Shown here: piece after piece, positions 1 to 64,000 of the stretch | Layout of the letters: the number at the start of each line of letters is the position of its first letter | How positions within the stretch are numbered: the first letter of the stretch is position 1 | Assembly (NCBI GenBank): GCA_045604705.1 | Contig: JAZUOO010000012.1 | Location: 11,429-75,428 of the forward strand | Source: Eubacteriales bacterium | GTDB lineage: Bacteria > Bacillota > Clostridia > Oscillospirales > CAG-382 | DNA: 64,000 nt | Direction: 5' to 3' | Made by a program: the position numbers and the translations under genes | The notes under the pieces: model-generated | What the model saw: only the letters and a program-made list of their open reading frames with translations | What the model was told of the DNA's origin: nothing | Database searches by the model: none

Positions 1-703
1 TCCTTGCAACTGTTTTCGAGTCAGGAACTGTTCCGATAAGAGGGTTAGCGGTTTCAATTACAAGCTTTATTCCGGAATAAATTATAAAAATTGATACAGT
101 AATACCGATAAATCCATCCAAAACAATTCCGAATTGAAAAGAAATAAATGCGGAAATTAAAACCGCCGAGGTTGCAATTACATCGTTGAAGCTATCTGTA
201 CAAGCAGCAATCAAAGTTTCGGACTCGATGAGTTTTCCGACTTTTCTGTAAAAATATCCCTGAAATATTTTACAGAAAATTGAAATAATCAGAATGATAA
301 ATGTTATTTTGCTGAAATTCGGCATTTCTGAAGAAAATAGTTTCTTGAAAGAGCTTGTGAAAAACTCAAAACCGATAACAATAATTAAAACAGATATTCC
401 AAGTCCCGTAAGGTACTCCATCCTTTCGTGACCGTAAGGATGATCGGCATCAGCGGGCTTTGAAGAAAGCTTGAAACCGACAATTGCCAGGATTGAAGAA
501 CCGGAATCGGCAAGGTTGTTGATTGAATCGGCAAGAACGGAAATACTTCCAGAGAGTATACCTATAACCAACTTAAGTACAAAAAGAATCAGGTTTGTTA
601 TAATTCCAAAAATTCCGGCAAAGGTTCCGTATGATTGTCTTACTTTTGCACAGCTGAGATTTGTGTGATTCTTTACGAATAACTTTATAAAAAAATTAAA
701 CAT
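1..703 (-). CDS. cation diffusion facilitator (CDF) family metal transporter; the gene continues beyond the window edge
   Basis: Hand translation of the minus strand from ATG 703..701 (AAGGAG 5 nt upstream): MFNFFIKLF...GSISVLADSINNLADSGSS...KPADADHPYGHERMEYLTGLG..., multi-TM. The LADSxxxxxD and DxxHPYGHxR motifs are typical of CzcD/FieF-type CDF proteins. It is absent from the ORF track because no stop lies inside the window. Confidence 0.8.
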   Translation of the reverse strand, partial: MFNFFIKLFVKNHTNLSCAKVRQSYGTFAGIFGIITNLILFVLKLVIGILSGSISVLADSINNLADSGSSILAIVGFKLSSKPADADHPYGHERMEYLTGLGISVLIIVIGFEFFTSSFKKLFSSEMPNFSKITFIILIISIFCKIFQGYFYRKVGKLIESETLIAACTDSFNDVIATSAVLISAFISFQFGIVLDGFIGITVSIFIIYSGIKLVIETANPLIGTVPDSKTVAR

Positions 704-985
704 ATGCTCTCCTTACACAAATATATTAATTATTATATAACTATTTCATTATATTGTCAAGAAACGATATGTGAAATATTTTCTTCATAGGTAATATAGT
801 GGAGTTTATTTGATGAATAATTCAATTTTGACTTATTTTCCAAAAAAAAATTAAAAATAATTGCCTTTTTGGCTCAAAATAATTAAAAAAACACTTGACA
901 AGAACTAATTTATGATGTAAAATGATACTATGTATAGGGAAATTGGTTCCCTTTTATCAAAATTCTATTTTCGGAGGAAGAGAAA

Positions 986-2854
986 GTGAAAAAGACAAAG
1001 AGACTGCTTTCCTTAATTCTTGCCGGTACAATACTCACTTCAACAGCAGTATTTACCGCAAATGCACAAACATCTGCACCTGAATATGCGATTGATTTCG
1101 TATATGATGTAGATTCAGAAATTGCAACAGCAACTATTTCCGTCGAGGGTGGTACGTACGGTGTTGGACATTTTGGTTTCACCTATAATGTCGAAGCACT
1201 TACACTCATTAATAAAGACGGCAATGAATTTGATGTTAATTCTGACAAGATGGCTGATGTTATTATAGGTTATTCAGATGCTGATGAATACGAGGTTATA
1301 ACTACTGAAGAAACAAACCTTATAGAAAATCTTATTGATACTGCAACTGGTGATGTTCTTTTTGGTTGGTATGTTACGGATAGATTTGAAGAAGGCGTTG
1401 ATAAAGGTTTCATTAATTCTGCCGACGAAAAGAAGATTATTGCTACCGTTAACTTTGGCTTAACAAGTGATATAGCGGAAAGCGATAATCCTGCTGCTGC
1501 TCTTAAGCAAATAATCGAAGACGAAAATAATAGTCTCATTAGTGTTTTTGATGGAGATATTGATGGACTTAAGGGCTGGAATGATATTTATGTAATCGGC
1601 GACCAAAAGGTTAACAAATATGTTAGTGATGCGGATGATATTCTTATTTCTGAAAGAATTTCTCCTGAAATTAACGATCTCGAAATTACCACAAAACCTA
1701 AAGAGATTACAGTTTCTTGGACTGTAGATGAAGAAGATGTTGAAAAAGTTGGTTATTATGAAGTTGTTATTACAGATCAGAGTGGTACTGTGATTGCAAC
1801 GGAAAGAATATATCCAAGCGGTTCTGAAACAGAATTTAATCTTACATTCAATAATGGTATTGAAACAAACAAAAAGTATAATGTCTCTGTAACAACAGTA
1901 ACTAATTCGGGTAACTCTGATTCTTCAGTAAGTGATACTGCAATTACAAGACCTAATTCTCCCGTCATTGTTGATCCGGGTATTGGTGGAGTATCATCTT
2001 CTTCCGGAGGTATGACAACAACGTATACCGTCACGTTTAATGCAGGTGAAGGTGTTATCCCCGACGGTCAGAAGTTTAAGTATACTGTTGCACTTAACGG
2101 TTATGTAAGTGGTTCTCCTGCTGTTATAGCTCCGGATGGTAAGGTGTTTGCAGGATGGTCTGTTGACGGTGTTACACTTATAAGCGTTGAGGTTTATAAG
2201 ATCACAAAGAATGTTACATTTAGAGCTATTTACGTAGATAAAACAGATGATATGCACAGTCCTTTCATTGTCGGTTATCCCGGTGGCGAAGTGAGAGCTG
2301 ATGCTCCTCTTACGAGAGCTGAAGCCGCAACAATAATTGCAAGGGCATCTGCAAACTTTGACAGTACAAAGATTTACACTGCTAACTTCTCTGACGTACC
2401 TGCCGGTCATTGGGCAGCTAACTATATAGCATTTGTATATGAGAATGATATTGTGACGGGTTACGACGATAATACATTCCATCCTGATAGTAATATCACA
2501 AGAGCGGAATTTGCAACAATTATGCAGAGATACCTTGATATTGAGCTTAACGAAGATGCGTCATTTATCGATGTTGGAAAAGATCACTGGGCAGTTTCAT
2601 ACATCGGAGCTTGCAAGGTTGCAGGACTTATCAACGGCTATGAAAATGGTGAGTTCAGACCATCTAATGAAATTACAAGAGCAGAAGCAGTAAAGATTCT
2701 TAACAGAGCTGCAGACAGAATTCCCAATTCGACAGCAATTGGTGCTTATATAAATGAAAAGGGTATTCCTTTCGCAGATCTTGATTTCAACAAGTGGTAT
2801 TTCTATGAAATCATGGAAGCTGCATTCCCGCACCTTGTATCCTACTACCACTAA
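986..2854 (+). CDS. secreted cell-surface protein: signal peptide, cohesin-like N-terminal module, FN3-like module, Listeria-Bacteroides (InlB B-type) repeat, three C-terminal SLH domains
   Basis: GTG start. N-terminal signal MKKTKRLLSLILAGTILTSTAVFTANA. TYTVTFNAGEG...GKVFAGWSVDG repeat. Three SLH-like units (FSDVPAGHWAANYIAF..., FIDVGKDHWAVSYIGAC..., each ending in ITRAEA/F). Confidence 0.75.
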   Translation: MKKTKRLLSLILAGTILTSTAVFTANAQTSAPEYAIDFVYDVDSEIATATISVEGGTYGVGHFGFTYNVEALTLINKDGNEFDVNSDKMADVIIGYSDADEYEVITTEETNLIENLIDTATGDVLFGWYVTDRFEEGVDKGFINSADEKKIIATVNFGLTSDIAESDNPAAALKQIIEDENNSLISVFDGDIDGLKGWNDIYVIGDQKVNKYVSDADDILISERISPEINDLEITTKPKEITVSWTVDEEDVEKVGYYEVVITDQSGTVIATERIYPSGSETEFNLTFNNGIETNKKYNVSVTTVTNSGNSDSSVSDTAITRPNSPVIVDPGIGGVSSSSGGMTTTYTVTFNAGEGVIPDGQKFKYTVALNGYVSGSPAVIAPDGKVFAGWSVDGVTLISVEVYKITKNVTFRAIYVDKTDDMHSPFIVGYPGGEVRADAPLTRAEAATIIARASANFDSTKIYTANFSDVPAGHWAANYIAFVYENDIVTGYDDNTFHPDSNITRAEFATIMQRYLDIELNEDASFIDVGKDHWAVSYIGACKVAGLINGYENGEFRPSNEITRAEAVKILNRAADRIPNSTAIGAYINEKGIPFADLDFNKWYFYEIMEAAFPHLVSYYH

Positions 2855-3126
2855 TGAATTTAAAAGCTCGGAGTTATCTCCGGGCTCTGTTTTTGTAAAT
2901 ATTTTCAATTTAGTAGTCCCGTTACAGGAGTTAAGGCTATACCTGATAAATTTGGATGCTCGTAGAATATATTAATCAGTGACATGGTACCCTTGTTCTA
3001 AAATGTACTAAGATGGGCCGATAATCCCTTGGACTCTTTGTTGGTATTTGATACGAATTATAAAGGAGTATATGTTGCTCGCATTTTTTTAAATCAAAAA
3101 TATTCACTTCAGGAGGAAATAATAAC

Positions 3127-3990
3127 ATGAAAAAACTACCTTTTACAATTGATCTTACAGGTAAAACTGCCGTGGTTACGGGCGGTGGCGGTGTACTTTG
3201 TGCAGGCTTTGCAAAGACAATAGCAGCTTGTGGTGCTAACGTTGCTATACTTGACCTTAACGAGGATGCAGCTAAAAAAGTTGCAGAAGAAATCGTTGCT
3301 GACGGTGGTAAGGCAATTGGAATTAAGACAAATGTACTTGATAAGGAAAGTCTTATTGCAACAAAAAAAATAATTGATGAAACTTACGGCGGTTGTGATA
3401 TTCTTCTTAACGGTGCCGGTGGAAATAGTCCTAAAGGAACAACTACAAATGAATATCAGTTCCCTGAGGATCTTGACCCTGAGTCTACAAAGGATATTAA
3501 GACATTTTTTGATCTTGATCCCGACGGCATACAGTTTGTATTTAATCTTAACTTTATCGGTACACTTCTTCCCACTCAGGTTTTTGCTCGTGATATGGCA
3601 AAGAAAGATGCTCCCGTCATCATCAATGTTTCATCAATGAACGCATTCAGACCTCTTACAAAAATTCCTGCTTACTCAGGTGCAAAGGCTGCTGTTTCAA
3701 ACTTCACTCAGTGGCTTGCAGTTCACTTTGCCCCCGTGGGAATTAGAGTAAATGCAATAGCTCCCGGGTTCTTTGTAACGGCACAGAATAAGAGCCTTCT
3801 ATTCAATCCCGATGGTACTCCCACTCCCAGAACAGATAAGATCCTTTCCCACACACCGATGAACCGTTTCGGTACTCCCGAAGACCTTGATGGTACACTC
3901 CTTTGGCTCATTTCTAACGAAGCTTCCGGTTTTGTAAACGGTGTAGTTGTTCCTGTTGACGGCGGTTTTGCTGCTTATTCAGGAGTTTAA
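3127..3990 (+). CDS. SDR family oxidoreductase (UxuB/YjmF-like short-chain dehydrogenase)
   Basis: TGGGGVLC cofactor-binding loop, NGAGG, catalytic YSGAK, PG motif (IAPGFF). 287 aa. GGAGG RBS upstream. Confidence 0.85.
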   Translation: MKKLPFTIDLTGKTAVVTGGGGVLCAGFAKTIAACGANVAILDLNEDAAKKVAEEIVADGGKAIGIKTNVLDKESLIATKKIIDETYGGCDILLNGAGGNSPKGTTTNEYQFPEDLDPESTKDIKTFFDLDPDGIQFVFNLNFIGTLLPTQVFARDMAKKDAPVIINVSSMNAFRPLTKIPAYSGAKAAVSNFTQWLAVHFAPVGIRVNAIAPGFFVTAQNKSLLFNPDGTPTPRTDKILSHTPMNRFGTPEDLDGTLLWLISNEASGFVNGVVVPVDGGFAAYSGV

Positions 3991-4002
3991 TGTCAAAAAA
4001 AC

Positions 4003-4037
4003 GCCTGCACTTTTTACAGTGTAGGCTTAAAATTTTA
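4003..4037 (+). terminator. intrinsic terminator after the SDR gene
   Basis: Hairpin GCCTGCACT/AGTGTAGGC followed by a T-rich tail. Confidence 0.55.
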
Positions 4038-4483
4038 TATTCTAAATATTATATACTTGTCATTTTTTGCGAATTTAAATTAAATACTGCTTCGATCAAA
4101 CTCAACTGCTCTTATAACAGCTGCTGCATGTAACTTTGGTATAAAATAGTTTTTACCGGGATTATATACTTCTGCAATGCTCTTTTAGAATTCTTTTACA
4201 TATTTATCGCAGTTTTTTCTCATTGAATCTCCAATTTATGGTATTTTTTAGTGAATGTGCCTTTTTGATTTTTAAAATGTATCATAAAGGGATATTTATT
4301 TCAAGTATAAAAAGCGTAATTGGACATTTCGGAACAAATTAATATATTTACACTTGAAATATTTTTGAACTTATGGCAAAATTATGTTACAAAGCTCAAA
4401 GGCGTGAATAATCAATCAATGGATTAATCGGCGAAGTTTGGTCCGAAACAGAGATTTATAAATAATAGGAAGGAATTATTATA

Positions 4484-5026
4484 ATGAAATACTTAATAGC
4501 ATCAGATATTCATGGATCATCGTACTATTGCGAAAAGGTACTTGAAGCATTAAAGAATGAGAAAGCTGACAAAGTTCTTCTTTTAGGGGATATATTATAT
4601 CATGGTCCTCGCAATGATCTTCCTAAGGATTATGCACCTAAAAGAGTAATTGAAATGTTAAATCCTTTAAAAGAAAAAATCCTGTGTGTAAGAGGTAATT
4701 GTGATACAGAAGTTGACCAAATGGTGCTGGAGTTTCCGATTCTTGCTGATTATTGCCTTATTTCGCATGAGAATTCAATGATTTTTGCGACCCACGGACA
4801 TAAATTTAATACTTCAAATCTTCCACCGTTATCCAAAGGCGATATATTGCTTCATGGGCATACACACGTTCCGAAATGTGAGAAATGTGGTGATATCATG
4901 TATCTGAATCCGGGTTCTGTTTCTATTCCAAAAGAGGACAGCCATCATGGTTATATGACATTCGAAGACGGCACATTTATATGGAAAGATTTTGATGGAA
5001 ATAAAATAAATAGTTATATATTGTAA
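4484..5026 (+). CDS. yfcE: YfcE-family metallophosphoesterase (phosphodiesterase, MJ0936 family)
   Basis: DIHGS, GDILYHGPRN, GNCD, HGH and GHTH metallophosphoesterase motifs. 180 aa. Confidence 0.85.
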   Translation: MKYLIASDIHGSSYYCEKVLEALKNEKADKVLLLGDILYHGPRNDLPKDYAPKRVIEMLNPLKEKILCVRGNCDTEVDQMVLEFPILADYCLISHENSMIFATHGHKFNTSNLPPLSKGDILLHGHTHVPKCEKCGDIMYLNPGSVSIPKEDSHHGYMTFEDGTFIWKDFDGNKINSYIL

Positions 5027-5060
5027 TATTAATTATATCTAATAATTCCAAACATAAATA

Positions 5061-5094
5061 GGAGTCTCAAGCAAAGAGACTCCTTGAATTTTTA
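5061..5094. terminator. bidirectional hairpin between convergent genes
   Basis: GGAGTCTC-aagcaaa-GAGACTCC, with T-rich sequence on both sides. Confidence 0.55.
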
Positions 5095-6882
5095 TGCTAT
5101 AGGCTCAAAATCAGCCGCACCATGCTTACAAAGAGGACATACAATATCGTCCGGAAGATTTTCCCCCTCATAAACCCATCCGCAAACCTTGCAAACAAAG
5201 CCTTTTTTACCATCGGTTTCAGGCTTAGGTTTTACGTTTTCCTGGTAATAGGTATATGTCATTGTAGGGTTGCTGTTTAGTACTCTTGCCTCTGTTACGC
5301 TGCATATGAACATACCGTGTGTATCAAGATCGATATACCGCTCAACCTTAAGAGACATGAAAGAATTAATATATCTCGGGAGGAATGCGAGCCCGTTATC
5401 GGAACGAAGTGGTTCACAATCGGCAAATTTGTCAACGTTTCTTCCGCTTACAAAGCCAAAAGCTTCAAATACCTTGAACGGAGCTTCTGTCGAGAGACAG
5501 TTGACATTCATAATGCCTGTCTGCTTTATAATGTGATGTGAGTAGTTTTCTTTATTTATTGTAACGGCGATTCTGTTAGGTGTATTAGTAACCTGAGTAA
5601 CCGTATTAACTATGAGACCATTGTCTTTCTTGCCGTCGTTGGATGTAACAACATAGAGACCGTAACCTATATTAAAAAGTGCAGTAAGATCGTTTTTGTT
5701 GGCTGTTTCATCTCTCTGTGCAAGATATTCTTGACAAAGTTCATCTGCAAGAGCATTCAGTTGTGCGCGGCTTTCGTCATTAAGTGCTGACAAGATTTTT
5801 ACATTATTCTCCGCAAATGTAATGTTCTTGCAAGATTCGAGAAGACCTTTCATTACTTTCGCAGCAAGAGGTGCCCAGCTTCCGTTTTCAATAAGAGCAA
5901 CAGTTCTGTTTTTGAAGGCTCTCTCTGTCAGGTGATTTATGAATTCGCGCATAAACGGGAAAATTTCTGCGTTGTATGTTGTGGTTGCGAGAACGAGCTT
6001 GCTGTATTTAAATGCATCTGCAACCGCTTCGGACATATCACATCTTGCAAGATCGTAAATCTTGAGCTTCGGACATCCGTTAGCTTTGATTCTCTCACAG
6101 AGCTCGTTGACAGCCTTTTTGGTATTTCCATAGACAGAAGTGTATGCCACAACGATACCGTCTTCCTCAGGTAAATATGATGACCATGTATTGTAGAGTT
6201 CAAGATAATATCCAAGATTATCGGAAAGAACCGGACCGTGAAGAGGACAAATTTTTGCAATATCAAGAGTTGCTGCTTTTTTAAGAAGTGCTTGTACCTG
6301 TGCACCGTATTTTCCAACAATTCCGATATAATAACGTCTTGCTTCGTCAATCCAGGGTTCATCCGTGTCAAGAGCTCCGAATTTACCGAAACCATCTGCC
6401 GAGAAAAGAACCTTGTCTTTTACATCATATGTTACAATAACTTCCGGCCAATGAACCATAGGAGCTGTTACAAAAGTGAGGGTATGTGAACCAAGGGAAA
6501 GTGTATCTCCTTCGCCAACAACTATTCTTCTGTCGTCAAATGATGTTCCAAAGAAGCTCTGCATCATATTGAATGCTTTAGCTGAAGATACGATTGTACA
6601 ATTAGGATATGCTTTCGCAAATGTATTAATATTGGCAGAGTGGTCAGGCTCCATATGCTGAATTATAAGATAATTAGGTGCTTTTGATCCGAGGGTATTC
6701 TGAATATTATCGAGCCATTCGTGGGTAAACATCGCATCAACGGTGTCAATAATAGCAATCTTTTCATCAATAATAGCATAGGAATTATATGAAATACCGT
6801 TAGGTACGCGATACTGTCCTTCGAATAAGTCAATCTTTTTATCATTGACTCCGATATATTTGATGTCACTTGTGATATACAT
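5092..6882 (-). CDS. multidomain flavodiiron protein: metallo-beta-lactamase-like diiron domain, flavodoxin-like domain, flavin-reductase-like domain and C-terminal rubredoxin
   Basis: HMEPDH diiron motif. Flavodoxin-like VAYTSVYGNTKK. Flavin-reductase-like LYVVTSNDGKKDNGLIVNTV. C-terminal CKVCGWVY...CPLCKHG rubredoxin. Confidence 0.85.
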   Translation of the reverse strand: MYITSDIKYIGVNDKKIDLFEGQYRVPNGISYNSYAIIDEKIAIIDTVDAMFTHEWLDNIQNTLGSKAPNYLIIQHMEPDHSANINTFAKAYPNCTIVSSAKAFNMMQSFFGTSFDDRRIVVGEGDTLSLGSHTLTFVTAPMVHWPEVIVTYDVKDKVLFSADGFGKFGALDTDEPWIDEARRYYIGIVGKYGAQVQALLKKAATLDIAKICPLHGPVLSDNLGYYLELYNTWSSYLPEEDGIVVAYTSVYGNTKKAVNELCERIKANGCPKLKIYDLARCDMSEAVADAFKYSKLVLATTTYNAEIFPFMREFINHLTERAFKNRTVALIENGSWAPLAAKVMKGLLESCKNITFAENNVKILSALNDESRAQLNALADELCQEYLAQRDETANKNDLTALFNIGYGLYVVTSNDGKKDNGLIVNTVTQVTNTPNRIAVTINKENYSHHIIKQTGIMNVNCLSTEAPFKVFEAFGFVSGRNVDKFADCEPLRSDNGLAFLPRYINSFMSLKVERYIDLDTHGMFICSVTEARVLNSNPTMTYTYYQENVKPKPETDGKKGFVCKVCGWVYEGENLPDDIVCPLCKHGAADFEPIA

Positions 6883-7002
6883 TATTGTTTCTCCTCTTTT
6901 TGTGATTTAGATATAATATAACCATATCAAATTATAATATCCATCTGTGTAGAAATCTTGACAAAACATGTAAATAATAATATACGCCAAAATCGGTTTA
7001 TA

Positions 7003-8205
7003 TTACTCAAGCATTGATACTATATCCGGAAATATTTCTAGACTTCTTTTAAGTATACCATGCATATGTGCGATTGCAATACCGTAATTTACCATAGGAA
7101 CACCTGCTTCTTTTGCTCTGTCAATTCTTGACTGCATTTCTTTTTCATTAAGCATACAACCGCCACAATGAATACAAAGCTTATATTCATCGAGATTATC
7201 AGGATATTCTCCACCGCTTGTAAGTGTAATTTCCGGTTTTACACCGCTAAACTTTTCTATCCAATTGGGAATTTTTACACTGCCGATATCACCACATTGA
7301 CGATGATGTGTACAACCCTCGGAAATAAGAATTTTGTCGCCCGGCCGCAGCTTTGAAAGCTGTGAGGCACCTTTAATCAATTCCTTTAAATCACCTTTAT
7401 ATCTTGCAAATAATATTGAGAATGATGTAAGTGTAATGTCACTAGGTACAATTTTAGAAACCTTGCCGAATGCCTGAGAATCGGTTATAACCATTTTCGG
7501 TTTTTTTGCAAGGCTTCCCAATGTAGTTGCAAGCTCTGTATCTCTGCAACATACGGGTATACAGCCCGCTTCAAGAATATCTCGGATTGTCTGCTGCTGC
7601 GGAAGGATCAATCTTCCTTTGGGTGCTGCTTCGTCAATCGGAATGACGAGTATAACGACATCACCGGGAGTTAAAAGGTCGGCAACAATATATTTTGTGT
7701 TCTCAACAGTACCTTTAAATTTTCCGAGAGCTTCTTTCAATTCACTTATACCATATCCGCTTTTGGCGCTGACATAAATTGTATTTTCGGTATTAGCAGG
7801 TATATTTTCTAAAAGATCACTCTTGTTATATACTATAATATACGGTGTCTTTTTCTCGTCAAACATAGAGATTAATTTTTCATCCCAATCTGTTAAACCC
7901 GAAGTTGCATCACATACCAAAACTGCAATATCAGTACTTGTAAGAGTTTCTTTTGCTTTCTTTACTCTGAGTTCTCCCAAATCTCCCTCATCATCAATAC
8001 CGGGGGTATCAACTATTACAACAGGACCAAGCGGAAGAAGCTCCATTGCCTTTTTTACGGGGTCGGTTGTTGTGCCTTTATAGTTGGATACGACGGATAA
8101 TTGCTGACCGGTAACTGCATTGACCAGGCTTGATTTCCCTGCATTCCTTAAACCGAAAAATCCTATATGACGTCTTTCGGCACTTACTGTTTCATTTAAA
8201 CTCAT
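7003..8205 (-). CDS. hydF: [FeFe]-hydrogenase H-cluster maturation GTPase HydF
   Basis: P-loop GLRNAGKSSLVNA, DTPG and NKSD GTPase motifs. C-terminal cluster motif EGCTHH...LCIHCGGC (CxH...HCxxC). Confidence 0.9.
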   Translation of the reverse strand: MSLNETVSAERRHIGFFGLRNAGKSSLVNAVTGQQLSVVSNYKGTTTDPVKKAMELLPLGPVVIVDTPGIDDEGDLGELRVKKAKETLTSTDIAVLVCDATSGLTDWDEKLISMFDEKKTPYIIVYNKSDLLENIPANTENTIYVSAKSGYGISELKEALGKFKGTVENTKYIVADLLTPGDVVILVIPIDEAAPKGRLILPQQQTIRDILEAGCIPVCCRDTELATTLGSLAKKPKMVITDSQAFGKVSKIVPSDITLTSFSILFARYKGDLKELIKGASQLSKLRPGDKILISEGCTHHRQCGDIGSVKIPNWIEKFSGVKPEITLTSGGEYPDNLDEYKLCIHCGGCMLNEKEMQSRIDRAKEAGVPMVNYGIAIAHMHGILKRSLEIFPDIVSMLE

Positions 8206-8217
8206 AATATCCTCTTT

Positions 8218-9333
8218 TCAAAACGCCGATGCTTCGGATGCAGGTGCAAAAATCTGTTCTGCCTGTTCATTAGTTAGATTTACTCCGAATACGTCTTTGT
8301 AATATTTCTTTGTTTCTTCGATTATATCAATATCCTTGAATATTTCCGGATAAACTGTCTTTGCTATCCAAAAAAGTGTAACAGGGGTATCAACACCACA
8401 AGTATAGCTTCTGTACATTCCGAGCGGCATTTTGTATACTCTCTTGTTTTTGACAGCATCAATTTCAGCCCATTTTGGATCATCATAAAGTGTTTCGGGT
8501 TGTGCTGTAGTGAAATTTGTTATAAGGATACATTCCGGATTCCATGTGTAAATCTGCTCCATATTTACTGTTACGGAATTATCCTTATTGATTTCCTGTC
8601 CAACATTTTTTGCACCGACGGCATCTGCCCACCATTGACCGAAGAAGCGATTTCCGCTTGTTGCAATCATAGTGTCTGTATATTGATATAGGAAGAATAT
8701 GTCCTCTTTATCAGCTTCCGACAGATTTTTTGTGCGTTCGTTTATTTTGTCCATTACTTCTTTACTATAGTTATCAACGAGTTTTTTCTTTTCATTTTCG
8801 GGGAAAATCTGTGAAAGTAATTCAATCCAATTTTCAAGTGTTACGACAGCATCATAGTCCCATTTATTGACGGAAACCGCTATTGCGGGAATTCCTGCTT
8901 TCCTGCAAATCTCGCCATGCTGAACGTCCGCTGCATTATATAGAAAAATATCGGGATTTAGTTCAAGTAAAGCTTCAATGTTGAGATTTGCACCGTTAAT
9001 ATAGTCTGTTTCGGCGTTGAGTATTTCTGGATACAGTTCTCCGAGCAGGCTACTTTGTGCCGCTGTCATGCATTGTTCCGGCATACCGATTATTTTCTCG
9101 GCCGAATCAAAGAAAATTGCAACTACAGAAGGCAACGGATAAATTTTACCTATTGCAATTGTTTCGATATTTTTCGGAACTGTCACTTCTATTCCAAGGT
9201 GATCTGTGATTGTTATTGTATTATTGTCGGTATTATTTGTACCATTGCTTGATTCATCATTTTCGCAAGAATATAATGTTATGATAGCGATGCTTGCAAT
9301 CAACAGTAATAAAAGTTTAAATATTGATTTCAT
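8218..9333 (-). CDS. ABC transporter substrate-binding lipoprotein, iron-siderophore/cobalamin (FecB/BtuF-like) class
   Basis: Lipoprotein signal LLLLIASIAIITLYSC. Overall resemblance to periplasmic binding protein 2 family members. Sits in an operon with a FecCD-type permease. Confidence 0.8.
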   Translation of the reverse strand: MKSIFKLLLLLIASIAIITLYSCENDESSNGTNNTDNNTITITDHLGIEVTVPKNIETIAIGKIYPLPSVVAIFFDSAEKIIGMPEQCMTAAQSSLLGELYPEILNAETDYINGANLNIEALLELNPDIFLYNAADVQHGEICRKAGIPAIAVSVNKWDYDAVVTLENWIELLSQIFPENEKKKLVDNYSKEVMDKINERTKNLSEADKEDIFFLYQYTDTMIATSGNRFFGQWWADAVGAKNVGQEINKDNSVTVNMEQIYTWNPECILITNFTTAQPETLYDDPKWAEIDAVKNKRVYKMPLGMYRSYTCGVDTPVTLFWIAKTVYPEIFKDIDIIEETKKYYKDVFGVNLTNEQAEQIFAPASEASAF

Positions 9334-9345
9334 TTTAATTCTCCG

Positions 9346-10485
9346 CTATTTCAATTTGTCGGTAATATATTTAATACTGCCTATAAGATTCGGAATGTTG
9401 TCACGATAAATTCTTCCGGAAAAAGCCTCGTGAGGAAGTTCTATAAAATTTGTTTTATCCGAGCAAATCGGTTTGTACATCGGGTCGGCAATGATATTTT
9501 TCGCATCTTTTATTATTGGTATGATTTCATCCTCAAATACAGCATTTACACATGATACAGAAAGAAGAGCTTGTGGTGTGTTGACAGCTGAAATTACTTT
9601 TGCTTCGATTCCTGCTTCGTTTCGTATAGCATGTGCAAGAGATAGAGATGTGACGCTTTCTCCGATTATAATGACATTTTTCGTATCGTTGGCTTGAACG
9701 GAAATCATATCTTCTGAAGTTATCATACATCGGTTTATGTCGTTAACAAGCTGCTCAGTAAGTTTTTTGCCATAGGGTACACCGATAACATATGGTATTC
9801 CAAATTTTTTTTTCATTATCTTGGCACATTCAAGTCCGCACGAAGATACAACAAGGTTAGCTTTTGCGTTTCCTGCATTCTCTATTTCGGTAAAAGAACT
9901 TTCCATAGCCATAACAGAATTGATTTTAATGCCGCATTTTTCAAATGTATGCTTCATAGAAGCTACACTGCCGTTTACGGAAAAATCAAGCGGAGTCACT
10001 CCAAGAATATTTATTGAAAAATCACTGTTGGTTTCTGTTTTTTTGCACATTCTGCACGTGAATTCAGAGAAAGCCATTGAGGCACCGTGAATATATGATT
10101 GCATACCGGCTGTTTCAAATCCGAATGTTGGTATTCCACATCTGTTTTCAATCTCTTTGGCAACTGAATTTAAATCACAACCGGTCAAGTAAGGAATAGG
10201 TGATCCCGCAATTGCTATGAAACGGGGATTAAGTTCTTTGGCAGCCTGTACGGTGTCTGTGATTAATTTTTCATCATTTCCGAATATAGCATCTTTTTCC
10301 GTGAGCCCCGATATAAAAACAAGACTGTCCGTGTGATACCATCTAGGTTCATCGTGAGTACTGTATGTTGAATTACAACCCGACGGATCGTGCATTACAA
10401 TTAGCCCTCCAAGCTCAAAAAGGGCAGAGCATACTCCGCTCGTATCACCTGTATAGGTCGAAATTATTCTTGCAGTCTGTTTCAT
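9346..10485 (-). CDS. nitrogenase component-1-type oxidoreductase, NifK/NifN/BchB-like subunit
   Basis: VMHDPSGCNS and IAIAGSPIPYLTGCD motifs resemble the HGxxGC and cluster-ligand regions of the NifD/K/E/N family. Start chosen at ATG 10485, which forms an ATGA overlap with the upstream stop; the track ORF starts at 10500. Confidence 0.75.
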   Translation of the reverse strand: MKQTARIISTYTGDTSGVCSALFELGGLIVMHDPSGCNSTYSTHDEPRWYHTDSLVFISGLTEKDAIFGNDEKLITDTVQAAKELNPRFIAIAGSPIPYLTGCDLNSVAKEIENRCGIPTFGFETAGMQSYIHGASMAFSEFTCRMCKKTETNSDFSINILGVTPLDFSVNGSVASMKHTFEKCGIKINSVMAMESSFTEIENAGNAKANLVVSSCGLECAKIMKKKFGIPYVIGVPYGKKLTEQLVNDINRCMITSEDMISVQANDTKNVIIIGESVTSLSLAHAIRNEAGIEAKVISAVNTPQALLSVSCVNAVFEDEIIPIIKDAKNIIADPMYKPICSDKTNFIELPHEAFSGRIYRDNIPNLIGSIKYITDKLK

Positions 10486-11816
10486 GTGCAACCACAGCAC
10501 CCCATTCCTTTAATTTGTATAAGACTCTTTGCATCCTTAGGGGATAAATATGCCTCTTTAAGATCTTTACATAACTTTATAATCGCTTCAAAACCGTAAT
10601 ATCCTCCGTTCTCGACGATGTTTACAAAATAGTCAGTTCCACTAAAAAAAGCGGCTTTTTGTCCGATTGCAACTGTTTTAACTTCGGAGCATCTTGGTTC
10701 AACTCTCATGCATGTATGTACAGTAGGATACAATAGTAATTCAGGATAATTCTCTTTAAGATATATAAAATCCTTTTCTTCCTCAAAAGTAAATGTGTCA
10801 GCGTAGATCTTTGTAACATTAAATCCATTCACAAGAAGAAGTTTTGCAAGGCTAAGCGGTCTTGTGAAAGCTGTGTAATCAATGGTAATCGGAGTATCAC
10901 CGATCAAATTTTTGACTTTCGTGATTTCCTCGTTGCACTTGTACTTTAATTCTGAAAAATCCGGAATATCTATGTTAAGATTATCACATAAAGCTCTATA
11001 ATTTTCAGTGATTTCATCACAATCAAAACTGAAAGGAAGATGCATATGATTCTGATTATGTATTTTTTGCAAGCTTTTACCAGCCGCCATTGCAGATGGA
11101 AATGTTGTGATACAGTGAGATGCTTTTGAAAGCTTAAGATAATCGTCAAAGCATTTACAATCCTGTATTTCAAGCAGAGAAAATCCATTGTCATTCAGTA
11201 ATTTAACAATCTCACTGTCTTTATCAAGAGGTAAATCATTGCCTACGATACTAATCACATTTGGTGATAAATCCGTCTTATCAAGTAAACTGTATAAACG
11301 CTGCCTCATTTTCGCATCAGGTGTCATACCGCTTTTTCTCATAATGGGATTCATATAGCAATCGGTAAATTTTATGTCAGGGAATCTTTCTCTTAACTCT
11401 TTGTAACAAATTGAAAGATCGCATCCCAGGAAGTGGTGTACACAGCTCGTATAGACAAGAATAGCTCTCGGCTTCTTTGGGAGCTTATTTATTATATCGG
11501 TAACACCCTCAATTATCAGTTCTTCATTATCGCCTGTAATGACATTGCTTTCATTTACAGTAATCGTTGAGAATCTTTCACTCATTCCAAGTTCTGCCGC
11601 AGTAAGAACAACACCACGTAAACACCCTTGTGCACAGACAAATATTTGATGTGCTTCCGGAATCAACATACCGGTATGAACTATATTCCAAGTCCCTCTT
11701 GCAGGTGCTGAAAACTCAAGACCTGATCTGAACGGTGAGGGGTATGATGCATCTTTGAATTTCACTGCAGCAATGCATTTGTTATCTCGGTCTCCGAGTT
11801 TTTTTATTGTATTCAC
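10482..11816 (-). CDS. nitrogenase component-1-type oxidoreductase, NifD/NifE/BchN-like subunit
   Basis: FVCAQGCLRG and LVYTSCVHHFLGCD Cys motifs. 444 aa. GTG start one nt after the NifH-like stop. Cys-rich C-terminus KGMGCCGCT. Confidence 0.75.
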   Translation of the reverse strand: MNTIKKLGDRDNKCIAAVKFKDASYPSPFRSGLEFSAPARGTWNIVHTGMLIPEAHQIFVCAQGCLRGVVLTAAELGMSERFSTITVNESNVITGDNEELIIEGVTDIINKLPKKPRAILVYTSCVHHFLGCDLSICYKELRERFPDIKFTDCYMNPIMRKSGMTPDAKMRQRLYSLLDKTDLSPNVISIVGNDLPLDKDSEIVKLLNDNGFSLLEIQDCKCFDDYLKLSKASHCITTFPSAMAAGKSLQKIHNQNHMHLPFSFDCDEITENYRALCDNLNIDIPDFSELKYKCNEEITKVKNLIGDTPITIDYTAFTRPLSLAKLLLVNGFNVTKIYADTFTFEEEKDFIYLKENYPELLLYPTVHTCMRVEPRCSEVKTVAIGQKAAFFSGTDYFVNIVENGGYYGFEAIIKLCKDLKEAYLSPKDAKSLIQIKGMGCCGCT

Positions 11817-11817
11817 A

Positions 11818-12576
11818 TTACACCCCCTCGCATTTTTTGATTATATTCTTAGCGAGCAGCCTGTATTCACTCGCCATATCACTTTTTGGAAATGCTTCAA
11901 CTACTGTTTTAGAGAGCTCTTCTGCTTCCTGCACTGTTTCACTTCGTGAAAGTGTTCCTGTTATTTCACTTTTTATGTCGCTTGCAAGCTCCGTAACCTT
12001 TTCAAATTCATTTTTAACGTTGCGCTTGTTAAGTATTATTCCACCGAATTTAGCATACCCTCTGCTTTTGAAATTGTCGACTGCCATCGCAATATTTGCC
12101 GCGGCATAAATAGACATATTTTCACCGCTTGTAACAACAAAAACATATTCGGCGTAACCCGGTCGCATTGGCATTGTAAAACCGCCGCAAACGACATCTC
12201 CCAGTACATCGAAAAGAACTATATCAGGTTCATATGTCTCGTAAACACCTTTTTCAGAAAGTTTTTCCAATGCGGCAATTATTCCTCTGCCTGCACAACC
12301 AGTTCCAGGGGCGGGACCGCCGGCTTCGGCACAAATTACCCCCTTATATCCGATTCTGACCATTTCGGAAAGTTCAAAATCATTTCCTTTTTCCTTGACA
12401 AGATCGAGTATGGTTGTCATTTTTTCTTTACCGCGAAGAAGAACAGTAGAATCGGCTTTGGGATCACAACCGATTTGCAGAACTTTATAGCCATCATCGG
12501 CAAGTGCAGCCGCAATATTTGCAACGGTTGTCGATTTACCAATTCCACCTTTTCCGTAAATTGCTATTTTAATCAT
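11818..12576 (-). CDS. NifH/BchL/CfbC-family ATP-dependent reductase (nitrogenase iron protein-like)
   Basis: IAIYGKGGIGKSTT P-loop. EAGGPAPGTGCAGRG and DVLGDVVCGGFTMP, the equivalents of both NifH 4Fe-4S Cys ligands. Confidence 0.9.
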   Translation of the reverse strand: MIKIAIYGKGGIGKSTTVANIAAALADDGYKVLQIGCDPKADSTVLLRGKEKMTTILDLVKEKGNDFELSEMVRIGYKGVICAEAGGPAPGTGCAGRGIIAALEKLSEKGVYETYEPDIVLFDVLGDVVCGGFTMPMRPGYAEYVFVVTSGENMSIYAAANIAMAVDNFKSRGYAKFGGIILNKRNVKNEFEKVTELASDIKSEITGTLSRSETVQEAEELSKTVVEAFPKSDMASEYRLLAKNIIKKCEGV

Positions 12577-12609
12577 AATTTCAGATTCCTTTCAAGGCTA
12601 TGCGTAAAA

Positions 12610-13662
12610 TTAATTCTCTCTATAATCGCCTCGAGTGCAAACTACTTCGTACCCGATTTCATCCATCTGCTTCCGAAGAATTCTTATACCGGTTTCTGCA
12701 TCAAATTCTGTCCCTACTTTATTATCGTAAAGCATGTATTTTTTCCTTACGCTCATTGGCGAAAGATTCGGCATAACAACATTGCATCCTGCAAGTACAC
12801 CAAGCTGTCTGCCGTTTCCGCTTGCTGTTCCCAAAGCAGTGGTGGAGGGGAGAAGCACATTCGGAAGCATTATGCGTGTCAGACTTATTAAAAATAATGT
12901 AAGCTCAATGCTCCCGGGATTATAATTACGAAACGGTGTCTCTTTGTGCGGCAAGAATGGGCCGAGTCCGACCATGTGAGGTTTGAATACTTGCATAAAT
13001 ATCATGTCTTCAGCAATGTCTTTATTTGTTTGAAAAGGTACGCCGACCATAAAGCCACATCCGGTCTGATAGCCAATTTCTTTGAGGTTTTTCAGGCATT
13101 CGATTCTTTCATAGTGTTTTTGTATGCTCGGGTGTATTTTGCCATACAGTTTCGGATTTGCAGCTTCGTGCCTTATGAGGTATCTGTCCGCTCCTGCAGC
13201 ATAAAGTCTTTGGTATGATTCTCTGCTTCGTTCGCCGACCGATAATGTTACCGCACAATTCGGAAATTCCTTTTTTATAGATTCTACAATGTCACACAGT
13301 ATTTCTTCACTGAAATGTCCATCCTCACCGCCCTGAAGTACGAAAGTTCTGAAGCCGTGAGTATATCCGTCTTTCGCACATTCCAAAATATCTTCCTTTG
13401 ATAATCGGTATCTTGAAACACAAGTGTTGGATTTCCTTATACCGCAGTAATAGCAGTCGTTTTTACAGATATTTGAAAATTCAATTATACCCCTGAAGAA
13501 TATTTTTTTGCCGAATTTCGCTATTGTCAATTCTCTCGCAATATTTTCAGCATATCGTCTTTCAGATTCCGTATAGTTGTTAAGAATGTGAACCCATTCA
13601 TTTTTGTCAAGACTTTTATTTTGATTTAATTTATCTATTAGTTCTTTTACCATGAGCATCAT
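12610..13662 (-). CDS. hydE: [FeFe]-hydrogenase H-cluster radical SAM maturase HydE
   Basis: IIEFSNICKNDCYYCGIR (CX3CX2C), VLQGGED, GADRYLIRHEAANP, GLGPFLPHKETP, LTRIMLP...PSTTALGT and NVVMPNLSP closely follow my recollection of Thermotoga HydE. Start set at ATG 13662, 2 nt after the upstream stop; the track start at 13722 overlaps the upstream gene. Confidence 0.85.
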   Translation of the reverse strand: MMLMVKELIDKLNQNKSLDKNEWVHILNNYTESERRYAENIARELTIAKFGKKIFFRGIIEFSNICKNDCYYCGIRKSNTCVSRYRLSKEDILECAKDGYTHGFRTFVLQGGEDGHFSEEILCDIVESIKKEFPNCAVTLSVGERSRESYQRLYAAGADRYLIRHEAANPKLYGKIHPSIQKHYERIECLKNLKEIGYQTGCGFMVGVPFQTNKDIAEDMIFMQVFKPHMVGLGPFLPHKETPFRNYNPGSIELTLFLISLTRIMLPNVLLPSTTALGTASGNGRQLGVLAGCNVVMPNLSPMSVRKKYMLYDNKVGTEFDAETGIRILRKQMDEIGYEVVCTRGDYREN

Positions 13663-13663
13663 C

Positions 13664-14725
13664 CTATTTTTTATCAGCAATTGTCGCTTTGACACTAACA
13701 TCGGGCAGAATGGAAAGTTCATGTCTCAGCGATTCAATTTCATTTACCGGAGCATCAATTGTTACATTTATTATGTATACTCCACCTTTGTTGTATGGCA
13801 TTCCCATTCTTCCTATTATACAGTTTGAGTATTTAGAGAATATATCATTGATTTTACCGCTCAAATCGTAGTCGGAAAATATAGCGGAAATAACGGCTAT
13901 CGCATTTTTGTTTGAGTATGCAATATCATCAATCTTGTTTTCAGCGAGTCGAACCGGCAAGATGCTTTTATAAATGTTGCCCGTGGTTTCTATTTCGCTG
14001 ATTACAGTATTAACTCCAAAAGCATTCCTTATTATTTCTTCGGTTACAATTTTTTGTGTGTCTCCGAAAATAGTTTTACCACCCTTATGAAGTATAAGAG
14101 ACTTATTTGCTCTTGTCAGAGCGTGTTCCGGGTAGTGCGTGTTGAAAATTACACACATTCCCCTTGAAGCAAGAGCGTTGAGTGTGTCGAGTACTATAAG
14201 TTGATTTCTGAAGTCCAGATTTGATTCCGGTTCATCAAGTATAAGAAGCTTCGGTTCGGAGACAAGCGCCCTCGCTATTAAAACCATTTGGAATTCGCCG
14301 CCACTCATTTTATTGCATTTCTTTTCAAGAAGGTGAGATATCCCCAGTGACTTTGCAATATCGGCAGCCTTTTGATAATCCTTTTCCGACGGCGATGAAA
14401 ATATACCAATCTTTGATGCCATTCCCAGAAGTATCATTTCCTGTGCACTCAGCGAGGAAGAATTTCCCTTTGCCTGAGGAACATATGAAACCTTACTCCA
14501 TAGTGCTTTTGATGGCAACTTATAAATATCAGTTCCGTCAAGGTAATTTTTTCCATCGTTGAATTTCAGGAATCCCATAATACATCTGAGCATTGTAGTT
14601 TTACCGGCACCATTTGGTCCAAGAATTGCAATAATATCTCCTCCGTTTGCCTGGAAATTTAAATTGTCAATTATTTTCTTGTTTTTATCGTACGAGAAAG
14701 AAGCGTTTTCAATTTTTAAAAGCAT
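13664..14725 (-). CDS. ABC transporter ATP-binding protein (FecE/FepC-like) with a C-terminal TM1266-like (NikR-C/ACT-like) domain
   Basis: Walker A GPNGAGKTT, signature MSGGEFQ, Walker B LLILDEPESNLD. The last ~90 aa (NAIAVISAIF...IIGRMGMPYNKGGVYIINVTIDAP...LPDVSVKATI) match the IIGRMGIPY-type motif of the putative iron-only hydrogenase system regulator family. Confidence 0.85.
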   Translation of the reverse strand: MLLKIENASFSYDKNKKIIDNLNFQANGGDIIAILGPNGAGKTTMLRCIMGFLKFNDGKNYLDGTDIYKLPSKALWSKVSYVPQAKGNSSSLSAQEMILLGMASKIGIFSSPSEKDYQKAADIAKSLGISHLLEKKCNKMSGGEFQMVLIARALVSEPKLLILDEPESNLDFRNQLIVLDTLNALASRGMCVIFNTHYPEHALTRANKSLILHKGGKTIFGDTQKIVTEEIIRNAFGVNTVISEIETTGNIYKSILPVRLAENKIDDIAYSNKNAIAVISAIFSDYDLSGKINDIFSKYSNCIIGRMGMPYNKGGVYIINVTIDAPVNEIESLRHELSILPDVSVKATIADKK

Positions 14726-14748
14726 ATTACCATTCCTTTCGGAATTAT

Positions 14749-15771
14749 TTAGTGCCCGAAGCCCTGAGTTTTTCTCATGAGAATAATGAAGAAAGGTGCT
14801 CCGATTATAGCAGTTAATACAGATAGAGGAAGCCCTGCGGAAGTAATTGTTCTTGCAAGTGTATCTACAATAACCATGAATGCAGAACCGAATAAAGCAC
14901 AGGCGGGAAGTATTTTCACATGATTGTTACCAAATTTCATTCTGCAGATATGTGGAACAAGAAGACCAACCCAGCCAACCTGACCACTCATTGATACACA
15001 TGATGCCGTAATCATTGTTGCACATATAATGACAATTGTTCGAAGTAGCCTCACATTAACACCGCTTGAAATGATTTCATCATCGCTAAGTGGCAGAAGA
15101 TTCAACCTCCAGCGAAGCAACAGCAGAACAAATATACCGATAAGAATTACCGGAATGCCTAGCGAAAGACTTTCGTAGCTTGCCGAATTAAAACTTCCCA
15201 TCAGCCAATATTCAATGGCAGGTAATTGACTTTCTGTATCGGCAGTATATTTTACAAGTGTAATCAAAGCCGAAAATAACGATCCGATCATTATACCGCC
15301 AAGCACGACTCCGCCTAGTCCCTGTTTGTTTTTTCCGGTACCTGCAATCACTGTCAGAATTACAGCTGTAAGCCCCATAACGAACGACATAATTTGTATT
15401 CCCGGTAGATTAAACCCGAACAGTAACGAGAGTGCGGCACCGAATGATGATCCTGACGCCACTCCCAATGTGTCCGGTGTTGCAAGAGGATTTGAAAACA
15501 GACTCTGAAAAACACAGCCCGAAACTGATAACCCCGCACCTACGAGCAGAGCAAGAAGTATTCTCGGTAATCTGTTATGCCAAAGTATATATTCTATTCT
15601 TGCGTTTTCCTCAACGGAATCTGTGAATTTTGAAATAATTGATGATAAAATTTCATCGGGTGTAACTTTAAATGTTCCCGTTCCCAAGGCTATTATAGAT
15701 ACTATAATTGGCAAGACAATCAGTATCGAGATCCAAAATAACGAAAGCTTTCCACGATTTTTCTTTTTCAT
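14749..15771 (-). CDS. FecCD/BtuC-family ABC transporter permease
   Basis: 340 aa, about 9-10 TM segments, LPRILLALLVGAGLSVSG and GLLVPHICR motifs typical of FecCD permeases. AAGGAG RBS. Confidence 0.9.
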   Translation of the reverse strand: MKKKNRGKLSLFWISILIVLPIIVSIIALGTGTFKVTPDEILSSIISKFTDSVEENARIEYILWHNRLPRILLALLVGAGLSVSGCVFQSLFSNPLATPDTLGVASGSSFGAALSLLFGFNLPGIQIMSFVMGLTAVILTVIAGTGKNKQGLGGVVLGGIMIGSLFSALITLVKYTADTESQLPAIEYWLMGSFNSASYESLSLGIPVILIGIFVLLLLRWRLNLLPLSDDEIISSGVNVRLLRTIVIICATMITASCVSMSGQVGWVGLLVPHICRMKFGNNHVKILPACALFGSAFMVIVDTLARTITSAGLPLSVLTAIIGAPFFIILMRKTQGFGH

Positions 15772-15945
15772 TTCAGGCTCCTTAAAAAAATAACCGAACT
15801 CCGCATGGGCAGAGTACGGTCATCACAGTAATATTATAACATATCTATATGCTGTTTATTTTTCTGTAATTTAAACCGAAACCTTTCACCCGGATATATA
15901 TCTTCATGTCAGGCAGTAGTTTGTATTTTGATTATACCATAGGGT
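15772..15945 (-). promoter_or_regulatory. operon leader: extended -10 promoter(s), about 130-nt untranslated leader and an intrinsic terminator abutting the RBS (candidate riboswitch or attenuator, class not recognised)
   Basis: Minus strand: TGGTATAAT (15939..15931). A second TGTTATAAT (15841..15833). Hairpin ACCGUACUCUGCCCAUGCGGAGUUCGGU (15820..15793), then UAUUUUUUU, then AAGGAG and the ATG at 15771. Confidence 0.5.
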
Positions 15946-15991
15946 TGTTAAAAAAGTAACAGAATACTATTTCCTATCTGTAAAATAGGAA

Positions 15992-16450
15992 TCACGCGTT
16001 ATAAGAAAATGTCATGTTTGTCCAATTATCGAGAACAGCCAAATATCTTTCAGCTTCATAGTGAGCAAGACTCAAATCAAGCGTTCTGTAGTTTCCGCAT
16101 TCAATTTCAGAATTACCGAAAACTTCGCCATTGTAATCAATAATCTCTTTTAATACTTTCTTTATCTCCTCAAATACGCGCACATGATCGGCATTTCTGA
16201 TAAGAAGATAAAAACCCGTCTGACAACCCATGGGACCGAAATAGATTACATCATTAGAAATAGGGGAGTTCCTTATAAATGTCGCAAACATATGCTCCAT
16301 TGTATGCATCGCACCGACTCCGATATAATCACCCGAATTGGGTTTTCTCATTCGTAAATCGTAAGTAGTAATGTCGTCGTCTATCCTTGAAATATACATT
16401 CCTTCAGCTATTTTTGTATGATCAACAGTAAAACTTGTAATTTTTTTCAT
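15992..16450 (-). CDS. luxS: S-ribosylhomocysteine lyase LuxS
   Basis: HTMEHMFATFIRN (HxxEH metal site), GPMGCQTGFY. 152 aa. Confidence 0.95.
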   Translation of the reverse strand: MKKITSFTVDHTKIAEGMYISRIDDDITTYDLRMRKPNSGDYIGVGAMHTMEHMFATFIRNSPISNDVIYFGPMGCQTGFYLLIRNADHVRVFEEIKKVLKEIIDYNGEVFGNSEIECGNYRTLDLSLAHYEAERYLAVLDNWTNMTFSYNA

Positions 16451-16463
16451 TGTGGTTCATCCT

Positions 16464-16925
16464 TTACTTTATTCCGAGGTATTCCAAAACTTCATAAACA
16501 TGACCGTCTGCTTTAACTTTTTCGAAAATTTTTTCAACGTTTCCGTCTTCATTTATTATATATGTTGTTCTTACAATCCCCATTGAGACCTTGCCGCACA
16601 TTTTCTTTTCCTGCCATACGCCGTAATCCTCTATAACATCCTTTTCGGGATTGGAAAGAAGTATAAAAGGAAGTGAATATTTCTGCGTAAACTTTGCATG
16701 AGAATTTGCACTGTCTTTATTAATTCCCATAACTACAACATTATTTTTCTCAAACTTTTCAAAATGTTCCGCAAATCCCAAAGCCTGTTTCGTGCACCCC
16801 GCCGTTGAATCCTTGGGGTAAAAATACAGCACCACTTTCTTGCCGCGGAAATCACTAAGTGTATATTCTTTTCCGTCTGCGGCGATAAGCTTAAAATCGG
16901 GAGCTTTTGTGTTTACACTTATCAT
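16464..16925 (-). CDS. bcp: thioredoxin-dependent peroxiredoxin Bcp
   Basis: VVLYFYPKDSTAGCTKQA peroxidatic Cys motif. 153 aa. Confidence 0.9.
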   Translation of the reverse strand: MISVNTKAPDFKLIAADGKEYTLSDFRGKKVVLYFYPKDSTAGCTKQALGFAEHFEKFEKNNVVVMGINKDSANSHAKFTQKYSLPFILLSNPEKDVIEDYGVWQEKKMCGKVSMGIVRTTYIINEDGNVEKIFEKVKADGHVYEVLEYLGIK

Positions 16926-16943
16926 AAATTCATTCCTTTCAGA

Positions 16944-17450
16944 TTATTTTGCGTTACATTTTTCCATAAGAAAATCAATAAATTCGCTATTGGTTGCATT
17001 TTTAAAACAGTCTTTTTTCACAAATAACAGTTTTTTGTTTTCTCTGAGAATTATTATATACAGATTTTTTGATTCGCTGACACCACCAATATCGGAATAA
17101 TTAAATGAAACCGAATTGTTTGGCTCGGTAACGGTAAATCCATTTTCGTTGAAAGTTGTTTTTTTCCAGAAAACACCCTTTTTATCAACGAGAGTTGGCA
17201 GCTGTCTTTTATAGATCTTTCTTGCTTTCATCGGAATACCAAAGTAACCGCTGAACAAGAGAATTGCCGAAAGAACAAACCATAGTACTCCCATTATGTA
17301 ATTTTTTCCGATTATCATTACACATGCGCTGACAGCAAGTAAAACCATTGCGGCGGTATACATAATATATCTTGCGGCGGGAATCATCTTCTTTATTACT
17401 TCGACATATAATCCCTCGGACATCTCAAAATAATTTTCGTATTTATCCAT
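16944..17450 (-). CDS. YcxB-like membrane protein (two TM helices plus YcxB-type C-terminal domain)
   Basis: Two hydrophobic helices, then a beta-rich C-terminal part typical of YcxB-family proteins. No catalytic motifs. Confidence 0.5.
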   Translation of the reverse strand: MDKYENYFEMSEGLYVEVIKKMIPAARYIMYTAAMVLLAVSACVMIIGKNYIMGVLWFVLSAILLFSGYFGIPMKARKIYKRQLPTLVDKKGVFWKKTTFNENGFTVTEPNNSVSFNYSDIGGVSESKNLYIIILRENKKLLFVKKDCFKNATNSEFIDFLMEKCNAK

Positions 17451-17513
17451 ATAATATTCAGCCCTTTCATTTTTTTATATTTTACCACAAAAATTTTAAT
17501 TTTTCAAGAGGTA

Positions 17514-17545
17514 AACAAAAAAGAATACGCAGATTTCTCCGCGTA
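17514..17545 (-). terminator. intrinsic terminator after the CAP-domain gene
   Basis: Hairpin TACGCGGA/TCTGCGTA followed by TTCTTTTTTG on the minus strand. Confidence 0.55.
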
Positions 17546-17558
17546 CTCTGTAAGATTA

Positions 17559-18344
17559 TTATCCTATAAATAACTGGGACCAATAATATGTGCCGTTTTT
17601 GTAATAGACTCCGACACCTAATTCGGTGTAGTTTCCGTTGAGTATATTTGCTCTGTGTCCGGATGAATTCATCCAGGCGTTCATGACCTCCTGTGCAGTT
17701 CTTTGACCGTAAGCTACGTTTTCTCCTGCAGTTCTGTATGAAACTCCGTATTCGGAAAGTACGGTTGTCCAACTGCTGCCGTTGGGTCTTGTGTGCGAAA
17801 AGCTTGATGCCTGTTCCTGTGCTCGTTTTGCAGCAGCAGAATTAAGTGCGGAATTTGTTGCAGTCACGGGACGCAGACCGTTGGCGGTCCTTTCCTTGTT
17901 TACAAGATCAATAATCTGTTGTTGGATACTGCTGTTAGTAGTGCCTTGGTTTGCGTTCTGATCATTATTAGGAACATTTTCCTGTACATTGTCGTCTGTT
18001 TCAGGCTTTGAGGGCATACCCGGTATTATTGTACCATTTCCAGAATTATCACCATTGTTTCCGTTGTCGGGATTTTGCCCCTGGTCACCGTTTGTACCGG
18101 GGAAACAGTCAGACCAATCGAAATATTTGACTTCACAATCCTTTAGCAGCTCCTGAATAATCTTATCATCATTACAGATAGTTCCAATTGAAACAGGTGT
18201 GGTAAATCTGCAATTTGAGGATTCCTTTAAGCGAGCTGCATAGCTTTCAAAGGAATATGTACAGTTGGTAGTCGCATTTGCACTAACCGAAAGTATAGCC
18301 GTGGAAAAAACTGAAACGGCTGCTATAGAAAGAATCTTTTTCAT
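17559..18344 (-). CDS. secreted CAP/SCP (YkwD-like) domain protein with a low-complexity N/G/D-rich linker
   Basis: Signal peptide MKKILSIAAVSVFSTAILSVSANA. C-terminal NAWMNSSGHRANIL... CAP-domain motif. Confidence 0.8.
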   Translation of the reverse strand: MKKILSIAAVSVFSTAILSVSANATTNCTYSFESYAARLKESSNCRFTTPVSIGTICNDDKIIQELLKDCEVKYFDWSDCFPGTNGDQGQNPDNGNNGDNSGNGTIIPGMPSKPETDDNVQENVPNNDQNANQGTTNSSIQQQIIDLVNKERTANGLRPVTATNSALNSAAAKRAQEQASSFSHTRPNGSSWTTVLSEYGVSYRTAGENVAYGQRTAQEVMNAWMNSSGHRANILNGNYTELGVGVYYKNGTYYWSQLFIG

Positions 18345-18715
18345 AATTTATACCTCCTTTCTTTCTATGCCTTAATTATACATAAATGTAAAAGTAATTT
18401 CAACGCAAAATGATTTCCATTAAAAACGTAATTTTCCAATACAACATAATTATGTAATATTGTAATTAATTTTGATTATTTGCTATCGAACATAAAAACA
18501 GTATATTTAGTTTTCTTATTGTCATTTTTGATATGTTTTAACAAATATTACCATTATTTCCATTTATTTTTGATAAATTTCATAAATTTTCATCATATTA
18601 GGGTTATTTGTTTACAACAAAAACTATTGAAAATGAAAAATGTGGTATATAATTTTAGTAACTGAATGGCATTAGCATACAGTGCCGTTCAAATAAAATT
18701 TTTTTGGAGGACTTT

Positions 18716-21700
18716 ATGAAGTATCTCAATTTCAAACGACCCCTTGCGGTCATACTGGCGTCTCTTCTGATTTTCAGCTCCGTTACTTTCGTGGCGTCGG
18801 CTCAGGAAAATGAAGAACCCACAACACCCGTTATTACTTATACTTTCCGCGGAGGAAGTAGCGAAGACAACGGAACCGGCGACTATGTTGTCGAAGTTCT
18901 CGCAAACGGAGGTCTTATCAACACAGGTTATGTTGAATTGACCTATAACACAGATCTATATTCAGATGCAGTATTCAAGTTTGCGGAAAATATTAAAGAT
19001 GCAAGCTTCTATTGGAATGTAGAGAACTCAGATGGAACGATCGGTGTAGGCTTTATGTCTGCGGCAGGTCTATCTAATGAAGATGCAGGTCTTTTTGCTG
19101 ACATTGAAAACCCCAGTACAAATATCGCTTATATCGATGCAGATGGCGAAGACCTTGTAAAAATCGGTACATTCACATTCACATTTGAAGATGGAAACAC
19201 CTATGAAACTGCATTTACAACATTGAAAGCTCCAACAAGCAAAGTAGCTGTTGCAGATACAAAGGTTATTCCTCACTACACGGATAGCTTTTCTACTAAA
19301 AAACTGGATGCAGAAATCGAAGAAACAACAATGCTTGTTTTCACAGCTGATGACTTCGATGTTTCCGGCACTACAACAACCTACAACGGTGAACCTCAGT
19401 CACCCACAGTTACATCCGATGTTGCAGATTTCACTCTTGCTCTCGGCGAAGATGAGCTTGAAGAGGTAACCGCTGCTGATACATACGCAATCAAGGTTGT
19501 TGATGTATCCGCCAAAGAGGGCTACTACTATTATGACGCAGATGAGATTGATCTTGGTAAGAATTTTGTAATCGCAAGAGGCACAGATACAATTGATGCT
19601 CCTGTAGCTAATCCCGCTGAAGATGTATATATAAAGGACGGCTTCAATCCTCAGACCATCAAACTTTCATCAACTGATTGGAAAGTAACCGACACAGATC
19701 TTCTTGATGCCGGTGAATACCAAATCAATGTTGAATTTGTTGGTAAACTTGATGAAAACATCGACTACACAGCAGGCACAGGTGTAACTTACGACGAAGA
19801 AAATGATAAGTACACAGCAAAGATTGCATTTGAAGTTACAAAAGCTGAAGGAAGTGTTCCCGCAATAGTAACTCCCGATGCTGTTCCATATAACTCTGAA
19901 GTTGCTCAGACTGTAACAGGTTATGGCATTACTCTCGAAAATGATTGGGAATTTGTGGATAATACTACAGAACTTTCAATCGGCGAAAATAAGGACATAG
20001 CAATTAAGTATGTTCCCGAAGATGTTACTAACTACACATATGAAGGTTACGACGAAGAACACGGCTATGTTCCCGGAACAGTTACCGTAACGCTTAACAA
20101 GGCAACCGGTACAGCTCCCGAAGCTCCCGTAGTTGTTACAGATGATCAGAGACGTGATTCTCTTGACGATGTGATCAAAGCTTCTGATCTTGTAACAACT
20201 GTAGGTGTTTGGTCTTATACAGATGCAGAGCTTATAACAGGCAATAACACAATCACATTTACATACAAGCCCGCTGATCAGGACGTGGTTGATTATGAAG
20301 GTCTTGAGAATTGGAATGATACAAGCAAACAGTTCGAATACGAAGTAACAGTTAAGGTTCTTGCTCCCTATTTCGACCCCAAGGATATTTATCCTCCTGA
20401 AAATCCTGCGGCTGTAAACTTTGAAGAAGGTAAAACCTTCACAGCAGTAGACTTTGCTCTTGCAAATGGTTGGACATATGCAGATGATTCATTTGAAATC
20501 ACATCCGCAGGAACAACAGAAGATGTTAAGGTTCTCTATGCTATTCCCGAAGGATATGACGGTCTTGATCCCAAATATGAATATACAGTAGAAAACAATA
20601 ACATTGTTTATTACGTTGACCTCACAGTCAACAAGATACCCGGTACAGTTGTAGAGCCTGTAGTTCCCGAAACGTTAATATTTGATGGCGAAAACAAGAA
20701 CATTTCTAAATATGTTGAGCTTGCGACTGGTTGGAGTTTCGCAGAAGACAAGACACTTGAATATGATGGAGTTAATAAAATCAAAGTTCAGTACACAGCT
20801 GATACCAAGAACTACACATGGGACGGCTATGACATTGAGGTTGCAGATTCTAATAACGGCTTGATTAGCAAGACATTTGATGTTACATTCATTAGGAAGG
20901 ATCTTGATACTTCAATATTCCCTCCCGTACTCGTAGAAGGCACAAACAATAAGACATTTGTTGAAGCAGGCTACAAGTATAGCGACTTTGTTATCGCAAC
21001 AAAAGGCTGGGAATATGATACTCCCGATGTTCCAATCACAGAAGCTACAACAGTACCTGCTAAGGTTAAGTACGAAATCGGCGAAGACTATAAGATTCCT
21101 GCAGGTTCCGAATGGGAGGTTGAAGGAGATTATATAGTTGCAAATATAGCACTTACTGTTGTTAAAGCAGATCTTCCCACAGCCGCTGCAGTTGCTACAC
21201 CAATAGATGTACCATACGACAAAAATGAAAAGACTGTTGAAGTAACTCCTAATGAAGCTGATTACACCGGTCTTGGTGAAATAAGCGGTATTTCTTATGT
21301 GAAAGTGGTAGATGAGGATGAAATTCCCGTTGTCGGTAACCCTGTAAATGCGGGCACATATAATGTTGTTGTAACATTCGCAGATGGTACAAACTATAAT
21401 GGCGGCACAATCACTCTTGAGGGTTACCTCACAATCAATAAGGCTGATGTTAAAAAAGACGTTGACTTTACAGTTAGTGATACATCACATGTATACGATG
21501 GCAAAGTCAAGACAGTAACAGTTACAAAAGTTAATGAAGAAATCGGTGCTCCCAATGTAGAGTACACAGGCGATGTTGTAAATGTTGGAAAGTATACCTT
21601 CACAGTATCAGGTGATGCAACAGAAAATTATAATGGTTACACATTTGAATACACAAATGGCCTCGAAATCACAGAGGCAACTCTCAAAGCAGCTGATTTC

Positions 21701-22969
21701 AAAGTAAATGCTGATAACTTCACATACGATGGCGAAGCAAAGAAGGCTACAGTTTCTACAGAGCTTATCGGCGTAGGCACAATCTCTGTTACATTCAAGA
21801 AGAACGATATTACGGAAAATGCCCCCACTAATGCAGGTACATATGATGTATACGTAACAGTTGCAGCAGGTGACAACTACGAAGCACTCAGCGAAACAAA
21901 GGTTGGTTCTTACACAATTAATAAGGCAACACTTCCCACTGAGGCATTCTCTGTAGAAAGAGTTGAAACAGTGTACGACGGCGATGATAAATCAGTTGTA
22001 GTAACTACAGCTAGTGGCTATACAGGTCTCGGTACAGCATCTGTAGTATATCATGAAGGCAGAACAGACGCAGGCGAATACGATGTTAAGGTAATGGTTA
22101 CTGAAGGTGAAAACTACCTTGGTACAGATGAAAATGGTATACTCTTCGAGAATAAACTCTATATTGCTCAGGCAAAGGGCACAGTTACACTTCCTGACGT
22201 ACCCGAAACTGCGTTTGTAGACACAATCATTTCAGGTAAGATTTTCGAAAGCGTTTGGAGTTATGTAGGTTCAGTTACAATAATCGAGGGTAACAACCCT
22301 GTTACAATCACAACCACAATTCTTGCATCCAATGCAAAAAACTATAACTACACTGAGGATTCTCAGACTCAAACTTATACAATCACACCGAATGAAGAAA
22401 CAGGTGACCTTGTCCTTACTAAGACTTACAATATAACAGGTAACTACGCAACAGGTAAGCTTACACTTAATGTAACAACTTCGAGTGCTCAAAACGGTGA
22501 TATTAACGAAGATGATGTTACAATCACAATCAAGCCCGAAATCGGAGAAGTAATAACTCTCACTGCCGGAGAAGATTTCATAGAAAGTGGTAATACTATT
22601 ACAGTATCTGAATTCGAGCTTAATGTAGGTAAGTACACAGTAACTATTAAGAAGCAAAGATACCTTGCATATGTAGTAAATGTTACCATTGCTGAAGATG
22701 AAACGGAGCAAATAGCGATTACACTCCTTGCAGGTGATATTATTGGCGGCGAAGAGGGTAGCGAAGTTTTGGGTGATGACGTTATCGACATCGATGACTT
22801 CGTAATCGCACTCAGAGCTTTTGATCCGGAACTTGAGTACGAAACAAGTAAAGTAATGAAAGCAGCTGATATTGATGAGAACGGTGTAAATAATGTTACC
22901 GACCTTAGCTACATTAAGGCAAACTTCACTAAAACAACAATTGATAACTGCACAGAAACTATAGAATAA
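18716..22969 (+). CDS. 1417-aa secreted surface protein: cohesin-like N-terminal module, about 7 divergent W-x-[YF]-x-D repeats, at least 4 MBG (YGX-type) repeats, Ig-like module and C-terminal dockerin
   Basis: ATG 18716 preceded by GGAGG (18706-18710); the track ORF starts at an upstream TTG. Signal LAVILASLLIFSSVTFVASA. Repeats of type F/Y-DG..K...V....G.G......NAGTY.V.V....NY. C-terminal DIDENGVNNVTDLSYIKANF calcium-binding dockerin repeat. Confidence 0.75.
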   Translation: MKYLNFKRPLAVILASLLIFSSVTFVASAQENEEPTTPVITYTFRGGSSEDNGTGDYVVEVLANGGLINTGYVELTYNTDLYSDAVFKFAENIKDASFYWNVENSDGTIGVGFMSAAGLSNEDAGLFADIENPSTNIAYIDADGEDLVKIGTFTFTFEDGNTYETAFTTLKAPTSKVAVADTKVIPHYTDSFSTKKLDAEIEETTMLVFTADDFDVSGTTTTYNGEPQSPTVTSDVADFTLALGEDELEEVTAADTYAIKVVDVSAKEGYYYYDADEIDLGKNFVIARGTDTIDAPVANPAEDVYIKDGFNPQTIKLSSTDWKVTDTDLLDAGEYQINVEFVGKLDENIDYTAGTGVTYDEENDKYTAKIAFEVTKAEGSVPAIVTPDAVPYNSEVAQTVTGYGITLENDWEFVDNTTELSIGENKDIAIKYVPEDVTNYTYEGYDEEHGYVPGTVTVTLNKATGTAPEAPVVVTDDQRRDSLDDVIKASDLVTTVGVWSYTDAELITGNNTITFTYKPADQDVVDYEGLENWNDTSKQFEYEVTVKVLAPYFDPKDIYPPENPAAVNFEEGKTFTAVDFALANGWTYADDSFEITSAGTTEDVKVLYAIPEGYDGLDPKYEYTVENNNIVYYVDLTVNKIPGTVVEPVVPETLIFDGENKNISKYVELATGWSFAEDKTLEYDGVNKIKVQYTADTKNYTWDGYDIEVADSNNGLISKTFDVTFIRKDLDTSIFPPVLVEGTNNKTFVEAGYKYSDFVIATKGWEYDTPDVPITEATTVPAKVKYEIGEDYKIPAGSEWEVEGDYIVANIALTVVKADLPTAAAVATPIDVPYDKNEKTVEVTPNEADYTGLGEISGISYVKVVDEDEIPVVGNPVNAGTYNVVVTFADGTNYNGGTITLEGYLTINKADVKKDVDFTVSDTSHVYDGKVKTVTVTKVNEEIGAPNVEYTGDVVNVGKYTFTVSGDATENYNGYTFEYTNGLEITEATLKAADFKVNADNFTYDGEAKKATVSTELIGVGTISVTFKKNDITENAPTNAGTYDVYVTVAAGDNYEALSETKVGSYTINKATLPTEAFSVERVETVYDGDDKSVVVTTASGYTGLGTASVVYHEGRTDAGEYDVKVMVTEGENYLGTDENGILFENKLYIAQAKGTVTLPDVPETAFVDTIISGKIFESVWSYVGSVTIIEGNNPVTITTTILASNAKNYNYTEDSQTQTYTITPNEETGDLVLTKTYNITGNYATGKLTLNVTTSSAQNGDINEDDVTITIKPEIGEVITLTAGEDFIESGNTITVSEFELNVGKYTVTIKKQRYLAYVVNVTIAEDETEQIAITLLAGDIIGGEEGSEVLGDDVIDIDDFVIALRAFDPELEYETSKVMKAADIDENGVNNVTDLSYIKANFTKTTIDNCTETIE

Positions 22970-22984
22970 TCTCTATAATTCACA

Positions 22985-23024
22985 AATCCGCACTCTTAAC
23001 AGGGTGCGGATTACTTTACTTCTG
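22985..23024 (+). terminator. terminator-like hairpin after the large surface protein gene
   Basis: AATCCGCAC-loop-GTGCGGATT. The downstream T-run is weak. Confidence 0.45.
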
Positions 23025-23115
23025 AATTAGTATGATTTTCGGCGTTTTAGATGAGATACATCATCTTGCAGTTCAGCACAAGATTGTGTTCTAATTCCAA
23101 CGCCGAGCCAAATGA

Positions 23116-23158
23116 TGATAAAAAGACCGCCCGAGCAGAATTTTTGTTACTCGGACGG
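23116..23158 (-). terminator. intrinsic terminator after the ACP gene
   Basis: Minus strand CCGTCCGAG-loop-CTCGGGCGG followed by TCTTTTTATC. Confidence 0.6.
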
Positions 23159-23177
23159 TTAAAATTTTCTATTCAAA

Positions 23178-23420
23178 TCAGACTGCAAGCTCTTCCATGT
23201 ATTTAACTACATCCTCGACAGTCACAAAATCCTTTGCTCTTTCTTCGTCGATTTCAACGCTGAAAGTTTCCTCGCAGGCAAGTACAAGCTCGGAAAGCTC
23301 GATAGAATTCATGCCGAGATCATTAATAAGCTCTGCATCCAATTTTATCAATTCCTCCTTAATCTGCATTTCATCAACAAGTATTTCTTTGAGTTTTTCA
23401 AACATAATGTTATTCTCCAT
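23178..23420 (-). CDS. acyl carrier protein (stand-alone)
   Basis: 80 aa, acidic. Four-helix ACP pattern with attachment-site motif DLGMNSIELSE (N-S instead of the usual D-S). Confidence 0.75.
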   Translation of the reverse strand: MENNIMFEKLKEILVDEMQIKEELIKLDAELINDLGMNSIELSELVLACEETFSVEIDEERAKDFVTVEDVVKYMEELAV

Positions 23421-23427
23421 TTCAAAT

Positions 23428-25131
23428 TTATTTCACAAGATACCTTTTAATCTTGCGTGAAGTTGTTTTCTCAAATTCGTTCTGACGTAATTCTATATTT
23501 CTGACCTGCTTGAAGCTCGGAAGCTTTTTATTCATTGTGTTAATGCTTGCCTTTATGCTGTCAGCAATAGTATTTATGTCAGCATCCTTTTCAAATTTAT
23601 CAAAAGCGGGGTATATGATTGCTGTAAGAACCACACTCTCACCGTCTTTTCTGCCTACAACAACAGATTCCGCAATTGTATCGATGTTTGTTAAATATTC
23701 TTCAATTTCCTCGGGAAATACATTTTTACCGTTTTCCAGTACGATTACGCTTTTCTTGCGTCCTGTTATGTATATATATCCGTCTTTATCCATATACCCA
23801 ACATCACCTGTACGGAAATAACCGTCGTCTGTGAAAACTTCCTTTGTTGCTTCCTCATTCTTGTAATAGCCGAGCATTACGTTGTCGCCCTTAACGAGGA
23901 TTTCACCCTCAATAAATCCCTGACCGTTTGTGGAAGTACCGTCAATCTTAGCTTCGCACGAAGGAACAGTTGGACCAACGGAACCCCTCTTCGGTGCTGT
24001 AAAAGGATTTACGGAAATAAGAGGAGAACACTCGGTTATGCCGTATCCTTCGTAAATGTTAACACCGAATTTTTCAAATGTGTCTGCAAACTCAGGATTA
24101 AGAGCAGCACCACCACAAATAATTTTGCTGAGTCTACCGCCAAATGCGTCAAGCACTTGACCGAAAAGTTTTTTTCTTATGTCTATTTTAAACTTACGAA
24201 GTCCGCTGCTAAGTGTCATTCCAAACTTCATTTTCTTCAGCTGCCCGGTCTTTTTTGCTTCATCCATTATTTTTTTATACATCGTATTAACGAATAAAGG
24301 AACGAGCACAAGACCTGTGGGCTTAAAGAGCTTGAAATTCCTTAAAACATATTTAAGACTGTCATTAATACAAACAGTAGCTCCGAGAGAAAGAGCAGCA
24401 ATCATAACTGCAAGCTCATAGGTATGGTGAAGGGGGAGTACGGAAACGATAACGTCTTCCTTTGAGAAATCAACTGTTGCCACAGCGGAATTAACACAAG
24501 AAATGACATTTTTTTCCGAAAGCATAACACACTTACTTGTTCCCGTTGTACCGGAAGTAAAAAGCATTTCTCTCATTTCATCCGAAACAGTGTAATCCGA
24601 GGGGGTGTAACCTTCCGAAACTGTTTCTTTACCGCTTTTTAAGACATCTTTGTAAAGTATAACATTTTTACAAGCAAGCAATTCATCGTCATCACAGTCT
24701 ATCGGAATAAATAGCATATCATTCTGTGAGTTAAGGATTTTATCTTTGAATTTTCCACAGAAGCTCTTTGTGAAAACAATTGCATTAGCATCGCTGATCG
24801 AGAGGAAGCTAAACAACTCTTCCACGGCAAGCTCTTTATCCAACGGTACCGAAACGCTTCCGATGGAAAGGGTAGCTATGTAAGTCATGACCCATTCGGG
24901 ACAACTCTCGCCTACAATCGCAATTCTTTTTCCCTTTAGATGCATCGAAGTAAATGCAGCGCCTAAAGCGATACTGTTTGTCGAAAGCTCTGTATATGAG
25001 ATTTCCTTGATATTTTTCTTTGCATCATAAAACTTGAAAGCTGTTTTATCGCCGTGTTTGTCCTTAATGTTGATACAAAAACGCAATATAGAATCTATAG
25101 GTTCGTAGTTCGGATTTATAATTTTGGTCAT
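23428..25131 (-). CDS. AMP-dependent synthetase/ligase (long-chain acyl-CoA or acyl-ACP synthetase-like)
   Basis: LFTSGTTGTSKCVMLS (A3 core), GYGITE, GDVGYMDKDGYIYITGRKK, and a terminal TSRKIKR-type lysine motif. Start set at ATG 25131 with AAGGA RBS; the track start is 25158. Confidence 0.85.
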   Translation of the reverse strand: MTKIINPNYEPIDSILRFCINIKDKHGDKTAFKFYDAKKNIKEISYTELSTNSIALGAAFTSMHLKGKRIAIVGESCPEWVMTYIATLSIGSVSVPLDKELAVEELFSFLSISDANAIVFTKSFCGKFKDKILNSQNDMLFIPIDCDDDELLACKNVILYKDVLKSGKETVSEGYTPSDYTVSDEMREMLFTSGTTGTSKCVMLSEKNVISCVNSAVATVDFSKEDVIVSVLPLHHTYELAVMIAALSLGATVCINDSLKYVLRNFKLFKPTGLVLVPLFVNTMYKKIMDEAKKTGQLKKMKFGMTLSSGLRKFKIDIRKKLFGQVLDAFGGRLSKIICGGAALNPEFADTFEKFGVNIYEGYGITECSPLISVNPFTAPKRGSVGPTVPSCEAKIDGTSTNGQGFIEGEILVKGDNVMLGYYKNEEATKEVFTDDGYFRTGDVGYMDKDGYIYITGRKKSVIVLENGKNVFPEEIEEYLTNIDTIAESVVVGRKDGESVVLTAIIYPAFDKFEKDADINTIADSIKASINTMNKKLPSFKQVRNIELRQNEFEKTTSRKIKRYLVK

Positions 25132-25327
25132 ATGTTGATCCTTTCGGAAACTCAGCACAATACGTGCGAACTATTAATTACACCTCATCTTTTTGAACTA
25201 AGGTAATTTTACCATATTTATTATACTCATAAATTAATCTTTGTCAAGTGTAGAAGAATGATAAAATTATTAATATATAATTAAAAGATGAAATCTTTGG
25301 TATATATATCAAAGCTGAACCATTTAA

Positions 25328-25735
25328 TCAATTCTCTTCAAAGAACTCAATAAGCTCTCCGTCGGGGCCTTTAACAAACGCAAGAACGCAAGGAATAGGC
25401 GGATCTGCAGGAAGAGATTTATTTTCCGGAACCATGTGTGATTCACATCCGTAAGCAATAGCTTTGTCATACCAATGTTTTGCATTATCTACTCTGAAAG
25501 CAAAATGAATTACATTTCCTGCTTCCTCGTCATACATTGTTCTGGGAGATGCAGAAGAGAAAAGTTCTATCATATTTCCGTTACCACACTGAAGTAAAGA
25601 AATCGTTTTTTTGCCGTCTTTTGATTTCCAGCGCCTATATTCTGTAAATTCAAGACATTCCGTATAAAACTTGTATGATTTTTCAAAATCGCTTACATTA
25701 AGTGCTATATGGTGAAAACCGTTGATTTTTTCCAT
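25328..25735 (-). CDS. VOC (glyoxalase/bleomycin resistance/dioxygenase) family protein
   Basis: GFHHIALNVSDFEKSYKFY and a C-terminal GPDGELIEFFE pattern. 135 aa. Confidence 0.8.
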   Translation of the reverse strand: MEKINGFHHIALNVSDFEKSYKFYTECLEFTEYRRWKSKDGKKTISLLQCGNGNMIELFSSASPRTMYDEEAGNVIHFAFRVDNAKHWYDKAIAYGCESHMVPENKSLPADPPIPCVLAFVKGPDGELIEFFEEN

Positions 25736-25864
25736 GATAAATTCCCTTCGTGTATTTAAAATTTAATTACCGAATATACTATACTACATTTTTAAGTAAA
25801 AATCAAGTATATACAATTAATAATATTATATATGTGTACATTTCTTGACAAAGCGAGGTATAAT

Positions 25865-26890
25865 ATGAAAACAAATCTTATTACGGACAGCTTATCAAAT
25901 AGCTCCAATATCGGTTATACTCCAAATCAGGTAAGAACGGCATATACCCTCTCACAAAGGAGTAGAGGAGAAGGTGTTTCAGTTGCTGTAATTGATTTTT
26001 TAGGGAATATATATCTTCAAAATAATCTTGATATTTTTTCAAATGAATTCGGACTTCCAAGAATTCAACTTCAATTTATTGGAGAAACACCTCGAAATTC
26101 AAGATTTGATTTTTCTGCATATATCGAACCGAGCGCCGACACGCAGTGGGTTCATGCAATCTCGCCCCGGGCACAACTGAAAGTGATACGAGCAACCCAA
26201 TATAGCATCGAGGGTGCAATGGAGGCTATCAAACAAGCTTTGGAACAAAATTGTGACATAATACTCCAAACTTTTCAGGCACCGTTTGATGAGTCATATG
26301 TTAAATATGAAAGTATTTATAGTTCAAATGCTGTCTTTGTAAGCTCGGCAGGAGATTACGGAGCAGGGGCGTTTTTCCCATCTTGCTTTACGACTTGTAT
26401 TTCTGTCGGCGGCACGTCGTTACAGCTTAACTTAAATGGTAACAGAATTAGCGAAGAAACAGTGTGGAACGGCACGGGTGGCGGAATATGTACATATTTC
26501 GAGATACCCGACTACCAGAAAAAATTCTATGATATTGAATCACAAACATCGGGGCATAGGGGGGTACCGGATATATCTTTCCTTGCGGACCCAAATACAG
26601 GCTATTCGGTATATCATTCTTCCGTATCAGATTCATTCGGATGGTATAAAGCCGGTGGTACAAGTATAGGAGCATCCGTTGTTGCAGGAATTCTCGCGAA
26701 TATGCTTTCCTATACGAATATAAACGATAAAAGAAGTGTACTTCCGATGTTGTACAGTCTTGCAGGTGAATATTCGTATAAAAATGAATATAATAAATTT
26801 AAAGATATTACAACGGGAGGCAACAATATGTTTCAGGCAAGAGTTGGATATGATTTATGCACCGGTCTCGGATCGCTTATTAATCTGTAG
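25865..26890 (+). CDS. S53 (sedolisin-like) / S8-S53 family peptidase with no obvious signal peptide or prodomain
   Basis: YTPNQVRTAY, VAVIDF, SSAGDYGAG (SGD-type motif) and AGGTSIGASVVAG (catalytic Ser). ATG 25865 with GAGGT RBS is preferred over the track start 25832. Confidence 0.65.
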   Translation: MKTNLITDSLSNSSNIGYTPNQVRTAYTLSQRSRGEGVSVAVIDFLGNIYLQNNLDIFSNEFGLPRIQLQFIGETPRNSRFDFSAYIEPSADTQWVHAISPRAQLKVIRATQYSIEGAMEAIKQALEQNCDIILQTFQAPFDESYVKYESIYSSNAVFVSSAGDYGAGAFFPSCFTTCISVGGTSLQLNLNGNRISEETVWNGTGGGICTYFEIPDYQKKFYDIESQTSGHRGVPDISFLADPNTGYSVYHSSVSDSFGWYKAGGTSIGASVVAGILANMLSYTNINDKRSVLPMLYSLAGEYSYKNEYNKFKDITTGGNNMFQARVGYDLCTGLGSLINL

Positions 26891-27968
26891 TAAATTCAAA
26901 AATAAAATCAGTGTCCCAACCGGGAATGTATTTCAAATGCCTCATATAAAGCCTGTATTTGTTGTTTATTTTACTTACGACTTCAGGAATGCTGAAATAA
27001 TCCTCATTTCTGTGATAAGCTGCAACTTTTAGGCACGGTGAATACTTTCTTATTGTCTGTGAAAGTCCCTGCAGTACTTTTATGTCCGATCCTTCGGCGT
27101 CAATTTTAATAAAACCTACTTGGTCATCTATATAATTATCAACCTTTACCGCTTGTATTTCGGTGAATTTATCTGGCGATTTACTTTTATCTGTAGAGCC
27201 TGCTCTTCCAGAGTTGGAATAGAACTTAATTATTTCGTTATTATTCCAAGCGGCGCAATTATAACACTTACAATTAATCTGCTGCGACTCAAATCTTTTA
27301 ATCATTTTATTGAAGTTCTTTTTATCAGGCTCAAAGGCATATAGATTCATATCTTTTCCGAAAGTTTTTGTGTATTTTTCAACGGTATCTCCCGTATAAG
27401 CGCCAATATCAACATAATTTTTATTACTAATAATTAATTTTATTAAACTATCTTCTTCATTTTCGGAGGTTTCACAAGCGCTAAGGTAATCGATTTTACC
27501 TGTTAATTTAAATGCAATTGTCGAAACAAAAGTTGTTTTTGAAAGTTCGTCTGAAAGAGTAAGATAAACCGTCTCCAATCTTGATTTATTCAAATTAAAG
27601 TATTCAAGATCAAAAAGTCCGGCTCCGAATACAGGAACATCCGGGGCGTAAAGCTCTCTTTCGGAAGCGATACTGTAAATAGTATTTAGCACTTCGTCTC
27701 TTTGAGTTGCAAATGAAACAATAACTATAAAATCCTCCAACTCATTACAAAAGTCGATATATTTTTTTACTTTGAATCCTCTGAACACCCTATCTCTTGC
27801 AAAGTCGTCACTTGCAAATATGCCGTAAAGTTTTATACATTTTGCATCAAGAACATCGATAATTTTATCTGCACCGTTTCCTGTACCGTACATGACGATC
27901 TTTTTATCTGTCGATGAAAGATATGTCCAAAGATCTTGCTTTATGTCCGACAACTGTTTGAAATTCAT
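26880..27968 (-). CDS. FkbM-family methyltransferase with an N-terminal Rossmann-like domain
   Basis: VDIGAYTGDT, YAFEPDKKNFNKM and IDFIKIDAEGSD motifs. Start set at ATG 27968 (AAGGAAA RBS); the upstream 36 codons of the track ORF look non-coding. Confidence 0.75.
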   Translation of the reverse strand: MNFKQLSDIKQDLWTYLSSTDKKIVMYGTGNGADKIIDVLDAKCIKLYGIFASDDFARDRVFRGFKVKKYIDFCNELEDFIVIVSFATQRDEVLNTIYSIASERELYAPDVPVFGAGLFDLEYFNLNKSRLETVYLTLSDELSKTTFVSTIAFKLTGKIDYLSACETSENEEDSLIKLIISNKNYVDIGAYTGDTVEKYTKTFGKDMNLYAFEPDKKNFNKMIKRFESQQINCKCYNCAAWNNNEIIKFYSNSGRAGSTDKSKSPDKFTEIQAVKVDNYIDDQVGFIKIDAEGSDIKVLQGLSQTIRKYSPCLKVAAYHRNEDYFSIPEVVSKINNKYRLYMRHLKYIPGWDTDFIFEFTTD

Positions 27969-28226
27969 TTTAGTTTCCTTTCCTGGAAATTTTCTTGAAT
28001 GTATTATACATCTATAATGTGACATTATAAAGTACAATGTGATTAAATAATTACAAAATAATTTCATATTTAGCATTTTTTACACTTGAAATACATTAAA
28101 CGATATGATATAATTAATCAAATAAAAAATATCAGCCAAATGCGATATGCTTGTTGTTTGATTGTTAAAATGGAAGAAGTTGTTGCACCTGGACAGACAT
28201 ATTTTGCAATACAAACTTGACACGAG

Positions 28227-28255
28227 TATAGTAAGATTGTCGAATTTTGGCGAAA
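28227..28255 (+). repeat. copy 1 of an intergenic motif (TATAGTAAGATTGTCGAATTTTGGCGAAA)
   Basis: The 16-mer TCGAATTTTGGCGAAA recurs exactly at 29783-29798. The 5' half recurs 13/14 at 30724-30737. Confidence 0.7.
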
Positions 28256-28268
28256 GCGAGGAAGATGA

Positions 28269-29705
28269 ATGAAAAAAACATATATAACATCAATGCCAAA
28301 CCATATTGGCGCATTTTTAAAAGCGAGCAAGTGCTTTTCGGCGTTAGGAATTAACATTACTCGTGTAAGTTACAATAAGGCTGTAGATTCGCATATGCTG
28401 TTTATAGATGCAGAAGGAACAGAGGAACAGCTGAAAAAAGCAGATAGTGAACTTGAAAAGATTGGTTATCTTCAAAATAATAACTCAGAAACAAGCATTG
28501 TTTTATTGGAGCTTTGTCTGAAGGATGTTCCAGGTAGTGTTACGGATGTTTTGACTATCATTAACAAATTTAACTTTAATATATCATATATAAGTTCACA
28601 AGAGAATGGAACAAATTATCAGTATTTTAAGATGGGGTTGCATGTTGATGATCCGCAAAATATATCTGAATTTTTAAAGGAAGTAGAAAAAATATGCAAA
28701 GTTAGGATGATAGACTATAACAGCTCAGAGAAGGTTTATGATAACAGTATTTTTTACAATACATATGTTATGGGCCTGGCTCAGATTATGGGTTTAACCG
28801 CTGATATAAGCAAAGAGCTGTTAGTACATGTAAATCTTGCTATGCAGACTTTGGACGAACAGGGTTTGTCGCCATATCGCACCTTTGATAGTATCAGCAA
28901 GTTTGCAGAACTGCTTGGTGCTTCAAAAGGAAGGAATTTTTCTCCACGTATAACCAAACACAAAATTACTGAAAAAACCGAGATAATATTGATAGAACCT
29001 CCTTGCGGAAGTAATACAATCATTATAAACAGCGACAGAAAATATTTGTTTATAGACAGCGGTTATGCTTGCTATAAAGAAGAAATGCTAAGCGTATTTA
29101 AAGAGATTATACCTGAATTTGATGAAATTAAAAAAACAATACTTATAACGCATGCCGATGTTGACCATTGCGGACTATTGCCACTGTTTGATGAGGTTAT
29201 TGCAAGTCATAAAACCGCAATGTGCTTAAACAAAGAACATGATGGAAAAAATGGATACAGGGAGGAAAATGCCCTGCATAAGCCTTATATTAATATTTGT
29301 AAATTACTCACCTCATACAAAACTGTAAATCCTGACAAGGTTACAATATTGTGGGATGATGTGGAAAATCCAGAAGAACCTCTTACTCAAATTGGTTTTT
29401 TCGATTTCGGAGAACTCCATTTTGAAGTGTATGAGGGGCAAGGCGGACATCTTCCCGGAGAAATAGTTCTTATTGACTATCGAAATCATATTGCAATTAC
29501 CGGGGATATTTATATTAATGTTCACGGATTAACACAGGAACAGGCAGAATACAACCAATATGCTCCTATACTTATGACATCTGTTGATACCAATTCTGAG
29601 CTTTGCGCAGAAGAACGAAAGGCAATAATGCAGAGATTGGGTGTAGGAAAATGGCAAATTTATGGGGCGCATGGATTTAAAAAGGACTATACAGTTAATG
29701 TATGA
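28269..29705 (+). CDS. ACT-ACT-MBL fusion protein (two ACT-like domains plus a metallo-beta-lactamase-fold domain)
   Basis: N-terminal PNHIGAFLKASKCFSALGINITRV and LKDVPGSVTDVLTIINKFNFNISYI (ACT-like). C-terminal LFIDSGY..., ILITHADVDHCG, GHLPGE, TGD (MBL fold). Confidence 0.7.
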   Translation: MKKTYITSMPNHIGAFLKASKCFSALGINITRVSYNKAVDSHMLFIDAEGTEEQLKKADSELEKIGYLQNNNSETSIVLLELCLKDVPGSVTDVLTIINKFNFNISYISSQENGTNYQYFKMGLHVDDPQNISEFLKEVEKICKVRMIDYNSSEKVYDNSIFYNTYVMGLAQIMGLTADISKELLVHVNLAMQTLDEQGLSPYRTFDSISKFAELLGASKGRNFSPRITKHKITEKTEIILIEPPCGSNTIIINSDRKYLFIDSGYACYKEEMLSVFKEIIPEFDEIKKTILITHADVDHCGLLPLFDEVIASHKTAMCLNKEHDGKNGYREENALHKPYINICKLLTSYKTVNPDKVTILWDDVENPEEPLTQIGFFDFGELHFEVYEGQGGHLPGEIVLIDYRNHIAITGDIYINVHGLTQEQAEYNQYAPILMTSVDTNSELCAEERKAIMQRLGVGKWQIYGAHGFKKDYTVNV

Positions 29706-29746
29706 TTTTGCTGCTCTGCTTAACACGAGCCTGATGCTAAAAACAT

Positions 29747-29773
29747 TGGCATCTAGATTATACAGTCTTTATA
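29747..29773 (+). repeat. 27-bp direct repeat, left copy (TGGCATCTAGATTATACAGTCTTTATA)
   Basis: 26/27 identical to 30701-30727. Confidence 0.85.
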
Positions 29774-29857
29774 TAAGGAATATCGAATTTTGGCGAAATC
29801 AAAAGCCTCCCCTGTGTAAGGGGAGGTGGGTTGCGTAGCAACTCGGAGGGGTTGTAA

Positions 29858-30226
29858 ATGGATAGAAAATATAATAGTAAAATAGTTCCATTGGCAAGGG
29901 AACTTAGAAAAAATATGACAAAAGAAGAAAGACATCTATGGTATGATTTTTTGAGAGAATATCCTGAAAAATTCACCAGACAAAAAGTGTTGGGAAAATA
30001 CATAACAGATTTTTATTGTGCAAAGGCAAATATTGTTATAGAATTAGATGGCTCTCAGCATTATGAAGATGAAGGTCTTATCAATGATGAAAAGAGAACC
30101 GAGTATTTAGAGCAATATGGTATAAAAGTTATCAGAATATCAAATTTAGATGTCTTGAAAAATTTTGAGGGAGTATGTCAGTATATTGATAATGTGGTCA
30201 AACAATCCCTCAGTCAGCTACGCTGA
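29858..30226 (+). CDS. DUF559 (Vsr-like endonuclease fold) domain protein
   Basis: ARELRKNMTKEERHLWYDFL..., DFYCAKANIVIELDGSQH, RTEYLEQYGIKVIRISN. 122 aa. Confidence 0.8.
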   Translation: MDRKYNSKIVPLARELRKNMTKEERHLWYDFLREYPEKFTRQKVLGKYITDFYCAKANIVIELDGSQHYEDEGLINDEKRTEYLEQYGIKVIRISNLDVLKNFEGVCQYIDNVVKQSLSQLR

Positions 30227-30269
30227 CAGCTCCCTTTACACAAGGGAGCCTTTGAGAGGAAGTGGGATT

Positions 30270-30659
30270 TTGAAAGATAAGGAAATAATTATTAACGAAG
30301 ATACTTTCGTAATGTGTGGAGAACCCTCTCCAAATTTAACGATTGAGAAAGCTAACCAAATATTTAATGAAATTGAAACAGAAAAGGATATTGCTGATTT
30401 ATTTGCCATTGTTGAGAATAAAGCGTGGTGGATAGAAGATGAAGAATATGATTTTGAAGAAGGAACAGAGGAACACCGAGAGGCTGTAGAAAGAACAGAT
30501 ATGTGGTTTGCCTTATCAGATAGATTAAGAAATATGATTTTTGATATTCTTAAACACGAGGGTGTTGAAATACCGGACAAAGGACAAATTGTTGTTTTAG
30601 AACCGTTTATGAAAAGAAATGGTTTTATCGATGGAAACGGATGGTGGATAAAGGAATGA
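30270..30659 (+). CDS. hypothetical acidic protein (start uncertain: TTG 30270 or ATG 30312)
   Basis: Open frame with GAGGAAG before TTG 30270. No recognisable motif. The N-terminal part of the track ORF overlaps the DUF559 3' end. Confidence 0.35.
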   Translation: MKDKEIIINEDTFVMCGEPSPNLTIEKANQIFNEIETEKDIADLFAIVENKAWWIEDEEYDFEEGTEEHREAVERTDMWFALSDRLRNMIFDILKHEGVEIPDKGQIVVLEPFMKRNGFIDGNGWWIKE

Positions 30660-30700
30660 TTTTTATTCCTAACCGGATATGAACATCTAATCAAAAAGAC

Positions 30701-30737
30701 TGGCATCCAGATTATACAGTCTTTATAGTAAGAGTGT
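30701..30737 (+). repeat. 27-bp direct repeat, right copy, plus a partial copy of the 28227 motif
   Basis: TGGCATCCAGATTATACAGTCTTTATA followed by GTAAGAGTGT. Confidence 0.85.
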
Positions 30738-30846
30738 AAGAAAAAGTTAGGAATAAAAAATAGACAAAACAATTTGTGTGGTATAATTTTAGTAAAAGAA
30801 TTTGAATTCAAATGATATGATATAAACTATTTTTTGAGGTGATTTT

Positions 30847-31131
30847 ATGGCAATTCCATTTTACTGGGCAAATTACAAATGGTCTGATAAGGCCACTTCT
30901 TTAAGTAAGATATTTTCATTTATAACAATGTTTGGTGGAGCATTCGGCATAATTTTCTTAGCATTAGGTATAATGGATACAGATATAGGGGTGTTGTTAA
31001 TTGGCCTATTATTACTGTGCTCTATTATATTGTTAAATATATATTCATCAAAAATATTACAGAAAGTTGCTAAATTGATATTGAAAGAAAAATTGCTAAA
31101 GATATTAAATTTGCTACTATGTGTTTTTTAG
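30847..31131 (+). CDS. small hypothetical membrane protein
   Basis: 94 aa, two hydrophobic helices. GAGGTG RBS 5 nt upstream. Confidence 0.4.
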   Translation: MAIPFYWANYKWSDKATSLSKIFSFITMFGGAFGIIFLALGIMDTDIGVLLIGLLLLCSIILLNIYSSKILQKVAKLILKEKLLKILNLLLCVF

Positions 31132-31298
31132 AATATCCCACTACATTATCTTACATTTTGAAATTAAATCCTAATTTTGAACAGGCATACAAAAATATAT
31201 TAAATGAGCAGTGGTATTGCAGTAAATGTAGAAGTTGGAATTCTGTTGAGCGTAATATATGCGATTGTGGTGCAATCAATAACATAATTAACAAATAA
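31119..31298 (+). CDS. possible 59-aa zinc-ribbon protein (below the ORF-track cutoff), overlapping the previous ORF by 13 nt
   Basis: Hand translation MCFLEYPTTLSYILKLNPNFEQAYKNILNEQWYCSKCRSWNSVERNICDCGAINNIINK. Contains a CxxC...CxC pattern. Confidence 0.3.
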   Translation: MCFLEYPTTLSYILKLNPNFEQAYKNILNEQWYCSKCRSWNSVERNICDCGAINNIINK

Positions 31299-31400
31299 TT
31301 TTTGGTTTCAACTTTATATGAACTATTACTAAATAATACTGGCACCTAAACCTTATATACCTTATGCAATAAGTTTTTTATTAAAACAGAGGCAAAATTA

Positions 31401-34058
31401 ATGAAATACAAAAGAATTCTAATTTTCGTTGTTATTATATCATTGTTGCTTGATTTGATTTGTTTTGCAGTTTTTTCATCTGAGAACAATATTACAGCAG
31501 ATAAAGTTGTTCATAATATATCGCCCGGACTTAAATATATAAAAACAGTCGAAGTTTGCGAGGGGATAAGACAAGAAGTTTTTTCTTTTGAGTATACACC
31601 GCAAAGCGATACATCGATCAAAGCAGCATACGGTCAGTACATATATGGTTTTAATTCCGTTGGTGATTTGATTTCTACCTACGATGGTGAGGGTCGAATT
31701 GTCGGTGGGATCAATACCGACTTTTTCATCACCAATACCGGCGTACCGATTTCGTGCCTTGTTTCGGAAAAAGAAATAATATCATCATGTGACGGCAGAG
31801 TAGCAATAGGTTTTGACAAAAACGGATATGCTGTTATTGGAAATCCCGAAATTAAAGCAGAGTTAAAAGTTGAAAATACCGGTAGAGTAATTCCTGTAGC
31901 TCATATAAATAAAACCCCGGGGATATGGGGATTATACCTTGTTACAGAAAAATTTAATTCTACAACAAAATCATCTGTCGATAGTATTGAAATAGTTTTA
32001 AAGCCTGTTACGGAAAATGAAGATGTTGCCGATGGAACATACTCCGAAGTATTAATACAAACTGAAGAGAATGATTTAACGGCGGGTACTTTGACATATG
32101 GAGAAAACGAAGAAAGCACAGAAAATCGGCATACAACACAAAATTTCACGGATGAATTTATAGAATCAGACCTTGAAAGCAATCAGGAAAACAAATCAGA
32201 AAATGATTCTTCGAGTTTTCAAGCGAATGAGGTTGATACTAATGAAACCGATTCTGAAATAAAAAATGATGACATTTTAAAGCTAGGCGAAAATCTCAGA
32301 ACTGTCGTAACAGAAATACGTCACAATTCCATGGACAGTGAAATACCTGAAGGATGCCTTGTTGCTTGTATTCCTACGGAGAACTTTGCACACCTCTCCG
32401 ATGGTATCATGATCGGAGATGAAATAACAATAAACTTATCGTACAATTCGCATATTTTTTCTGAATGCGAGAATATATTCGGAGCTGGTACACAGATTTT
32501 AAAGGATGGCGTATTTGTTGAACAGGAAGATGAGAGTATATTTAAATTCAGGAATCCGCGAACAGCGGCAGGTATCAAAGAGGATGGCACTGTCATATTT
32601 GTGTGCGTTGACGGCAGAAATTTCGGTACGAGTGTCGGTTATACTATCAAAGAACTTGCAGAATATCTCATTTCTTTAGGTTGTGTTAATGCAGTAAACT
32701 TTGATGGCGGAGGTTCGACGACCTTTTACGCGGCGGATTTAGGTGAAGTTAATGCAGAACTGAAGAATAGTCCGAGTGATGGAAAAGAGAGACGTGTTGC
32801 GGATGGTTTGATTTTTGTAAATATGGCAGAACCTACCGGTATTGTTTCGCACTCTTCAATCTATCCCACAAACTTTTACGTTTATAATAAAAATGTATCA
32901 ATACCGTTAGACGGACATATTTTGTTTTCAGATTCAAATTATTATCCGGTTGAATCCTTTACGGATAAGTTTATTCTTTCTGTTGATGAGCAATTTGGAA
33001 AAATTGAAGACAATATTTTTACCCCATCAGGCATTCCGGGAGAAACGACAATCAATTTGCAGAATAATGACAGTATACTTGATGTTGGAAGTATTATAAT
33101 AACCGATGTTGTCGATAAAATTGATTTCACAAGCGAAAGTGATTTTCTTACACCATTTGATAACGAAATTCCGCTTTTACTTTCTGCGTCTTTGTATACA
33201 ATTCCAATTATGATAACAAATCAATGTGCAGAAATTAATGTTTTGGTCAAAGATGGCACAGACCCCGAGACCGAGTATCACATCGCCGATGAAACAGAAG
33301 CCCACATAGACGCCGAATCATTTTCCTTTATTCCATTAAAACGTGATGCTTCATATTTGATTACGGCATCGCTTGGTGGAATATCAAAAACAATTGAAAT
33401 TTTTGCGGAAAAATATCCATTCGACGATATGCATGAACATTGGGGGATGAATACAGCTTATGATATGTATAAAAGGGGTCTATTCGTAGGCGAAATAACA
33501 TTTGATGAGAAAAAGTTGTTTTATCCTGAACGGAATATGACAAGAGCAGAATTTTGTGTGGTTCTTGCCAGAATTTTTGGGTTGGAGACAGAATATATCC
33601 CTCCGATAGTTTATGAGAGCTTTAACGAAATAGTTGTGACCGACGATATTGTTAATAGCTCAGAACAAATATTACAAGACGTGCCGGATTGGGCCAAAGG
33701 AAGCGTCAATTCGTTGTATGACCTGGGTTATATAGATAGCCTTTTGAATATAAATGAAAACGGCGAAACTACATTTGATTCACAACAATTAATTACTCGT
33801 ATGGATATTATCAGGGTTTTGGGTACAATGCTTACGATGGATGAGTTGCCGGAGTTTTCTGCAGATTATATACCAATATTTAACGATTTTATTCCGGAAA
33901 ATATTAACGATATAAGGTGTTTGCAAAGCCTATACAACCATGGTATTATTAAAGGCTACGAGGACGGAACAATCAGACAGAATTCCAATCTCACACGAGC
34001 AGAAGCAGCTACTCTATTTTCAAGATTTATAAATATAGGCAAACAGCAGATTACATAA
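31401..34058 (+). CDS. phosphodiester glycosidase (DUF2233/NAGPA-like) family protein with an acidic linker and three C-terminal SLH domains
   Basis: NAVNFDGGGSTTFY motif, PRTAAGIKEDGTVIFVCVDGR. Three SLH-like units ending in MTRAEFCVVLARIF, ITRMDIIRVLG and LTRAEAATLFSRF. N-terminal signal/anchor. Confidence 0.8.
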   Translation: MKYKRILIFVVIISLLLDLICFAVFSSENNITADKVVHNISPGLKYIKTVEVCEGIRQEVFSFEYTPQSDTSIKAAYGQYIYGFNSVGDLISTYDGEGRIVGGINTDFFITNTGVPISCLVSEKEIISSCDGRVAIGFDKNGYAVIGNPEIKAELKVENTGRVIPVAHINKTPGIWGLYLVTEKFNSTTKSSVDSIEIVLKPVTENEDVADGTYSEVLIQTEENDLTAGTLTYGENEESTENRHTTQNFTDEFIESDLESNQENKSENDSSSFQANEVDTNETDSEIKNDDILKLGENLRTVVTEIRHNSMDSEIPEGCLVACIPTENFAHLSDGIMIGDEITINLSYNSHIFSECENIFGAGTQILKDGVFVEQEDESIFKFRNPRTAAGIKEDGTVIFVCVDGRNFGTSVGYTIKELAEYLISLGCVNAVNFDGGGSTTFYAADLGEVNAELKNSPSDGKERRVADGLIFVNMAEPTGIVSHSSIYPTNFYVYNKNVSIPLDGHILFSDSNYYPVESFTDKFILSVDEQFGKIEDNIFTPSGIPGETTINLQNNDSILDVGSIIITDVVDKIDFTSESDFLTPFDNEIPLLLSASLYTIPIMITNQCAEINVLVKDGTDPETEYHIADETEAHIDAESFSFIPLKRDASYLITASLGGISKTIEIFAEKYPFDDMHEHWGMNTAYDMYKRGLFVGEITFDEKKLFYPERNMTRAEFCVVLARIFGLETEYIPPIVYESFNEIVVTDDIVNSSEQILQDVPDWAKGSVNSLYDLGYIDSLLNINENGETTFDSQQLITRMDIIRVLGTMLTMDELPEFSADYIPIFNDFIPENINDIRCLQSLYNHGIIKGYEDGTIRQNSNLTRAEAATLFSRFINIGKQQIT

Positions 34059-34119
34059 TTTTAAGTATATATCTGAATAAATAACATAACACCGCCAATA
34101 ATATTATTGGGGTGTTTTT

Positions 34120-34347
34120 GTGTTAATGTATTTACTTTGGCTCATAATTTGTTACTGTTTATTCTACAGATCACTAATTTTATCCGTTAATCTTGATATT
34201 GAATCTGCCTCGGCTTCGTTTGTATGTGCTGTTATTGCAATGTTTGGAGTACGTCCGTTTATTCAAATCGTTATTTTTTTTACCGTGCATTTAATTATCA
34301 GTATCTTGAATTTGATTCTTGATCTTGTATATGGTCAAAAGAATTAA
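34120..34347 (+). CDS. small hypothetical membrane protein
   Basis: 75 aa, hydrophobic, no motif. Weak support. Confidence 0.25.
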   Translation: MLMYLLWLIICYCLFYRSLILSVNLDIESASASFVCAVIAMFGVRPFIQIVIFFTVHLIISILNLILDLVYGQKN

Positions 34348-35021
34348 AACCTTGTACGTAATTTCTCTATTGCACTTTTTTCCAGTCTTGAAACATAACT
34401 TCTGGATATTCCAAGTTTACTTGCGATTTCTCTTTGTGTAATCGGCTTTTTGCCGCCAAGACCGTATCTTAATACTATTATCTCCTTTTCCCTGTCATCC
34501 AAAAGCTCATTTACGGCTTTGATTGCTTTTCTGCTATTGATCTTGAATTCTATTTCTTCCAGGATATTATCTTCGCAACTGATTATATCCATATATGTTA
34601 GAGGATTGCCATCTTTATCGGTATCAACTGCATCCGATAAAAGTGTTTCGGCGGAGAGTTTTTTTTGCGATCTGAAGTACATTAATATTTCATTCTGTAG
34701 ACATTTTCCTGCATATGTAGCAAATACTGTACCGCTGTCGGGATTATACGAGTCGATCGCCTTTATTAACCCTATTGAACCGACCGAAATCAAATCGTCT
34801 TGTTCGAAGCCTGACGAGGAATACTTTTTTGCTATGTGTGCAACAAGTCTAAGATTATGTTCTATGAGCTTTGTTCTGGCATTTATATCTCCGTTTTTTG
34901 TGCGTTTAAAATATTCTTTTTCTTCTTCTTTGGAGAGTGGGGGAGGAAATGCTGAATTTGATGAGATTTTCAAAAAAAGACAGTATGCTCCAAGTGTTAT
35001 GATCGAAGCGGTAAATAACAT
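34344..35021 (-). CDS. sigK: sporulation sigma factor SigK (pro-sigma-K), uninterrupted
   Basis: NSAFPPPLSKEEEKEYF pro-sequence junction. LIEHNLRLVAHIAKKY is identical in core to B. subtilis SigK region 2. GLIKAIDSY, DREKEIIVLRYGL, TQREIASKLGISRSYVSRLEK. Confidence 0.85.
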   Translation of the reverse strand: MLFTASIITLGAYCLFLKISSNSAFPPPLSKEEEKEYFKRTKNGDINARTKLIEHNLRLVAHIAKKYSSSGFEQDDLISVGSIGLIKAIDSYNPDSGTVFATYAGKCLQNEILMYFRSQKKLSAETLLSDAVDTDKDGNPLTYMDIISCEDNILEEIEFKINSRKAIKAVNELLDDREKEIIVLRYGLGGKKPITQREIASKLGISRSYVSRLEKSAIEKLRTRF

Positions 35022-35306
35022 AAAGCCTCCGAAATTGGTATTATATAGTTTATTTTATGTAGCAAATTAGGATAATATTATTATTTTGTTTGTATGTTTT
35101 ATACGAAAATATAATGTAAAATAACGAAAAATATAATTATATGATATTGCATTAAAGTGAAATATGTGATATAATATAGTAATTAATCATCAGTTCCATT
35201 GATTTTGTATTTTATGCTTTTGACAAATACTGAATTTCAAACAACGGAGGTGGGAGGATTGACATCGCTGAACAAAACAAATATCAATAAAGGTACGAAA
35301 TTTATT

Positions 35307-36032
35307 ATGGGTAAAAAGGTTACTGTTAAAGTAACGGGTACATACAGAGTCGTCGGCGAGGATAAAAGAAGACACACTGTCAATTGCGGTATGATTTGTA
35401 CAGAAAACAATAACCCTGAGCGAAATGCATATGTTGTTGGTGTGGAAAGACCTCTCACAGAATATACAGGTGAAATTATTGCAGTAGTAAAGAATCGGGA
35501 AACAAGAAAGGATTCATGGGTTATTGCACCCGGAGGATATATTCTTTACGAACCGGCTCTTGTCAAGCTTCTTGAACAGTTTGTTGATAAACAGATTTGC
35601 TCTTTTATCTGTCTTTACGAAAAAAGCTGTGGTGCAGTTTTATATACCGAGGAATTTGATGTGAGAAAATTTCTTCTTATCAAGAATATGTCCGGACACA
35701 TCGGATTCCCGAAAGGTCATGTGGAATTCGGGGAATCTGAGAAAGTTACAGCCGAACGTGAGATATGGGAAGAAACCGGAGTTCACACTTCCGTTATTCA
35801 CGGATTCAGAGAGTTTTATAATTATTCCGTAAACAGCTTTGTAAAAAAACAGGCAGTATATTTTGTCGCTCCATTTTCAACCGATGAGATAGAAATGAAT
35901 ATTCGTGAAATTTCCGAATATCTGCTTGTTACACTTGACGAAGGTATGAAGGTTCTCAACTATCCCCATGACAGATCGATTTTATCAAAAGCAGATAAGT
36001 TCATTTCACAAATTCAGGGACATTCAAATTAA
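35307..36032 (+). CDS. Nudix hydrolase (Ap4A-hydrolase/NUDT2-like) with an uncharacterised ~120-aa N-terminal domain
   Basis: Nudix box GFPKGHVEFGESEKVTAEREIWEETGV. Start ambiguous (ATG 35307, TTG 35259, or track start 35199). Confidence 0.7.
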   Translation: MGKKVTVKVTGTYRVVGEDKRRHTVNCGMICTENNNPERNAYVVGVERPLTEYTGEIIAVVKNRETRKDSWVIAPGGYILYEPALVKLLEQFVDKQICSFICLYEKSCGAVLYTEEFDVRKFLLIKNMSGHIGFPKGHVEFGESEKVTAEREIWEETGVHTSVIHGFREFYNYSVNSFVKKQAVYFVAPFSTDEIEMNIREISEYLLVTLDEGMKVLNYPHDRSILSKADKFISQIQGHSN

Positions 36033-36044
36033 TTAGTTTTAAAT

Positions 36045-36082
36045 GTGGTTATTGTGTTTATTTGCAATAATCACTTTTCTTT
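36045..36082 (+). terminator. intrinsic terminator after the Nudix gene
   Basis: GTGGTTATTG-loop-CAATAATCAC followed by TTTTCTTT. Confidence 0.65.
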
Positions 36083-36173
36083 AAAAATACACAAAATCAA
36101 TATAGATTTATCCAATAATATGTTGTATAATAATGTATTAAATAATTATGTTATTTAGCGAAAGGAACAGTAA

Positions 36174-36977
36174 ATGAAAATATCTGTTATTGGCACGGGA
36201 AATATGGCTCTTGCTATTATAGGAGCGGTTAAAAGATCGGGAAGAATGCCTACTGAAATTTTCTGTACTTTTGATAAATTTGAATTACAACTTCAAAAAG
36301 CCGTACAGCTCGGTGCTTGTAAGGCAAAATCACTCAAGGATGCCCTGGATGAAGCAGACTTTGTATTGCTTTCCGTAAAGCCGCAGGATCTTGACGAAGT
36401 AATTGAAAGTATAAAAAAAGATTGTGGTGATTATCAGAGAAAAATCTACGTAACAATATGTGCCGGCGTTTCCTCTGATTATATTTGTAATGCTTTCGGA
36501 AGTAAAGTTCCGGTAATAAGAGTTATGCCCAATGCCCCTTTGATGATTGGTGCGGGTGCAACTGCGATAACAAGAAATGAGCTTGTAAACGATAAGGATT
36601 ATTCAAAAATATGCGGTATCTTTTCTCTCGGCGGTGAGGTATCGTCCATTCCTGAGTCTCAGATGAACGCAATCATCTCTGTAAACTCTTCGAGCCCAGC
36701 ATATTTTTACGAAATAATCAGAATAATGATGGAATATGCAAGGACACAGGGAATTGACGATAGAGTTGCACAAAGTATGGCTCAGAACGCAATGTACGGT
36801 GCTGCGAAAATGCTCATGAGTTCCGATAAGACTCCTGAGGAACAAATTGCCGTTGTCAAATCAAAAAAAGGTACAACCGAGGCTGCACTTGATAGTCTTA
36901 AAAATAATGAACTTGAAAGAATTTTCTTTGAAGCTATGAGTGCCTGTACCAAGAGAGCAGAGGAACTCGGTAAATAA
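36174..36977 (+). CDS. proC: pyrroline-5-carboxylate reductase
   Basis: ISVIGTGNMA Rossmann motif, VMPNAPLMIGAGATAI, SSPAYFYE, KKGTTEAAL. Confidence 0.9.
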   Translation: MKISVIGTGNMALAIIGAVKRSGRMPTEIFCTFDKFELQLQKAVQLGACKAKSLKDALDEADFVLLSVKPQDLDEVIESIKKDCGDYQRKIYVTICAGVSSDYICNAFGSKVPVIRVMPNAPLMIGAGATAITRNELVNDKDYSKICGIFSLGGEVSSIPESQMNAIISVNSSSPAYFYEIIRIMMEYARTQGIDDRVAQSMAQNAMYGAAKMLMSSDKTPEEQIAVVKSKKGTTEAALDSLKNNELERIFFEAMSACTKRAEELGK

Positions 36978-36988
36978 GGAGGAGTAAG

Positions 36989-37966
36989 GTGAAAAATAAA
37001 TTTAAGCTTTTTGATATGAATAAACCCGGAAAGGGTGTTGTAAAGAGTCAGGTAAGAAAAGAGGAAAGTACCGATATTTTCGGTTTTTTTCGAGTCCTGA
37101 AAAACAGGTTTTGGAATATTTCTTCTCTTAATATGCTGTACCTTATTGTCAATTTTCCAATCATTTTCGGCTTGATATACTTATCCGGAGTATTCAATAT
37201 TGAAACCACTACACCAGCATCGCACTATTATGCAAATCTGTTTGGTATGATGCAGTATGGTCATTCCCCATATATAAGTACGTTGCTTTCTGTACTTGGA
37301 GGTGACATTACTTTATCAGTTTCTTCGACGGTATCAAATGTTTTCGGCTGTCTTACATTATTGATAATCTTCACAAACGGTATATCAAATGTCGGCGCAA
37401 CTTATGTACTTAGAAGTTTTGTTAGATCTGAACCTGTATTTTTGTTTTCCGACTTTTTTGGAGCTGTAAAAAGGAATTACAAACAGGCAATTGTTTTAGG
37501 TATTATTGATTTCTTGTTTATATACGCTCTTGTGTACGGTTCTATGATGTATTTTATAAACTCCGGTACATATATGTTTTCTATAATGTTCTTCGCCGAG
37601 ATACTTCTTCTCATTATTTATCTCACCATGAGATTTTATATGTATGTGCTTCTTGTAACATTTGATCTGGGCATTGTAAAGCTGCTGAAGAATTCTTTTA
37701 TCTTTGCAATTGTTGGCTTTAAGAGAAATATTGTTGCGTGGCTTGGAATTATTCTTGTTCTCGTAATCAACTTCTATTTCTTGTTTACAATTCCCATGTT
37801 GGGGGTAATTGCGCCATTCCTCATAATTGTTATGCTGGTTATGTTTATGGCATCTTTTGCCGCATATCCTGTTATAAAGAAATACATGATCGATCCATAT
37901 TATAAATCAGAACCAAAGGATAAAATTGCCCCGGTTGATGAACCAATATTCATCGACAGAGGCTGA
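36989..37966 (+). CDS. YesL/DUF624-family integral membrane protein
   Basis: GTG start 6 nt after GGAGG. N-terminal FFRVLKNRFWNISSLNMLYLIVNFPIIFG pattern and about 6 TM helices. Confidence 0.55.
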   Translation: MKNKFKLFDMNKPGKGVVKSQVRKEESTDIFGFFRVLKNRFWNISSLNMLYLIVNFPIIFGLIYLSGVFNIETTTPASHYYANLFGMMQYGHSPYISTLLSVLGGDITLSVSSTVSNVFGCLTLLIIFTNGISNVGATYVLRSFVRSEPVFLFSDFFGAVKRNYKQAIVLGIIDFLFIYALVYGSMMYFINSGTYMFSIMFFAEILLLIIYLTMRFYMYVLLVTFDLGIVKLLKNSFIFAIVGFKRNIVAWLGIILVLVINFYFLFTIPMLGVIAPFLIIVMLVMFMASFAAYPVIKKYMIDPYYKSEPKDKIAPVDEPIFIDRG

Positions 37967-37971
37967 TTTGA

Positions 37972-39027
37972 TCAGATATTCTTTTCGTTTTCGGGCTTTT
38001 CATAAGCTTCCTCGTGTTTTTCAACTCTCACGGAACCCCTATTCTTTGACGGTTTGATGTCCGATAGCGGATTTGAGTTCGCAGCATTTTTCAATTGTTC
38101 ATCACTTATGTGTGTATATATTTCCGTTGTTGCAAGGTTTTCGTGCCCGAGTATATCCTTAAGTATTCTTACATCCGTATGTCCGTATTGATACATGAGA
38201 GTAGCAGCTGTATGCCTGAGTTTGTGTACCGACATACCGGGGCGGTCTAGACCTGCTTCTTTCAGATGTTTGTAAATAAGCCATTGGACGGTCTGCTTGC
38301 TTATTCTGTTTCTGTTTCTTGAAATAAAAAGTGCATTTTCCGCTTCATGTTTAGGATTTGTAGGTCTCAAGTTTAAATAATTTTTTATAGCTATTTCGCA
38401 GGCGTCGTTGAGATAAACGATTCTTTCCTTGTTACCCTTACCGATAATTCGCAGTGTTTCAAAATCCTTGCTGATGTCCTTAAGGTTTATCCCGACAAGC
38501 TCGGAAACTCTGAGTCCAAGGTTTAGAAAAAGTGTTATTATTGCAAAATCTCGCTCATAGTTATTTCCTTTAACTGATTCAAGAAGCTGTTTCGATTCTT
38601 CGATATCAAGATATTTCGGAAGTCTTTTTGGTTTTTTTGTTCCTTCAATGTATTCCGTCGGATCTTTCTCAATCAGTTTTTCGTTCTTACTCAGAAATTT
38701 ATAAAATGAACGTAGTGCAGAAAGTTTTCTGTTTCGCGATGCAGGGGCATTGTTCTTTTCAGTGAAGCAGCATTTCAGAAATTCCAAAATATCTTTCGCC
38801 TCAATGGAAAATACAAGCTTATCATCAACTTCGTGGAAGCCCAGATCGCCTTCAAAGTAGCCGGCATATTTCTTAGGATGCCGTTGTTTGAGCATGAATC
38901 TGTAAAAAGTACGCAGATCATGGTAGTATTGGAATACTGTATTTTTGCTTCTGCCTTTATTTACAATCATATGATTAAGGAATTTTTGAACAGATGCAGG
39001 AGCATCGCTGAAATCAAGATTAGTCAT
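37972..39027 (-). CDS. tyrosine-type site-specific recombinase (XerC/XerD family) with a basic C-terminal tail
   Basis: N-terminal SAM-like domain. GLRVSELVG (Arg), HKLRHTAATLMY (H-x-x-R), LGHENLATTEIYTH (catalytic Tyr). Confidence 0.85.
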   Translation of the reverse strand: MTNLDFSDAPASVQKFLNHMIVNKGRSKNTVFQYYHDLRTFYRFMLKQRHPKKYAGYFEGDLGFHEVDDKLVFSIEAKDILEFLKCCFTEKNNAPASRNRKLSALRSFYKFLSKNEKLIEKDPTEYIEGTKKPKRLPKYLDIEESKQLLESVKGNNYERDFAIITLFLNLGLRVSELVGINLKDISKDFETLRIIGKGNKERIVYLNDACEIAIKNYLNLRPTNPKHEAENALFISRNRNRISKQTVQWLIYKHLKEAGLDRPGMSVHKLRHTAATLMYQYGHTDVRILKDILGHENLATTEIYTHISDEQLKNAANSNPLSDIKPSKNRGSVRVEKHEEAYEKPENEKNI

Positions 39028-39127
39028 AAGTTAATCCCCAATTGTATAAAATTTTAATTTTATTACTAATTAATTATATTATATATTTTTCAATTTGTCA
39101 AGTTAAAACCAGAAAGGGAAATGTTTT

Positions 39128-39700
39128 ATGAAAAAAATTTTAAGTGAAAAGGGTAATTTAATAGCGAGATGTATTGTATTTCAGATTGCAATGTCACTCC
39201 TTGGTTTCTTTGTTTTGTCTGGGATTGCAAATATTAGTAATACTGTGGTTCTTATCGGCGGTATTTTTACGATGTTGTTTTATTTTGCAATTATGGGAGC
39301 ATTTCTAAACGAGGACGGTCTGAAAGATGCGCTAATCATGAAACGAAACAATATGTCCTTTGACTATTTTTATGGCATGAAATACGTTGCAATATCATAC
39401 ATACCAACTCTTTTTATGACTGTACTAATTGCGATATTCAGAACCTTTTCTATCGCATCACAAGCAGCAGATTTTTTGGTGATGATAGTAAAATTTTTCT
39501 TTACAGGTATGTATATAGGTATTGATATGTCCTTATTTATTACCGGAGTTGACGAAAACGGATATGCAATTTACAGCACATTTAGTAATAATGGTTATTC
39601 GCTTATAATATATCAGCTGTTCTCTATAGCTGTCTGCGGTATGTTCTATTATTTGGGACTTAAGGGAGTAAACCTTGTGAAAACAAAGGAAAAGAAATAA
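39128..39700 (+). CDS. hypothetical integral membrane protein
   Basis: 190 aa, about 5 TM helices, no motif recognised. Confidence 0.4.
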   Translation: MKKILSEKGNLIARCIVFQIAMSLLGFFVLSGIANISNTVVLIGGIFTMLFYFAIMGAFLNEDGLKDALIMKRNNMSFDYFYGMKYVAISYIPTLFMTVLIAIFRTFSIASQAADFLVMIVKFFFTGMYIGIDMSLFITGVDENGYAIYSTFSNNGYSLIIYQLFSIAVCGMFYYLGLKGVNLVKTKEKK

Positions 39701-39746
39701 TAAAATCGACTACTGCCGAATATTCTTTACAAAGGCGGTGGTATCA

Positions 39747-40496
39747 ATGTTAGAAAAAAATAATAAATTAAATAAGCTACCCGGTATACTTGTAACGATA
39801 ATATCGTTGACCGTATTTTCTTTAGCTTTTATATTTTTGACCATGTTCACGCAAAAGAACAACATATCATTTAATACGTCTACAATTAATAATCTGCCCG
39901 ACTATCCGGTTATTATTATTGATCCCGGACATGGGGGACAAGACGGGGGAGCAGTCGGTTCTTCCGGTATCATGGAAAAGAATATTAATCTCAAGATTTC
40001 CCGATTTATATACGATTTTTGCCGTATATCAGGCATAGATTGCGTTTTGACACGAACAGATGATTCTATGCTTACACCCGAATATTCCGGCTCCTCAAGC
40101 AAAAAACGTTCTGATCTCATTGCAAGAACCGAAATTGCGTCAAAATTTGAAAATGCCGTCTTTATAAGTATACATCAAAATAAATTTGAAAGCGGGAGAT
40201 ATAAGGGTCTACAGGTATTCTACAGTAAAAATAATAGTCTAAGTACTGTTTTGGCAAAAATTATTCAGGAATACAACCGCGATATGCTTGATTCTTCAAA
40301 CAAAAGAGAGATAAAAGCGGCGGGTAGTGAGATTTATGTGCTTGATAATATTGATGCTCCGGCGGTACTCGTTGAATGTGGATTTCTTTCCAACGCCGAG
40401 GAAGAATCTAAGCTAAATTCAGAACAATATCAAAAAGAATTGGCTTTTATGATTTTTTCATCGCTGATGAAGTACGTGTATGGGGGTCATTCATAA
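39747..40496 (+). CDS. cwlD: N-acetylmuramoyl-L-alanine amidase (Amidase_3; CwlD-like germination amidase)
   Basis: N-terminal TM anchor, IIIDPGHGGQDGGAVG, ISIHQN, VLVECGFLSN. Size and single-domain layout fit CwlD. Confidence 0.7.
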   Translation: MLEKNNKLNKLPGILVTIISLTVFSLAFIFLTMFTQKNNISFNTSTINNLPDYPVIIIDPGHGGQDGGAVGSSGIMEKNINLKISRFIYDFCRISGIDCVLTRTDDSMLTPEYSGSSSKKRSDLIARTEIASKFENAVFISIHQNKFESGRYKGLQVFYSKNNSLSTVLAKIIQEYNRDMLDSSNKREIKAAGSEIYVLDNIDAPAVLVECGFLSNAEEESKLNSEQYQKELAFMIFSSLMKYVYGGHS

Positions 40497-40531
40497 AAAG
40501 AATGAAACAATTAAATGAAAGGAAATATTGA

Positions 40532-41938
40532 ATGAAGAATAAGACCGAATATGTTTGCCGTGAATGTGGACATAAGACATCAAAATGGTACGGAAAATGT
40601 CCGGGATGCGGCGAATGGAATTGCTTGGAAGAAACAGAAGTTGATATTGACGTAAAAAAATCAGGCTTATTGCGTGTTAAAACGACTCCCATGAAAACCG
40701 AAAGCAAGTCTTTCCCAATAAATAAAATAGATCTCCCGAATCAGATAAGAACGGTATCCGGAATAGGGGAGTTTGACAGGGTTCTAGGAGGAGGAATAGT
40801 CAATGGCTCGGTCGTGCTTATAAGCGGTGAACCGGGAATTGGTAAATCAACTCTATTGCTTCAAGTATGCGGCAGCCTCGGTGACAGTAATAAGCTTTTG
40901 TATATTTCAGGTGAGGAATCGCCTTCTCAGCTCAAATTGCGTGCGAAACGACTTGGTATTCAATCTCAAGATGTTCTTGTATATTCAGAATGTGAAATCA
41001 ACGAAATTATTGGAGAAATTGAGTTAACTAACCCCGATATAGTGATTATAGACTCGATACAAACTTTGTACGATTCAAATGCTTCTTCGGTTCAAGGTTC
41101 TGTTACGCAAGTAAAGTACTGCGCCAACGAACTGATTCGTATAGCAAAAACTCAGAATATTGCAATTCTGATTGTTGGGCATGTTAATAAAGACGGTGCA
41201 ATTGCAGGCCCGAAAGTGCTTGAACACATGGTAGACACTGTCTTGTATTTTGAGGGTGACAAACAACATACCTACAGACTTTTACGTGCGGTTAAGAACA
41301 GATTTGGATCTACCAACGAAATTGGTGTATTTGATATGGAAGAGTCAGGGCTTTGTGAGGTCGAGAATCCGTCAGAATATCTATTAAGTCAAAGAGAGAT
41401 TAACGCCTCAGGGAGCTGTGCTATGTGTGTGATTGAAGGCACAAGACCTATTCTTGCCGAAATACAGTCACTTGTAACCACAACTGTTTATCCTGCGCCA
41501 AGAAGAACCTCCAACGGCTTTGATTATAACAGAATGAATCTTATTTGTGCTGTTCTTGAGAAAAGGTTAGGACTTGGTTTCTCTTCAAAGGATGTATACC
41601 TTAATGTAGCCGGAGGGTTGCGTCTTGAAGAACCATCAAGTGATCTTGCAACTGCGATCGCTCTGATTTCATCTTTAAAAGATATTCCCGTTCCACCGGA
41701 ATTTGTAGCGATAGGGGAGTTAGGGCTTGCCGGAGAATGCAGGGGTGTCAGTGGAATAGAGCAAAGAATACGTGAATGTGCTCGTTTGGGTCTTAATAGA
41801 ATCATGATTCCTTATGCCAATTATAAAAAAATAAATAAATCTGACTTTATAAAGAAAAAAATCGAGTTGATCCCAATCAGAAATATTTTTGAAACGTTAA
41901 AAATTTTTATAAAAAGAGAAGACAATGATAAACCCTAA
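40532..41938 (+). CDS. radA: DNA repair protein RadA/Sms
   Basis: Zinc finger CRECGHKTSKWYGKCPGCGEWN, Walker A GEPGIGKSTLLLQ, KNRFG motif, Lon-like C-terminal domain. Confidence 0.95.
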   Translation: MKNKTEYVCRECGHKTSKWYGKCPGCGEWNCLEETEVDIDVKKSGLLRVKTTPMKTESKSFPINKIDLPNQIRTVSGIGEFDRVLGGGIVNGSVVLISGEPGIGKSTLLLQVCGSLGDSNKLLYISGEESPSQLKLRAKRLGIQSQDVLVYSECEINEIIGEIELTNPDIVIIDSIQTLYDSNASSVQGSVTQVKYCANELIRIAKTQNIAILIVGHVNKDGAIAGPKVLEHMVDTVLYFEGDKQHTYRLLRAVKNRFGSTNEIGVFDMEESGLCEVENPSEYLLSQREINASGSCAMCVIEGTRPILAEIQSLVTTTVYPAPRRTSNGFDYNRMNLICAVLEKRLGLGFSSKDVYLNVAGGLRLEEPSSDLATAIALISSLKDIPVPPEFVAIGELGLAGECRGVSGIEQRIRECARLGLNRIMIPYANYKKINKSDFIKKKIELIPIRNIFETLKIFIKREDNDKP

Positions 41939-42659
41939 TTTACCTGATAAATTGATAAAAACGGCGATTGTTTCAAAATGTATATCTCAAAAAATGGAGT
42001 TTACATTAAACGAATACGGTATCAATGTCATAAAACTGTTTGGAAACATGAATTGCGATAAAGCAGTTTTACACCATCCTGATCTATATTTGATGCATTG
42101 CAGTAGAAATGATTTGTTTTTGGCGAAAAACATTTGTTCTTTGAGCGGCAGGGGATTTTTTAAAGTCCATGAAATTGATATTGACTTGACGGATTGTGAT
42201 ATAAGATACCCAAATGATGTTTTTTTTAATGCAGTAGCTTTAGGGAAGAATCTCATCTGCTGTAAAAAATATGTGCACCACATTATAACTGAGTTTTCCG
42301 ACTTAAATGGTTACAGGTTAATCAATGTAAATCAGGGATATACAAAATGCAATATTTGCGTGGTTAATGAAAGATCAGTAATTACTGAAGACACCGGGAT
42401 TGCAAAAAAATTATCGGATAATAATTTTGATGTTTTACTTTTAAAAAATCACTGTGTGAAACTAGATGGTTACAAATACGGCTTTATTGGTGGTGCAAGT
42501 GGGAAAATTTCCGAAGATAAAATTGCGTTTTTAGGAAATATTAAAGATCATCCTGAATATGAGGAAATTAAAAGATTTTTATATAAGCATGACGTGATTG
42601 ATGTTTCGCTTTCCGATGAACCTTTGACAGATTTTGGGAGCTTAGTGCCAATAATATGA
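41925..42659 (+). CDS. hypothetical protein (conserved-looking, function unknown)
   Basis: 244-aa ORF overlapping the radA stop by 14 nt. No catalytic motif recognised. Confidence 0.4.
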   Translation: MINPNLPDKLIKTAIVSKCISQKMEFTLNEYGINVIKLFGNMNCDKAVLHHPDLYLMHCSRNDLFLAKNICSLSGRGFFKVHEIDIDLTDCDIRYPNDVFFNAVALGKNLICCKKYVHHIITEFSDLNGYRLINVNQGYTKCNICVVNERSVITEDTGIAKKLSDNNFDVLLLKNHCVKLDGYKYGFIGGASGKISEDKIAFLGNIKDHPEYEEIKRFLYKHDVIDVSLSDEPLTDFGSLVPII

Positions 42660-42843
42660 TATAGTTAATTCTATATAATCTTTTATCGGGTTGAGGGGGG
42701 TTAAAGGACAATAGAAAAATAGTATTAAAGTTGATACATCAATACAATTATATGAAATAAATATTTTATACAATTCGGGGGATTTAAAATTATATAAAAT
42801 ACCCCCCCTTTGGATTAAAAGAGATAAAAATGAAAGGAAAAGT

Positions 42844-43575
42844 ATGCCAATAAAAAAAAGACTTGAATTATATTCTTATGACGCAAATCCTGATAGTTCT
42901 GTAAAAATTCCGTCACTTATGAAACATTTTCAACAAATTGCACGCGAGGATCTTTGCAGTTATGGGATTACCTATAATATGATGCGTGATGCAAATCAAG
43001 TATTTGTTATAATCAAAGCTAAAATAGAATTCAAAAAGAAATTTTCCATTTATGATGAATTATATTTGAAAACGGTTCCGACTAAAGTTACCGGAATTAC
43101 ATTTTACCGCGATTTCTTCATTACTAATAACAAAGGCGAATTATGTGCGGTATGTTCTACTGCGTGGGTGTTGATGAATTATACTCTAAGGCGTATCTTG
43201 AAGCCTTCTGAGATTATTTCCGATGTGCCTTCCTTCCCGGATGAGGCTTCCGATATTACTTTGACGAGAAGATTTTTGTTTGATAATTCCCCTTTTTCAA
43301 AAAGCACAAATGTTCGTGCGGTTTATTTTAGTAATCTTGATGAGAACAATCATTTAAACAATACGGAAACTGCCAGTTTTGCCATTGATGAAATAGCTCA
43401 CAGACTCTATTCCGGTGAAACCATAAAAAGCTTCGAACTGCATTTTAATCATGAATCTGTTCTCGGCGATAATTTAACTATTGTGACCGAAAACCGTGAA
43501 AAATCTTCCTTTATCTCAGCTTTCAATCCTCACTTTGATTCAAATGCCTTCGATTGTCTGGTAGAATTTTATTAA
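42844..43575 (+). CDS. acyl-ACP thioesterase (FatA/FatB-like double hotdog)
   Basis: N-terminal pattern YDANPDSSVKIPSLMKHFQQIAREDL. Second-half NNHLNNTETASFA (N-H active-site region). 243 aa. Confidence 0.7.
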   Translation: MPIKKRLELYSYDANPDSSVKIPSLMKHFQQIAREDLCSYGITYNMMRDANQVFVIIKAKIEFKKKFSIYDELYLKTVPTKVTGITFYRDFFITNNKGELCAVCSTAWVLMNYTLRRILKPSEIISDVPSFPDEASDITLTRRFLFDNSPFSKSTNVRAVYFSNLDENNHLNNTETASFAIDEIAHRLYSGETIKSFELHFNHESVLGDNLTIVTENREKSSFISAFNPHFDSNAFDCLVEFY

Positions 43576-43679
43576 AATATCATTATTTTATTAATAATTT
43601 ACAATTTTTGTGTTTTTTTCACTTTACTTTGTGCAAAATAAATGGTATAATACTAAAAAAAGCTCCAAAGGTGTTGAAT

Positions 43680-44855
43680 ATGACTAATTTTACTTACTAT
43701 ATTCCAACTAAAATTATATTTGGTAAAGGTGAACACAAAAATGTGGGGGCGGTTGTTAAGGATTTCGGATTTAAAAAAGTTCTTCTGCATTACGGTTTCG
43801 GAAGCATCAAAGCAAACGGATGTTACGATGACATTGTGAAATCTTTAAATGACTGTGGTATTGAGTTTTATGAATTATGCGGTGTTGAACCAAATCCAAA
43901 GGTATCACTTGTGAGAAAAGGTGTTAGTATCTGTAAAGAAAAACGTATTGATCTCATTCTTGCTGTTGGCGGCGGAAGTGTAATTGACTCCGCTAAGGCA
44001 ATCGGTTTTTCTGCACTTGCAGATAATGATCCTTGGGATTATTTTGAAGGAATTGCTAAACCTGTATCTTCCATCCCTGTCGGTGTTGTTCTTACATTAT
44101 CCGCCTCCGGCAGTGAAATGAGTAACTCCTGTGTTATTACAAATGACGAGCTTGGACTTAAGCGTGGTTGCGGTACAGAACTTAACAGACCGCTGTTTTC
44201 AATACTAAATCCTGAATTAACTTATTCCGTTGACAAGTATCAGACTGCTTGTGGCATTGTGGATATTATGATGCACACTCTTGAAAGGTATATGACAAAA
44301 TCAGGTTTTGCCTCCCCTACCGATGATATTTCGTCGGCGATTATTAAGAGTACCATGAAAAACGGAGTGATTGCTCTTGAAGATCCCACTAATTATGAAG
44401 CAAGAGCTGCTCTTATGTGGAACGGTACTCTTTCTCATAATGGACTCACCGGTCTTGGCAGGGATTACTTTATGATCTCGCATCAGATAGAACATGAGAT
44501 TAGCGGAATGTATGATAGAATCGCACATGGTGCTGGGCTTGCTATTGTTTTCCCTGCATGGTGTAAGTGGGCTTATAAATACAATATTCCCCGTTTCCTC
44601 GCATTTGCAAAAGATATTATGGAAGTCGAGGATAAAGAATCTGATGAAGCTACCATACTTTGTGCCATTGATAAGCTTTATTCCTTTTTCGAATATATCG
44701 GTATGCCGACACATTTATCCGATGTCAATATAAATGATGACACCATTTTCGAAGAAATGGCTGTAAAATGCACAAGATACGGCAAGCGAGTTCTTGATGG
44801 TTATATAAATTACGGTGTTAAAGAAATAGTAGAAATTTTAAATATTGCAAAATAA
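43680..44855 (+). CDS. iron-containing alcohol dehydrogenase (butanol dehydrogenase/YqhD-like)
   Basis: MTNFTYYIPTKIIFGKGE, AVGGGSVIDSAKA, metal-binding HxxxH region SHQIEHEISGMYDRIAHGAGLA. ATG 43680 preceded by TGGTATAAT and AAAGGTG; the track ORF start at 43554 is upstream non-coding. Confidence 0.9.
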   Translation: MTNFTYYIPTKIIFGKGEHKNVGAVVKDFGFKKVLLHYGFGSIKANGCYDDIVKSLNDCGIEFYELCGVEPNPKVSLVRKGVSICKEKRIDLILAVGGGSVIDSAKAIGFSALADNDPWDYFEGIAKPVSSIPVGVVLTLSASGSEMSNSCVITNDELGLKRGCGTELNRPLFSILNPELTYSVDKYQTACGIVDIMMHTLERYMTKSGFASPTDDISSAIIKSTMKNGVIALEDPTNYEARAALMWNGTLSHNGLTGLGRDYFMISHQIEHEISGMYDRIAHGAGLAIVFPAWCKWAYKYNIPRFLAFAKDIMEVEDKESDEATILCAIDKLYSFFEYIGMPTHLSDVNINDDTIFEEMAVKCTRYGKRVLDGYINYGVKEIVEILNIAK

Positions 44856-44917
44856 TTTGAGAGTCGAGTCGATTTTCATTAAAGAATGGTTATTGTCAAG
44901 AAAGGAATCGATAAATT

Positions 44918-45523
44918 ATGTCAAAACACATTATCACAATATCAAGAGAATACGGAAGTGGCGGACGTTTTATAGGAAAACTTTTGGCGGAAAAGCTAGG
45001 TATACCATTATATGACAATGAACTTATAACTCTTGCAGCAAAAAAAAGCGGTTATTCTGAAACGATATTTGAAAATGTTGAAAAAACAGCGACCCATTCC
45101 CTTCTCTACTCTCTTTCGATGTTCGGAAGTACTGCGGGAGTTTATGGTCTGCCTTTATCAGATAAGGTTTTTATAATCCAATCTGAAATTATCAAAAAAG
45201 TCGCCGCTGAAGGTCCTTGTGTAATTGTAGGACGATGTGCCGATTATGTTTTGAAAGACGAGAAAAATGTTATTGATGTATTCATTCACTCCGAAAAGGA
45301 ACACAGAATAAAGAGAGCCGTTACTTATTATGGTCTTTCAGAGGAAAAGGCAAAGGACGCACTCAATAAAACAGATAAAAGACGTGCATCCTATTACAAC
45401 TACTATACAGGGCACCGTTGGGGGGATGCGAATAATTACGATATATCTCTTAATAGCGACAGGATTGGCATAGAAAATTGTGTAGATATTCTTTACAGAT
45501 ACATTACATCTATTGACAGTTGA
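44918..45523 (+). CDS. cytidylate kinase-like family protein
   Basis: ITISREYGSGGRFIGKLLAEKLGIPLYDNELI and a C-terminal RASYYNYYTG pattern. Confidence 0.8.
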   Translation: MSKHIITISREYGSGGRFIGKLLAEKLGIPLYDNELITLAAKKSGYSETIFENVEKTATHSLLYSLSMFGSTAGVYGLPLSDKVFIIQSEIIKKVAAEGPCVIVGRCADYVLKDEKNVIDVFIHSEKEHRIKRAVTYYGLSEEKAKDALNKTDKRRASYYNYYTGHRWGDANNYDISLNSDRIGIENCVDILYRYITSIDS

Positions 45524-45563
45524 TTTTTATCTTTTATTATTTATAAAATTTTAAATAGTTATT

Positions 45564-45600
45564 TCCGACAGAGTACATTGGTTCTGTCGGATTTCTTATT
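45564..45600 (+). terminator. intrinsic terminator
   Basis: TCCGACAGAG-loop-TTCTGTCGGA followed by TTTCTTATT. Confidence 0.65.
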
Positions 45601-45754
45601 ATTAATTGGTAATTTTATATTTCAAAGTTTAAAACAAATTCAACTGTTGTATCCTGATTTGTATGCGACACATATTATATATTGCGGTTAAGACAGATTA
45701 ACGATGCCGCACTTTTGAAACTCAGATATTTGATTTGAAAGGTACTGATAAGTA

Positions 45755-46078
45755 ATGATAAACCGTAATAATAGATTTGAAAGAAATCTTTGCTCAGAAT
45801 TCGCAAGAAATTCTTTTTTAAATAAGGGCAGTTTAGTTCAAAATAATTCTGTAATGCGAGAGAATACTGAAATAACGTCAGATGTGACTGGATGTGGTAC
45901 AAATTCCGGTTCAACTTATGGACTTGCAGGATACCCCTTAGCAAGCGTTTTCGCACCTTTGCAGGATTTTGATGAAATATATAACTGTGAAACAGGCCTT
46001 TCTCGCGGAACTATTTTCACAGAACTTGATCTTCCCTTTGTATGCGGTGGCTTGAACGGAGGTGTCAGCCGTGGATAA
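45755..46078 (+). CDS. cotJA: spore coat-associated protein CotJA
   Basis: LAGYPLASVFAPLQDFDEIYNCETGLSRGTIFTELDLPF matches the CotJA signature. First gene of a cotJABC arrangement. Confidence 0.7.
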   Translation: MINRNNRFERNLCSEFARNSFLNKGSLVQNNSVMRENTEITSDVTGCGTNSGSTYGLAGYPLASVFAPLQDFDEIYNCETGLSRGTIFTELDLPFVCGGLNGGVSRG

Positions 46079-46139
46079 AAATAACAACTGTCGGTCCTCT
46101 TGCAACAGAAACTCAATATATAATAACAGACGTGATACT

Positions 46140-46403
46140 ATGGCTGAAAACACTAACTGTCATGCATTAAAAACGAGATTCCAGCAGGTTGAATTTGCAA
46201 TAACGGAAACTGTATTGTATCTCGATGCATATCCGGAATGTAAAAAAGCTCTTGACTATTATCATCAGTTGATTGATGAACGCGAACAGCTCCTGTCAGC
46301 AATAAACAATCAGTGTGGTCCCATAACCCATTTCGGTAATGTAAGCATTGACGCATGGCATTGGACTTCTTCGCCGTGGCCATGGAAGTACGAAGCTAAC
46401 TGA
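46140..46403 (+). CDS. cotJB: spore coat protein CotJB
   Basis: QQVEFAITETVLYLDAYPECKKALDYYH...SSPWPWKYE. ATG 46140 preferred over track start 46062. Confidence 0.8.
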   Translation: MAENTNCHALKTRFQQVEFAITETVLYLDAYPECKKALDYYHQLIDEREQLLSAINNQCGPITHFGNVSIDAWHWTSSPWPWKYEAN

Positions 46404-46417
46404 AAGGAGTGATTTAT

Positions 46418-47026
46418 ATGTGGATATACGAGAAAAAGTTACAGTATCCTGTTAAAATAACAAATCCTAATCCTCGACTTGCACAGGTTATTATTAGCCA
46501 GCTTGGCGGTCCCGATGGCGAAATGGGAGCTTCTATGAGGTATCTTCATCAAAGGTACAGCTGTCCTTATGAGAAAGTTACAGGTATTCTTACTGATGTA
46601 GGCACGGAAGAACTTGCACATCTTGAAATTGTGGCATCTATAATCCATCAGCTTACAAGAAACTTGACTGCCGAACAAATTACAGGTACCCCATTTGCAA
46701 CCTATTTTGTAGATCATACGACAGGAGTATACCCCGTCGCTGCATCAGGTGTGCCTTTTGATATGAAATATGTTGGAGTTAAGGGCGATATTCTTGCAGA
46801 CCTCAACGAGGACTTGGCAGCAGAACAAAAAGCCAGAGTAACCTATGACAACATTCTCAGACTCACTGATGACCCCGACGTCAGAGATGTTATCAAATTT
46901 CTCCGAGAAAGGGAGATAGTTCACTATCAGCGTTTCGGCGATGCCTTAAGAATATCCCAGGATAAACTTGATTCTCGCAACTTCTACGCTTGCAACCCAT
47001 CATTTGATAAAAAAGCCAGAGGATAA
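46418..47026 (+). CDS. cotJC: manganese catalase family spore coat protein CotJC
   Basis: MWIYEKKLQYPVKI..., GGPDGEMGASMRYLHQRYS, EELAHLEIV (di-Mn ligands), REIVHYQRF. AAAGGAG RBS before ATG 46418. Confidence 0.9.
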   Translation: MWIYEKKLQYPVKITNPNPRLAQVIISQLGGPDGEMGASMRYLHQRYSCPYEKVTGILTDVGTEELAHLEIVASIIHQLTRNLTAEQITGTPFATYFVDHTTGVYPVAASGVPFDMKYVGVKGDILADLNEDLAAEQKARVTYDNILRLTDDPDVRDVIKFLREREIVHYQRFGDALRISQDKLDSRNFYACNPSFDKKARG

Positions 47027-47492
47027 AATTTTTGGCTGTACCACCGACTTTGGCGATACAGCCATTCTGCATTATTTAAGTAACCCCATACTTACTATTC
47101 AATTTATATGCCGGTTGAGTCCATCATTTCGCCTAATTACAAGTTAAATTTTCACATCATTCGAGAGGTAATAACCATAGCGAAAGGTGTTTTGCTATAG
47201 ATTAAGATTAAAGACAATTTTTGATTTAAATATGAGAATGACATAGTTTCTACACAGACATATTTCCTCCGTAATTACTGAGTGCATTAACTAATACGGA
47301 CTGTGAATTACATAATATGTCAGTTATCATACAAAAAAAATTCATAAAAACATTTCATAGCTGTCAATATTGAATAAAATATGCAAATATTTGCTATATT
47401 AAGGTTAAAATTTTCCCGATCCTATTTACAAATTGATTTTTTTTTGTTATAATGTGAAAGTAAATTTGAATTAAACAAAGGAGTTTAAAACA

Positions 47493-48176
47493 ATGGAAAA
47501 GATTTACACTGGCAAAACAAAGGATGTATACAAGCTTGACAATGGCAATGTTATGCTCAAGTTCAAGGACGACTGTACGGGCAAAGACGGCGTATTTGAC
47601 CCCGGTGAAAACACTGTAGGTCTTACAATCGACGGTATCGGCAAGGCAAATCTTAAGTCTTCCGTTTACTACTTTGACCTCATAAAAAAAGCCGGAATCA
47701 AGACACACTACGTTAGTGCAGACATTGAAAATGCAACTATGGAGGTTCTTCCCGCAACTGTATTTGGTCACGGTCTTGAAGTAATCTGCAGACTTGTAGC
47801 TACAGGCAGCTTCATAAGAAGATACGGCGAATATATTGAAGATGGTACTCCCCTTGAGGGCGGCTATGTCGAATGTACATTTAAGAACGACGAAAAGGGA
47901 GATCCGCTTGTAACAAGCGAAGGTCTCGCAGCTCTCGGCGTAATGACACCCGAAATGTTTGCAAGTATGAAGGAACAGACACTCAAGATCACAAAGATTG
48001 TTGCCGATGACCTTAAAACAATCGGTCTTGATCTCTGGGACATCAAGTTTGAATTTGGCTACAACAACGGCGAAGTAATTCTTATCGACGAAATCGCTTC
48101 CGGTAACATGAGAGTTTACAAGGATGGCAAGATTGTTGATCCCGTTGACCTTACAAAGTATATCAACGAAAGATAA
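47493..48176 (+). CDS. purC: phosphoribosylaminoimidazole-succinocarboxamide synthase
   Basis: [35 protein letters not shown]. Short-type PurC, 227 aa. Extended -10 TGTTATAAT upstream. Confidence 0.95.
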
Positions 48177-48377
48177 TCATATATTTAATTTGCCGGACAG
48201 GAGTACGTCTTCCTGCCCGGTTTTCATTTTTTATGTTTTTTAGCCGAAATATTTTTTCTTTTGCCATAAAAAAGTAAAGCAAAACAATTTTCTATTTTTT
48301 TAAAATACTTGCATTTTACACTCTTATATGTTATACTAAAATTATAAATTTTAAAGTTACGAAAGGAACTTATTAAA

Positions 48378-49034
48378 ATGACAAACTACGAAAAAATTTG
48401 CAAAGCTAATCCTCAAATTAAGATTGAGATGCTTACAAATGACAGCTTCCGTCCCTATGGCGAAATCGTAACAGGCTACGATTATTCCGAAATTATTTGC
48501 TATATGGAGAATAATACCAAGATACCCGACGGATGTGAGTACTGCCCCACCGTTCCGGAAATGGAAGCAACAGAAGCTGCAAAGAAAATTGTTGATGTAT
48601 ACTGTGGCGGTATGCCTGCTCAGTTTGGATACACCAACGGAACAACCGAATATCTTGATGCTCTTGAATACCACAAGGCAAGTGAACTCGTTATTGCCGT
48701 TACAGACCTTATCGTTCTTGTCGCACTCAGAAGTGAAATTATTGATAATAAACTCGATGTAAACTGTGTTAAGGCTTTCTATGTTCCCGCTGGAACAGGC
48801 TTTGAAATGTATGCAACTACTCTCCACTATGCACCCGTAAGAGCATTTGAAGATGGTTACAAGTCCGTTGTCGTGCTTCCAAAGGGTACAAATTATGATA
48901 TTGAAAAGTCCGAGCTTGACCCCACGCTTTGGGGAACAAACAAGTGGCTTATTGCTCATCCCGATGCTGAATCTCTTAAGTCAGATGGTGCTGCCTGCTG
49001 GATTGTGGGAGAAAATATTCATATCAATCTTTAA
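48378..49034 (+). CDS. DUF4867 family protein
   Basis: FRPYGEIVTGYDYSEIICYMENNTKIP, GYTNGTTEYLDALEYHKASE, TTLHYAP and NKWLIAHPD match my recollection of DUF4867 proteins. Confidence 0.6.
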   Translation: MTNYEKICKANPQIKIEMLTNDSFRPYGEIVTGYDYSEIICYMENNTKIPDGCEYCPTVPEMEATEAAKKIVDVYCGGMPAQFGYTNGTTEYLDALEYHKASELVIAVTDLIVLVALRSEIIDNKLDVNCVKAFYVPAGTGFEMYATTLHYAPVRAFEDGYKSVVVLPKGTNYDIEKSELDPTLWGTNKWLIAHPDAESLKSDGAACWIVGENIHINL

Positions 49035-49039
49035 ATTCT

Positions 49040-49555
49040 GAGCCGCTATTAACTTAAGCATTTCTCCTCGGCTTAGGTTTTCGGCTTCACCTTGTGCTAA
49101 CTCGGCATATTCTTGGGCTATACTCTTTGTCTTAGATGTATTACTTTTGTAATTACTTAATTTCATCAACAGCGGTCTTTGCTTCTTCGTAGGCTTCTTT
49201 AATAGCCTTAGCAGCCTTTTCCTGTTTTATTTTATTCACTATTGCCGCACCACCAAAAATAGTTTAGCTGCGGTTATACCAGTTATAACAGGATGAGCAG
49301 ACGCTAGCGTTAAAAGACCTTTGCCAAAACCAGCCAAAGCTCCTCCAACACCTCTAGTTTTAGAACCAATATTGGTTAAAAATGAAGCCGATTCTTTTCC
49401 GTTTGCCAAAGTTACTCCTGCTTTGGCGGCAATTAAATTAGCCTCAGCCTGAGTTAATGCTTTGGTTTGAACCAACTCTCTTAGCTTGGCGGCAGTTACT
49501 GTATTTGTTGACAGAACAAGTTTTGCTTGTCCAAGATTTAATCCTTTTAGTACAG
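49040..49555 (-). pseudogene. decayed fragment of a long coiled-coil/TM protein, probably a phage tail tape-measure gene (5'-truncated, at least 2 frame breaks)
   Basis: Minus-strand frames read ...LGQAKLVLSTNTVTAAKLRELVQTKALTQAEANLIAAKAGVTLANGKE...GLLTLASAHPVITGITAAKLF, then a frame break at a T5 run, then GGAAIVNKIKQEKAAKAIKEAYEEAKTAVDEIK, then another break, then KLSNYKSNTSKTKSIAQEYAELAQGEAENLS. No start codon and no RBS. Confidence 0.45.
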
Positions 49556-49647
49556 TTGTATAATTTTACAAATGTCTACGATTGTATTGTTTTTTTAGAT
49601 CGTATGTGGTATAATTATCCATAACAATCAATATTGGAGGTTTACGT

Positions 49648-49965
49648 ATGAATACTGACAACAAAAACTTAATTAAAAAACTTGGCAGACTTGGTGTTCT
49701 TGACACAGAGCCAGTTCAAAACAACTATATGTCAAGATTTAATAAAAATGAAAACGACATAACAATAGAAAATGATTCTGGGGTAACTTGCAAAGTCATT
49801 ACAGATAATGTTACAGATGAAGAATTACCATTGATGATTATGGCTGAACAACTATCAACTTTAAAGTCCATTAGAAATATGGTTAAATACTTCTATGTTT
49901 CAGCACTTATCGCCGCAGGTATCTGGTTGCTATTTTTCCTTATCGAATTGGGAGATAAACTTTAA
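49648..49965 (+). CDS. hypothetical protein with a C-terminal TM helix
   Basis: 105-aa ORF with GGAGG RBS. No motif. Confidence 0.35.
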   Translation: MNTDNKNLIKKLGRLGVLDTEPVQNNYMSRFNKNENDITIENDSGVTCKVITDNVTDEELPLMIMAEQLSTLKSIRNMVKYFYVSALIAAGIWLLFFLIELGDKL

Positions 49966-50146
49966 TAACCACCCCGCAAACAATAGGAGAGGATGCATAT
50001 GAGCGATAAACTCAACCAAGAATATTGCAAACAGATTGATAATCTATTGACCTTTGAACACTGGGCGTCGTATAGATTTTATTTTTCCTCTAAATACGCA
50101 AGGAGTGTATCTAAGATTGATACACTCCAAAATTTTTTTGTATTAC

Positions 50147-50880
50147 GAAAACCACCAGCAGAGCTGGTGGTTCCAAAAAGCTTTAGCTATGCGTAGAAAA
50201 AATACCTCCTTTGATGTATAATAAAGTTGGTCTGCCAACCAAACAAAAAACATCAAAGGAGGATCAAGTCGTGAAACTTGACACAGATAGTTTAGCACAT
50301 ACGCAATGGAATTGCAAGTACCATATAGTATTTGCCCCAAAATATCGAAGACAAATAATATATGGAAAAATAAAAGCAGATATAGGAATAATGTTGAGAA
50401 AACTATGCGAATACAAGGGAGTAGAAATATTGGAAGCAGAAGCGTGTAAGGATCATATACATATGCTGCTGTCAATACCACCAAAGTATAGTGTATCACA
50501 AATAATGGGGTATCTGAAAGGCAAAAGCAGTTTGATGATATTTGAGAAGTACGCCAATATGAAGTATAAATATGGCAACAGACATTTTTGGTGTTGGGGA
50601 TATTATGTAGATACGGTAGGTCGAAATAAAAAGGCGATAGAGCAGTATATAAGAAATCAGTTGAAAGAAGATAATGAAGCAGAGCAACTGAGTATAATGG
50701 AATATATTGACCCGTTTACGGGTCAGCCGGTAAAAGAGGGCAAATAAAAAAGTCCCTTTAGGGACATGCCTGCAAAAGTCGTGCGGTTGGCAGACTTTTC
50801 GACGAGCCTATAGGCTCAGCCTATGACATGCCCCAAGGGGGCTTGTGCAAGCCACCGGCACGGCCGGTGGTTATGACTAT
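50147..50880 (+). mobile_element. IS200/IS605-family insertion sequence (tnpA only)
   Basis: Subterminal hairpins of the same design: AACCACCAGCagaGCTGGTGGTT (50150-50172) and CCACCGGCacgGCCGGTGG (50852-50870). TTAC immediately left of the left end. RBS-sequestering stem CCTCCTTTGATGT...ACATCAAAGGAGG. Ends are approximate. Confidence 0.8.
50271..50747 (+). CDS. tnpA: IS200/IS605 family Y1 (HUH) transposase TnpA
   Basis: LAHTQWNCKYHIVFAPKYRR, DHIHMLLSIPPKYSVS (HUH), GRNKKAIEQYIRNQ (catalytic Tyr region). GTG 50271 lies 8 nt after AAAGGAGG; the track start is 50211. Confidence 0.9.
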   Translation: MKLDTDSLAHTQWNCKYHIVFAPKYRRQIIYGKIKADIGIMLRKLCEYKGVEILEAEACKDHIHMLLSIPPKYSVSQIMGYLKGKSSLMIFEKYANMKYKYGNRHFWCWGYYVDTVGRNKKAIEQYIRNQLKEDNEAEQLSIMEYIDPFTGQPVKEGK

Positions 50881-50921
50881 GTATTAGAAATCTAAAGTTT
50901 TAAGACAAATAATCGCAAAAT

Positions 50922-51415
50922 TCAGTTGTTTTGGTCGTTAATCGGAGGGGGATCAATTTGAGTGATCGGAACGGCAAAAATGTCACTACTGTTTAAAGTT
51001 GAAGCTGTATTTTGTGAATTTGTCGCAGTACCAGTAAAGTTTGGAGTGGGCGGAGTATAAAAAGGAGCTTGAGGTGTTGTCGCAGAACCAATGTTGCTTC
51101 TGGGAGCGGATGCACCGGAATTTGCGGCAATCCTTTCAAGAAGAGCTGTCTGATACCAGCTTTGCTCAAGAATCTTGGAATTAGCATCTACAAGCTCGCC
51201 GAAAGCGTAAAGCTGACAGTTTGTAAGCCATGCGACAAAAAACCGAAGCCAACTAACAATATGGAAATTAAAAAACCTGAGAATGCCACCAGTGCATGAC
51301 CGTAAGCAAGTGTGATACTAAACAACAGCAATGCCATAAAAGAGAAGCAGATGATCTCTATAATGGCAAGGATTTTTGCCAAAGTTTTGAGTTTTGAACC
51401 AATGTTTTTAAACAT
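50922..51415 (-). pseudogene. small membrane protein gene split by a frame break at an A6/T6 homopolymer (51237-51242)
   Basis: Frame 1 gives MFKNIGSKLKTLAKILAIIEIICF...LVGFGF and then stops 17 codons later. One extra T would continue ...FVAWLTNCQLYAFGELVDANSKILEQSWYQTALLERIAANSG...PPINDQNN to the stop at 50922. Confidence 0.5.
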
Positions 51416-51702
51416 AACGTGTCCTCCAAAATCTTTTTTTGATTAATTATAACACTTAGATTTGAATTTGTAAATACTTTATAAGAAATTTGTCAATTAA
51501 TTTTTAAATTTGGTGTAAAGCATTCAAATCCAATAATGGACTTTCAATATTTAGTAAAGGTTCCGTAAATTAACAGATGGTGATATAAGCGAGGTCATGA
51601 ACTGAGACATTTAACATCGACAATTCTCTTTATCGTCAAGTCAAACAAAAAACGCCCGACGAAAAGTCGGACGTTGAAAAAATTTATAATATCATCAAAA
51701 TC

Positions 51703-53061
51703 TTAGTTTCTAAGAGAATGAATCGGCGCAGGAATTCTACCACCTCTTGCAATGAACTTTGCGGAGCTGAAATTGTTAACAGGCATTACGGGAGCATAGC
51801 CCAGAAGTCCGCCGAATTCAACCTTATCCCCAACTTTTTTGCCGTAAGCAGGAATAAGTCTGCAGGCGGTTGTCTTGCCGTTTATCATGCCAATGGCAGC
51901 TTCATCCGCAATAATCGCAGAGATTGTTTCCGCACTTGTATCACCGGGTATGGCAATCATATCAAGACCAACGGAGCATACTGACGTCATAGCTTCAAGC
52001 TTTTCAAGAGTGAGTGAACCGCAATTTACCGCGTCAATCATCCCCTGGTCTTCTGAAACGGGAATAAATGCACCTGAAAGACCTCCAACGTGAGATGATG
52101 CCATGGCACCGCCCTTTTTCACCGCATCGTTAAGCATGGCAAGTGCCGCAGTAGTACCGGGAGCGCCGCAGCTTTCAAGTCCCATTGCCTCAAGAATGTG
52201 TGCAACTGAGTCACCGACAGCGGGCGTGGGGGCAAGAGAGAGGTCAACAATACCGAAAGGAACGCCGAGTCTTTGAGATGCTTCAACCGCAACAAGCTGT
52301 CCCATTCGGGTAACTTTGAATGCTGTTTTCTTTATAATATCCGCAAGATCGGAGAAATTGCAGTCGCCAGCTTTTTCAACAGCTGCTCTTACAACACCTG
52401 GTCCCGAAACTCCGACATTTATAACACATTCAGGCTCACCGACACCGTGGAATGCACCTGCCATAAACGGATTGTCCTCGGGAACATTTGCAAATACGAC
52501 AAACTTTGCACAGCCGATTGAATAGTTATCCTTTGTAAGATAAGCAAGTTCCTTAACCGTATGTCCGAGCTTTGCAACAGCATCCATGTTGATACCCGCC
52601 CTTGTTGAACCGATATTGACGGAAGAACAAACACATTTTGTTGTGGAAAGAGCCTCGGGAATGGAAGCAATCATCATCTCATCAGCCTTTGTCGAGCCCT
52701 TATGTACAAGAGAGGAAAAACCGCCGAGGAAGTTGATTCCGAGAGTGCTTGCTGCCCTGTCAAGAGCCTTACACAGATTAACGTAATCATCGGGACTTCT
52801 GCTACCACCGATAAGCGAAATGGGAGTTATGGAAACACGCTTGTTGACAATTGGAATACCGTACTGCTTTTCAATATCCTGACCTGTCGAAACGAGCTTT
52901 TCCGCATACTTCGTAATTTTATCGTATACTCTGTCGCAAAGAACCTTGTTATCGTCGGTTGCACAGTCGAGAAGCGAAATTCCCATTGTGATTGTACGCA
53001 CATCAAGGTGTTCTTCGCGGATCATGTTTATGGTTTCAAGAACATCTGAAATATTAATCAT
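51703..53061 (-). CDS. UPF0210 (DUF711, PFL-like) family protein
   Basis: [25 protein letters not shown] at the N-terminus, 452 aa. Conserved pairing with a small ACT protein upstream. Confidence 0.85.
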
Positions 53062-53072
53062 TTGCCGCTACC

Positions 53073-53342
53073 TCATATTCTGTGCATAGAGTTGAAAATA
53101 TCTTCGTGCATAACATCAATGATGAGGCAATTCTTTTTGCCAAGCTCTTTCATGCTGTCAACGAAAGTTCCAAAATTTTTTGTAAGCTCATTGATGTCAA
53201 CAAGCATAACCATTGCGAAATATTCACTGAGTACGCTCTGTGTGATTTCAAGTATGTTTGCACCGAATTCACTGCAAAGAGTCGAAACCTTTGCGATAAT
53301 TCCTTTTGTATCTTTACCCGTAACCGTTACTACCGCTTTCAT
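53073..53342 (-). CDS. ACT domain protein (UPF0237 family)
   Basis: MKAVVTVTGKDTKGIIAKVSTLCSEFGANILEITQ. 89 aa from ATG 53342. Confidence 0.85.
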   Translation of the reverse strand: MKAVVTVTGKDTKGIIAKVSTLCSEFGANILEITQSVLSEYFAMVMLVDINELTKNFGTFVDSMKELGKKNCLIIDVMHEDIFNSMHRI

Positions 53343-53554
53343 TATTTTACCATTCCTTATCTCAAAAAATTGCAACTTATTATATCATACTTTTTTCAAT
53401 ATGTACAGCCCTTTTTGTTGAAATTTACAATTTTTAAATAATTGAATTGGCATAAGACTTGCATAAGTGTTACAAACAATTGTATATGAATTTATATTGT
53501 ATTCAAAAAAGTAATGTATCATATAGAGAGCTTAATGAATAGGAGAGTATTATT

Positions 53555-54115
53555 ATGGCGAACAATACCAGAACAATTTCCGAGGAAGATAAGCTCAGAT
53601 CCAATTATGCAGAGTATCTTGTAAGACGCAACGGTATAAAATCAATATTTGTTAAGGCTGCAATAATTTTGTTGGCATTAGTGATAGTTGTATTTTCTAT
53701 GGTGTATGTTTTCCCGAAATTTACTGCGGCTGCTATGCTTCCGATATTTGTAGGAACAATGTCACTTTGCTGGTATCTTTGGAGGTTTTCCTGCCTTGAA
53801 TACGAATACATAATCATTTCCGCGACTGTAGAATTCCACAGAATTTACGGTGAACGCACAAGAAAAAAAGTTCACGAGATAAAAACAGCGGACATAGAAA
53901 AAGTAGCTCCCGTTCATGCACACCCGGAAGTTATGGACGCTGATTATGCTGCAATCTACGACTTTTCCAACGGTGAGCACGGGGAAGATTTCTTCTATGT
54001 CCTTTACAACGGTGAAAAGGGTAAAGAGATTATCTATCTCAATGTAATCAAGAAGACACTTGACGTTTTTAAGTACTATAAGGCATCCGCTGTTGAGTAC
54101 GGAAATATTAGATAG
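53555..54115 (+). CDS. hypothetical membrane protein (two TM helices)
   Basis: 186-aa ORF, GGAG RBS, no motif recognised. Confidence 0.4.
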   Translation: MANNTRTISEEDKLRSNYAEYLVRRNGIKSIFVKAAIILLALVIVVFSMVYVFPKFTAAAMLPIFVGTMSLCWYLWRFSCLEYEYIIISATVEFHRIYGERTRKKVHEIKTADIEKVAPVHAHPEVMDADYAAIYDFSNGEHGEDFFYVLYNGEKGKEIIYLNVIKKTLDVFKYYKASAVEYGNIR

Positions 54116-54126
54116 AATTTCTTTCA

Positions 54127-54156
54127 GGGAAGGTTTTCGGACTTTCCCTTTTTTTG
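54127..54156 (+). terminator. intrinsic terminator
   Basis: GGGAAG-loop-CTTTCCC followed by TTTTTTT. Confidence 0.7.
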
Positions 54157-54406
54157 TAATTTTCGGTATAATTTGAATTGCTGTGCAGGCTTGCATAAAA
54201 TAAATATCGGTAGATATAAGACGTACCGACAAACAATGTTACGTAACTAACGCTTCAAGCTACTTATGACAATAATGGGAATCGGTTCGAAACCAGAATT
54301 CTACCACGCAGAAAACGACGAGATAGCTGTAATTTTAATAAGATAAAAGCTTGAAAGAATCCAGGGGATATTTTTTATTCTGTTGTGCGTTTAGAACACT
54401 GAAAAA

Positions 54407-55033
54407 TCAATCCGCATCAAATCTCTCACCGGTAACTTTAACTCTCACTCTGCCGTTGGTAAGATTTACCGCATAATCGTAAAAAGGCTGATACAGTTCA
54501 TTTCTGCAAGCGAGCTTTAAGGTTACATCTGCACCGAACTCTGTGTCATCGCACTTGACTTTCTTTGAATCAAGGTCACGTCTTATCCTCTCATAATCTG
54601 AATAGTCACAGTTAAGTATAAACTCCGTAAAAGGAACAAAGGAGCATATTTCTGCAGCATCAATAGCAATTTTAGCACCCTTTGCGTAAGCTCTGACCAG
54701 TCCGCCAGCACCGAGAAGTATACCTCCGAAATATCTTGTAACAACAATGCACACACCGGTAAGTCCCTCACGCTTAATAACCTCAAGCATTGGCATACCC
54801 GCAGTTCCCGACGGTTCGCCGTCATCCGAAAACCTTGCAATTTCCGTTCCCTGAAGTATATAAGCATGACAGTTATGAGTCGCATCTGCGTGCTTCTTTT
54901 TTATTTCATTAATAAATTCAATAGCCTCATCCTCATTTGCAACAGGGGAAATGTAGCCTATAAATTCAGACTTTTTCTCAACAAACATATCTTTGGCTCG
55001 CATCTTTACCGTTTTATATTCTTTAAGTGCCAT
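54407..55033 (-). CDS. yigZ: YigZ (IMPACT/UPF0029) family protein
   Basis: KSEFIGYISPV..., HADATHNCHAYIL, DDGEPSGTAGMPML, VVTRYFGGILLGAGGLVRAY. Confidence 0.85.
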   Translation of the reverse strand: MALKEYKTVKMRAKDMFVEKKSEFIGYISPVANEDEAIEFINEIKKKHADATHNCHAYILQGTEIARFSDDGEPSGTAGMPMLEVIKREGLTGVCIVVTRYFGGILLGAGGLVRAYAKGAKIAIDAAEICSFVPFTEFILNCDYSDYERIRRDLDSKKVKCDDTEFGADVTLKLACRNELYQPFYDYAVNLTNGRVRVKVTGERFDAD

Positions 55034-55045
55034 CTCTACCTCTTA

Positions 55046-55708
55046 TCAGCTAAGAATTATATCAATAATATCATCGGGATTTTCTGCCACATACTCGGGA
55101 ATACCACCGATATTGCTCTCATTGCCATACCCCCACTTAACCCATATACAATGGCAACCTGCATTTCTTGCGGTTTCAAGATCAACAATGGAGTCACCAA
55201 TAAGCACGCAATCGTCCTTTGAACAACCGGTCTGCTCTATAACATCTAACGTAAACTTTGCATCCGGTTTTAAAAATTCTCCGGGAACAGAGCCTCTAAC
55301 AATATCAAAAAGTCCATTTTCAAAATATGTTTCAATGCAGGCTTCGGCGGCTGCCTGCGGCTTGTTTGACATAATACAAAGAATAATACCATTCTCTTTG
55401 AGTTTACGGCATACATCTGCAATTCCGTCATAAGGCTTTGTCCCGTCAGAAGCGTATTTTTTCAAGAGAGGGAAGTATATCTCATGTATACGCATAACCT
55501 CCCCAGCCTCTCTCTTATCCTCCGGTAATGCACGCCTTACAAGCTCCACACTTCCGAAATTCACGAAATCAACCGTTCTCTCAAGAGGATGCTCAGGATA
55601 ACCGCATATCCTCAACGTTTCATTTATAGCCTTGTTTATGCTTGTAAGTGTATACAGAAGTGTACCGTCAAGGTCGAATATAACACATTTGTACTTTGGG
55701 TTTGTCAT
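55046..55708 (-). CDS. HAD-superfamily hydrolase (phosphoglycolate phosphatase-like)
   Basis: VIFDLDGTLLYT (motif I), SNK (motif II region), GDSIVDLETARNAG (motif IV). Confidence 0.85.
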   Translation of the reverse strand: MTNPKYKCVIFDLDGTLLYTLTSINKAINETLRICGYPEHPLERTVDFVNFGSVELVRRALPEDKREAGEVMRIHEIYFPLLKKYASDGTKPYDGIADVCRKLKENGIILCIMSNKPQAAAEACIETYFENGLFDIVRGSVPGEFLKPDAKFTLDVIEQTGCSKDDCVLIGDSIVDLETARNAGCHCIWVKWGYGNESNIGGIPEYVAENPDDIIDIILS

Positions 55709-55724
55709 ACAATCTCACTTTCAT

Positions 55725-56303
55725 TTACATTTCATCAAGAGTAAGCGTAAATGCATCAAGGAAATTGTCCATGAAGTATTTAAGCTCCTCACAATTATTC
55801 TCTTCAATAGTTTTTTTTATACTATCGTAGGCGCTGTCAAATTCATGGTTCCCCCTGTGCTTTTCCTCAATACATTTAAGAAGTGCAGACAGCTTATCGG
55901 CAGCTTTTACAAGCTTTTCGTACTCTGCATCTTTTCCCGTTGGCTTGAGTATGTCTTCAAATTCTTTCCTAATTTCATCCGGGAGCTTTGAAAGTATCTT
56001 TTCGCAGGAAAGACGTTCGATTTCCTTGTAGACATTCTTCATCGCATCGCTTGAATACTTGACAGGCGTTGGCATATCGCCCGTGTAAACCTCACACATA
56101 TCGTGATACATAGCAAGCGTCATAATCCTGTCCGCATTGTAGTCCTTTTTGAATATCTTGTTTCCGATAACAGCAAGAGCGTGAGCAAGTATTGCAGTAT
56201 CAGCACAATGCTCGGAAAGGGTTTCGTATCTTGTGGAGTGCATAAGCCCCCAGCGGTTAATAAATTTCATTCTGAACGCAAGAGCAAAAAAGGAACTGTT
56301 CAT
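55725..56303 (-). CDS. HD-domain 5'-deoxynucleotidase (YfbR-like)
   Basis: RMKFINRWGLMHSTRYETLSEHC, YHDMCEVYTGDMPTP. ATG 56303 follows GAGGTGG; the track start is GTG 56315. Confidence 0.8.
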   Translation of the reverse strand: MNSSFFALAFRMKFINRWGLMHSTRYETLSEHCADTAILAHALAVIGNKIFKKDYNADRIMTLAMYHDMCEVYTGDMPTPVKYSSDAMKNVYKEIERLSCEKILSKLPDEIRKEFEDILKPTGKDAEYEKLVKAADKLSALLKCIEEKHRGNHEFDSAYDSIKKTIEENNCEELKYFMDNFLDAFTLTLDEM

Positions 56304-56481
56304 GGTCCACCTCACAAATTTATAATTAAGAGTAATATACCACTATTTGAGCATTAAGTCAAGCGGGTATATGTAAAAACAATTGTATTGTTACATCAAT
56401 ATATGCATGACTTACCGCAGTGACGTTTTTAAGGCTTTGCCGATCATTTACAATATTTTATAGAAAGTTCATAATACACTG

Positions 56482-56510
56482 TTGAATATTCACAGCGTAT
56501 GTGATAAAAT
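56482..56510 (+). promoter_or_regulatory. sigma-A-type promoter for the metK leader
   Basis: TTGAAT, 17 nt, TAAAAT. Confidence 0.55.
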
Positions 56511-56527
56511 AAAGCAGAAATAAAAAT

Positions 56528-56674
56528 CTTATCAAGAGTGGCTGAGGGACAGGCCCTGTGAAGCCCGGCAACCTGTAGAGATACAAGGTGCTACTTCCTG
56601 CAAGGACACAAGTCTTTGAGAGATGAGAAACACTTCCTCAAGGTGCAAATGTGTGCTTTGAGTTTTTTATTTTG
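56528..56674 (+). promoter_or_regulatory. SAM-I riboswitch (S-box) with expression-platform terminator
   Basis: CTTATCAAGAG..GAGGGACAGGCCC..GAAGCCCGGCAACC..GGTGCTACTTCCTGCAAGG..GAGAGATGAG matches the S-box core. Terminator CTCAAGGTGCA/TGTGCTTTGAG plus TTTTTT at 56637-56674. Confidence 0.9.
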
Positions 56675-56707
56675 TAAATATAGTAAATTGAAAGGAATGA
56701 TAAATTT

Positions 56708-57886
56708 ATGAGAAAGCTCTTTACATCCGAGTCAGTAACCGAAGGACATCCTGATAAAATCTGCGACCAAATCTCCGACGCAGTGCTTGACGATATTCTC
56801 AAAAACGATCCCATGGGTAGAGTTGCCTGTGAGGTTTCCTGTACAACCGGACTTGTCCTTGTTATGGGTGAAATTACTACAAACCACTATGTAGACATTC
56901 AGAACATCGTTCGTGAAACTGTACGTGAAATAGGTTATGACAGAGCAAAATACGGCTTTGACTGTGATACCTGCGGCGTTATATGTGCAATAGATGGTCA
57001 GTCACCCGACATCGCTCTCGGTGTTGACAAGGCACTTGAAGCAAAGGAAGGACAGATAGTAGATAAGTACGACACCGGTGCGGGTGACCAGGGTATGATG
57101 TTCGGCTTTGCCTGCGATGAGACAGAGGAGCTCATGCCTCTTCCTGTATCCCTTGCACATAAGCTGGCAAAGAAGCTCACAGAGGTAAGAAAAAACGGTA
57201 CTCTTGCATATCTGCGTCCCGACGGAAAAACTCAGGTTACCGTTGAATATGAAGACGATGTTCCTGTAAGAATAGACGCAATTGTCGTATCCTCTCAGCA
57301 CGATGCAGCAGTTGAACTCGAACAGATAAGAAAAGACATAATTGAACACGTCATCAAAACAACCGTTGATGCAAAGCTCATTGACGATAATACAAAGATC
57401 TTCGTAAATCCCACAGGTAGATTTGTAGTAGGAGGTCCCCATGGTGACTCCGGTCTTACCGGCAGAAAGATTATCGTTGATACATACGGTGGTTACTCAC
57501 GTCACGGCGGCGGCGCATTCTCCGGTAAAGACCCGACAAAAGTTGACAGATCTGCAGCATATGCGGCAAGATACGTTGCAAAGAATATCGTAGCGGCGGG
57601 GCTTGCAAAGAAGTGCGAAGTGCAAATCGCCTATGCTATCGGTGTTGCAAAGCCCGTATCCGTAATGGTAGACACTTTCGGAACAGGTAAATATGACGAT
57701 GGAAAGATTGCCGAGGCTGTAAACAACGTATTCGATCTTCGCCCTGCGGCAATAATTGAAGCCCTCGACCTTCGTAAGCCCATATATAAGAAGCTTGCTG
57801 CGTACGGTCATATGGGCAGGGAAGAGCTTGGCGTAAAATGGGAAATGACAGACAAAACCGAAGCACTTTTGTTGGCTGTAAAGTAA
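56708..57886 (+). CDS. metK: S-adenosylmethionine synthase
   Basis: [48 protein letters not shown]. Confidence 0.97.
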
Positions 57887-58228
57887 TATTTCTGAAACTG
57901 ACTATTAATGGAAAAACAAGCTGAAATAAAGGATATGCTGTGGTCTACGTTTTGAAACTTGGAATCAATAATAAGGATAGGTATATACGGTTCTTCAATC
58001 TCTGAAAAGTAAAACAAATGCGTAGCCTATAGTGTGCATAACAAGAACTCGTTTTTGCACATTCGGCTCGTATCCGGTATAATATAATAAAATTCAACAA
58101 AGCTTTAAAAGAATATTTATATAATTACGCTCTTTTATTTTTTTATGTATTTTGCTATAATGAAAAGGTAAAAATTGTATTATTATGCGTATGTGATTTA
58201 TGCATTTACACTCAGGAGGTTTATAAAA

Positions 58229-59344
58229 ATGGCAAGTCTTTCACTTAAGCACATCTACAAAAGATATCCCGGCGGCGTAACAGCTGTATCCGATTTCTGT
58301 CTTGAGATCAAGGATAAGGAATTCATTATTTTCGTTGGTCCTTCCGGATGCGGTAAAACAACAACACTTCGTATGATTTCCGGTCTTGAAGAAATCACAG
58401 AGGGCGAGCTTTACATCGGCGACAGATTGGTTAACGACGTAGCACCTAAGGACAGAGATATTGCGATGGTGTTCCAGAATTATGCTCTTTATCCTCATAT
58501 GACAGTATTTGAAAATATGGCATTTGGTCTTAAGCTCAGAAAGACTCCCAAGGAAGAAATAAAGAGAAGAGTTGAAGAAGCTGCAAGAATCCTTGACATC
58601 GCACATCTTCTCGACAGAAGACCTAAAGCACTTTCCGGTGGTCAGAGACAGAGAGTTGCTCTTGGTCGTGCTATCGTTCGTGAACCTAAGGTATTCCTTC
58701 TCGATGAACCGCTTTCTAACCTCGATGCTAAGCTCAGAGCAGCCATGAGAACTGAGATTACAAAGCTCCACAAGAGACTCGGTACAACATTTATCTACGT
58801 TACACATGACCAGATAGAAGCTATGACAATGGCTACAAGAATCGTTGTTATGAAGGACGGTCTTATTCAGCAGGTTGATACTCCACAGCAGCTTTATGAT
58901 TGCCCCTGCAATATGTTCGTAGCAGGCTTCATCGGAACACCTCAGATGAATTTCCTCAATGCTACACTTTCCAAGAAGGGTGACAACGTTTACGCTACCA
59001 TTGGTACAAACGAATTCAAACTTCCCGCTGAAAAGGCTGAGAATGAAGCACTTCAGGAGTATATTGGAAAAGAAGTTATCGTAGGTATCAGACCCGAATG
59101 TGTACGTGACGATGAAGCAGGTATCCAGCTCTACGGTCAGGAATGGGGTTGCACAGCACAGGTTGACGTTAAAGAAGATATGGGTGCTGAAACATATCTT
59201 TACCTCACATTGGATGAAGCTCCCGTAATCGGAAGAATCTCCGGCAGATCCGCTGCAATTTCCGGCGAAAGCCACAAGATTGCATTCAACATGAACCTTG
59301 CTCATATCTTTGACAAGGATACAGAAAAGTGCATTTGCCACTAA
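58229..59344 (+). CDS. sugar-type ABC transporter ATP-binding protein (MalK/UgpC/MsmX family)
   Basis: [34 protein letters not shown], plus a C-terminal TOBE-like domain. ATG 58229 lies 9 nt after AGGAGG. Confidence 0.9.
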
Positions 59345-59434
59345 TTTGATTACTTATTGGAGTTAAATACACTCCTTATTGCACTCCGTTTACTGCCTTT
59401 CGGTGGTGGCGGGGTGTATTTTTGAAGGTATGAT

Positions 59435-59896
59435 ATGATAAGTGTAAGAAAAATTGCAGTTTCGGAACTGATTATACTGACAAAGCTGATAAGATACAAC
59501 AATGTAAATGCGATGATAGCAGAAAATTCCGATTTGATTTTAACGGGAGAGGCAGATATTTTTTGCATATTCAAAGACGATGAGTCTATAGGTATGCTTC
59601 ATGTAAGATATTTCAGCCGGGATGAGATGTTTGCTGTTAAAGGAGTTCGTGCATATCTGTTTTCTTTCCAAATACAAAAGGCTTTACGGGGAAAAGGCTA
59701 CGGAAAGCAGCTTATCAGAAAAGTTATTGATACCTTGAAATCCGAGGGGTACACCGAATTTACAATCGGAGCCCGTAATGATAACCTTAGAGCAAAGCAT
59801 ATTTATGAATCTTTGGGATTTACAAAGGTCATTACAATAAAAACCGAGAAGCATCGAGACAGAGAATTTTTTTATAATTTGTATTTAAAATCATAA
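59435..59896 (+). CDS. GNAT family N-acetyltransferase
   Basis: QKALRGKGYGKQLIRKVI (acetyl-CoA binding Q/RxxGxG/A motif). 153 aa. Confidence 0.8.
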   Translation: MISVRKIAVSELIILTKLIRYNNVNAMIAENSDLILTGEADIFCIFKDDESIGMLHVRYFSRDEMFAVKGVRAYLFSFQIQKALRGKGYGKQLIRKVIDTLKSEGYTEFTIGARNDNLRAKHIYESLGFTKVITIKTEKHRDREFFYNLYLKS

Positions 59897-59972
59897 ATGC
59901 CTTCGCTGCTACTGCAGATAGTTGGTTAATTTACCAAAACATGAAAAAAATTAAAAAAATTGAAATTTGGTC

Positions 59973-60001
59973 TTGACAAAATGGAAGAAATGTGATATTA
60001 T
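59973..60001 (+). promoter_or_regulatory. sigma-A promoter for the tRNA pair
   Basis: TTGACA, 17 nt, TATTAT, about 25 nt before the first tRNA. Confidence 0.65.
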
Positions 60002-60026
60002 ATAAATGTTCTGTTGAGGGCAAAAT

Positions 60027-60102
60027 GGGAGCTTAGCTCAGCTGGGAGAGCATCTGCCTTACAAGCAGGAGGTCATAGGTTCGATCCCTATAGCTCCCAC
60101 CA
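60027..60102 (+). tRNA. tRNA-Val (anticodon UAC), CCA encoded
   Basis: GGGAGCT acceptor stem, GCTC/GAGC D-stem, anticodon loop CTTACAA, GGTTCGATCC T-arm, AGCTCCC-A-CCA. 76 nt. Confidence 0.92.
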
Positions 60103-60125
60103 AGATTCCGGATACAGAACAATAC

Positions 60126-60201
60126 GGGAGCTTAGCTCAGCTGGGAGAGCATCTGCCTTACAAGCAGGAGGTCATAGGTTCGATCCCTATAGCTCCCACC
60201 A
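60126..60201 (+). tRNA. tRNA-Val (anticodon UAC), second identical copy
   Basis: Sequence identical to 60027-60102, after a 23-nt spacer. Confidence 0.92.
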
Positions 60202-60204
60202 AAG

Positions 60205-60237
60205 TCCGGATGCAGTAGCGTTCGGATTTATTTTTTT
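60205..60237 (+). terminator. intrinsic terminator after the tRNA pair
   Basis: TCCGGA-loop-TTCGGA followed by TTTATTTTTTT. Confidence 0.6.
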
Positions 60238-60254
60238 AAAAAAGGAGAATGTAT

Positions 60255-60746
60255 ATGAAGAAGATTGTTGTATTAATAATGATTAATTTGCTTATGTTTT
60301 CAGTGGTTTCATGTGGCGAAAAAAGCAAATCCGAAATTGAAAACAATACAGAAGTTGCAGAGGATATATCCTGTAAACTAATTATAAGTTGTAATGAAAT
60401 CATTGAATATATGGATGATGAAGCCTACGGTATAAAAGAAGAAAAAAAGGAAATCGTTCCACATGACGGTATAATTCTTGAAATTGATACCAAGTGTGAC
60501 GTGGATAGCACAGCTTACGACATCGTTGTTTCTGAACTCAAAAAAAATAAGATTCACTTTGACGGTTCTGATGGCTATCTTAAAGCAATTGCTAACCTAT
60601 ATGTAGGTGATTGTGGAGAATTCTCAGGTTGGATGTTCTTTATAAACGGAAACCTCGCCGAAAACGGTGCATCCGATACTATTATAAATGAAAATGATAT
60701 TATAGAGTTTAAGTATATTGTAGATTACAATACACTTTTTGAATAA
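60255..60746 (+). CDS. DUF4430 domain lipoprotein
   Basis: Lipobox MFSVVSCG. C-terminal GWMFFINGNLAENGASDTIINENDIIEFKY, typical of DUF4430. ATG 60255 lies 8 nt after AAGGAG. Confidence 0.7.
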   Translation: MKKIVVLIMINLLMFSVVSCGEKSKSEIENNTEVAEDISCKLIISCNEIIEYMDDEAYGIKEEKKEIVPHDGIILEIDTKCDVDSTAYDIVVSELKKNKIHFDGSDGYLKAIANLYVGDCGEFSGWMFFINGNLAENGASDTIINENDIIEFKYIVDYNTLFE

Positions 60747-60797
60747 AAAAGATACAGGTCGGAGCTCTTGTGTGGTTCCGACCTGTTATATTATTTT
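60745..60797. terminator. bidirectional intrinsic terminator between convergent genes
   Basis: ACAGGTCGGA-loop-TCCGACCTGT flanked by an A-run upstream and a T-rich run downstream. Confidence 0.7.
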
Positions 60798-62035
60798 TCA
60801 CTTTTTATTCTCTCCCAATAAGCCTTTGCAGCCTGCTCAGTTCTATTTTCACCGTATTCATAGTAAACTTTGTTTTTAATCTCGTCCGGCAGATACTGCT
60901 GCTTGACATAGTGATTCGGGAAAACATGAGGATACTTGTAATCGGCATTCTTGTTCGCTGATGGCTGGGTGGAGTCACGTAGATAATCCGGTACTCTCAC
61001 GCCCAAACCATTTCTTACATCTGCTGCAGCTCTTGCATATGCATCATGCCCCGAATTAGACTTTGGTGCCGTTGCAAGAAGTATTACAGCATCAGACAGC
61101 GGAAGTGTAGCCTCCGGAAGACCAACCTGTAATGCAATGTCGACACAAGCCTTAACTATCGGGATAGCCTGCGGGTAAGCAAGACCAATGTCCTCACAAG
61201 CCATGACCATTATTCGTCTGCAAGGAGAGAGAAGATCGCCGCCTTCAAGAAGTCTTGCCAGATAAAAAAGAGCCGCATTCTCATCCGAACCTCTGACGGA
61301 CTTCTGAAGCGCAGAAAGCAGATCATAATGTTCATTACCATCCTTGTCCATCTTCAGACCAAAGTCGGAAATAGCAGAGCTTACGGCATCCAATGTCATA
61401 TCTCCGTTTGTACCTAAAAAACAAAGCTCAAGTGTGCCCACAGCACGTCTTACGTCTCCCGAACATCTTGTTGCAATGGCAGATATAACACATCCGAGCT
61501 GCGAACATTCCTCGGTCTTATATTCTTCTCTTAGTATATCGTAGCCCCTGTACAGAGCCTTTTTAATTTCCGAAGAATCAACCGACTTAAATTCAAAAAC
61601 GCTGGAACGGGAAAGCACCGCTGCATATATTGCATGATAAGGATTTTCGGTAGTTGCACCGATAAGCGTAATTCTGCCATCCTCCATATATTCAAGAAGT
61701 GACTGTTGCTGTTTCTTGTTAAAATACTGGATCTCGTCAAGGTACAAAAGAATTCCGCTTTCACCGAACACAGACCCCGTTTCTTCGCATACCGCTTTAA
61801 CATCTGACAAAGAACAGGTTGTAGCATTCAACTTGCGGATAGTCTTGTTGCTGTTCTTGGCGATGATTTCCGCGACCGTAGTTTTACCTGTCCCGGGAGG
61901 ACCGTAGAATATCATATTAGGAATATTACCGCTTTCGATGATATTTCTGAAAAGACTTCCTTTTGATATAAGATGCTTTTGTCCAACGACCTCGTCAAAA
62001 CTCTGAGGTCTTATTTTTTCGGCAAGAGATGGCAT
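60791..62035 (-). CDS. rarA: replication-associated recombination protein A (RarA/MgsA AAA+ ATPase)
   Basis: RPQSFDEVVGQKHL, GPPGTGKTT, LYLDEIQYFNKKQQ, SVRGSD, MgsA C-terminal domain. Confidence 0.95.
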   Translation of the reverse strand: MPSLAEKIRPQSFDEVVGQKHLISKGSLFRNIIESGNIPNMIFYGPPGTGKTTVAEIIAKNSNKTIRKLNATTCSLSDVKAVCEETGSVFGESGILLYLDEIQYFNKKQQQSLLEYMEDGRITLIGATTENPYHAIYAAVLSRSSVFEFKSVDSSEIKKALYRGYDILREEYKTEECSQLGCVISAIATRCSGDVRRAVGTLELCFLGTNGDMTLDAVSSAISDFGLKMDKDGNEHYDLLSALQKSVRGSDENAALFYLARLLEGGDLLSPCRRIMVMACEDIGLAYPQAIPIVKACVDIALQVGLPEATLPLSDAVILLATAPKSNSGHDAYARAAADVRNGLGVRVPDYLRDSTQPSANKNADYKYPHVFPNHYVKQQYLPDEIKNKVYYEYGENRTEQAAKAYWERIKSEK

Positions 62036-62114
62036 TTTCTAATCCTTTACTTCTTTTTTAAATATGGAGATTCTGCATAGTTTCGGCAAAATCTCCAATG
62101 TGAGTGTAGTTTTA

Positions 62115-62735
62115 TCAGAAAGCTCTTCTTTCAAGCTCTGCACAAAGGTAGTGATAAATGGGAAGATGAAGCTCCTGAACGAGATATGCTTCAGAAGCGG
62201 GAGCGTGGATCGTAATATCCGCAATCTTTGAACATTCGGTATTTACCTTGTTACCGGTGAATGCGACAGTTGTCATACCCATAGCCTTTGCAACCTTGAG
62301 GGCGTTAACTATGTTCGCACAGTTGCCGGAAGTGGAAAGGGCGATAAGCATATCCTTGGAAGAACCGAGTGCATATGTAAGCTGAGCAAATGCCATGACG
62401 GGGTCAACGTCGTTAGCAAAGGCTGTCGATACACTAAGGGACGTAAGCGGTATACAGGGAACAGCCCGCTGAAGCTTATTAGCCATTGTTGTTGCTTCAT
62501 CGTAGTCCATTACCTCATAGAGTTTGTTTCTGTCGTCGTATTGAAGTGGTCTCTGCGATAGAAATCCCTTGAGAAGCTCGCTGGAGATGTGTTCACAGTC
62601 AGCGGCACTTCCTCCGTTTCCGCAGAGAAGAATCTTACCGCCTGCATTGTAACAAGCTTCCATTGCGTCAGCTGCCTTGAGAATATCCTCTTTACAGAGG
62701 CTAAGCTGGGGATACCTGATAAGAAGTTCTGTCAT
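62115..62735 (-). CDS. SIS domain protein (GmhA/DiaA-like sedoheptulose-7-phosphate isomerase family)
   Basis: LLCGNGGSAADCEHISSEL, ALSTSGNCANI. Confidence 0.8.
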   Translation of the reverse strand: MTELLIRYPQLSLCKEDILKAADAMEACYNAGGKILLCGNGGSAADCEHISSELLKGFLSQRPLQYDDRNKLYEVMDYDEATTMANKLQRAVPCIPLTSLSVSTAFANDVDPVMAFAQLTYALGSSKDMLIALSTSGNCANIVNALKVAKAMGMTTVAFTGNKVNTECSKIADITIHAPASEAYLVQELHLPIYHYLCAELERRAF

Positions 62736-62753
62736 TTCGATTTCCTTTCTTCT

Positions 62754-62999
62754 TCATTGATTGTTGTTTTCTGTGTACTTGTTGAGCGCTACCGCAAGAG
62801 CAGCGTAATCTCTGATTTTGTCGCCAAACTCGGCGGAAATAATTTTAAATATCGATGATGTAAGCAATAATGAGTCTTCTTTGACGTCCTGCTTAGCAAT
62901 ATCCATGAAAAGCTTTTCACTTCTCATAAAAACGTTTGCTATAATAATTACTTCGTGATTAATTATATCAATAGTCTTTGATAAAGTCAGACCGAGCAT
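62754..62999 (-). CDS. hypothetical small protein
   Basis: 81-aa ORF between the ThuA-like and SIS genes on the same strand. No motif. Confidence 0.3.
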   Translation of the reverse strand: MLGLTLSKTIDIINHEVIIIANVFMRSEKLFMDIAKQDVKEDSLLLTSSIFKIISAEFGDKIRDYAALAVALNKYTENNNQ

Positions 63000-63053
63000 C
63001 TTTGCGAATCCTTTGTGCAGTTTCTCAACACGTTTGTCTGCAACATTCCGGAA

Positions 63054-63785
63054 TTACTTGTTTTCCGGATTTTCAAGACTTTCAAACTCGCCGTAGGTCT
63101 GTAATGTAGCCTTTTCGGGACAAGCCCAGTGTGCTGCATTTCTTATAACCTTAAGTACATATTCATTGTTGTAAGAGGGGCATGATTCATGACCGGGTCT
63201 GAAGTAGAAAATCTTACCGTTGCCGCGTCTGAATGTACATCCGCTTCTGAACACTTCACCTCCGGAGAACCAACTTATAAATACAAGCTCATCGGGAGCG
63301 GGAATATCAAAGTGCTCGCCGTACATTTCTTCCTGTTCAAGCTCGAAACACTGGGGAAGTCCGTCTGCAATGGGGTGTGAAGGATTTACAACCCAGAATC
63401 TTTCCTTATCGTTGGAACATCTCCACTTAAGGTCACAACCTGTACCCATAAGCTTCTTGAACACCTTTGAAAAATGCCCGGAGTGAAGAACGACAAGTCC
63501 CATACCCTTGAGAACCCTCTTGTGAACCTTGTCTACAATGTGATCCGGAACTTCATTGTGCTTAACATGACCCCACCAGAACATAACATCGGTATTGTTG
63601 ATAACCTCATCTGTAAGTCCGCATTCTTCCATATCCTGGGTTGCGATTGTCACGTTAAAGCAAGGATCAACTTCAAGCCCTTTCTTTATTGCATTGTGCA
63701 TACCGTTGGGGTAGTGACAAACACAGTAATCGTTCTTATCGTGATAATTTTCGTTAAAAATTGTAACATTAATCATCTTTCCCAT
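63054..63785 (-). CDS. ThuA (trehalose utilisation-like) domain protein
   Basis: INVTIFNENYHD, VMFWWGHVKHNEV, VLHSGH, GKIFYFRPGHE. Confidence 0.8.
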   Translation of the reverse strand: MGKMINVTIFNENYHDKNDYCVCHYPNGMHNAIKKGLEVDPCFNVTIATQDMEECGLTDEVINNTDVMFWWGHVKHNEVPDHIVDKVHKRVLKGMGLVVLHSGHFSKVFKKLMGTGCDLKWRCSNDKERFWVVNPSHPIADGLPQCFELEQEEMYGEHFDIPAPDELVFISWFSGGEVFRSGCTFRRGNGKIFYFRPGHESCPSYNNEYVLKVIRNAAHWACPEKATLQTYGEFESLENPENK

Positions 63786-64000
63786 TTTTCGTACCTCGAA
63801 GGTTCATACAGACTAGCATCTTAATTCTACCATACATTTCCCGATATGTCAATAATAAAAAGTAAGGAAAGCATATATAAAATACAGATGTTATTTTGAG
63901 AAATACTGTTTTTTGGGATAATGAATCGCCAATTCTACTCAAAAGGAATGGAAAAAGAACCACGTGATTTACGTAACACTTCACTCAATTCTTAACTTGC

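Follow-up and report, generated by a model that had tools for sequence, protein, structure and literature searches.

Results

A compact minus-strand operon with an importer, a nitrogenase-like trio and two hydrogenase maturases

The window analyzed here, i.e., the whole 64-kb stretch of DNA, carries on its minus strand eight consecutive and closely spaced genes (7003-15771), as identified from the list of open reading frames and HMM scans, with a promoter-like region and a 5′ leader RNA ahead of them. In the direction of transcription, the features are the following:

15772-15955, minus strand: promoter-like region and 5′ leader RNA (sequence, fold, covariance model)
14749-15771, minus strand: FecCD/BtuC-type permease of a type II ABC importer (PF01032, 281 bits)
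13664-14725, minus strand: ABC ATPase with a fused C-terminal TM1266-like domain (PF00005, 106 bits; PF21699, 58 bits)
12610-13662, minus strand: HydE radical SAM maturase (TIGR03956, 520.7 bits; cut-off 254.6)
11818-12576, minus strand: NifH-like ATPase/[4Fe-4S] reductase subunit (PF00142, 294 bits)
10482-11816, minus strand: divergent nitrogenase component-1 subunit of 444 aa, "NifD-like" in the preliminary description (PF00148, 49 bits)
9346-10485, minus strand: second component-1 subunit, 379 aa, previously "NifK-like" (PF00148, 126 bits)
8218-9333, minus strand: Peripla_BP_2 lipoprotein substrate-binding protein (SBP), cluster A-II (PF01497, 67 bits)
7003-8205, minus strand: HydF GTPase scaffold (TIGR03918, 560 bits; cut-off 325.6)

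Gene names and tight packing are as given in the preliminary description, and recomputing the junctions returned the same spacings (23, 1, 33 and 1 nt, a 4-nt ATGA overlap, 12 and 12 nt); of these, the single-nucleotide gap between the ATPase gene and hydE depends on a HydE start at 13662. The ATGA overlap is formed by the start codon of the 379-aa subunit (ATG at 10485, in agreement with the database protein P0241) and the upstream stop codon. Neither hydG nor hydA was found in the window, as previously stated: a HydG query matched only hydE by tblastn, with 24% identity, and an open reading frame of hydA size with a hydrogenase domain was not detected. The luxS gene lies directly upstream of the operon (15992-16450).

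The gene cluster recurs in many families of anaerobes

The divergent component-1 subunit is carried by 395 species genomes. In the 80 loci retrieved, which span Oscillospiraceae, Lachnospiraceae, Intestinibacter, Erysipelotrichia, Flexilinea and others, the order [TM1266]-permease-ATPase(-TM1266)-[hydE]-nifH-D-K-SBP-[hydF] is recurrent, showing that the arrangement is more than a local coincidence; gut and rumen anaerobes with the cluster number in the hundreds. The hydE and hydF bracket is also widespread, with both genes in 20 of the 48 loci evaluable for the two together, hydE only in 11, hydF only in 5 and neither in 12; taken singly, hydE is present in 37 of 64 evaluable loci and hydF in 26 of 51. 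The two maturase genes are frequent but facultative members, and the invariant core consists of the leader/TM1266 element and NifH-D-K, usually with the importer (the FecCD permease is kept in at least 56 of the 80 loci). At one extreme stands a minimal TM1266-H-D-K unit devoid of importer (L085); the cluster of Loigolactobacillus combines a single NifH with two D/K pairs and six SBPs. The hydG gene is absent within 10 kb of all 80 nitrogenase-like (NFL) loci. No other neighbor gene family is conserved among them, and this includes NifB, other cluster-assembly genes and genes of sulfur, tetrapyrrole or siderophore metabolism.

The association had been thought to be undescribed; however, Dos Santos et al. 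(2012; PMC3464626) had already noted, in one sentence and giving no function, that Coprococcus catus and other Firmicutes have NifHEN-like genes beside genes for hydrogenase maturation, and that relatives adjoin ABC transporters in other species, including Methanocorpusculum and Desulfitobacterium.

The nitrogenase-like trio lies outside the characterized clades

In HMM scans, the trio reached no curated cut-off for NifHDK, NifEN, DPOR/COR (BchLNB/XYZ) or CfbCD (CfbD scored 31 against a cut-off of 268), and the Mar structures were distant matches, which places it outside the characterized clades as formerly proposed. The NifH-like protein scored 321.6 with nifH (cut-off 394), 309 with CfbC (cut-off 402) and 199 with BchL (cut-off 345), and its P-loop, Cys94 and Cys130 are invariant among 63 homologs. 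Cysteines had been reported as retained in all three proteins. While this holds for the NifH-like protein, it is only partly true for the other two: the 379-aa subunit has an HDxSGC motif with an invariant Cys37 (Cys42 in the numbering of the 384-aa ORF) and usually keeps Cys19, but lacks the mid-domain cysteine, whereas the 444-aa subunit lacks the HGxxGC motif but has invariant C61, C65, C125, H127, H128 and C153, along with a C-terminal CxxC conserved in 91-95% of homologs. By manual alignment, FeMo-co-type ligand positions are absent from the component-1 subunits and about 2+2 cysteines occupy P-cluster-equivalent positions. This pattern, with few cysteines at the subunit interface, suggests that the D/K-like component holds one inter-subunit [4Fe-4S] cluster.

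The D and K labels are themselves uncertain. The 444-aa subunit had no significant sequence match in the PDB, and its AF2 model (pLDDT 81.8) matched NifN, NifK, NifE, MarD and BchB in Foldseek with small margins (TM 0.55-0.65, 10-16% identity), NifN chains being on top. The 379-aa subunit had nifE (91 bits, cut-off 505) and BchB (67 bits, cut-off 490) as best curated matches and NifE and NifD as best PDB sequence matches, and its AF2 model (pLDDT 81.7) was closest to DPOR BchB chains (TM 0.71-0.74). The affinities to NifE and NifN recall the proposal (PMC3464626) of a scaffold or insertase similar to NifEN, in which the NifH-like and D/K-like proteins would build or mature a metallocluster, for hydrogenase or another enzyme, from imported metal and without reducing any organic substrate; the invariant CxHH and the flexible C-terminal CxxC tail of the 444-aa subunit would suit metal hand-off. 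Nevertheless, we regard this role as unlikely, given the nifE score far below its cut-off, the small Foldseek margins among NifEN, NifDK, Mar and DPOR, an L-cluster-type site without residue-level support, and neighborhoods in which NifB-like radical SAM and cluster-assembly genes are not conserved.

The trio very probably belongs to the family described in PMC3464626, a group of Firmicutes/gut origin that also combines NifH with two NifE/N-like subunits and has two conserved cysteines in one of these subunits and a single one in its partner, in agreement with the pattern seen here; that study mentions neither the fusion of TM1266 to the ATPase nor the leader RNA common to both operon types, and it describes no relation to the canonical hyd operon and no separate HydE clade. 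Like DPOR, COR and CfbCD, the trio couples an ATP-dependent NifH-type reductase to a component-1 part without FeMo-co ligands and without NifB, but it differs from them in scores far under the cut-offs and in a context of importer and HydE/HydF instead of tetrapyrrole biosynthesis genes. The methylthio-alkane reductase MarBHDK (Group IV-C) and the isethionate reductase IsrBHDK (IV-F) are likewise NFL enzymes with a non-diazotrophic function; they depend on NifB/MarB for complex clusters and their genes lie amid sulfur metabolism (PMC13474568), whereas the trio lacks NifB, a complete set of P-cluster cysteines and any sulfur context, and its D/K similarity to them is distant.

A Mar-like small-molecule reductase had been put forward earlier in view of luxS; such an enzyme would act on small organosulfur compounds and be tied to the activated-methyl cycle. 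The adjacent luxS would fit, as would the top PDB match of the NifH-like protein, the Mar iron protein (9fmg_D, 244 bits), which is only 6 bits above NifH (238 bits). However, luxS adjoins the operon only in the window and in its closest relative (L003), NifB/MarB and sulfur-metabolism genes are not conserved nearby, Mar D/K chains gave about 31 bits with the 379-aa subunit and nothing significant with the 444-aa one, and the transporter is of the chelate type rather than the sulfonate/thioether type, all of which makes this function highly improbable.

The importer ATPase is fused to a TM1266-like domain

The operon shares the FecCD permease, ATPase and Peripla_BP_2 SBP with type II chelate importers (BtuCDF, FhuBCD, HmuTUV, the Helicobacter pylori CeuE system, MolABC), but unlike them it meets no curated transporter cut-off (the BtuC, FecC and FhuB models match the permease below theirs) and its ATPase has a C-terminal TM1266-like domain. 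This domain, overlooked in the preliminary description, covers residues 276-347 (approximately 13685-13900) and corresponds to PF21699 ("[FeFe]-hydrogenase system regulator"). The ATPase gene carries this fusion in 52 of 64 loci, and a stand-alone TM1266 homolog in locus L007 (TIGR03959, 114.5 bits) matches PDB 2NZC. MetN and ModC have C-terminal regulatory domains; by analogy, the TM1266-like domain may confer trans-inhibition on the ATPase.

The lipobox Cys23 of the SBP is invariant among homologs. Its relatives in the PDB are 4OVK (138 bits), H. pylori CeuE (4INO, 70 bits), deposited as a nickel-binding protein, and HI_1472 (MolA; 3PSA, 70 bits), an oxyanion binder; its solved relatives are not limited to binders of iron chelates.

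HydE of the cluster forms its own clade, HydF does not

The HydE proteins of the cluster, including that of the window, separated from canonical HydE in 35 of 40 neighbor-joining bootstraps. The CX7CX2C auxiliary-cluster cysteines, found in 73-82% of the canonical HydEs sampled, are present in 0-2% of cluster HydEs and absent from the window protein; all invariant catalytic residues of canonical HydE are retained, and the three positions fixed differently are all conservative. The separate clade suggests that HydE is co-inherited with the NFL genes, but it could equally represent a paralog with a different substrate. For HydF, the two groups interleave in trees: the split was recovered in 0 of 10 bootstraps and the canonical-operon proteins of L081 and L083 (70-71% identical) branch among those of the cluster, indicating an ordinary ortholog.

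A leader RNA is shared with canonical maturase operons

The leader of the operon contains a conserved motif at 15874-15918 (minus strand) and a terminator-like hairpin at 15798-15815 followed by a T-run, directly before the ribosome-binding site of the permease gene; its fold has a z-score of -2.46. No Rfam match was found for this RNA. The covariance model R3, trained without the window, had the motif as its sole significant match in the 64 kb (21 bits, E = 0.0023). The models R1, R2 and R3 matched about 49 of 80 NFL loci and 43 of 80 hydG loci, always on the coding strand and nearly always just 5′ of the first gene, and covariation of base pairs was supported. The leader also precedes NFL clusters without hydE and hydF (Intestinibacter bartlettii, L029/L031) and the minimal unit lacking the importer.

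In related Clostridia, the canonical operon TM1266-hydE-hydG-hydF is preceded by the same leader with its terminator. Both types of operon have TM1266, HydE, HydF and the leader in common; the cluster differs from the canonical one in having no hydG, in the insertion of the ABC importer and NifH-D-K-SBP, and in the frequent fusion of TM1266 to the ATPase. The cluster reads like a canonical operon with the importer after TM1266 and H-D-K-SBP in the place of hydG. This replacement, the lack of hydG around the NFL loci and in the window, and the dedicated HydE clade would fit a bypass of HydG, in which an imported iron complex or precursor related to the H-cluster is reduced by the NFL enzyme for HydE and HydF, replacing or supplementing HydG. 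On the other side, gut metagenomes have orphan TM1266-hydG and TM1266-hydG-hydF units and lone hydG, so hydG is probably just elsewhere; hydE, hydF and hydG are often scattered around genomes, and the extracellular existence of such complexes is without support. We therefore hold the bypass to be very unlikely. The same metagenomes have split hyd operons without hydE and/or hydF, which would be the expected complements of the cluster.

Discussion

We propose, with a probability of about 0.4, that these genes form a second, accessory operon within the regulon for [FeFe]-hydrogenase H-cluster maturation, and the operon is best read as a module for import and ATP-driven reduction within that regulon. 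Three features strengthen the link to H-cluster maturation: the leader in common with canonical operons, the fusion with TM1266 and the dedicated HydE clade. Of the roles suggested in the preliminary description, reduction of an imported chelate and supply of a precursor to HydE/HydF may both still apply. The 12 of 48 clusters lacking both hydE and hydF, the unit without importer and the SBP relatives that bind ligands other than iron chelates are counter-evidence. To our knowledge, a methanogen is not expected to mature an H-cluster. The relatives next to ABC transporters in the methanogen Methanocorpusculum and in Desulfitobacterium (PMC3464626) suggest that the core function may be independent of hydrogenase, and HydE, HydF and HydG alone are enough for maturation in heterologous hosts (PMC2991362).

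An alternative that we consider possible, though rather doubtful, is a stand-alone salvage or catabolic system in which an imported metal chelate or metallo-tetrapyrrole (haem, corrinoid-like or siderophore-like) would be reduced or opened by the NFL enzyme to supply metal or cofactor for general use, possibly with the help of the HydE-like radical SAM enzyme. The maturase genes would then adjoin only through a common regulator and signal (leader, TM1266), e.g., metal limitation. The core occurring without hydE and hydF agrees with this, and the six SBPs and two D/K pairs of Loigolactobacillus fit a family of imported substrates with a catalytic pair for each. The structural proximity of the 379-aa subunit to BchB (TM up to 0.74) points in the same direction, the characterized NFL enzymes with only [4Fe-4S] clusters all act on tetrapyrroles (PMC13474568), and the substrate of the separate HydE clade may differ. 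Against it, the leader and TM1266 go with hydEGF operons outside the cluster, HydF is an ordinary ortholog, HydE retains every invariant catalytic residue with only conservative fixed differences, and tetrapyrrole or siderophore genes are not conserved nearby.

In the accessory maturation operon that we favor, the structured leader, with a terminator/antiterminator switch, would gate transcription, and the SBP lipoprotein and the FecCD/ABC type II importer would bring in a small metal complex, most likely chelated iron or a complex of the metal-amino-acid or tetrapyrrole type, the fused TM1266-like domain probably stopping the pump by trans-inhibition when ligand or product builds up. The NifH-like ATPase would deliver low-potential electrons to the heteromeric D/K-like component, which, probably by means of its single inter-subunit [4Fe-4S] cluster, would reduce the imported compound and release or transform its metal. 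The product would then enter [2Fe] subcluster assembly at the steps of HydE and HydF, with HydG probably encoded elsewhere in the genome. The arrangement suggests an unrecognized step tied to hydrogenase cofactor assembly.

An eight-gene operon of importer, nitrogenase-like and maturase genes

ORF listing together with Pfam and NCBIfam scans bore out the eight consecutive minus-strand genes named in the preliminary description, and the gene junctions (23, 1, 33 and 1 nt, a 4-nt ATGA overlap, 12 and 12 nt) were the same as those reported there. The database protein P0241 begins at ATG 10485, the start of the 379-aa component-1 subunit.

Genes of the operon, in order of transcription
14749-15771 (-): FecCD permease (PF01032, 281 bits)
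13664-14725 (-): ABC ATPase (PF00005), with residues 276-347 forming a TM1266-like domain
12610-13662 (-): HydE (TIGR03956, 520.7 bits; cut-off 254.6)
11818-12576 (-): NifH-like protein (PF00142, 294 bits)
10482-11816 (-): component-1 paralog of 444 aa (PF00148, 49 bits)
9346-10485 (-): component-1 paralog of 379 aa (PF00148, 126 bits)
8218-9333 (-): Peripla_BP_2 substrate-binding lipoprotein, SBP (PF01497)
7003-8205 (-): HydF (TIGR03918, 560 bits; cut-off 325.6)

The reported lack of hydG and hydA in the window also held, as the HydG query matched hydE alone (24% identity) and no hydA-like ORF was present among the larger ORFs scanned. Terminator-like hairpins within the operon were not enriched (10 seen, 6.2 ± 2.4 expected from shuffled sequence), and the gap from hydF to the flavodiiron-protein gene downstream yielded no terminator. 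This gene lies on the same strand 120 nt from hydF (5092-6882), and its product joins a flavodiiron protein to a flavin reductase and a rubredoxin domain, while upstream of the operon an AhpC/TSA peroxiredoxin gene (16464-16925, minus strand) adjoins luxS. Oxidative-stress genes are therefore found on both sides of the operon, a flanking that is not kept in other loci.

Other features of the window
986-2854, 18704-22969, 31401-34058 (+): large surface proteins with SLH or MBG domains
37972-39027 (-): tyrosine recombinase/phage-integrase gene
50150-50259 (+): match to STnc490, an enterobacterial sRNA family (57.3, gathering score 56), overlapping the start of an ORF at 50211
56526-56629 (+): SAM-I riboswitch (86 bits), directly 5′ of the S-adenosylmethionine synthetase gene (56708-57886), an ordinary arrangement
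60027-60099 and 60126-60198 (+): two tandem tRNA genes, 70.6 bits each, 27 nt apart

The SLH/MBG surface proteins indicate an S-layer-bearing Gram-positive host. The STnc490 match, unexpected in a low-GC Firmicute, is probably due to chance or to a misassigned family.

Gene order is conserved across genomes, with hydE and hydF as facultative members

The 444-aa subunit has 3323 database relatives, for which the most specific name is 'nitrogenase component 1', and in a scan of one genome per species they occurred in 395 species. Eighty of these nitrogenase-like (NFL) loci were fetched and compared by tblastn, which identified the order [stand-alone TM1266]-permease-ATPase(-TM1266 fusion)-[hydE]-nifH-D-K-SBP-[hydF], where D and K are the two component-1 paralogs, different from each other in every cluster. 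The carriers include Oscillospiraceae, Lachnospiraceae, Ruminococcus, Intestinibacter (with the cultured I. bartlettii DSM 16795 among them), Erysipelotrichia, Mogibacterium and one Flexilinea MAG. Fusion of TM1266 to the ATPase was found in 52/64 NFL loci and a stand-alone TM1266 gene upstream in 51/60; hydE was present in 37 of the 64 evaluable loci and hydF in 26 of 51. Where both could be evaluated (48 loci), 20 had both genes, 11 hydE only, five hydF only and 12 neither. Because of this order and these counts, the hydE...hydF bracket pointed out in the preliminary description is not a local accident, and hydE and hydF are facultative members of the cluster.

Clustering of the flanking ORFs of the NFL loci yielded no further conserved family, and no hydG, hydA, nifB, sulfur or tetrapyrrole gene. 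The cluster takes an expanded form in a lactic acid bacterium, Loigolactobacillus binensis (GCA_042676505.1, 86-16508), in which a single NifH-like gene is accompanied by two D/K pairs, six SBPs, hydE and hydF, within which the locus ends; in this species the protein is present on two contigs. At the other extreme, one Clostridium sp. carries leader-TM1266-H-D-K and nothing more of the cluster.

The trio falls into no characterised nitrogenase-like family

Membership of the NFL superfamily was judged on a P-loop ATPase of NifH type bearing the two conserved Cys of a subunit-bridging [4Fe-4S] cluster, and on an adjacent component-1 pair. The NifH-like protein has the GKGGIGKS P-loop and Cys94 and Cys130, invariant in 63 homologs, and both adjacent paralogs match PF00148; the AF2 models of the latter (pLDDT ~82) matched NifDK, NifEN, BchNB and MarDK chains with a probability of 1.00. 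To compare the trio with NifDK, BchNB, CfbD and MarDK, we used the cut-offs of curated HMMs together with PDB searches. The NifH-like protein scored just below the cut-offs of both nifH (321.6, cut-off 394) and CfbC (309, cut-off 402), and in the PDB it is equally near to the Mar iron protein (244 bits) and to NifH (238 bits). For the 379-aa subunit the best curated matches were NifE (91 bits, cut-off 505), NifD and BchB, and the best PDB sequence matches NifE and NifD; its AF2 model (pLDDT 81.7) is closest to DPOR BchB (TM 0.71-0.74), followed by NifEN and NifDK, yet this highest fold similarity goes with only 16-18% identity. The 444-aa subunit gave no significant PDB sequence match, and its model (pLDDT 81.8) is about equally like NifN, NifK, NifE, MarD and BchB (TM 0.55-0.65, 10-16% identity), so that it offers no choice of which subunit is alpha-like.

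Across about 70 homologs, C61, C65, C125, H127, H128 and C153 of the 444-aa subunit are invariant and a disordered C-terminal CxxC is kept in 91-95%, and the 379-aa subunit has an invariant C37 (HDxSGC) and, in most homologs, C19. Aligned by hand, this amounts to about two P-cluster-type Cys positions per subunit, about four across both, a pattern that would suit one inter-subunit [4Fe-4S] cluster.

Nitrogenase proper (NifHDK, VnfHDK, AnfHDK) is recognised by equivalog scores, by all six P-cluster Cys and by counterparts of the FeMo-co ligands Cys275 and His442; here nifH stays below its cut-off, nifD reaches 66 bits against 654, and flanking-ORF clustering placed no NifB, NifE or NifN beside the NFL loci. 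A NifEN-like scaffold would be in keeping with NifE as a best match of the 379-aa subunit; with this match far below its cut-off (TIGR01283), 22 bits for the 444-aa subunit and no nif genes nearby, we regard it as improbable. DPOR/COR enzymes, defined by BchL/N/B or BchX/Y/Z equivalog scores and a chlorophyll-synthesis context, are equally distant (BchL 199 vs 345, BchB 67 vs 490, BchZ 26 vs 529, BchN-type 19 vs 324). CfbCD of F430 synthesis differs in having a single homodimeric CfbD in place of two different component-1 subunits, and besides the CfbC score the CfbD model TIGR03282 gave 31 bits against 268.

The preliminary description had also proposed a Mar-like small-molecule reductase, given the luxS gene upstream. 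In the Mar/Isr group (Group IV-C/IV-F) one would expect D and K chains close to MarDK, a NifB/MarB partner and surroundings of sulfur metabolism. Apart from the iron protein the resemblance is slight, as the Mar chains (9fmg, 9d9u) reach 31 bits with the 379-aa subunit and do not figure among the matches of the 444-aa subunit; no NifB-like or sulfur genes are conserved nearby, and luxS adjoins the cluster in the closest relative of the window alone. The luxS/Mar link was rejected for these reasons, and a Mar-like reductase is extremely unlikely. The trio fits none of the characterised NFL families.

A TM1266 domain on the importer ATPase

The C-terminal domain of the ATPase, absent from the preliminary description, matches PF21699 with 58 bits against a threshold of 27, a family annotated as putative [FeFe]-hydrogenase system regulator. 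TM1266 proteins were taken as domains of about 75-85 aa matching TIGR03959/PF21699, in or beside hyd maturase operons, and the stand-alone copies of other loci score 114.5 bits with TIGR03959 (60.8 required) and match PDB 2NZC. In the homolog alignment the domain is marked by a conserved GRMGMPY motif; none of its Cys or His residues is conserved. By analogy with MetN and ModC, which carry C-terminal regulatory domains, it may mediate trans-inhibition of the transporter.

The SBP is a lipoprotein whose lipobox Cys is invariant in the homolog alignment. Its solved relatives are 4OVK, a binding protein lacking annotation, H. pylori CeuE, deposited as nickel-binding, and HI_1472, the oxyanion binder MolA, which makes a small metal complex a plausible substrate class for the importer.

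Cluster HydE forms a separate clade while HydF does not

The radical-SAM-type motif CX3CX2C of HydE (C63, C67, C70) is invariant, and 27 further polar residues are invariant in cluster and canonical HydEs alike, all 30 being held in common; only three positions are fixed differently in the two groups, each by a conservative change. Every invariant catalytic residue is retained in the cluster HydEs. In neighbour-joining (NJ) trees 41 of 42 cluster HydEs fell into a single clade (35/40 bootstraps), and median identity was 54% between the groups compared to 62% within each. A CX7CX2C auxiliary-cluster triad at the C terminus, found in 73-82% of the sampled canonical HydEs, occurs in 0-2% of the cluster HydEs, and the window HydE belongs to the clade without it. 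One NFL locus (L032) is an exception, with a canonical-type hydE after hydF, downstream of the SBP.

HydF comprises GTPase, dimerisation and tetramerisation domains (PF01926, PF18128, PF18133), and its cluster site CxH...HCxxC reads GCTHH and IHCGGC in the window. Cluster and canonical copies are interleaved in NJ trees (split in 0/10 bootstraps), and homologs 70-73% identical to the window HydF sit in TM1266-hydE-hydG-hydF operons of a Roseburia sp. and another genome.

A metagenome scan for HydG gave 80 loci, with 44 complete canonical operons (TM1266-hydE-hydG-hydF), truncated ones, and the split forms TM1266-hydG, TM1266-hydG-hydF without hydE, hydG alone and TM1266-hydF-hydE-hydG. None of the 80 carried NFL or importer genes. 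A bypass of HydG, or organometallic salvage, could be read into clusters that carry hydE and hydF apart from hydG; the orphan and lone hydG forms make it probable that hydG simply lies elsewhere in the genome, and we consider a bypass very unlikely.

A structured leader is shared with canonical maturase operons

Most clusters have a conserved block 5′ of the first gene (e.g. UCUGACAYCGAAA...UUGAGRUGRAAGAYRC), followed by a variable stretch and an intrinsic terminator, and in several loci, by eye, the 5′ arm of the terminator can pair with the 3′ end of the block to give an antiterminator. In leader alignment A3, 15 sequences have CG and 13 have UA at pair 13-33; covariation scored 0.302 compared to 0.171 in shuffled alignments (0/500 as high) and 0.05-0.15 in slid controls, and in alignment A7 0.305 compared to 0.129 (0/500). 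A two-helix structure is thus supported by covariation.

Three covariance models of the leader were used, whose E-values are rough. Searched against both strands of 1.3 Mb, R1 gave 46 matches, every one on the coding strand just 5′ of the cluster, including untrained loci, clusters without hydE/hydF (I. bartlettii) and a Roseburia canonical operon. R2 and R3 capture a shorter variant, and the three models together place the leader in some 49 of the 80 NFL loci (much of the remainder being truncated upstream) and in 43/80 hydG loci, where every match is on the coding strand and almost all lie just 5′ of TM1266. The window leader was recognised neither by R1 (5.8 bits) nor by R2 (7 sequences); R3, trained without the window and its closest relative (L003), was the sole model to do so, its only significant match in the window being 15874-15918 on the minus strand (21 bits, E 0.0023), with a terminator-like hairpin downstream at 15798-15815. 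The fold z-score of this leader is -2.46.

Upstream of the importer Rfam 15 gave no match at the gathering threshold for cobalamin, NiCo or any other family, and nothing relevant was found there for the window leader or that of another NFL locus (L050). The best sub-threshold match, PyrR on a canonical leader (25 bits, 54 required), was judged an effect of shared architecture, and a regular-expression leader census was discarded as too loose (182 off-target plus-strand and 107 minus-strand matches). We take the leader as a candidate for a new riboswitch, or for an attenuator that binds a protein, acting on hydrogenase maturation genes.

In two loci the motif occurs twice (L013, 5594-5638 and 5969-6015; L035, 5583-5627 and 5981-6028), one copy before the stand-alone TM1266 and the other between TM1266 and the permease, suggesting that the regulator gene may be attenuated separately from the rest of the operon. 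Orphan TM1266-hydG units (L141, L143, L148) have a different conserved leader, e.g. GTTTTCGGGCAKCAGGG..., with a terminator after it, and their TM1266 proteins diverge more (47-53% identity); this may be a second leader type.

Discussion

The cluster is genuine: a functionally uncharacterised variant of nitrogenase-like systems that is conserved across many genomes. We tentatively read it, with a probability of about 0.4, as an accessory operon of the H-cluster maturation regulon: the importer would take up a metal complex, the [4Fe-4S]-type NFL enzyme would reduce it with ATP-driven electrons, and the product would be passed to the HydE/HydF pathway, with hydG encoded elsewhere and the whole operon governed by the leader common to canonical hyd operons. 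Against this accessory role count the 12/48 clusters without hydE and hydF, the one unit without importer, reports of relatives in organisms where [FeFe]-hydrogenase would not be expected, and the fact that HydEFG are enough for maturation in heterologous hosts. An independent chelate or tetrapyrrole salvage system, co-regulated and no more, would agree with the clusters that lack both maturases; no tetrapyrrole gene is conserved in the flanks, the clusters share their leader and TM1266 with maturase operons, and we consider this alternative somewhat less likely than the accessory role. Going beyond the accessory role, the NFL reductase and importer could form an unrecognised branch of H-cluster biosynthesis of gut anaerobes that supplies or salvages an iron precursor for the dedicated HydE clade and HydF, with the leader as a new riboswitch class or TM1266 RNA target sensing a maturation-related metabolite; this fuller proposal is doubtful.

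The preliminary description knew of no nitrogenase-like family reported in this gene context. In part this has to be amended, since a link to hydrogenase maturases had received a brief mention in 2012, when other nitrogenase-like genes were said to sit beside ABC transporters (Dos Santos et al., 2012; PMC3464626); this remark is the sole relevant text we found, and the literature searched held no functional study of the NFL and HydE/HydF system. The Cys pattern described there for the Coprococcus catus/Dorea longicatena clade matches that of the D/K pair. The 2012 paper does not describe the fusion of TM1266 to the ATPase, the leader common to both kinds of operon, which is apparently undescribed altogether, a HydE clade proper to the clusters, or how the cluster relates to the canonical operon. 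A survey of NFL enzymes in Chemical Reviews (2026) leaves HydE unmentioned, lists several clades as uncharacterised, and finds gene context of little help for NFL clades, most of which still lack a known function (PMC13474568).

Here the context is unusually informative, tying a large gut and rumen NFL family (395 species genomes) to the [FeFe]-hydrogenase maturase regulon by gene order, by the fused TM1266 domain and by the common structured leader. Experiments are feasible in the cultured carriers I. bartlettii DSM 16795, L. binensis and, according to PMC3464626, Coprococcus catus GD/7. The leader is a concrete, testable candidate for a new cis-regulatory RNA of hydrogenase maturation. The route of iron to the maturases is reportedly still being studied, and gut and rumen fermentation is shaped by the H2 that these bacteria produce; should the link prove functional, assembly of the H-cluster would gain a step of uptake and reduction.

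Follow-up and report, generated by a model that had tools for sequence, protein, structure and literature searches.

The stretch of DNA analysed here (the window; 64,000 nucleotides from the genome of a Eubacteriales bacterium) encodes an ABC importer ATPase that ends in a genuine TM1266-family domain with the NikR-C-like, ferredoxin-like fold, and the gene lies in an operon that combines the importer with nitrogenase-like proteins and the hydrogenase maturases HydE and HydF. The features of the fused protein are as follows:

13664..14725, minus strand: gene of the ABC importer ATPase that has the TM1266-like domain at its C-terminus, 353 residues plus stop (open reading frame, translation, Pfam and NCBIfam matches)
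13940..14725, minus strand: nucleotide-binding domain (NBD), residues 1-262 (PF00005 ABC_tran, PDB and Foldseek matches)
13907..13945, minus strand: linker, residues ~261-273 (low model confidence; length survey of relatives)
13673..13906, minus strand: TM1266-like domain, residues 274-351 (PF21699, TIGR03959, domain model, Foldseek)
13793..13813, minus strand: family motif G305-R-M-G-M-P-Y311 at the end of b2 (conservation in fused and free copies)

The 353-residue protein is a complete ATPase subunit of the sort found in type-II ABC importers (BtuCD/FecCD/MolBC). PF00005 (ABC_tran) matches residues 20-166 with 106 bits, and all of the ATPase motifs can be read in the translation, namely, the Walker A GPNGAGKT, the signature MSGGE, the Walker B LLILDEPES and the H-loop His197. 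According to the secondary structure of the full-length model, the NBD terminates in a beta-hairpin (residues 238-260). The best PDB sequence match of the NBD is HI1470/MolC (2nq2; E = 3e-41, 35% identity), on which the NBD model aligns in Foldseek with a TM-score of 0.91 normalised to the target and an rmsd of 2.3 Å; BtuD and HmuV are matched as well. The type-II assignment agrees with the partners encoded in the same operon, a FecCD-type permease (PF01032) and a class-III binding protein (Peripla_BP_2, PF01497). The imported substrate cannot be named, given that the best NCBIfam matches of the ATPase to named equivalogs (FecE, BtuD, heme, F420-0 and others) lie far under the respective cut-offs (TIGR03873, 155.5 bits versus a cut-off of 372.4).

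The first-pass annotation had placed a TM1266-like domain at 13667-13920, that is, residues ~269-353, and both the position and the identity of the domain are borne out. PF21699 (TM1266-like) matches residues 276-347 of the whole protein with 58.3 bits (cut-off 27), spanning profile positions 2-74 of 74, and the last 88 residues alone score 62 bits against PF21699 and 71.5 bits against TIGR03959 (hyd_TM1266; cut-off 60.8), the accession that the first-pass annotation had given, correctly, for this family. The two motifs originally quoted are present as IIGRMGMPY (residues 303-311) and VSVKAT (residues 343-348). Compared with the PDB as a single sequence (phmmer), the tail gave no meaningful match; a profile built from 15 such domains matches TM1266 of Thermotoga maritima (PDB 2nzc; E = 3.5e-13). 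As the NBD dominated the Foldseek matches of the full-length model, which were uninformative on the tail, a domain-only AlphaFold model was used instead (pLDDT 93.5; fold b1-a1-b2-b3-a2-b4). Its best match is again 2nzc (E = 1e-8, 1.1e-8 for 2nzc_A; TM 0.87-0.91, rmsd 1.3 Å, 80 columns), so that the structural comparison with the Thermotoga protein proposed at the outset supports the assignment; NikR C-domains rank next, followed by ACT domains, including that of RelA.

The tail resembles T. maritima TM1266 (2nzc; PF21699; TIGR03959, 'iron-only hydrogenase system putative regulator') in family membership by both HMMs, in fold and in its company next to hydE. Unlike that protein, it is tethered to an ABC ATPase rather than being a free protein of ~80 residues, and it belongs to a separate clade; free TM1266 copies in the class sample are open frames of 81-166 residues. 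To our knowledge, no function has been assigned to the TM1266 family, one member of which has had a solved structure since 2006. The tail is joined to the NBD by a non-conserved linker that is predicted to be disordered (pLDDT < 50 at residues 264-270 of the full-length model) and that measures 13-36 residues (median 17) in 66 relatives, two regex mis-hits having been left out of the survey. That the extension might be a generic FecE-family tail, as had been considered, is ruled out: the closest orthologous ATPases stop before it, with nine close relatives in sister nif-like/ABC clusters ending at query residues 257-267 (around residue 260). The TM1266 tail was added to a transporter that already existed.

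The other elements of the operon, in the order of transcription, are the following:

15876..15916, minus strand: 5' leader motif, conserved, ahead of the permease gene and composed of CTGAC, hairpin and GRAAG (alignment of 26 leaders)
14749..15771, minus strand: FecCD/BtuC-type permease, first gene of the operon (PF01032, 281 bits)
12610..13661, minus strand: HydE radical-SAM maturase (TIGR03956, 520.7 bits, cut-off 254.6)
11818..12576, minus strand: NifH-like Fe protein (PF00142, 293.7 bits)
10482..11816, minus strand: NifD/E-like component-1 subunit, very divergent (PF00148, 49 bits)
9346..10500, minus strand: NifK/N/E-like component-1 subunit (PF00148, 126 bits)
8218..9333, minus strand: substrate-binding lipoprotein (Peripla_BP_2) of the importer (PF01497, 67 bits)
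7003..8205, minus strand: HydF GTPase maturase, last gene of the operon (TIGR03918, 560 bits, cut-off 325.6)

The physical link between the importer and the Hyd maturation system, previously deduced from the fusion, is evident from the gene order: the probable start of HydE (MMLMVKEL, read directly in the sequence) follows the ATPase stop codon by 1-2 nt, hydF is the final gene of the operon, and all 80 of the surveyed loci show the arrangement. The HydE and HydF of the window are the only ones in the genome. The NifH-like Fe protein scores under the equivalog cut-offs for both NifH and CfbC, and the NifD/E-like subunit has no sequence match in the PDB. Among solved structures, the binding protein is closest to 4ovk, followed by the nickel-binding protein of H. 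pylori (4ino/4ls3) and, after it, HI_1472 (3psa). Downstream of the leader motif come a hairpin resembling a terminator and a U-run, and a scan against Rfam matched no family. A covariance model (R1) gives 30.1 bits on the window leader, a copy that was in its training set; it also finds untrained leader copies in loci L066-L068 and ahead of three free TM1266 genes of the canonical type (L025, L045, L032).

The survey of the fusion suggested in the first-pass annotation recovered it in at least 232 species genomes, all of gut or rumen Bacillota, with HydE, NifH-like proteins and free TM1266 as neighbours; one of the carriers, at locus L139, is a cultured Clostridium sp. isolate. The genes are usually arranged as free TM1266, FecCD, ATPase::TM1266, HydE, NifH/D/K-like, binding protein and HydF. 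Sufficient downstream sequence was available for 68 of the 80 surveyed loci; a NifH-like gene lies downstream of the fusion in 67 of these. HydE follows the fusion in 60 loci, and of the 67 loci with room for a free TM1266 gene upstream, 60 have one there. TM1266-family genes head hydrogenase-maturase operons, and proteins of the family are encoded in ~60% of the Clostridia genomes sampled (244/399). The source genome, too, has a free TM1266 gene, located outside the window operon, after plsY at positions 1338-1628 of another contig (C54), and devoid of such a leader. Two features of these genomes had escaped the first-pass annotation: most of the operons also include a free TM1266 gene, and most of the fusion-bearing genomes lack HydG.

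In the source genome (96.5% complete), where hydE adjoins the ATPase gene and hydF lies within the operon, no hydG was found, and tblastn searches of the whole genome yielded no HypF, HypD, HypE or HydG; the Hyp-containing variant of the cluster is, hence, not present in it. HydG was found in 8 of 50 fusion-bearing genomes, as opposed to 242 of 399 in the class sample, whereas [FeFe] hydrogenases are encoded in 49 of the 50. Strict mutual exclusion of the operon and HydG is rejected by these eight genomes. HydG is the normal source of the Fe(CO)2(CN) synthon, and HydE, HydF and HydG are treated in the field as the complete maturation set. An operon with a nitrogenase-like enzyme and an importer in place of the usual hydG neighbour, found mostly in HydG-less [FeFe]-hydrogenase genomes, bears on the completeness of this set, and concerns abundant H2-producing bacteria of the gut and rumen. 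It is conceivable, albeit rather improbable, that the operon allows the [FeFe]-hydrogenase active site to be made independently of HydG: the importer would take in a small complex of iron or another metal, or else a finished precursor shed by neighbouring gut microbes, the nif-like enzyme together with HydE and HydF would process it, and TM1266, free or tethered, would recognise an organometallic or metal-chelate intermediate, either gating import or handing the cargo on. If true, this would provide the first function for the TM1266 family and a case of salvage of a hydrogenase cofactor precursor.

Searches of the literature on TM1266, on nitrogenase-like proteins with HydE/HydF and on HydG-less maturation yielded no paper on the fusion or the operon beyond one study (Dos Santos et al., 2012; PMC3464626). 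The parts of that study considered here report nitrogenase-like (NifHEN-like) genes co-located with ABC transporters in Firmicutes and, in Coprococcus catus and other Firmicutes, beside hydrogenase maturation proteins, and suggest metallocluster assembly as the role of such clusters; in the same parts, TM1266, the fusion and HydG are not mentioned, and no experiments on these clusters are described (Dos Santos et al., 2012).

In the phylogenetic tree, 84 fused domains all fall on one side of a branch with support of 100/98.8. The fused domains form a single clade, which fits a single origin of the fusion. As a paralogue of the free TM1266 protein, the fused domain is both old and distinct, and it is limited to one operon family. 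Comparison of the 84 fused with 96 free copies shows that N293, G305-Y311 (GRMGxPY), D324 and K346 are invariant or nearly so, the sole difference within the motif being position 309, which is Met in the fused copies and Ile in the free ones. These residues are a candidate ligand or interface site. By contrast, six positions are conserved in the free copies only: R275, G335 and G338 without exception, and S320, D328 and K336 nearly so (85-93%). All six are missing from the window copy, which also differs from T. maritima TM1266 in coming from a genome in which no hydG was found. Such a pattern, with the common core kept and the residues specific to free copies lost, is what a rewired sensor module should show.

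The covalent tie to a transporter ATPase amounts to a natural experiment, and speaks for the domain being a module that reads a signal or binds cargo at the membrane. Our preferred but tentative reading derives from the analogy with MetN (C2 domain) and ModC and from the residue conservation: the tail may be a cytoplasmic ligand sensor that throttles import by trans-inhibition. As an ABC importer has two ATPase subunits, there would be two tails, and these would pair beneath the NBDs in the way TM1266 and NikR-C domains pair. A cytoplasmic small molecule might bind the family-invariant site (N293, R306, M307, Y311, D324, K346), and the ligand-loaded tails would then hinder closure of the ATPase dimer, so that uptake would be throttled once the imported compound, or a downstream intermediate of H-cluster assembly, suffices. 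The free TM1266 protein, with its additional invariant residues, would read the same signal for another output, probably control of operon expression. The nearest fold neighbours, NikR-C and the RelA ACT domain, are ligand-binding regulatory domains and count in favour of the sensor reading. So do fusions of the TM1266-like domain to a radical-SAM protein (P0139) and to a GNAT acetyltransferase (P0138), given that ACT-like allosteric modules typically occur fused to varied enzymes.

The C-terminal domains of MetN (ferredoxin-like C2/NIL) and ModC (TOBE) mediate trans-inhibition, and the window protein is comparable to the ATPases of MetNI and ModBC in carrying a small regulatory-type domain at its C-terminus. 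With MetN C2, it further shares the ferredoxin-like b-a-b-b-a-b module, and the full-length model aligns with MetN (3tui) over ~375 columns. However, the window tail has no NIL or TOBE match in Pfam and no sequence relationship to these domains was found; MetN C2 is not among the top 50 Foldseek matches of the tail alone; and the host importer is of type II (FecCD/BtuCD kind), not type I, with a long, disordered linker. This long and variable linker is harder to reconcile with a rigid clamp on the NBDs than is the short connection of MetN, and would suit a tether equally. We know of regulatory tails described for type-I importers and of none for type-II importers. MolBC-A (HI1470/71/72), BtuCD-F, HmuUV and BhuUV resemble the window system in the NBD, the FecCD-type permease and the Peripla_BP_2 binding protein, but the top structural matches (2nq2, 4dbl, 4g1u, 5b58) are chains of 248-258 residues that align with the NBD only and have no C-terminal regulatory domain. 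The tail would be, as far as we know, the first C-terminal regulatory domain on a type-II (BtuCD/FecCD-like) importer.

Given that a free copy almost always co-exists with the fused one, the tail might act by binding the free TM1266 protein rather than a small molecule. A specific form of this idea, less probable than the sensor reading, is that the tail is a docking site: the two tethered domains would make up a NikR-like tetramer with a dimer of the free protein, and the transporter would sequester or release this free regulator depending on transport state or ligand, as MalK holds MalT, such that import would not itself be gated but would be coupled to operon expression. Docking would be consistent with the free gene being the first of the same operon in most loci and present elsewhere in the source genome, with the identity of the core/interface motif in the two forms, with a flexible linker that suits a tether, with the tetrameric state of the nearest fold relatives (the NikR C-domains; 2nzc has four chains) and with the conserved leader RNA preceding these operons. 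However, the window operon itself has no free copy, the one of this genome lying leaderless on the other contig, and we know of no nucleic-acid-binding domain or activity in TM1266.

A similarly modest chance is given to cargo hand-off, in which the TM1266 domains would be small carriers of labile iron or organometallic species and the tethered copy would catch the imported compound at the cytoplasmic exit of the permease and pass it to HydE, the nif-like proteins or HydF. The importer is linked directly to cofactor maturases by the operon, most fusion-bearing genomes have [FeFe] hydrogenases and no HydG, the flexible tether fits, and a metal complex of negative charge could be bound by the invariant Arg, Lys, Met and Tyr. 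On the other hand, proteins that carry Fe or Fe-S species usually do so through cysteines, and the 84 fused and 96 free copies have no conserved Cys in this domain. HydG does co-occur with the operon in some genomes, and TM1266 is not an obligatory carrier, as maturation in E. coli needs no more than HydE, HydF and HydG.

Far less probable than either docking or cargo hand-off is a NikR-like metal sensor, in which Ni(II) or a different transition metal would occupy a NikR-type site in the tail and the tail would then stop the uptake of metal. The likeness to NikR postulated in the first-pass annotation holds for the fold, with the NikR C-terminal nickel-binding domain matched second-best (TM 0.81-0.88, rmsd 1.5-1.9 Å), and both are small oligomerising regulatory domains; furthermore, the nickel-binding protein of H. 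pylori and HI_1472 are among the solved structures related to the binding protein, and the conserved motif sits at the end of b2, which, by secondary-structure register, would be the place of the NikR His-x-His. The likeness does not extend to the sequence, where no similarity is detectable (no Pfam NikR_C match at E <= 0.01; no NikR in the PDB found with the domain profile), or to the metal ligands: no Cys is conserved, and the one frequent His of the domain (position 297; 83-88%) is Ser in the window protein. A nickel site in the manner of NikR is rejected on these residues, none of the NikR-type His/Cys ligands being conserved. Unlike NikR, the tail also has no ribbon-helix-helix DNA-binding domain attached.

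Finally, that the tail is an artefact or inert, through a frameshift, an assembly join or decay of a neighbouring TM1266 gene, has a negligible chance and is refuted by conservation, as 232 species genomes or more carry the fusion as a single uninterrupted frame, there are seven invariant core residues, the fused domains fall into one clade and the model is confident (pLDDT 93.5), even though the branches of the fused copies are longer than those of the free ones. The faster evolution that these branches record in the tree could reflect relaxed constraint on the fused domains, and counts against the sensor reading too.

The importer ATPase of the hyd/nif-like operon (7003-15771, minus strand) is a two-domain protein, encoded as follows:

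13664-14725, minus strand: ABC importer ATPase with a TM1266-like tail, an open reading frame of 353 residues

Residues 1-262 form a complete ABC nucleotide-binding domain (NBD; PF00005, 106 bits), the translation of which contains the Walker A motif GPNGAGKT, the signature MSGGE, the Walker B motif LLILDEPES and the H-loop His197. HI1470/MolC of the type-II importer MolBC is the top structural and sequence match of the NBD, and other near matches include BtuD, HmuV and BhuV. In the full-length AlphaFold model (pLDDT 85.9, from an alignment of 26 sequences), the NBD terminates in a β-hairpin (residues 238-260) and is connected to the tail by a low-confidence linker (pLDDT below 50 at residues 264-270), which is predicted to be disordered; among 66 relatives, this long linker measures 13-36 residues. 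The tail itself is modelled as a compact β-α-β-β-α-β fold (strands 274-283, 303-311, 316-326 and 343-351; helices 286-298 and 327-338).

The first-pass annotation had described this tail as a TM1266/NikR-C-like domain located at 13667-13920, and both the description and the coordinates are correct. Residues 276-347 match PF21699 (TM1266-like; profile positions 2-74 of 74, 58 bits, cut-off 27), and the last 88 residues alone score 71.5 bits against TIGR03959 (cut-off 60.8). When the domain-only model (85 sequences, pLDDT 93.5) was searched with Foldseek, TM1266 (PDB 2nzc) was the top match (E = 1e-8, TM 0.87-0.91, rmsd 1.3 Å), followed by many NikR C-terminal domains (TM 0.81-0.88) and then by the ACT domain of a RelA-type enzyme. 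At the sequence level a profile was needed: the single tail sequence did not retrieve 2nzc from the PDB, and the tail profile recovered it at E = 3.5e-13. Given that 2nzc is both the best Foldseek match and recovered by the sequence profile, the assignment holds, with the likeness to NikR-C being one of fold only. The motifs to which the annotation had pointed are likewise present in the protein (IIGRMGMPY and VSVKAT). By HMM, fold and motif, though not by architecture, the fused domain belongs to the TM1266 family.

A search with the whole fused protein against 399 genomes of the same class yielded full-length matches in four (G000, the genome of the window, and G256, G365 and G369). In nine others, the closest orthologous ATPase covers only query residues 1 to ~257-267, and a generic tail can therefore be rejected. 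All 12 matches from other genomes, except L077 on a truncated contig, are accompanied by NifH/D/K-like genes, a binding protein and a FecCD permease. The presence of tailless orthologues in such nif-like/ABC clusters means that a transporter already belonging to them acquired the tail. A word-based search recovered the PF00005 plus PF21699 architecture in 29 protein clusters at 90% identity, and when 185,579 species, each represented by a single genome, were scanned for the pattern, 232 stretches were found to encode the fusion. The best 80 of these 232 all derive from Bacillota, known from metagenomes of gut, rumen or sludge and from a few isolates, and include Oscillospiraceae, Lachnospiraceae, Ruminococcus, Blautia, Christensenellales, Intestinibacter and others. 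ATPase::TM1266 is a real, conserved domain fusion.

Mapping of the window's nine proteins onto the best 80 of the 232 loci revealed a canonical gene order, namely, free TM1266, FecCD, ATPase::TM1266, HydE, NifH-like, NifD-like, NifK-like, binding protein and HydF, with the following frequencies among these 80:

NifH-like gene downstream: 67 of the 68 loci whose sequence continues for 2.2 kb or more downstream, the exception being L137
HydE directly downstream: 60 of 80 loci
HydF: 35 of the 46 loci that extend far enough
Free TM1266 gene upstream: 60 of the 67 loci with sufficient upstream sequence

L137 (= L022, JAZQPR010000082.1) is a bare FecCD-ATPase-binding-protein transporter, with nif-like and hyd genes not nearby; it is unique in this respect among the best 80 of the 232 loci, and its tail forms the longest branch in the TM1266 tree. 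The operon in the window has no free TM1266 copy, and the one encoded by G000 lies directly after plsY on another contig:

Contig C54 (L001), 1338-1628, plus strand: free TM1266 gene of G000, not in a hyd operon

This gene starts ~20 nt after the plsY-like gene, downstream of the 3′ end of der, and is followed on the same strand by an unannotated 120-aa ORF and, as named by sequence reading, a Fur-family-like regulator and a ZnuA-like binding protein. Within the window's operon, the C-terminus of the NifD-like subunit is Cys-rich (GMGCCGCT; 10482-10512, minus strand), and the stop codon overlaps the start of the next gene.

A maximum-likelihood tree was computed for 180 TM1266 domains, comprising 84 fused ones, 62 free copies from fused-type operons, 31 copies from ordinary hyd operons and 3 belonging to a Hyp-containing variant. 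In it, a branch supported at 100/98.8 has all 84 fused domains on the same side, and their branches are longer than those of the free copies. This grouping fits a single origin of the fusion, or of the duplication behind it. The two kinds of free copies are interspersed, indicating that the free gene heading fused-type operons is an ordinary TM1266. Column-wise comparison showed that fused and free copies share a set of invariant or almost invariant residues, A277, N293, G305, R306, M307, G308, P310, Y311, I319, D324, L340 and K346, whereas position 309 is Met in fused and Ile in free copies. In the free copies alone, R275, G335 and G338 do not vary, and S320, D328 and K336 are almost fixed (85-93%). 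No Cys is conserved in either form, and the only frequent His of the domain, at position 297, is Ser in the window's protein. Judging from these columns, the pattern fits a common ligand or interface core combined with an output surface needed by the free protein alone. An exhaustive search with the tail over 1.84 billion representatives returned 530 clusters at E ≤ 0.001, most of them proteins of 80-150 residues; among the best 150 of these, the ABC fusion is the most frequent longer form. Single representatives of two other architectures are P0139, in which an N-terminal TM1266 domain precedes a radical-SAM domain and which is probably a truncated TM1266-HydE, and P0138, a GNAT acetyltransferase with a C-terminal TM1266 domain. 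Fusion to varied enzymes is typical of small ACT-like allosteric modules.

Our literature search found no paper on the ATPase::TM1266 fusion or on TM1266 function, and the fusion is apparently an undescribed variant of a known theme, the regulatory tail on an importer ATPase. By analogy with the MetN C2 domain and ModC, the two tails of an ATPase dimer might pair beneath the NBDs and use the invariant site to bind a ligand from the cytoplasm; when loaded, they would restrain ATPase closure, resulting in trans-inhibition. We tentatively give this scheme slightly less than an even chance. The C2 domain of MetN is also a ferredoxin-like module, but neither it nor the tail of ModC is homologous to the fused TM1266, which, unlike them, sits on a type-II importer; we know of no regulatory tail described on importers of that type. 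Two rival readings remain alive because the linker is long and disordered and the free copy nearly always co-occurs. The tail could dock or sequester free TM1266, which we consider unlikely albeit worth entertaining, or could pass an imported, labile metal species on to the maturases, a role that also appears rather improbable. A NikR-like nickel sensor is far less credible still, as the lack of conserved Cys and the Ser in place of His297 argue against a NikR-type nickel site, and an artefactual fusion is excluded.

The genome of the window encodes HydE (520 bits) and HydF (560 bits), far over the equivalog cut-offs, each in a single copy within the operon, and has three matches to Fe_hyd_lg_C, the [FeFe]-hydrogenase large-subunit domain. 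In this 96.5%-complete assembly, HydG was found neither by HMM nor by tblastn, and HypF, HypD and HypE were not found by tblastn; HydG is likewise absent from the five other carrier genomes examined. In the class sample, HydG scores over the cut-off in 242 of 399 genomes, but in none of the 12 with a close orthologue of the window's NifD-like protein. In genus g74, the nif-like genes occur without HydG in four genomes, and HydG occurs without the nif-like genes in three. Of 50 further genomes carrying the fusion, eight encode HydG, it is missing in 42, and 49 contain an [FeFe]-hydrogenase domain. Overall, the association of the fusion/nif-like operon with HydG absence is strong but not exclusive, and is a correlation, with the statistics limited by MAG incompleteness and genome relatedness. 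A variant cluster without the importer is exemplified by genome G212:

L160 (G212:C2:6000-25999), 4691-16064: variant cluster without importer; also L158, L159 and L161-L163

It consists of genes for a NifH-like protein, a distant NifD/K-like pair (a second nif-like set), HypF, HypD, HypE, free TM1266, NifD-like and NifK-like proteins and HydF, with HydE in addition in L163; HydG was not found in the genomes of L158-L163. Dos Santos et al. (2012; PMC3464626) describe nitrogenase-like genes of Firmicutes that neighbour ABC transporters and genes for hydrogenase maturation, and propose that they take part in metallocluster assembly. In a 2026 review of nitrogenase-like systems, several groups are classed as uncharacterised, and a search by term returned no mention of HydE or hydrogenase maturation. 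The chief use of the fusion is as a way into the function of TM1266 and into a maturation route that may be independent of HydG.

The nearest solved relatives of the importer's binding protein (8218-9333, minus strand) are 4ovk, the nickel-binding protein of H. pylori (4ino/4ls3) and HI_1472 (3psa). Together with the proximity of the NBD to HI1470, these relatives make the transporter more similar to importers of small metal complexes or oxyanions than to siderophore systems, hinting at such a substrate rather than a bulky siderophore. The operon is preceded by a putative regulatory element:

15876-15916, minus strand: conserved leader motif (CTGAC, a short covarying hairpin, GRAAG), upstream of the permease gene

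A terminator-like hairpin follows near 15790-15830. The motif matches no Rfam family. The covariance model (41 positions, 20 leaders), in which the window's copy scores 30 bits as part of the training set, detected untrained copies before three other fused-type operons and before three ordinary free TM1266 genes (L025, E = 2e-4; L045, E = 1e-3; L032, E = 0.05), which supports a predicted common control of fused-type and ordinary hyd operons. Farther upstream, sequence reading indicates a LuxS-looking gene with an HTMEH motif (15992-16450, minus strand) and, beyond it, a peroxiredoxin-like gene (16464-16925).
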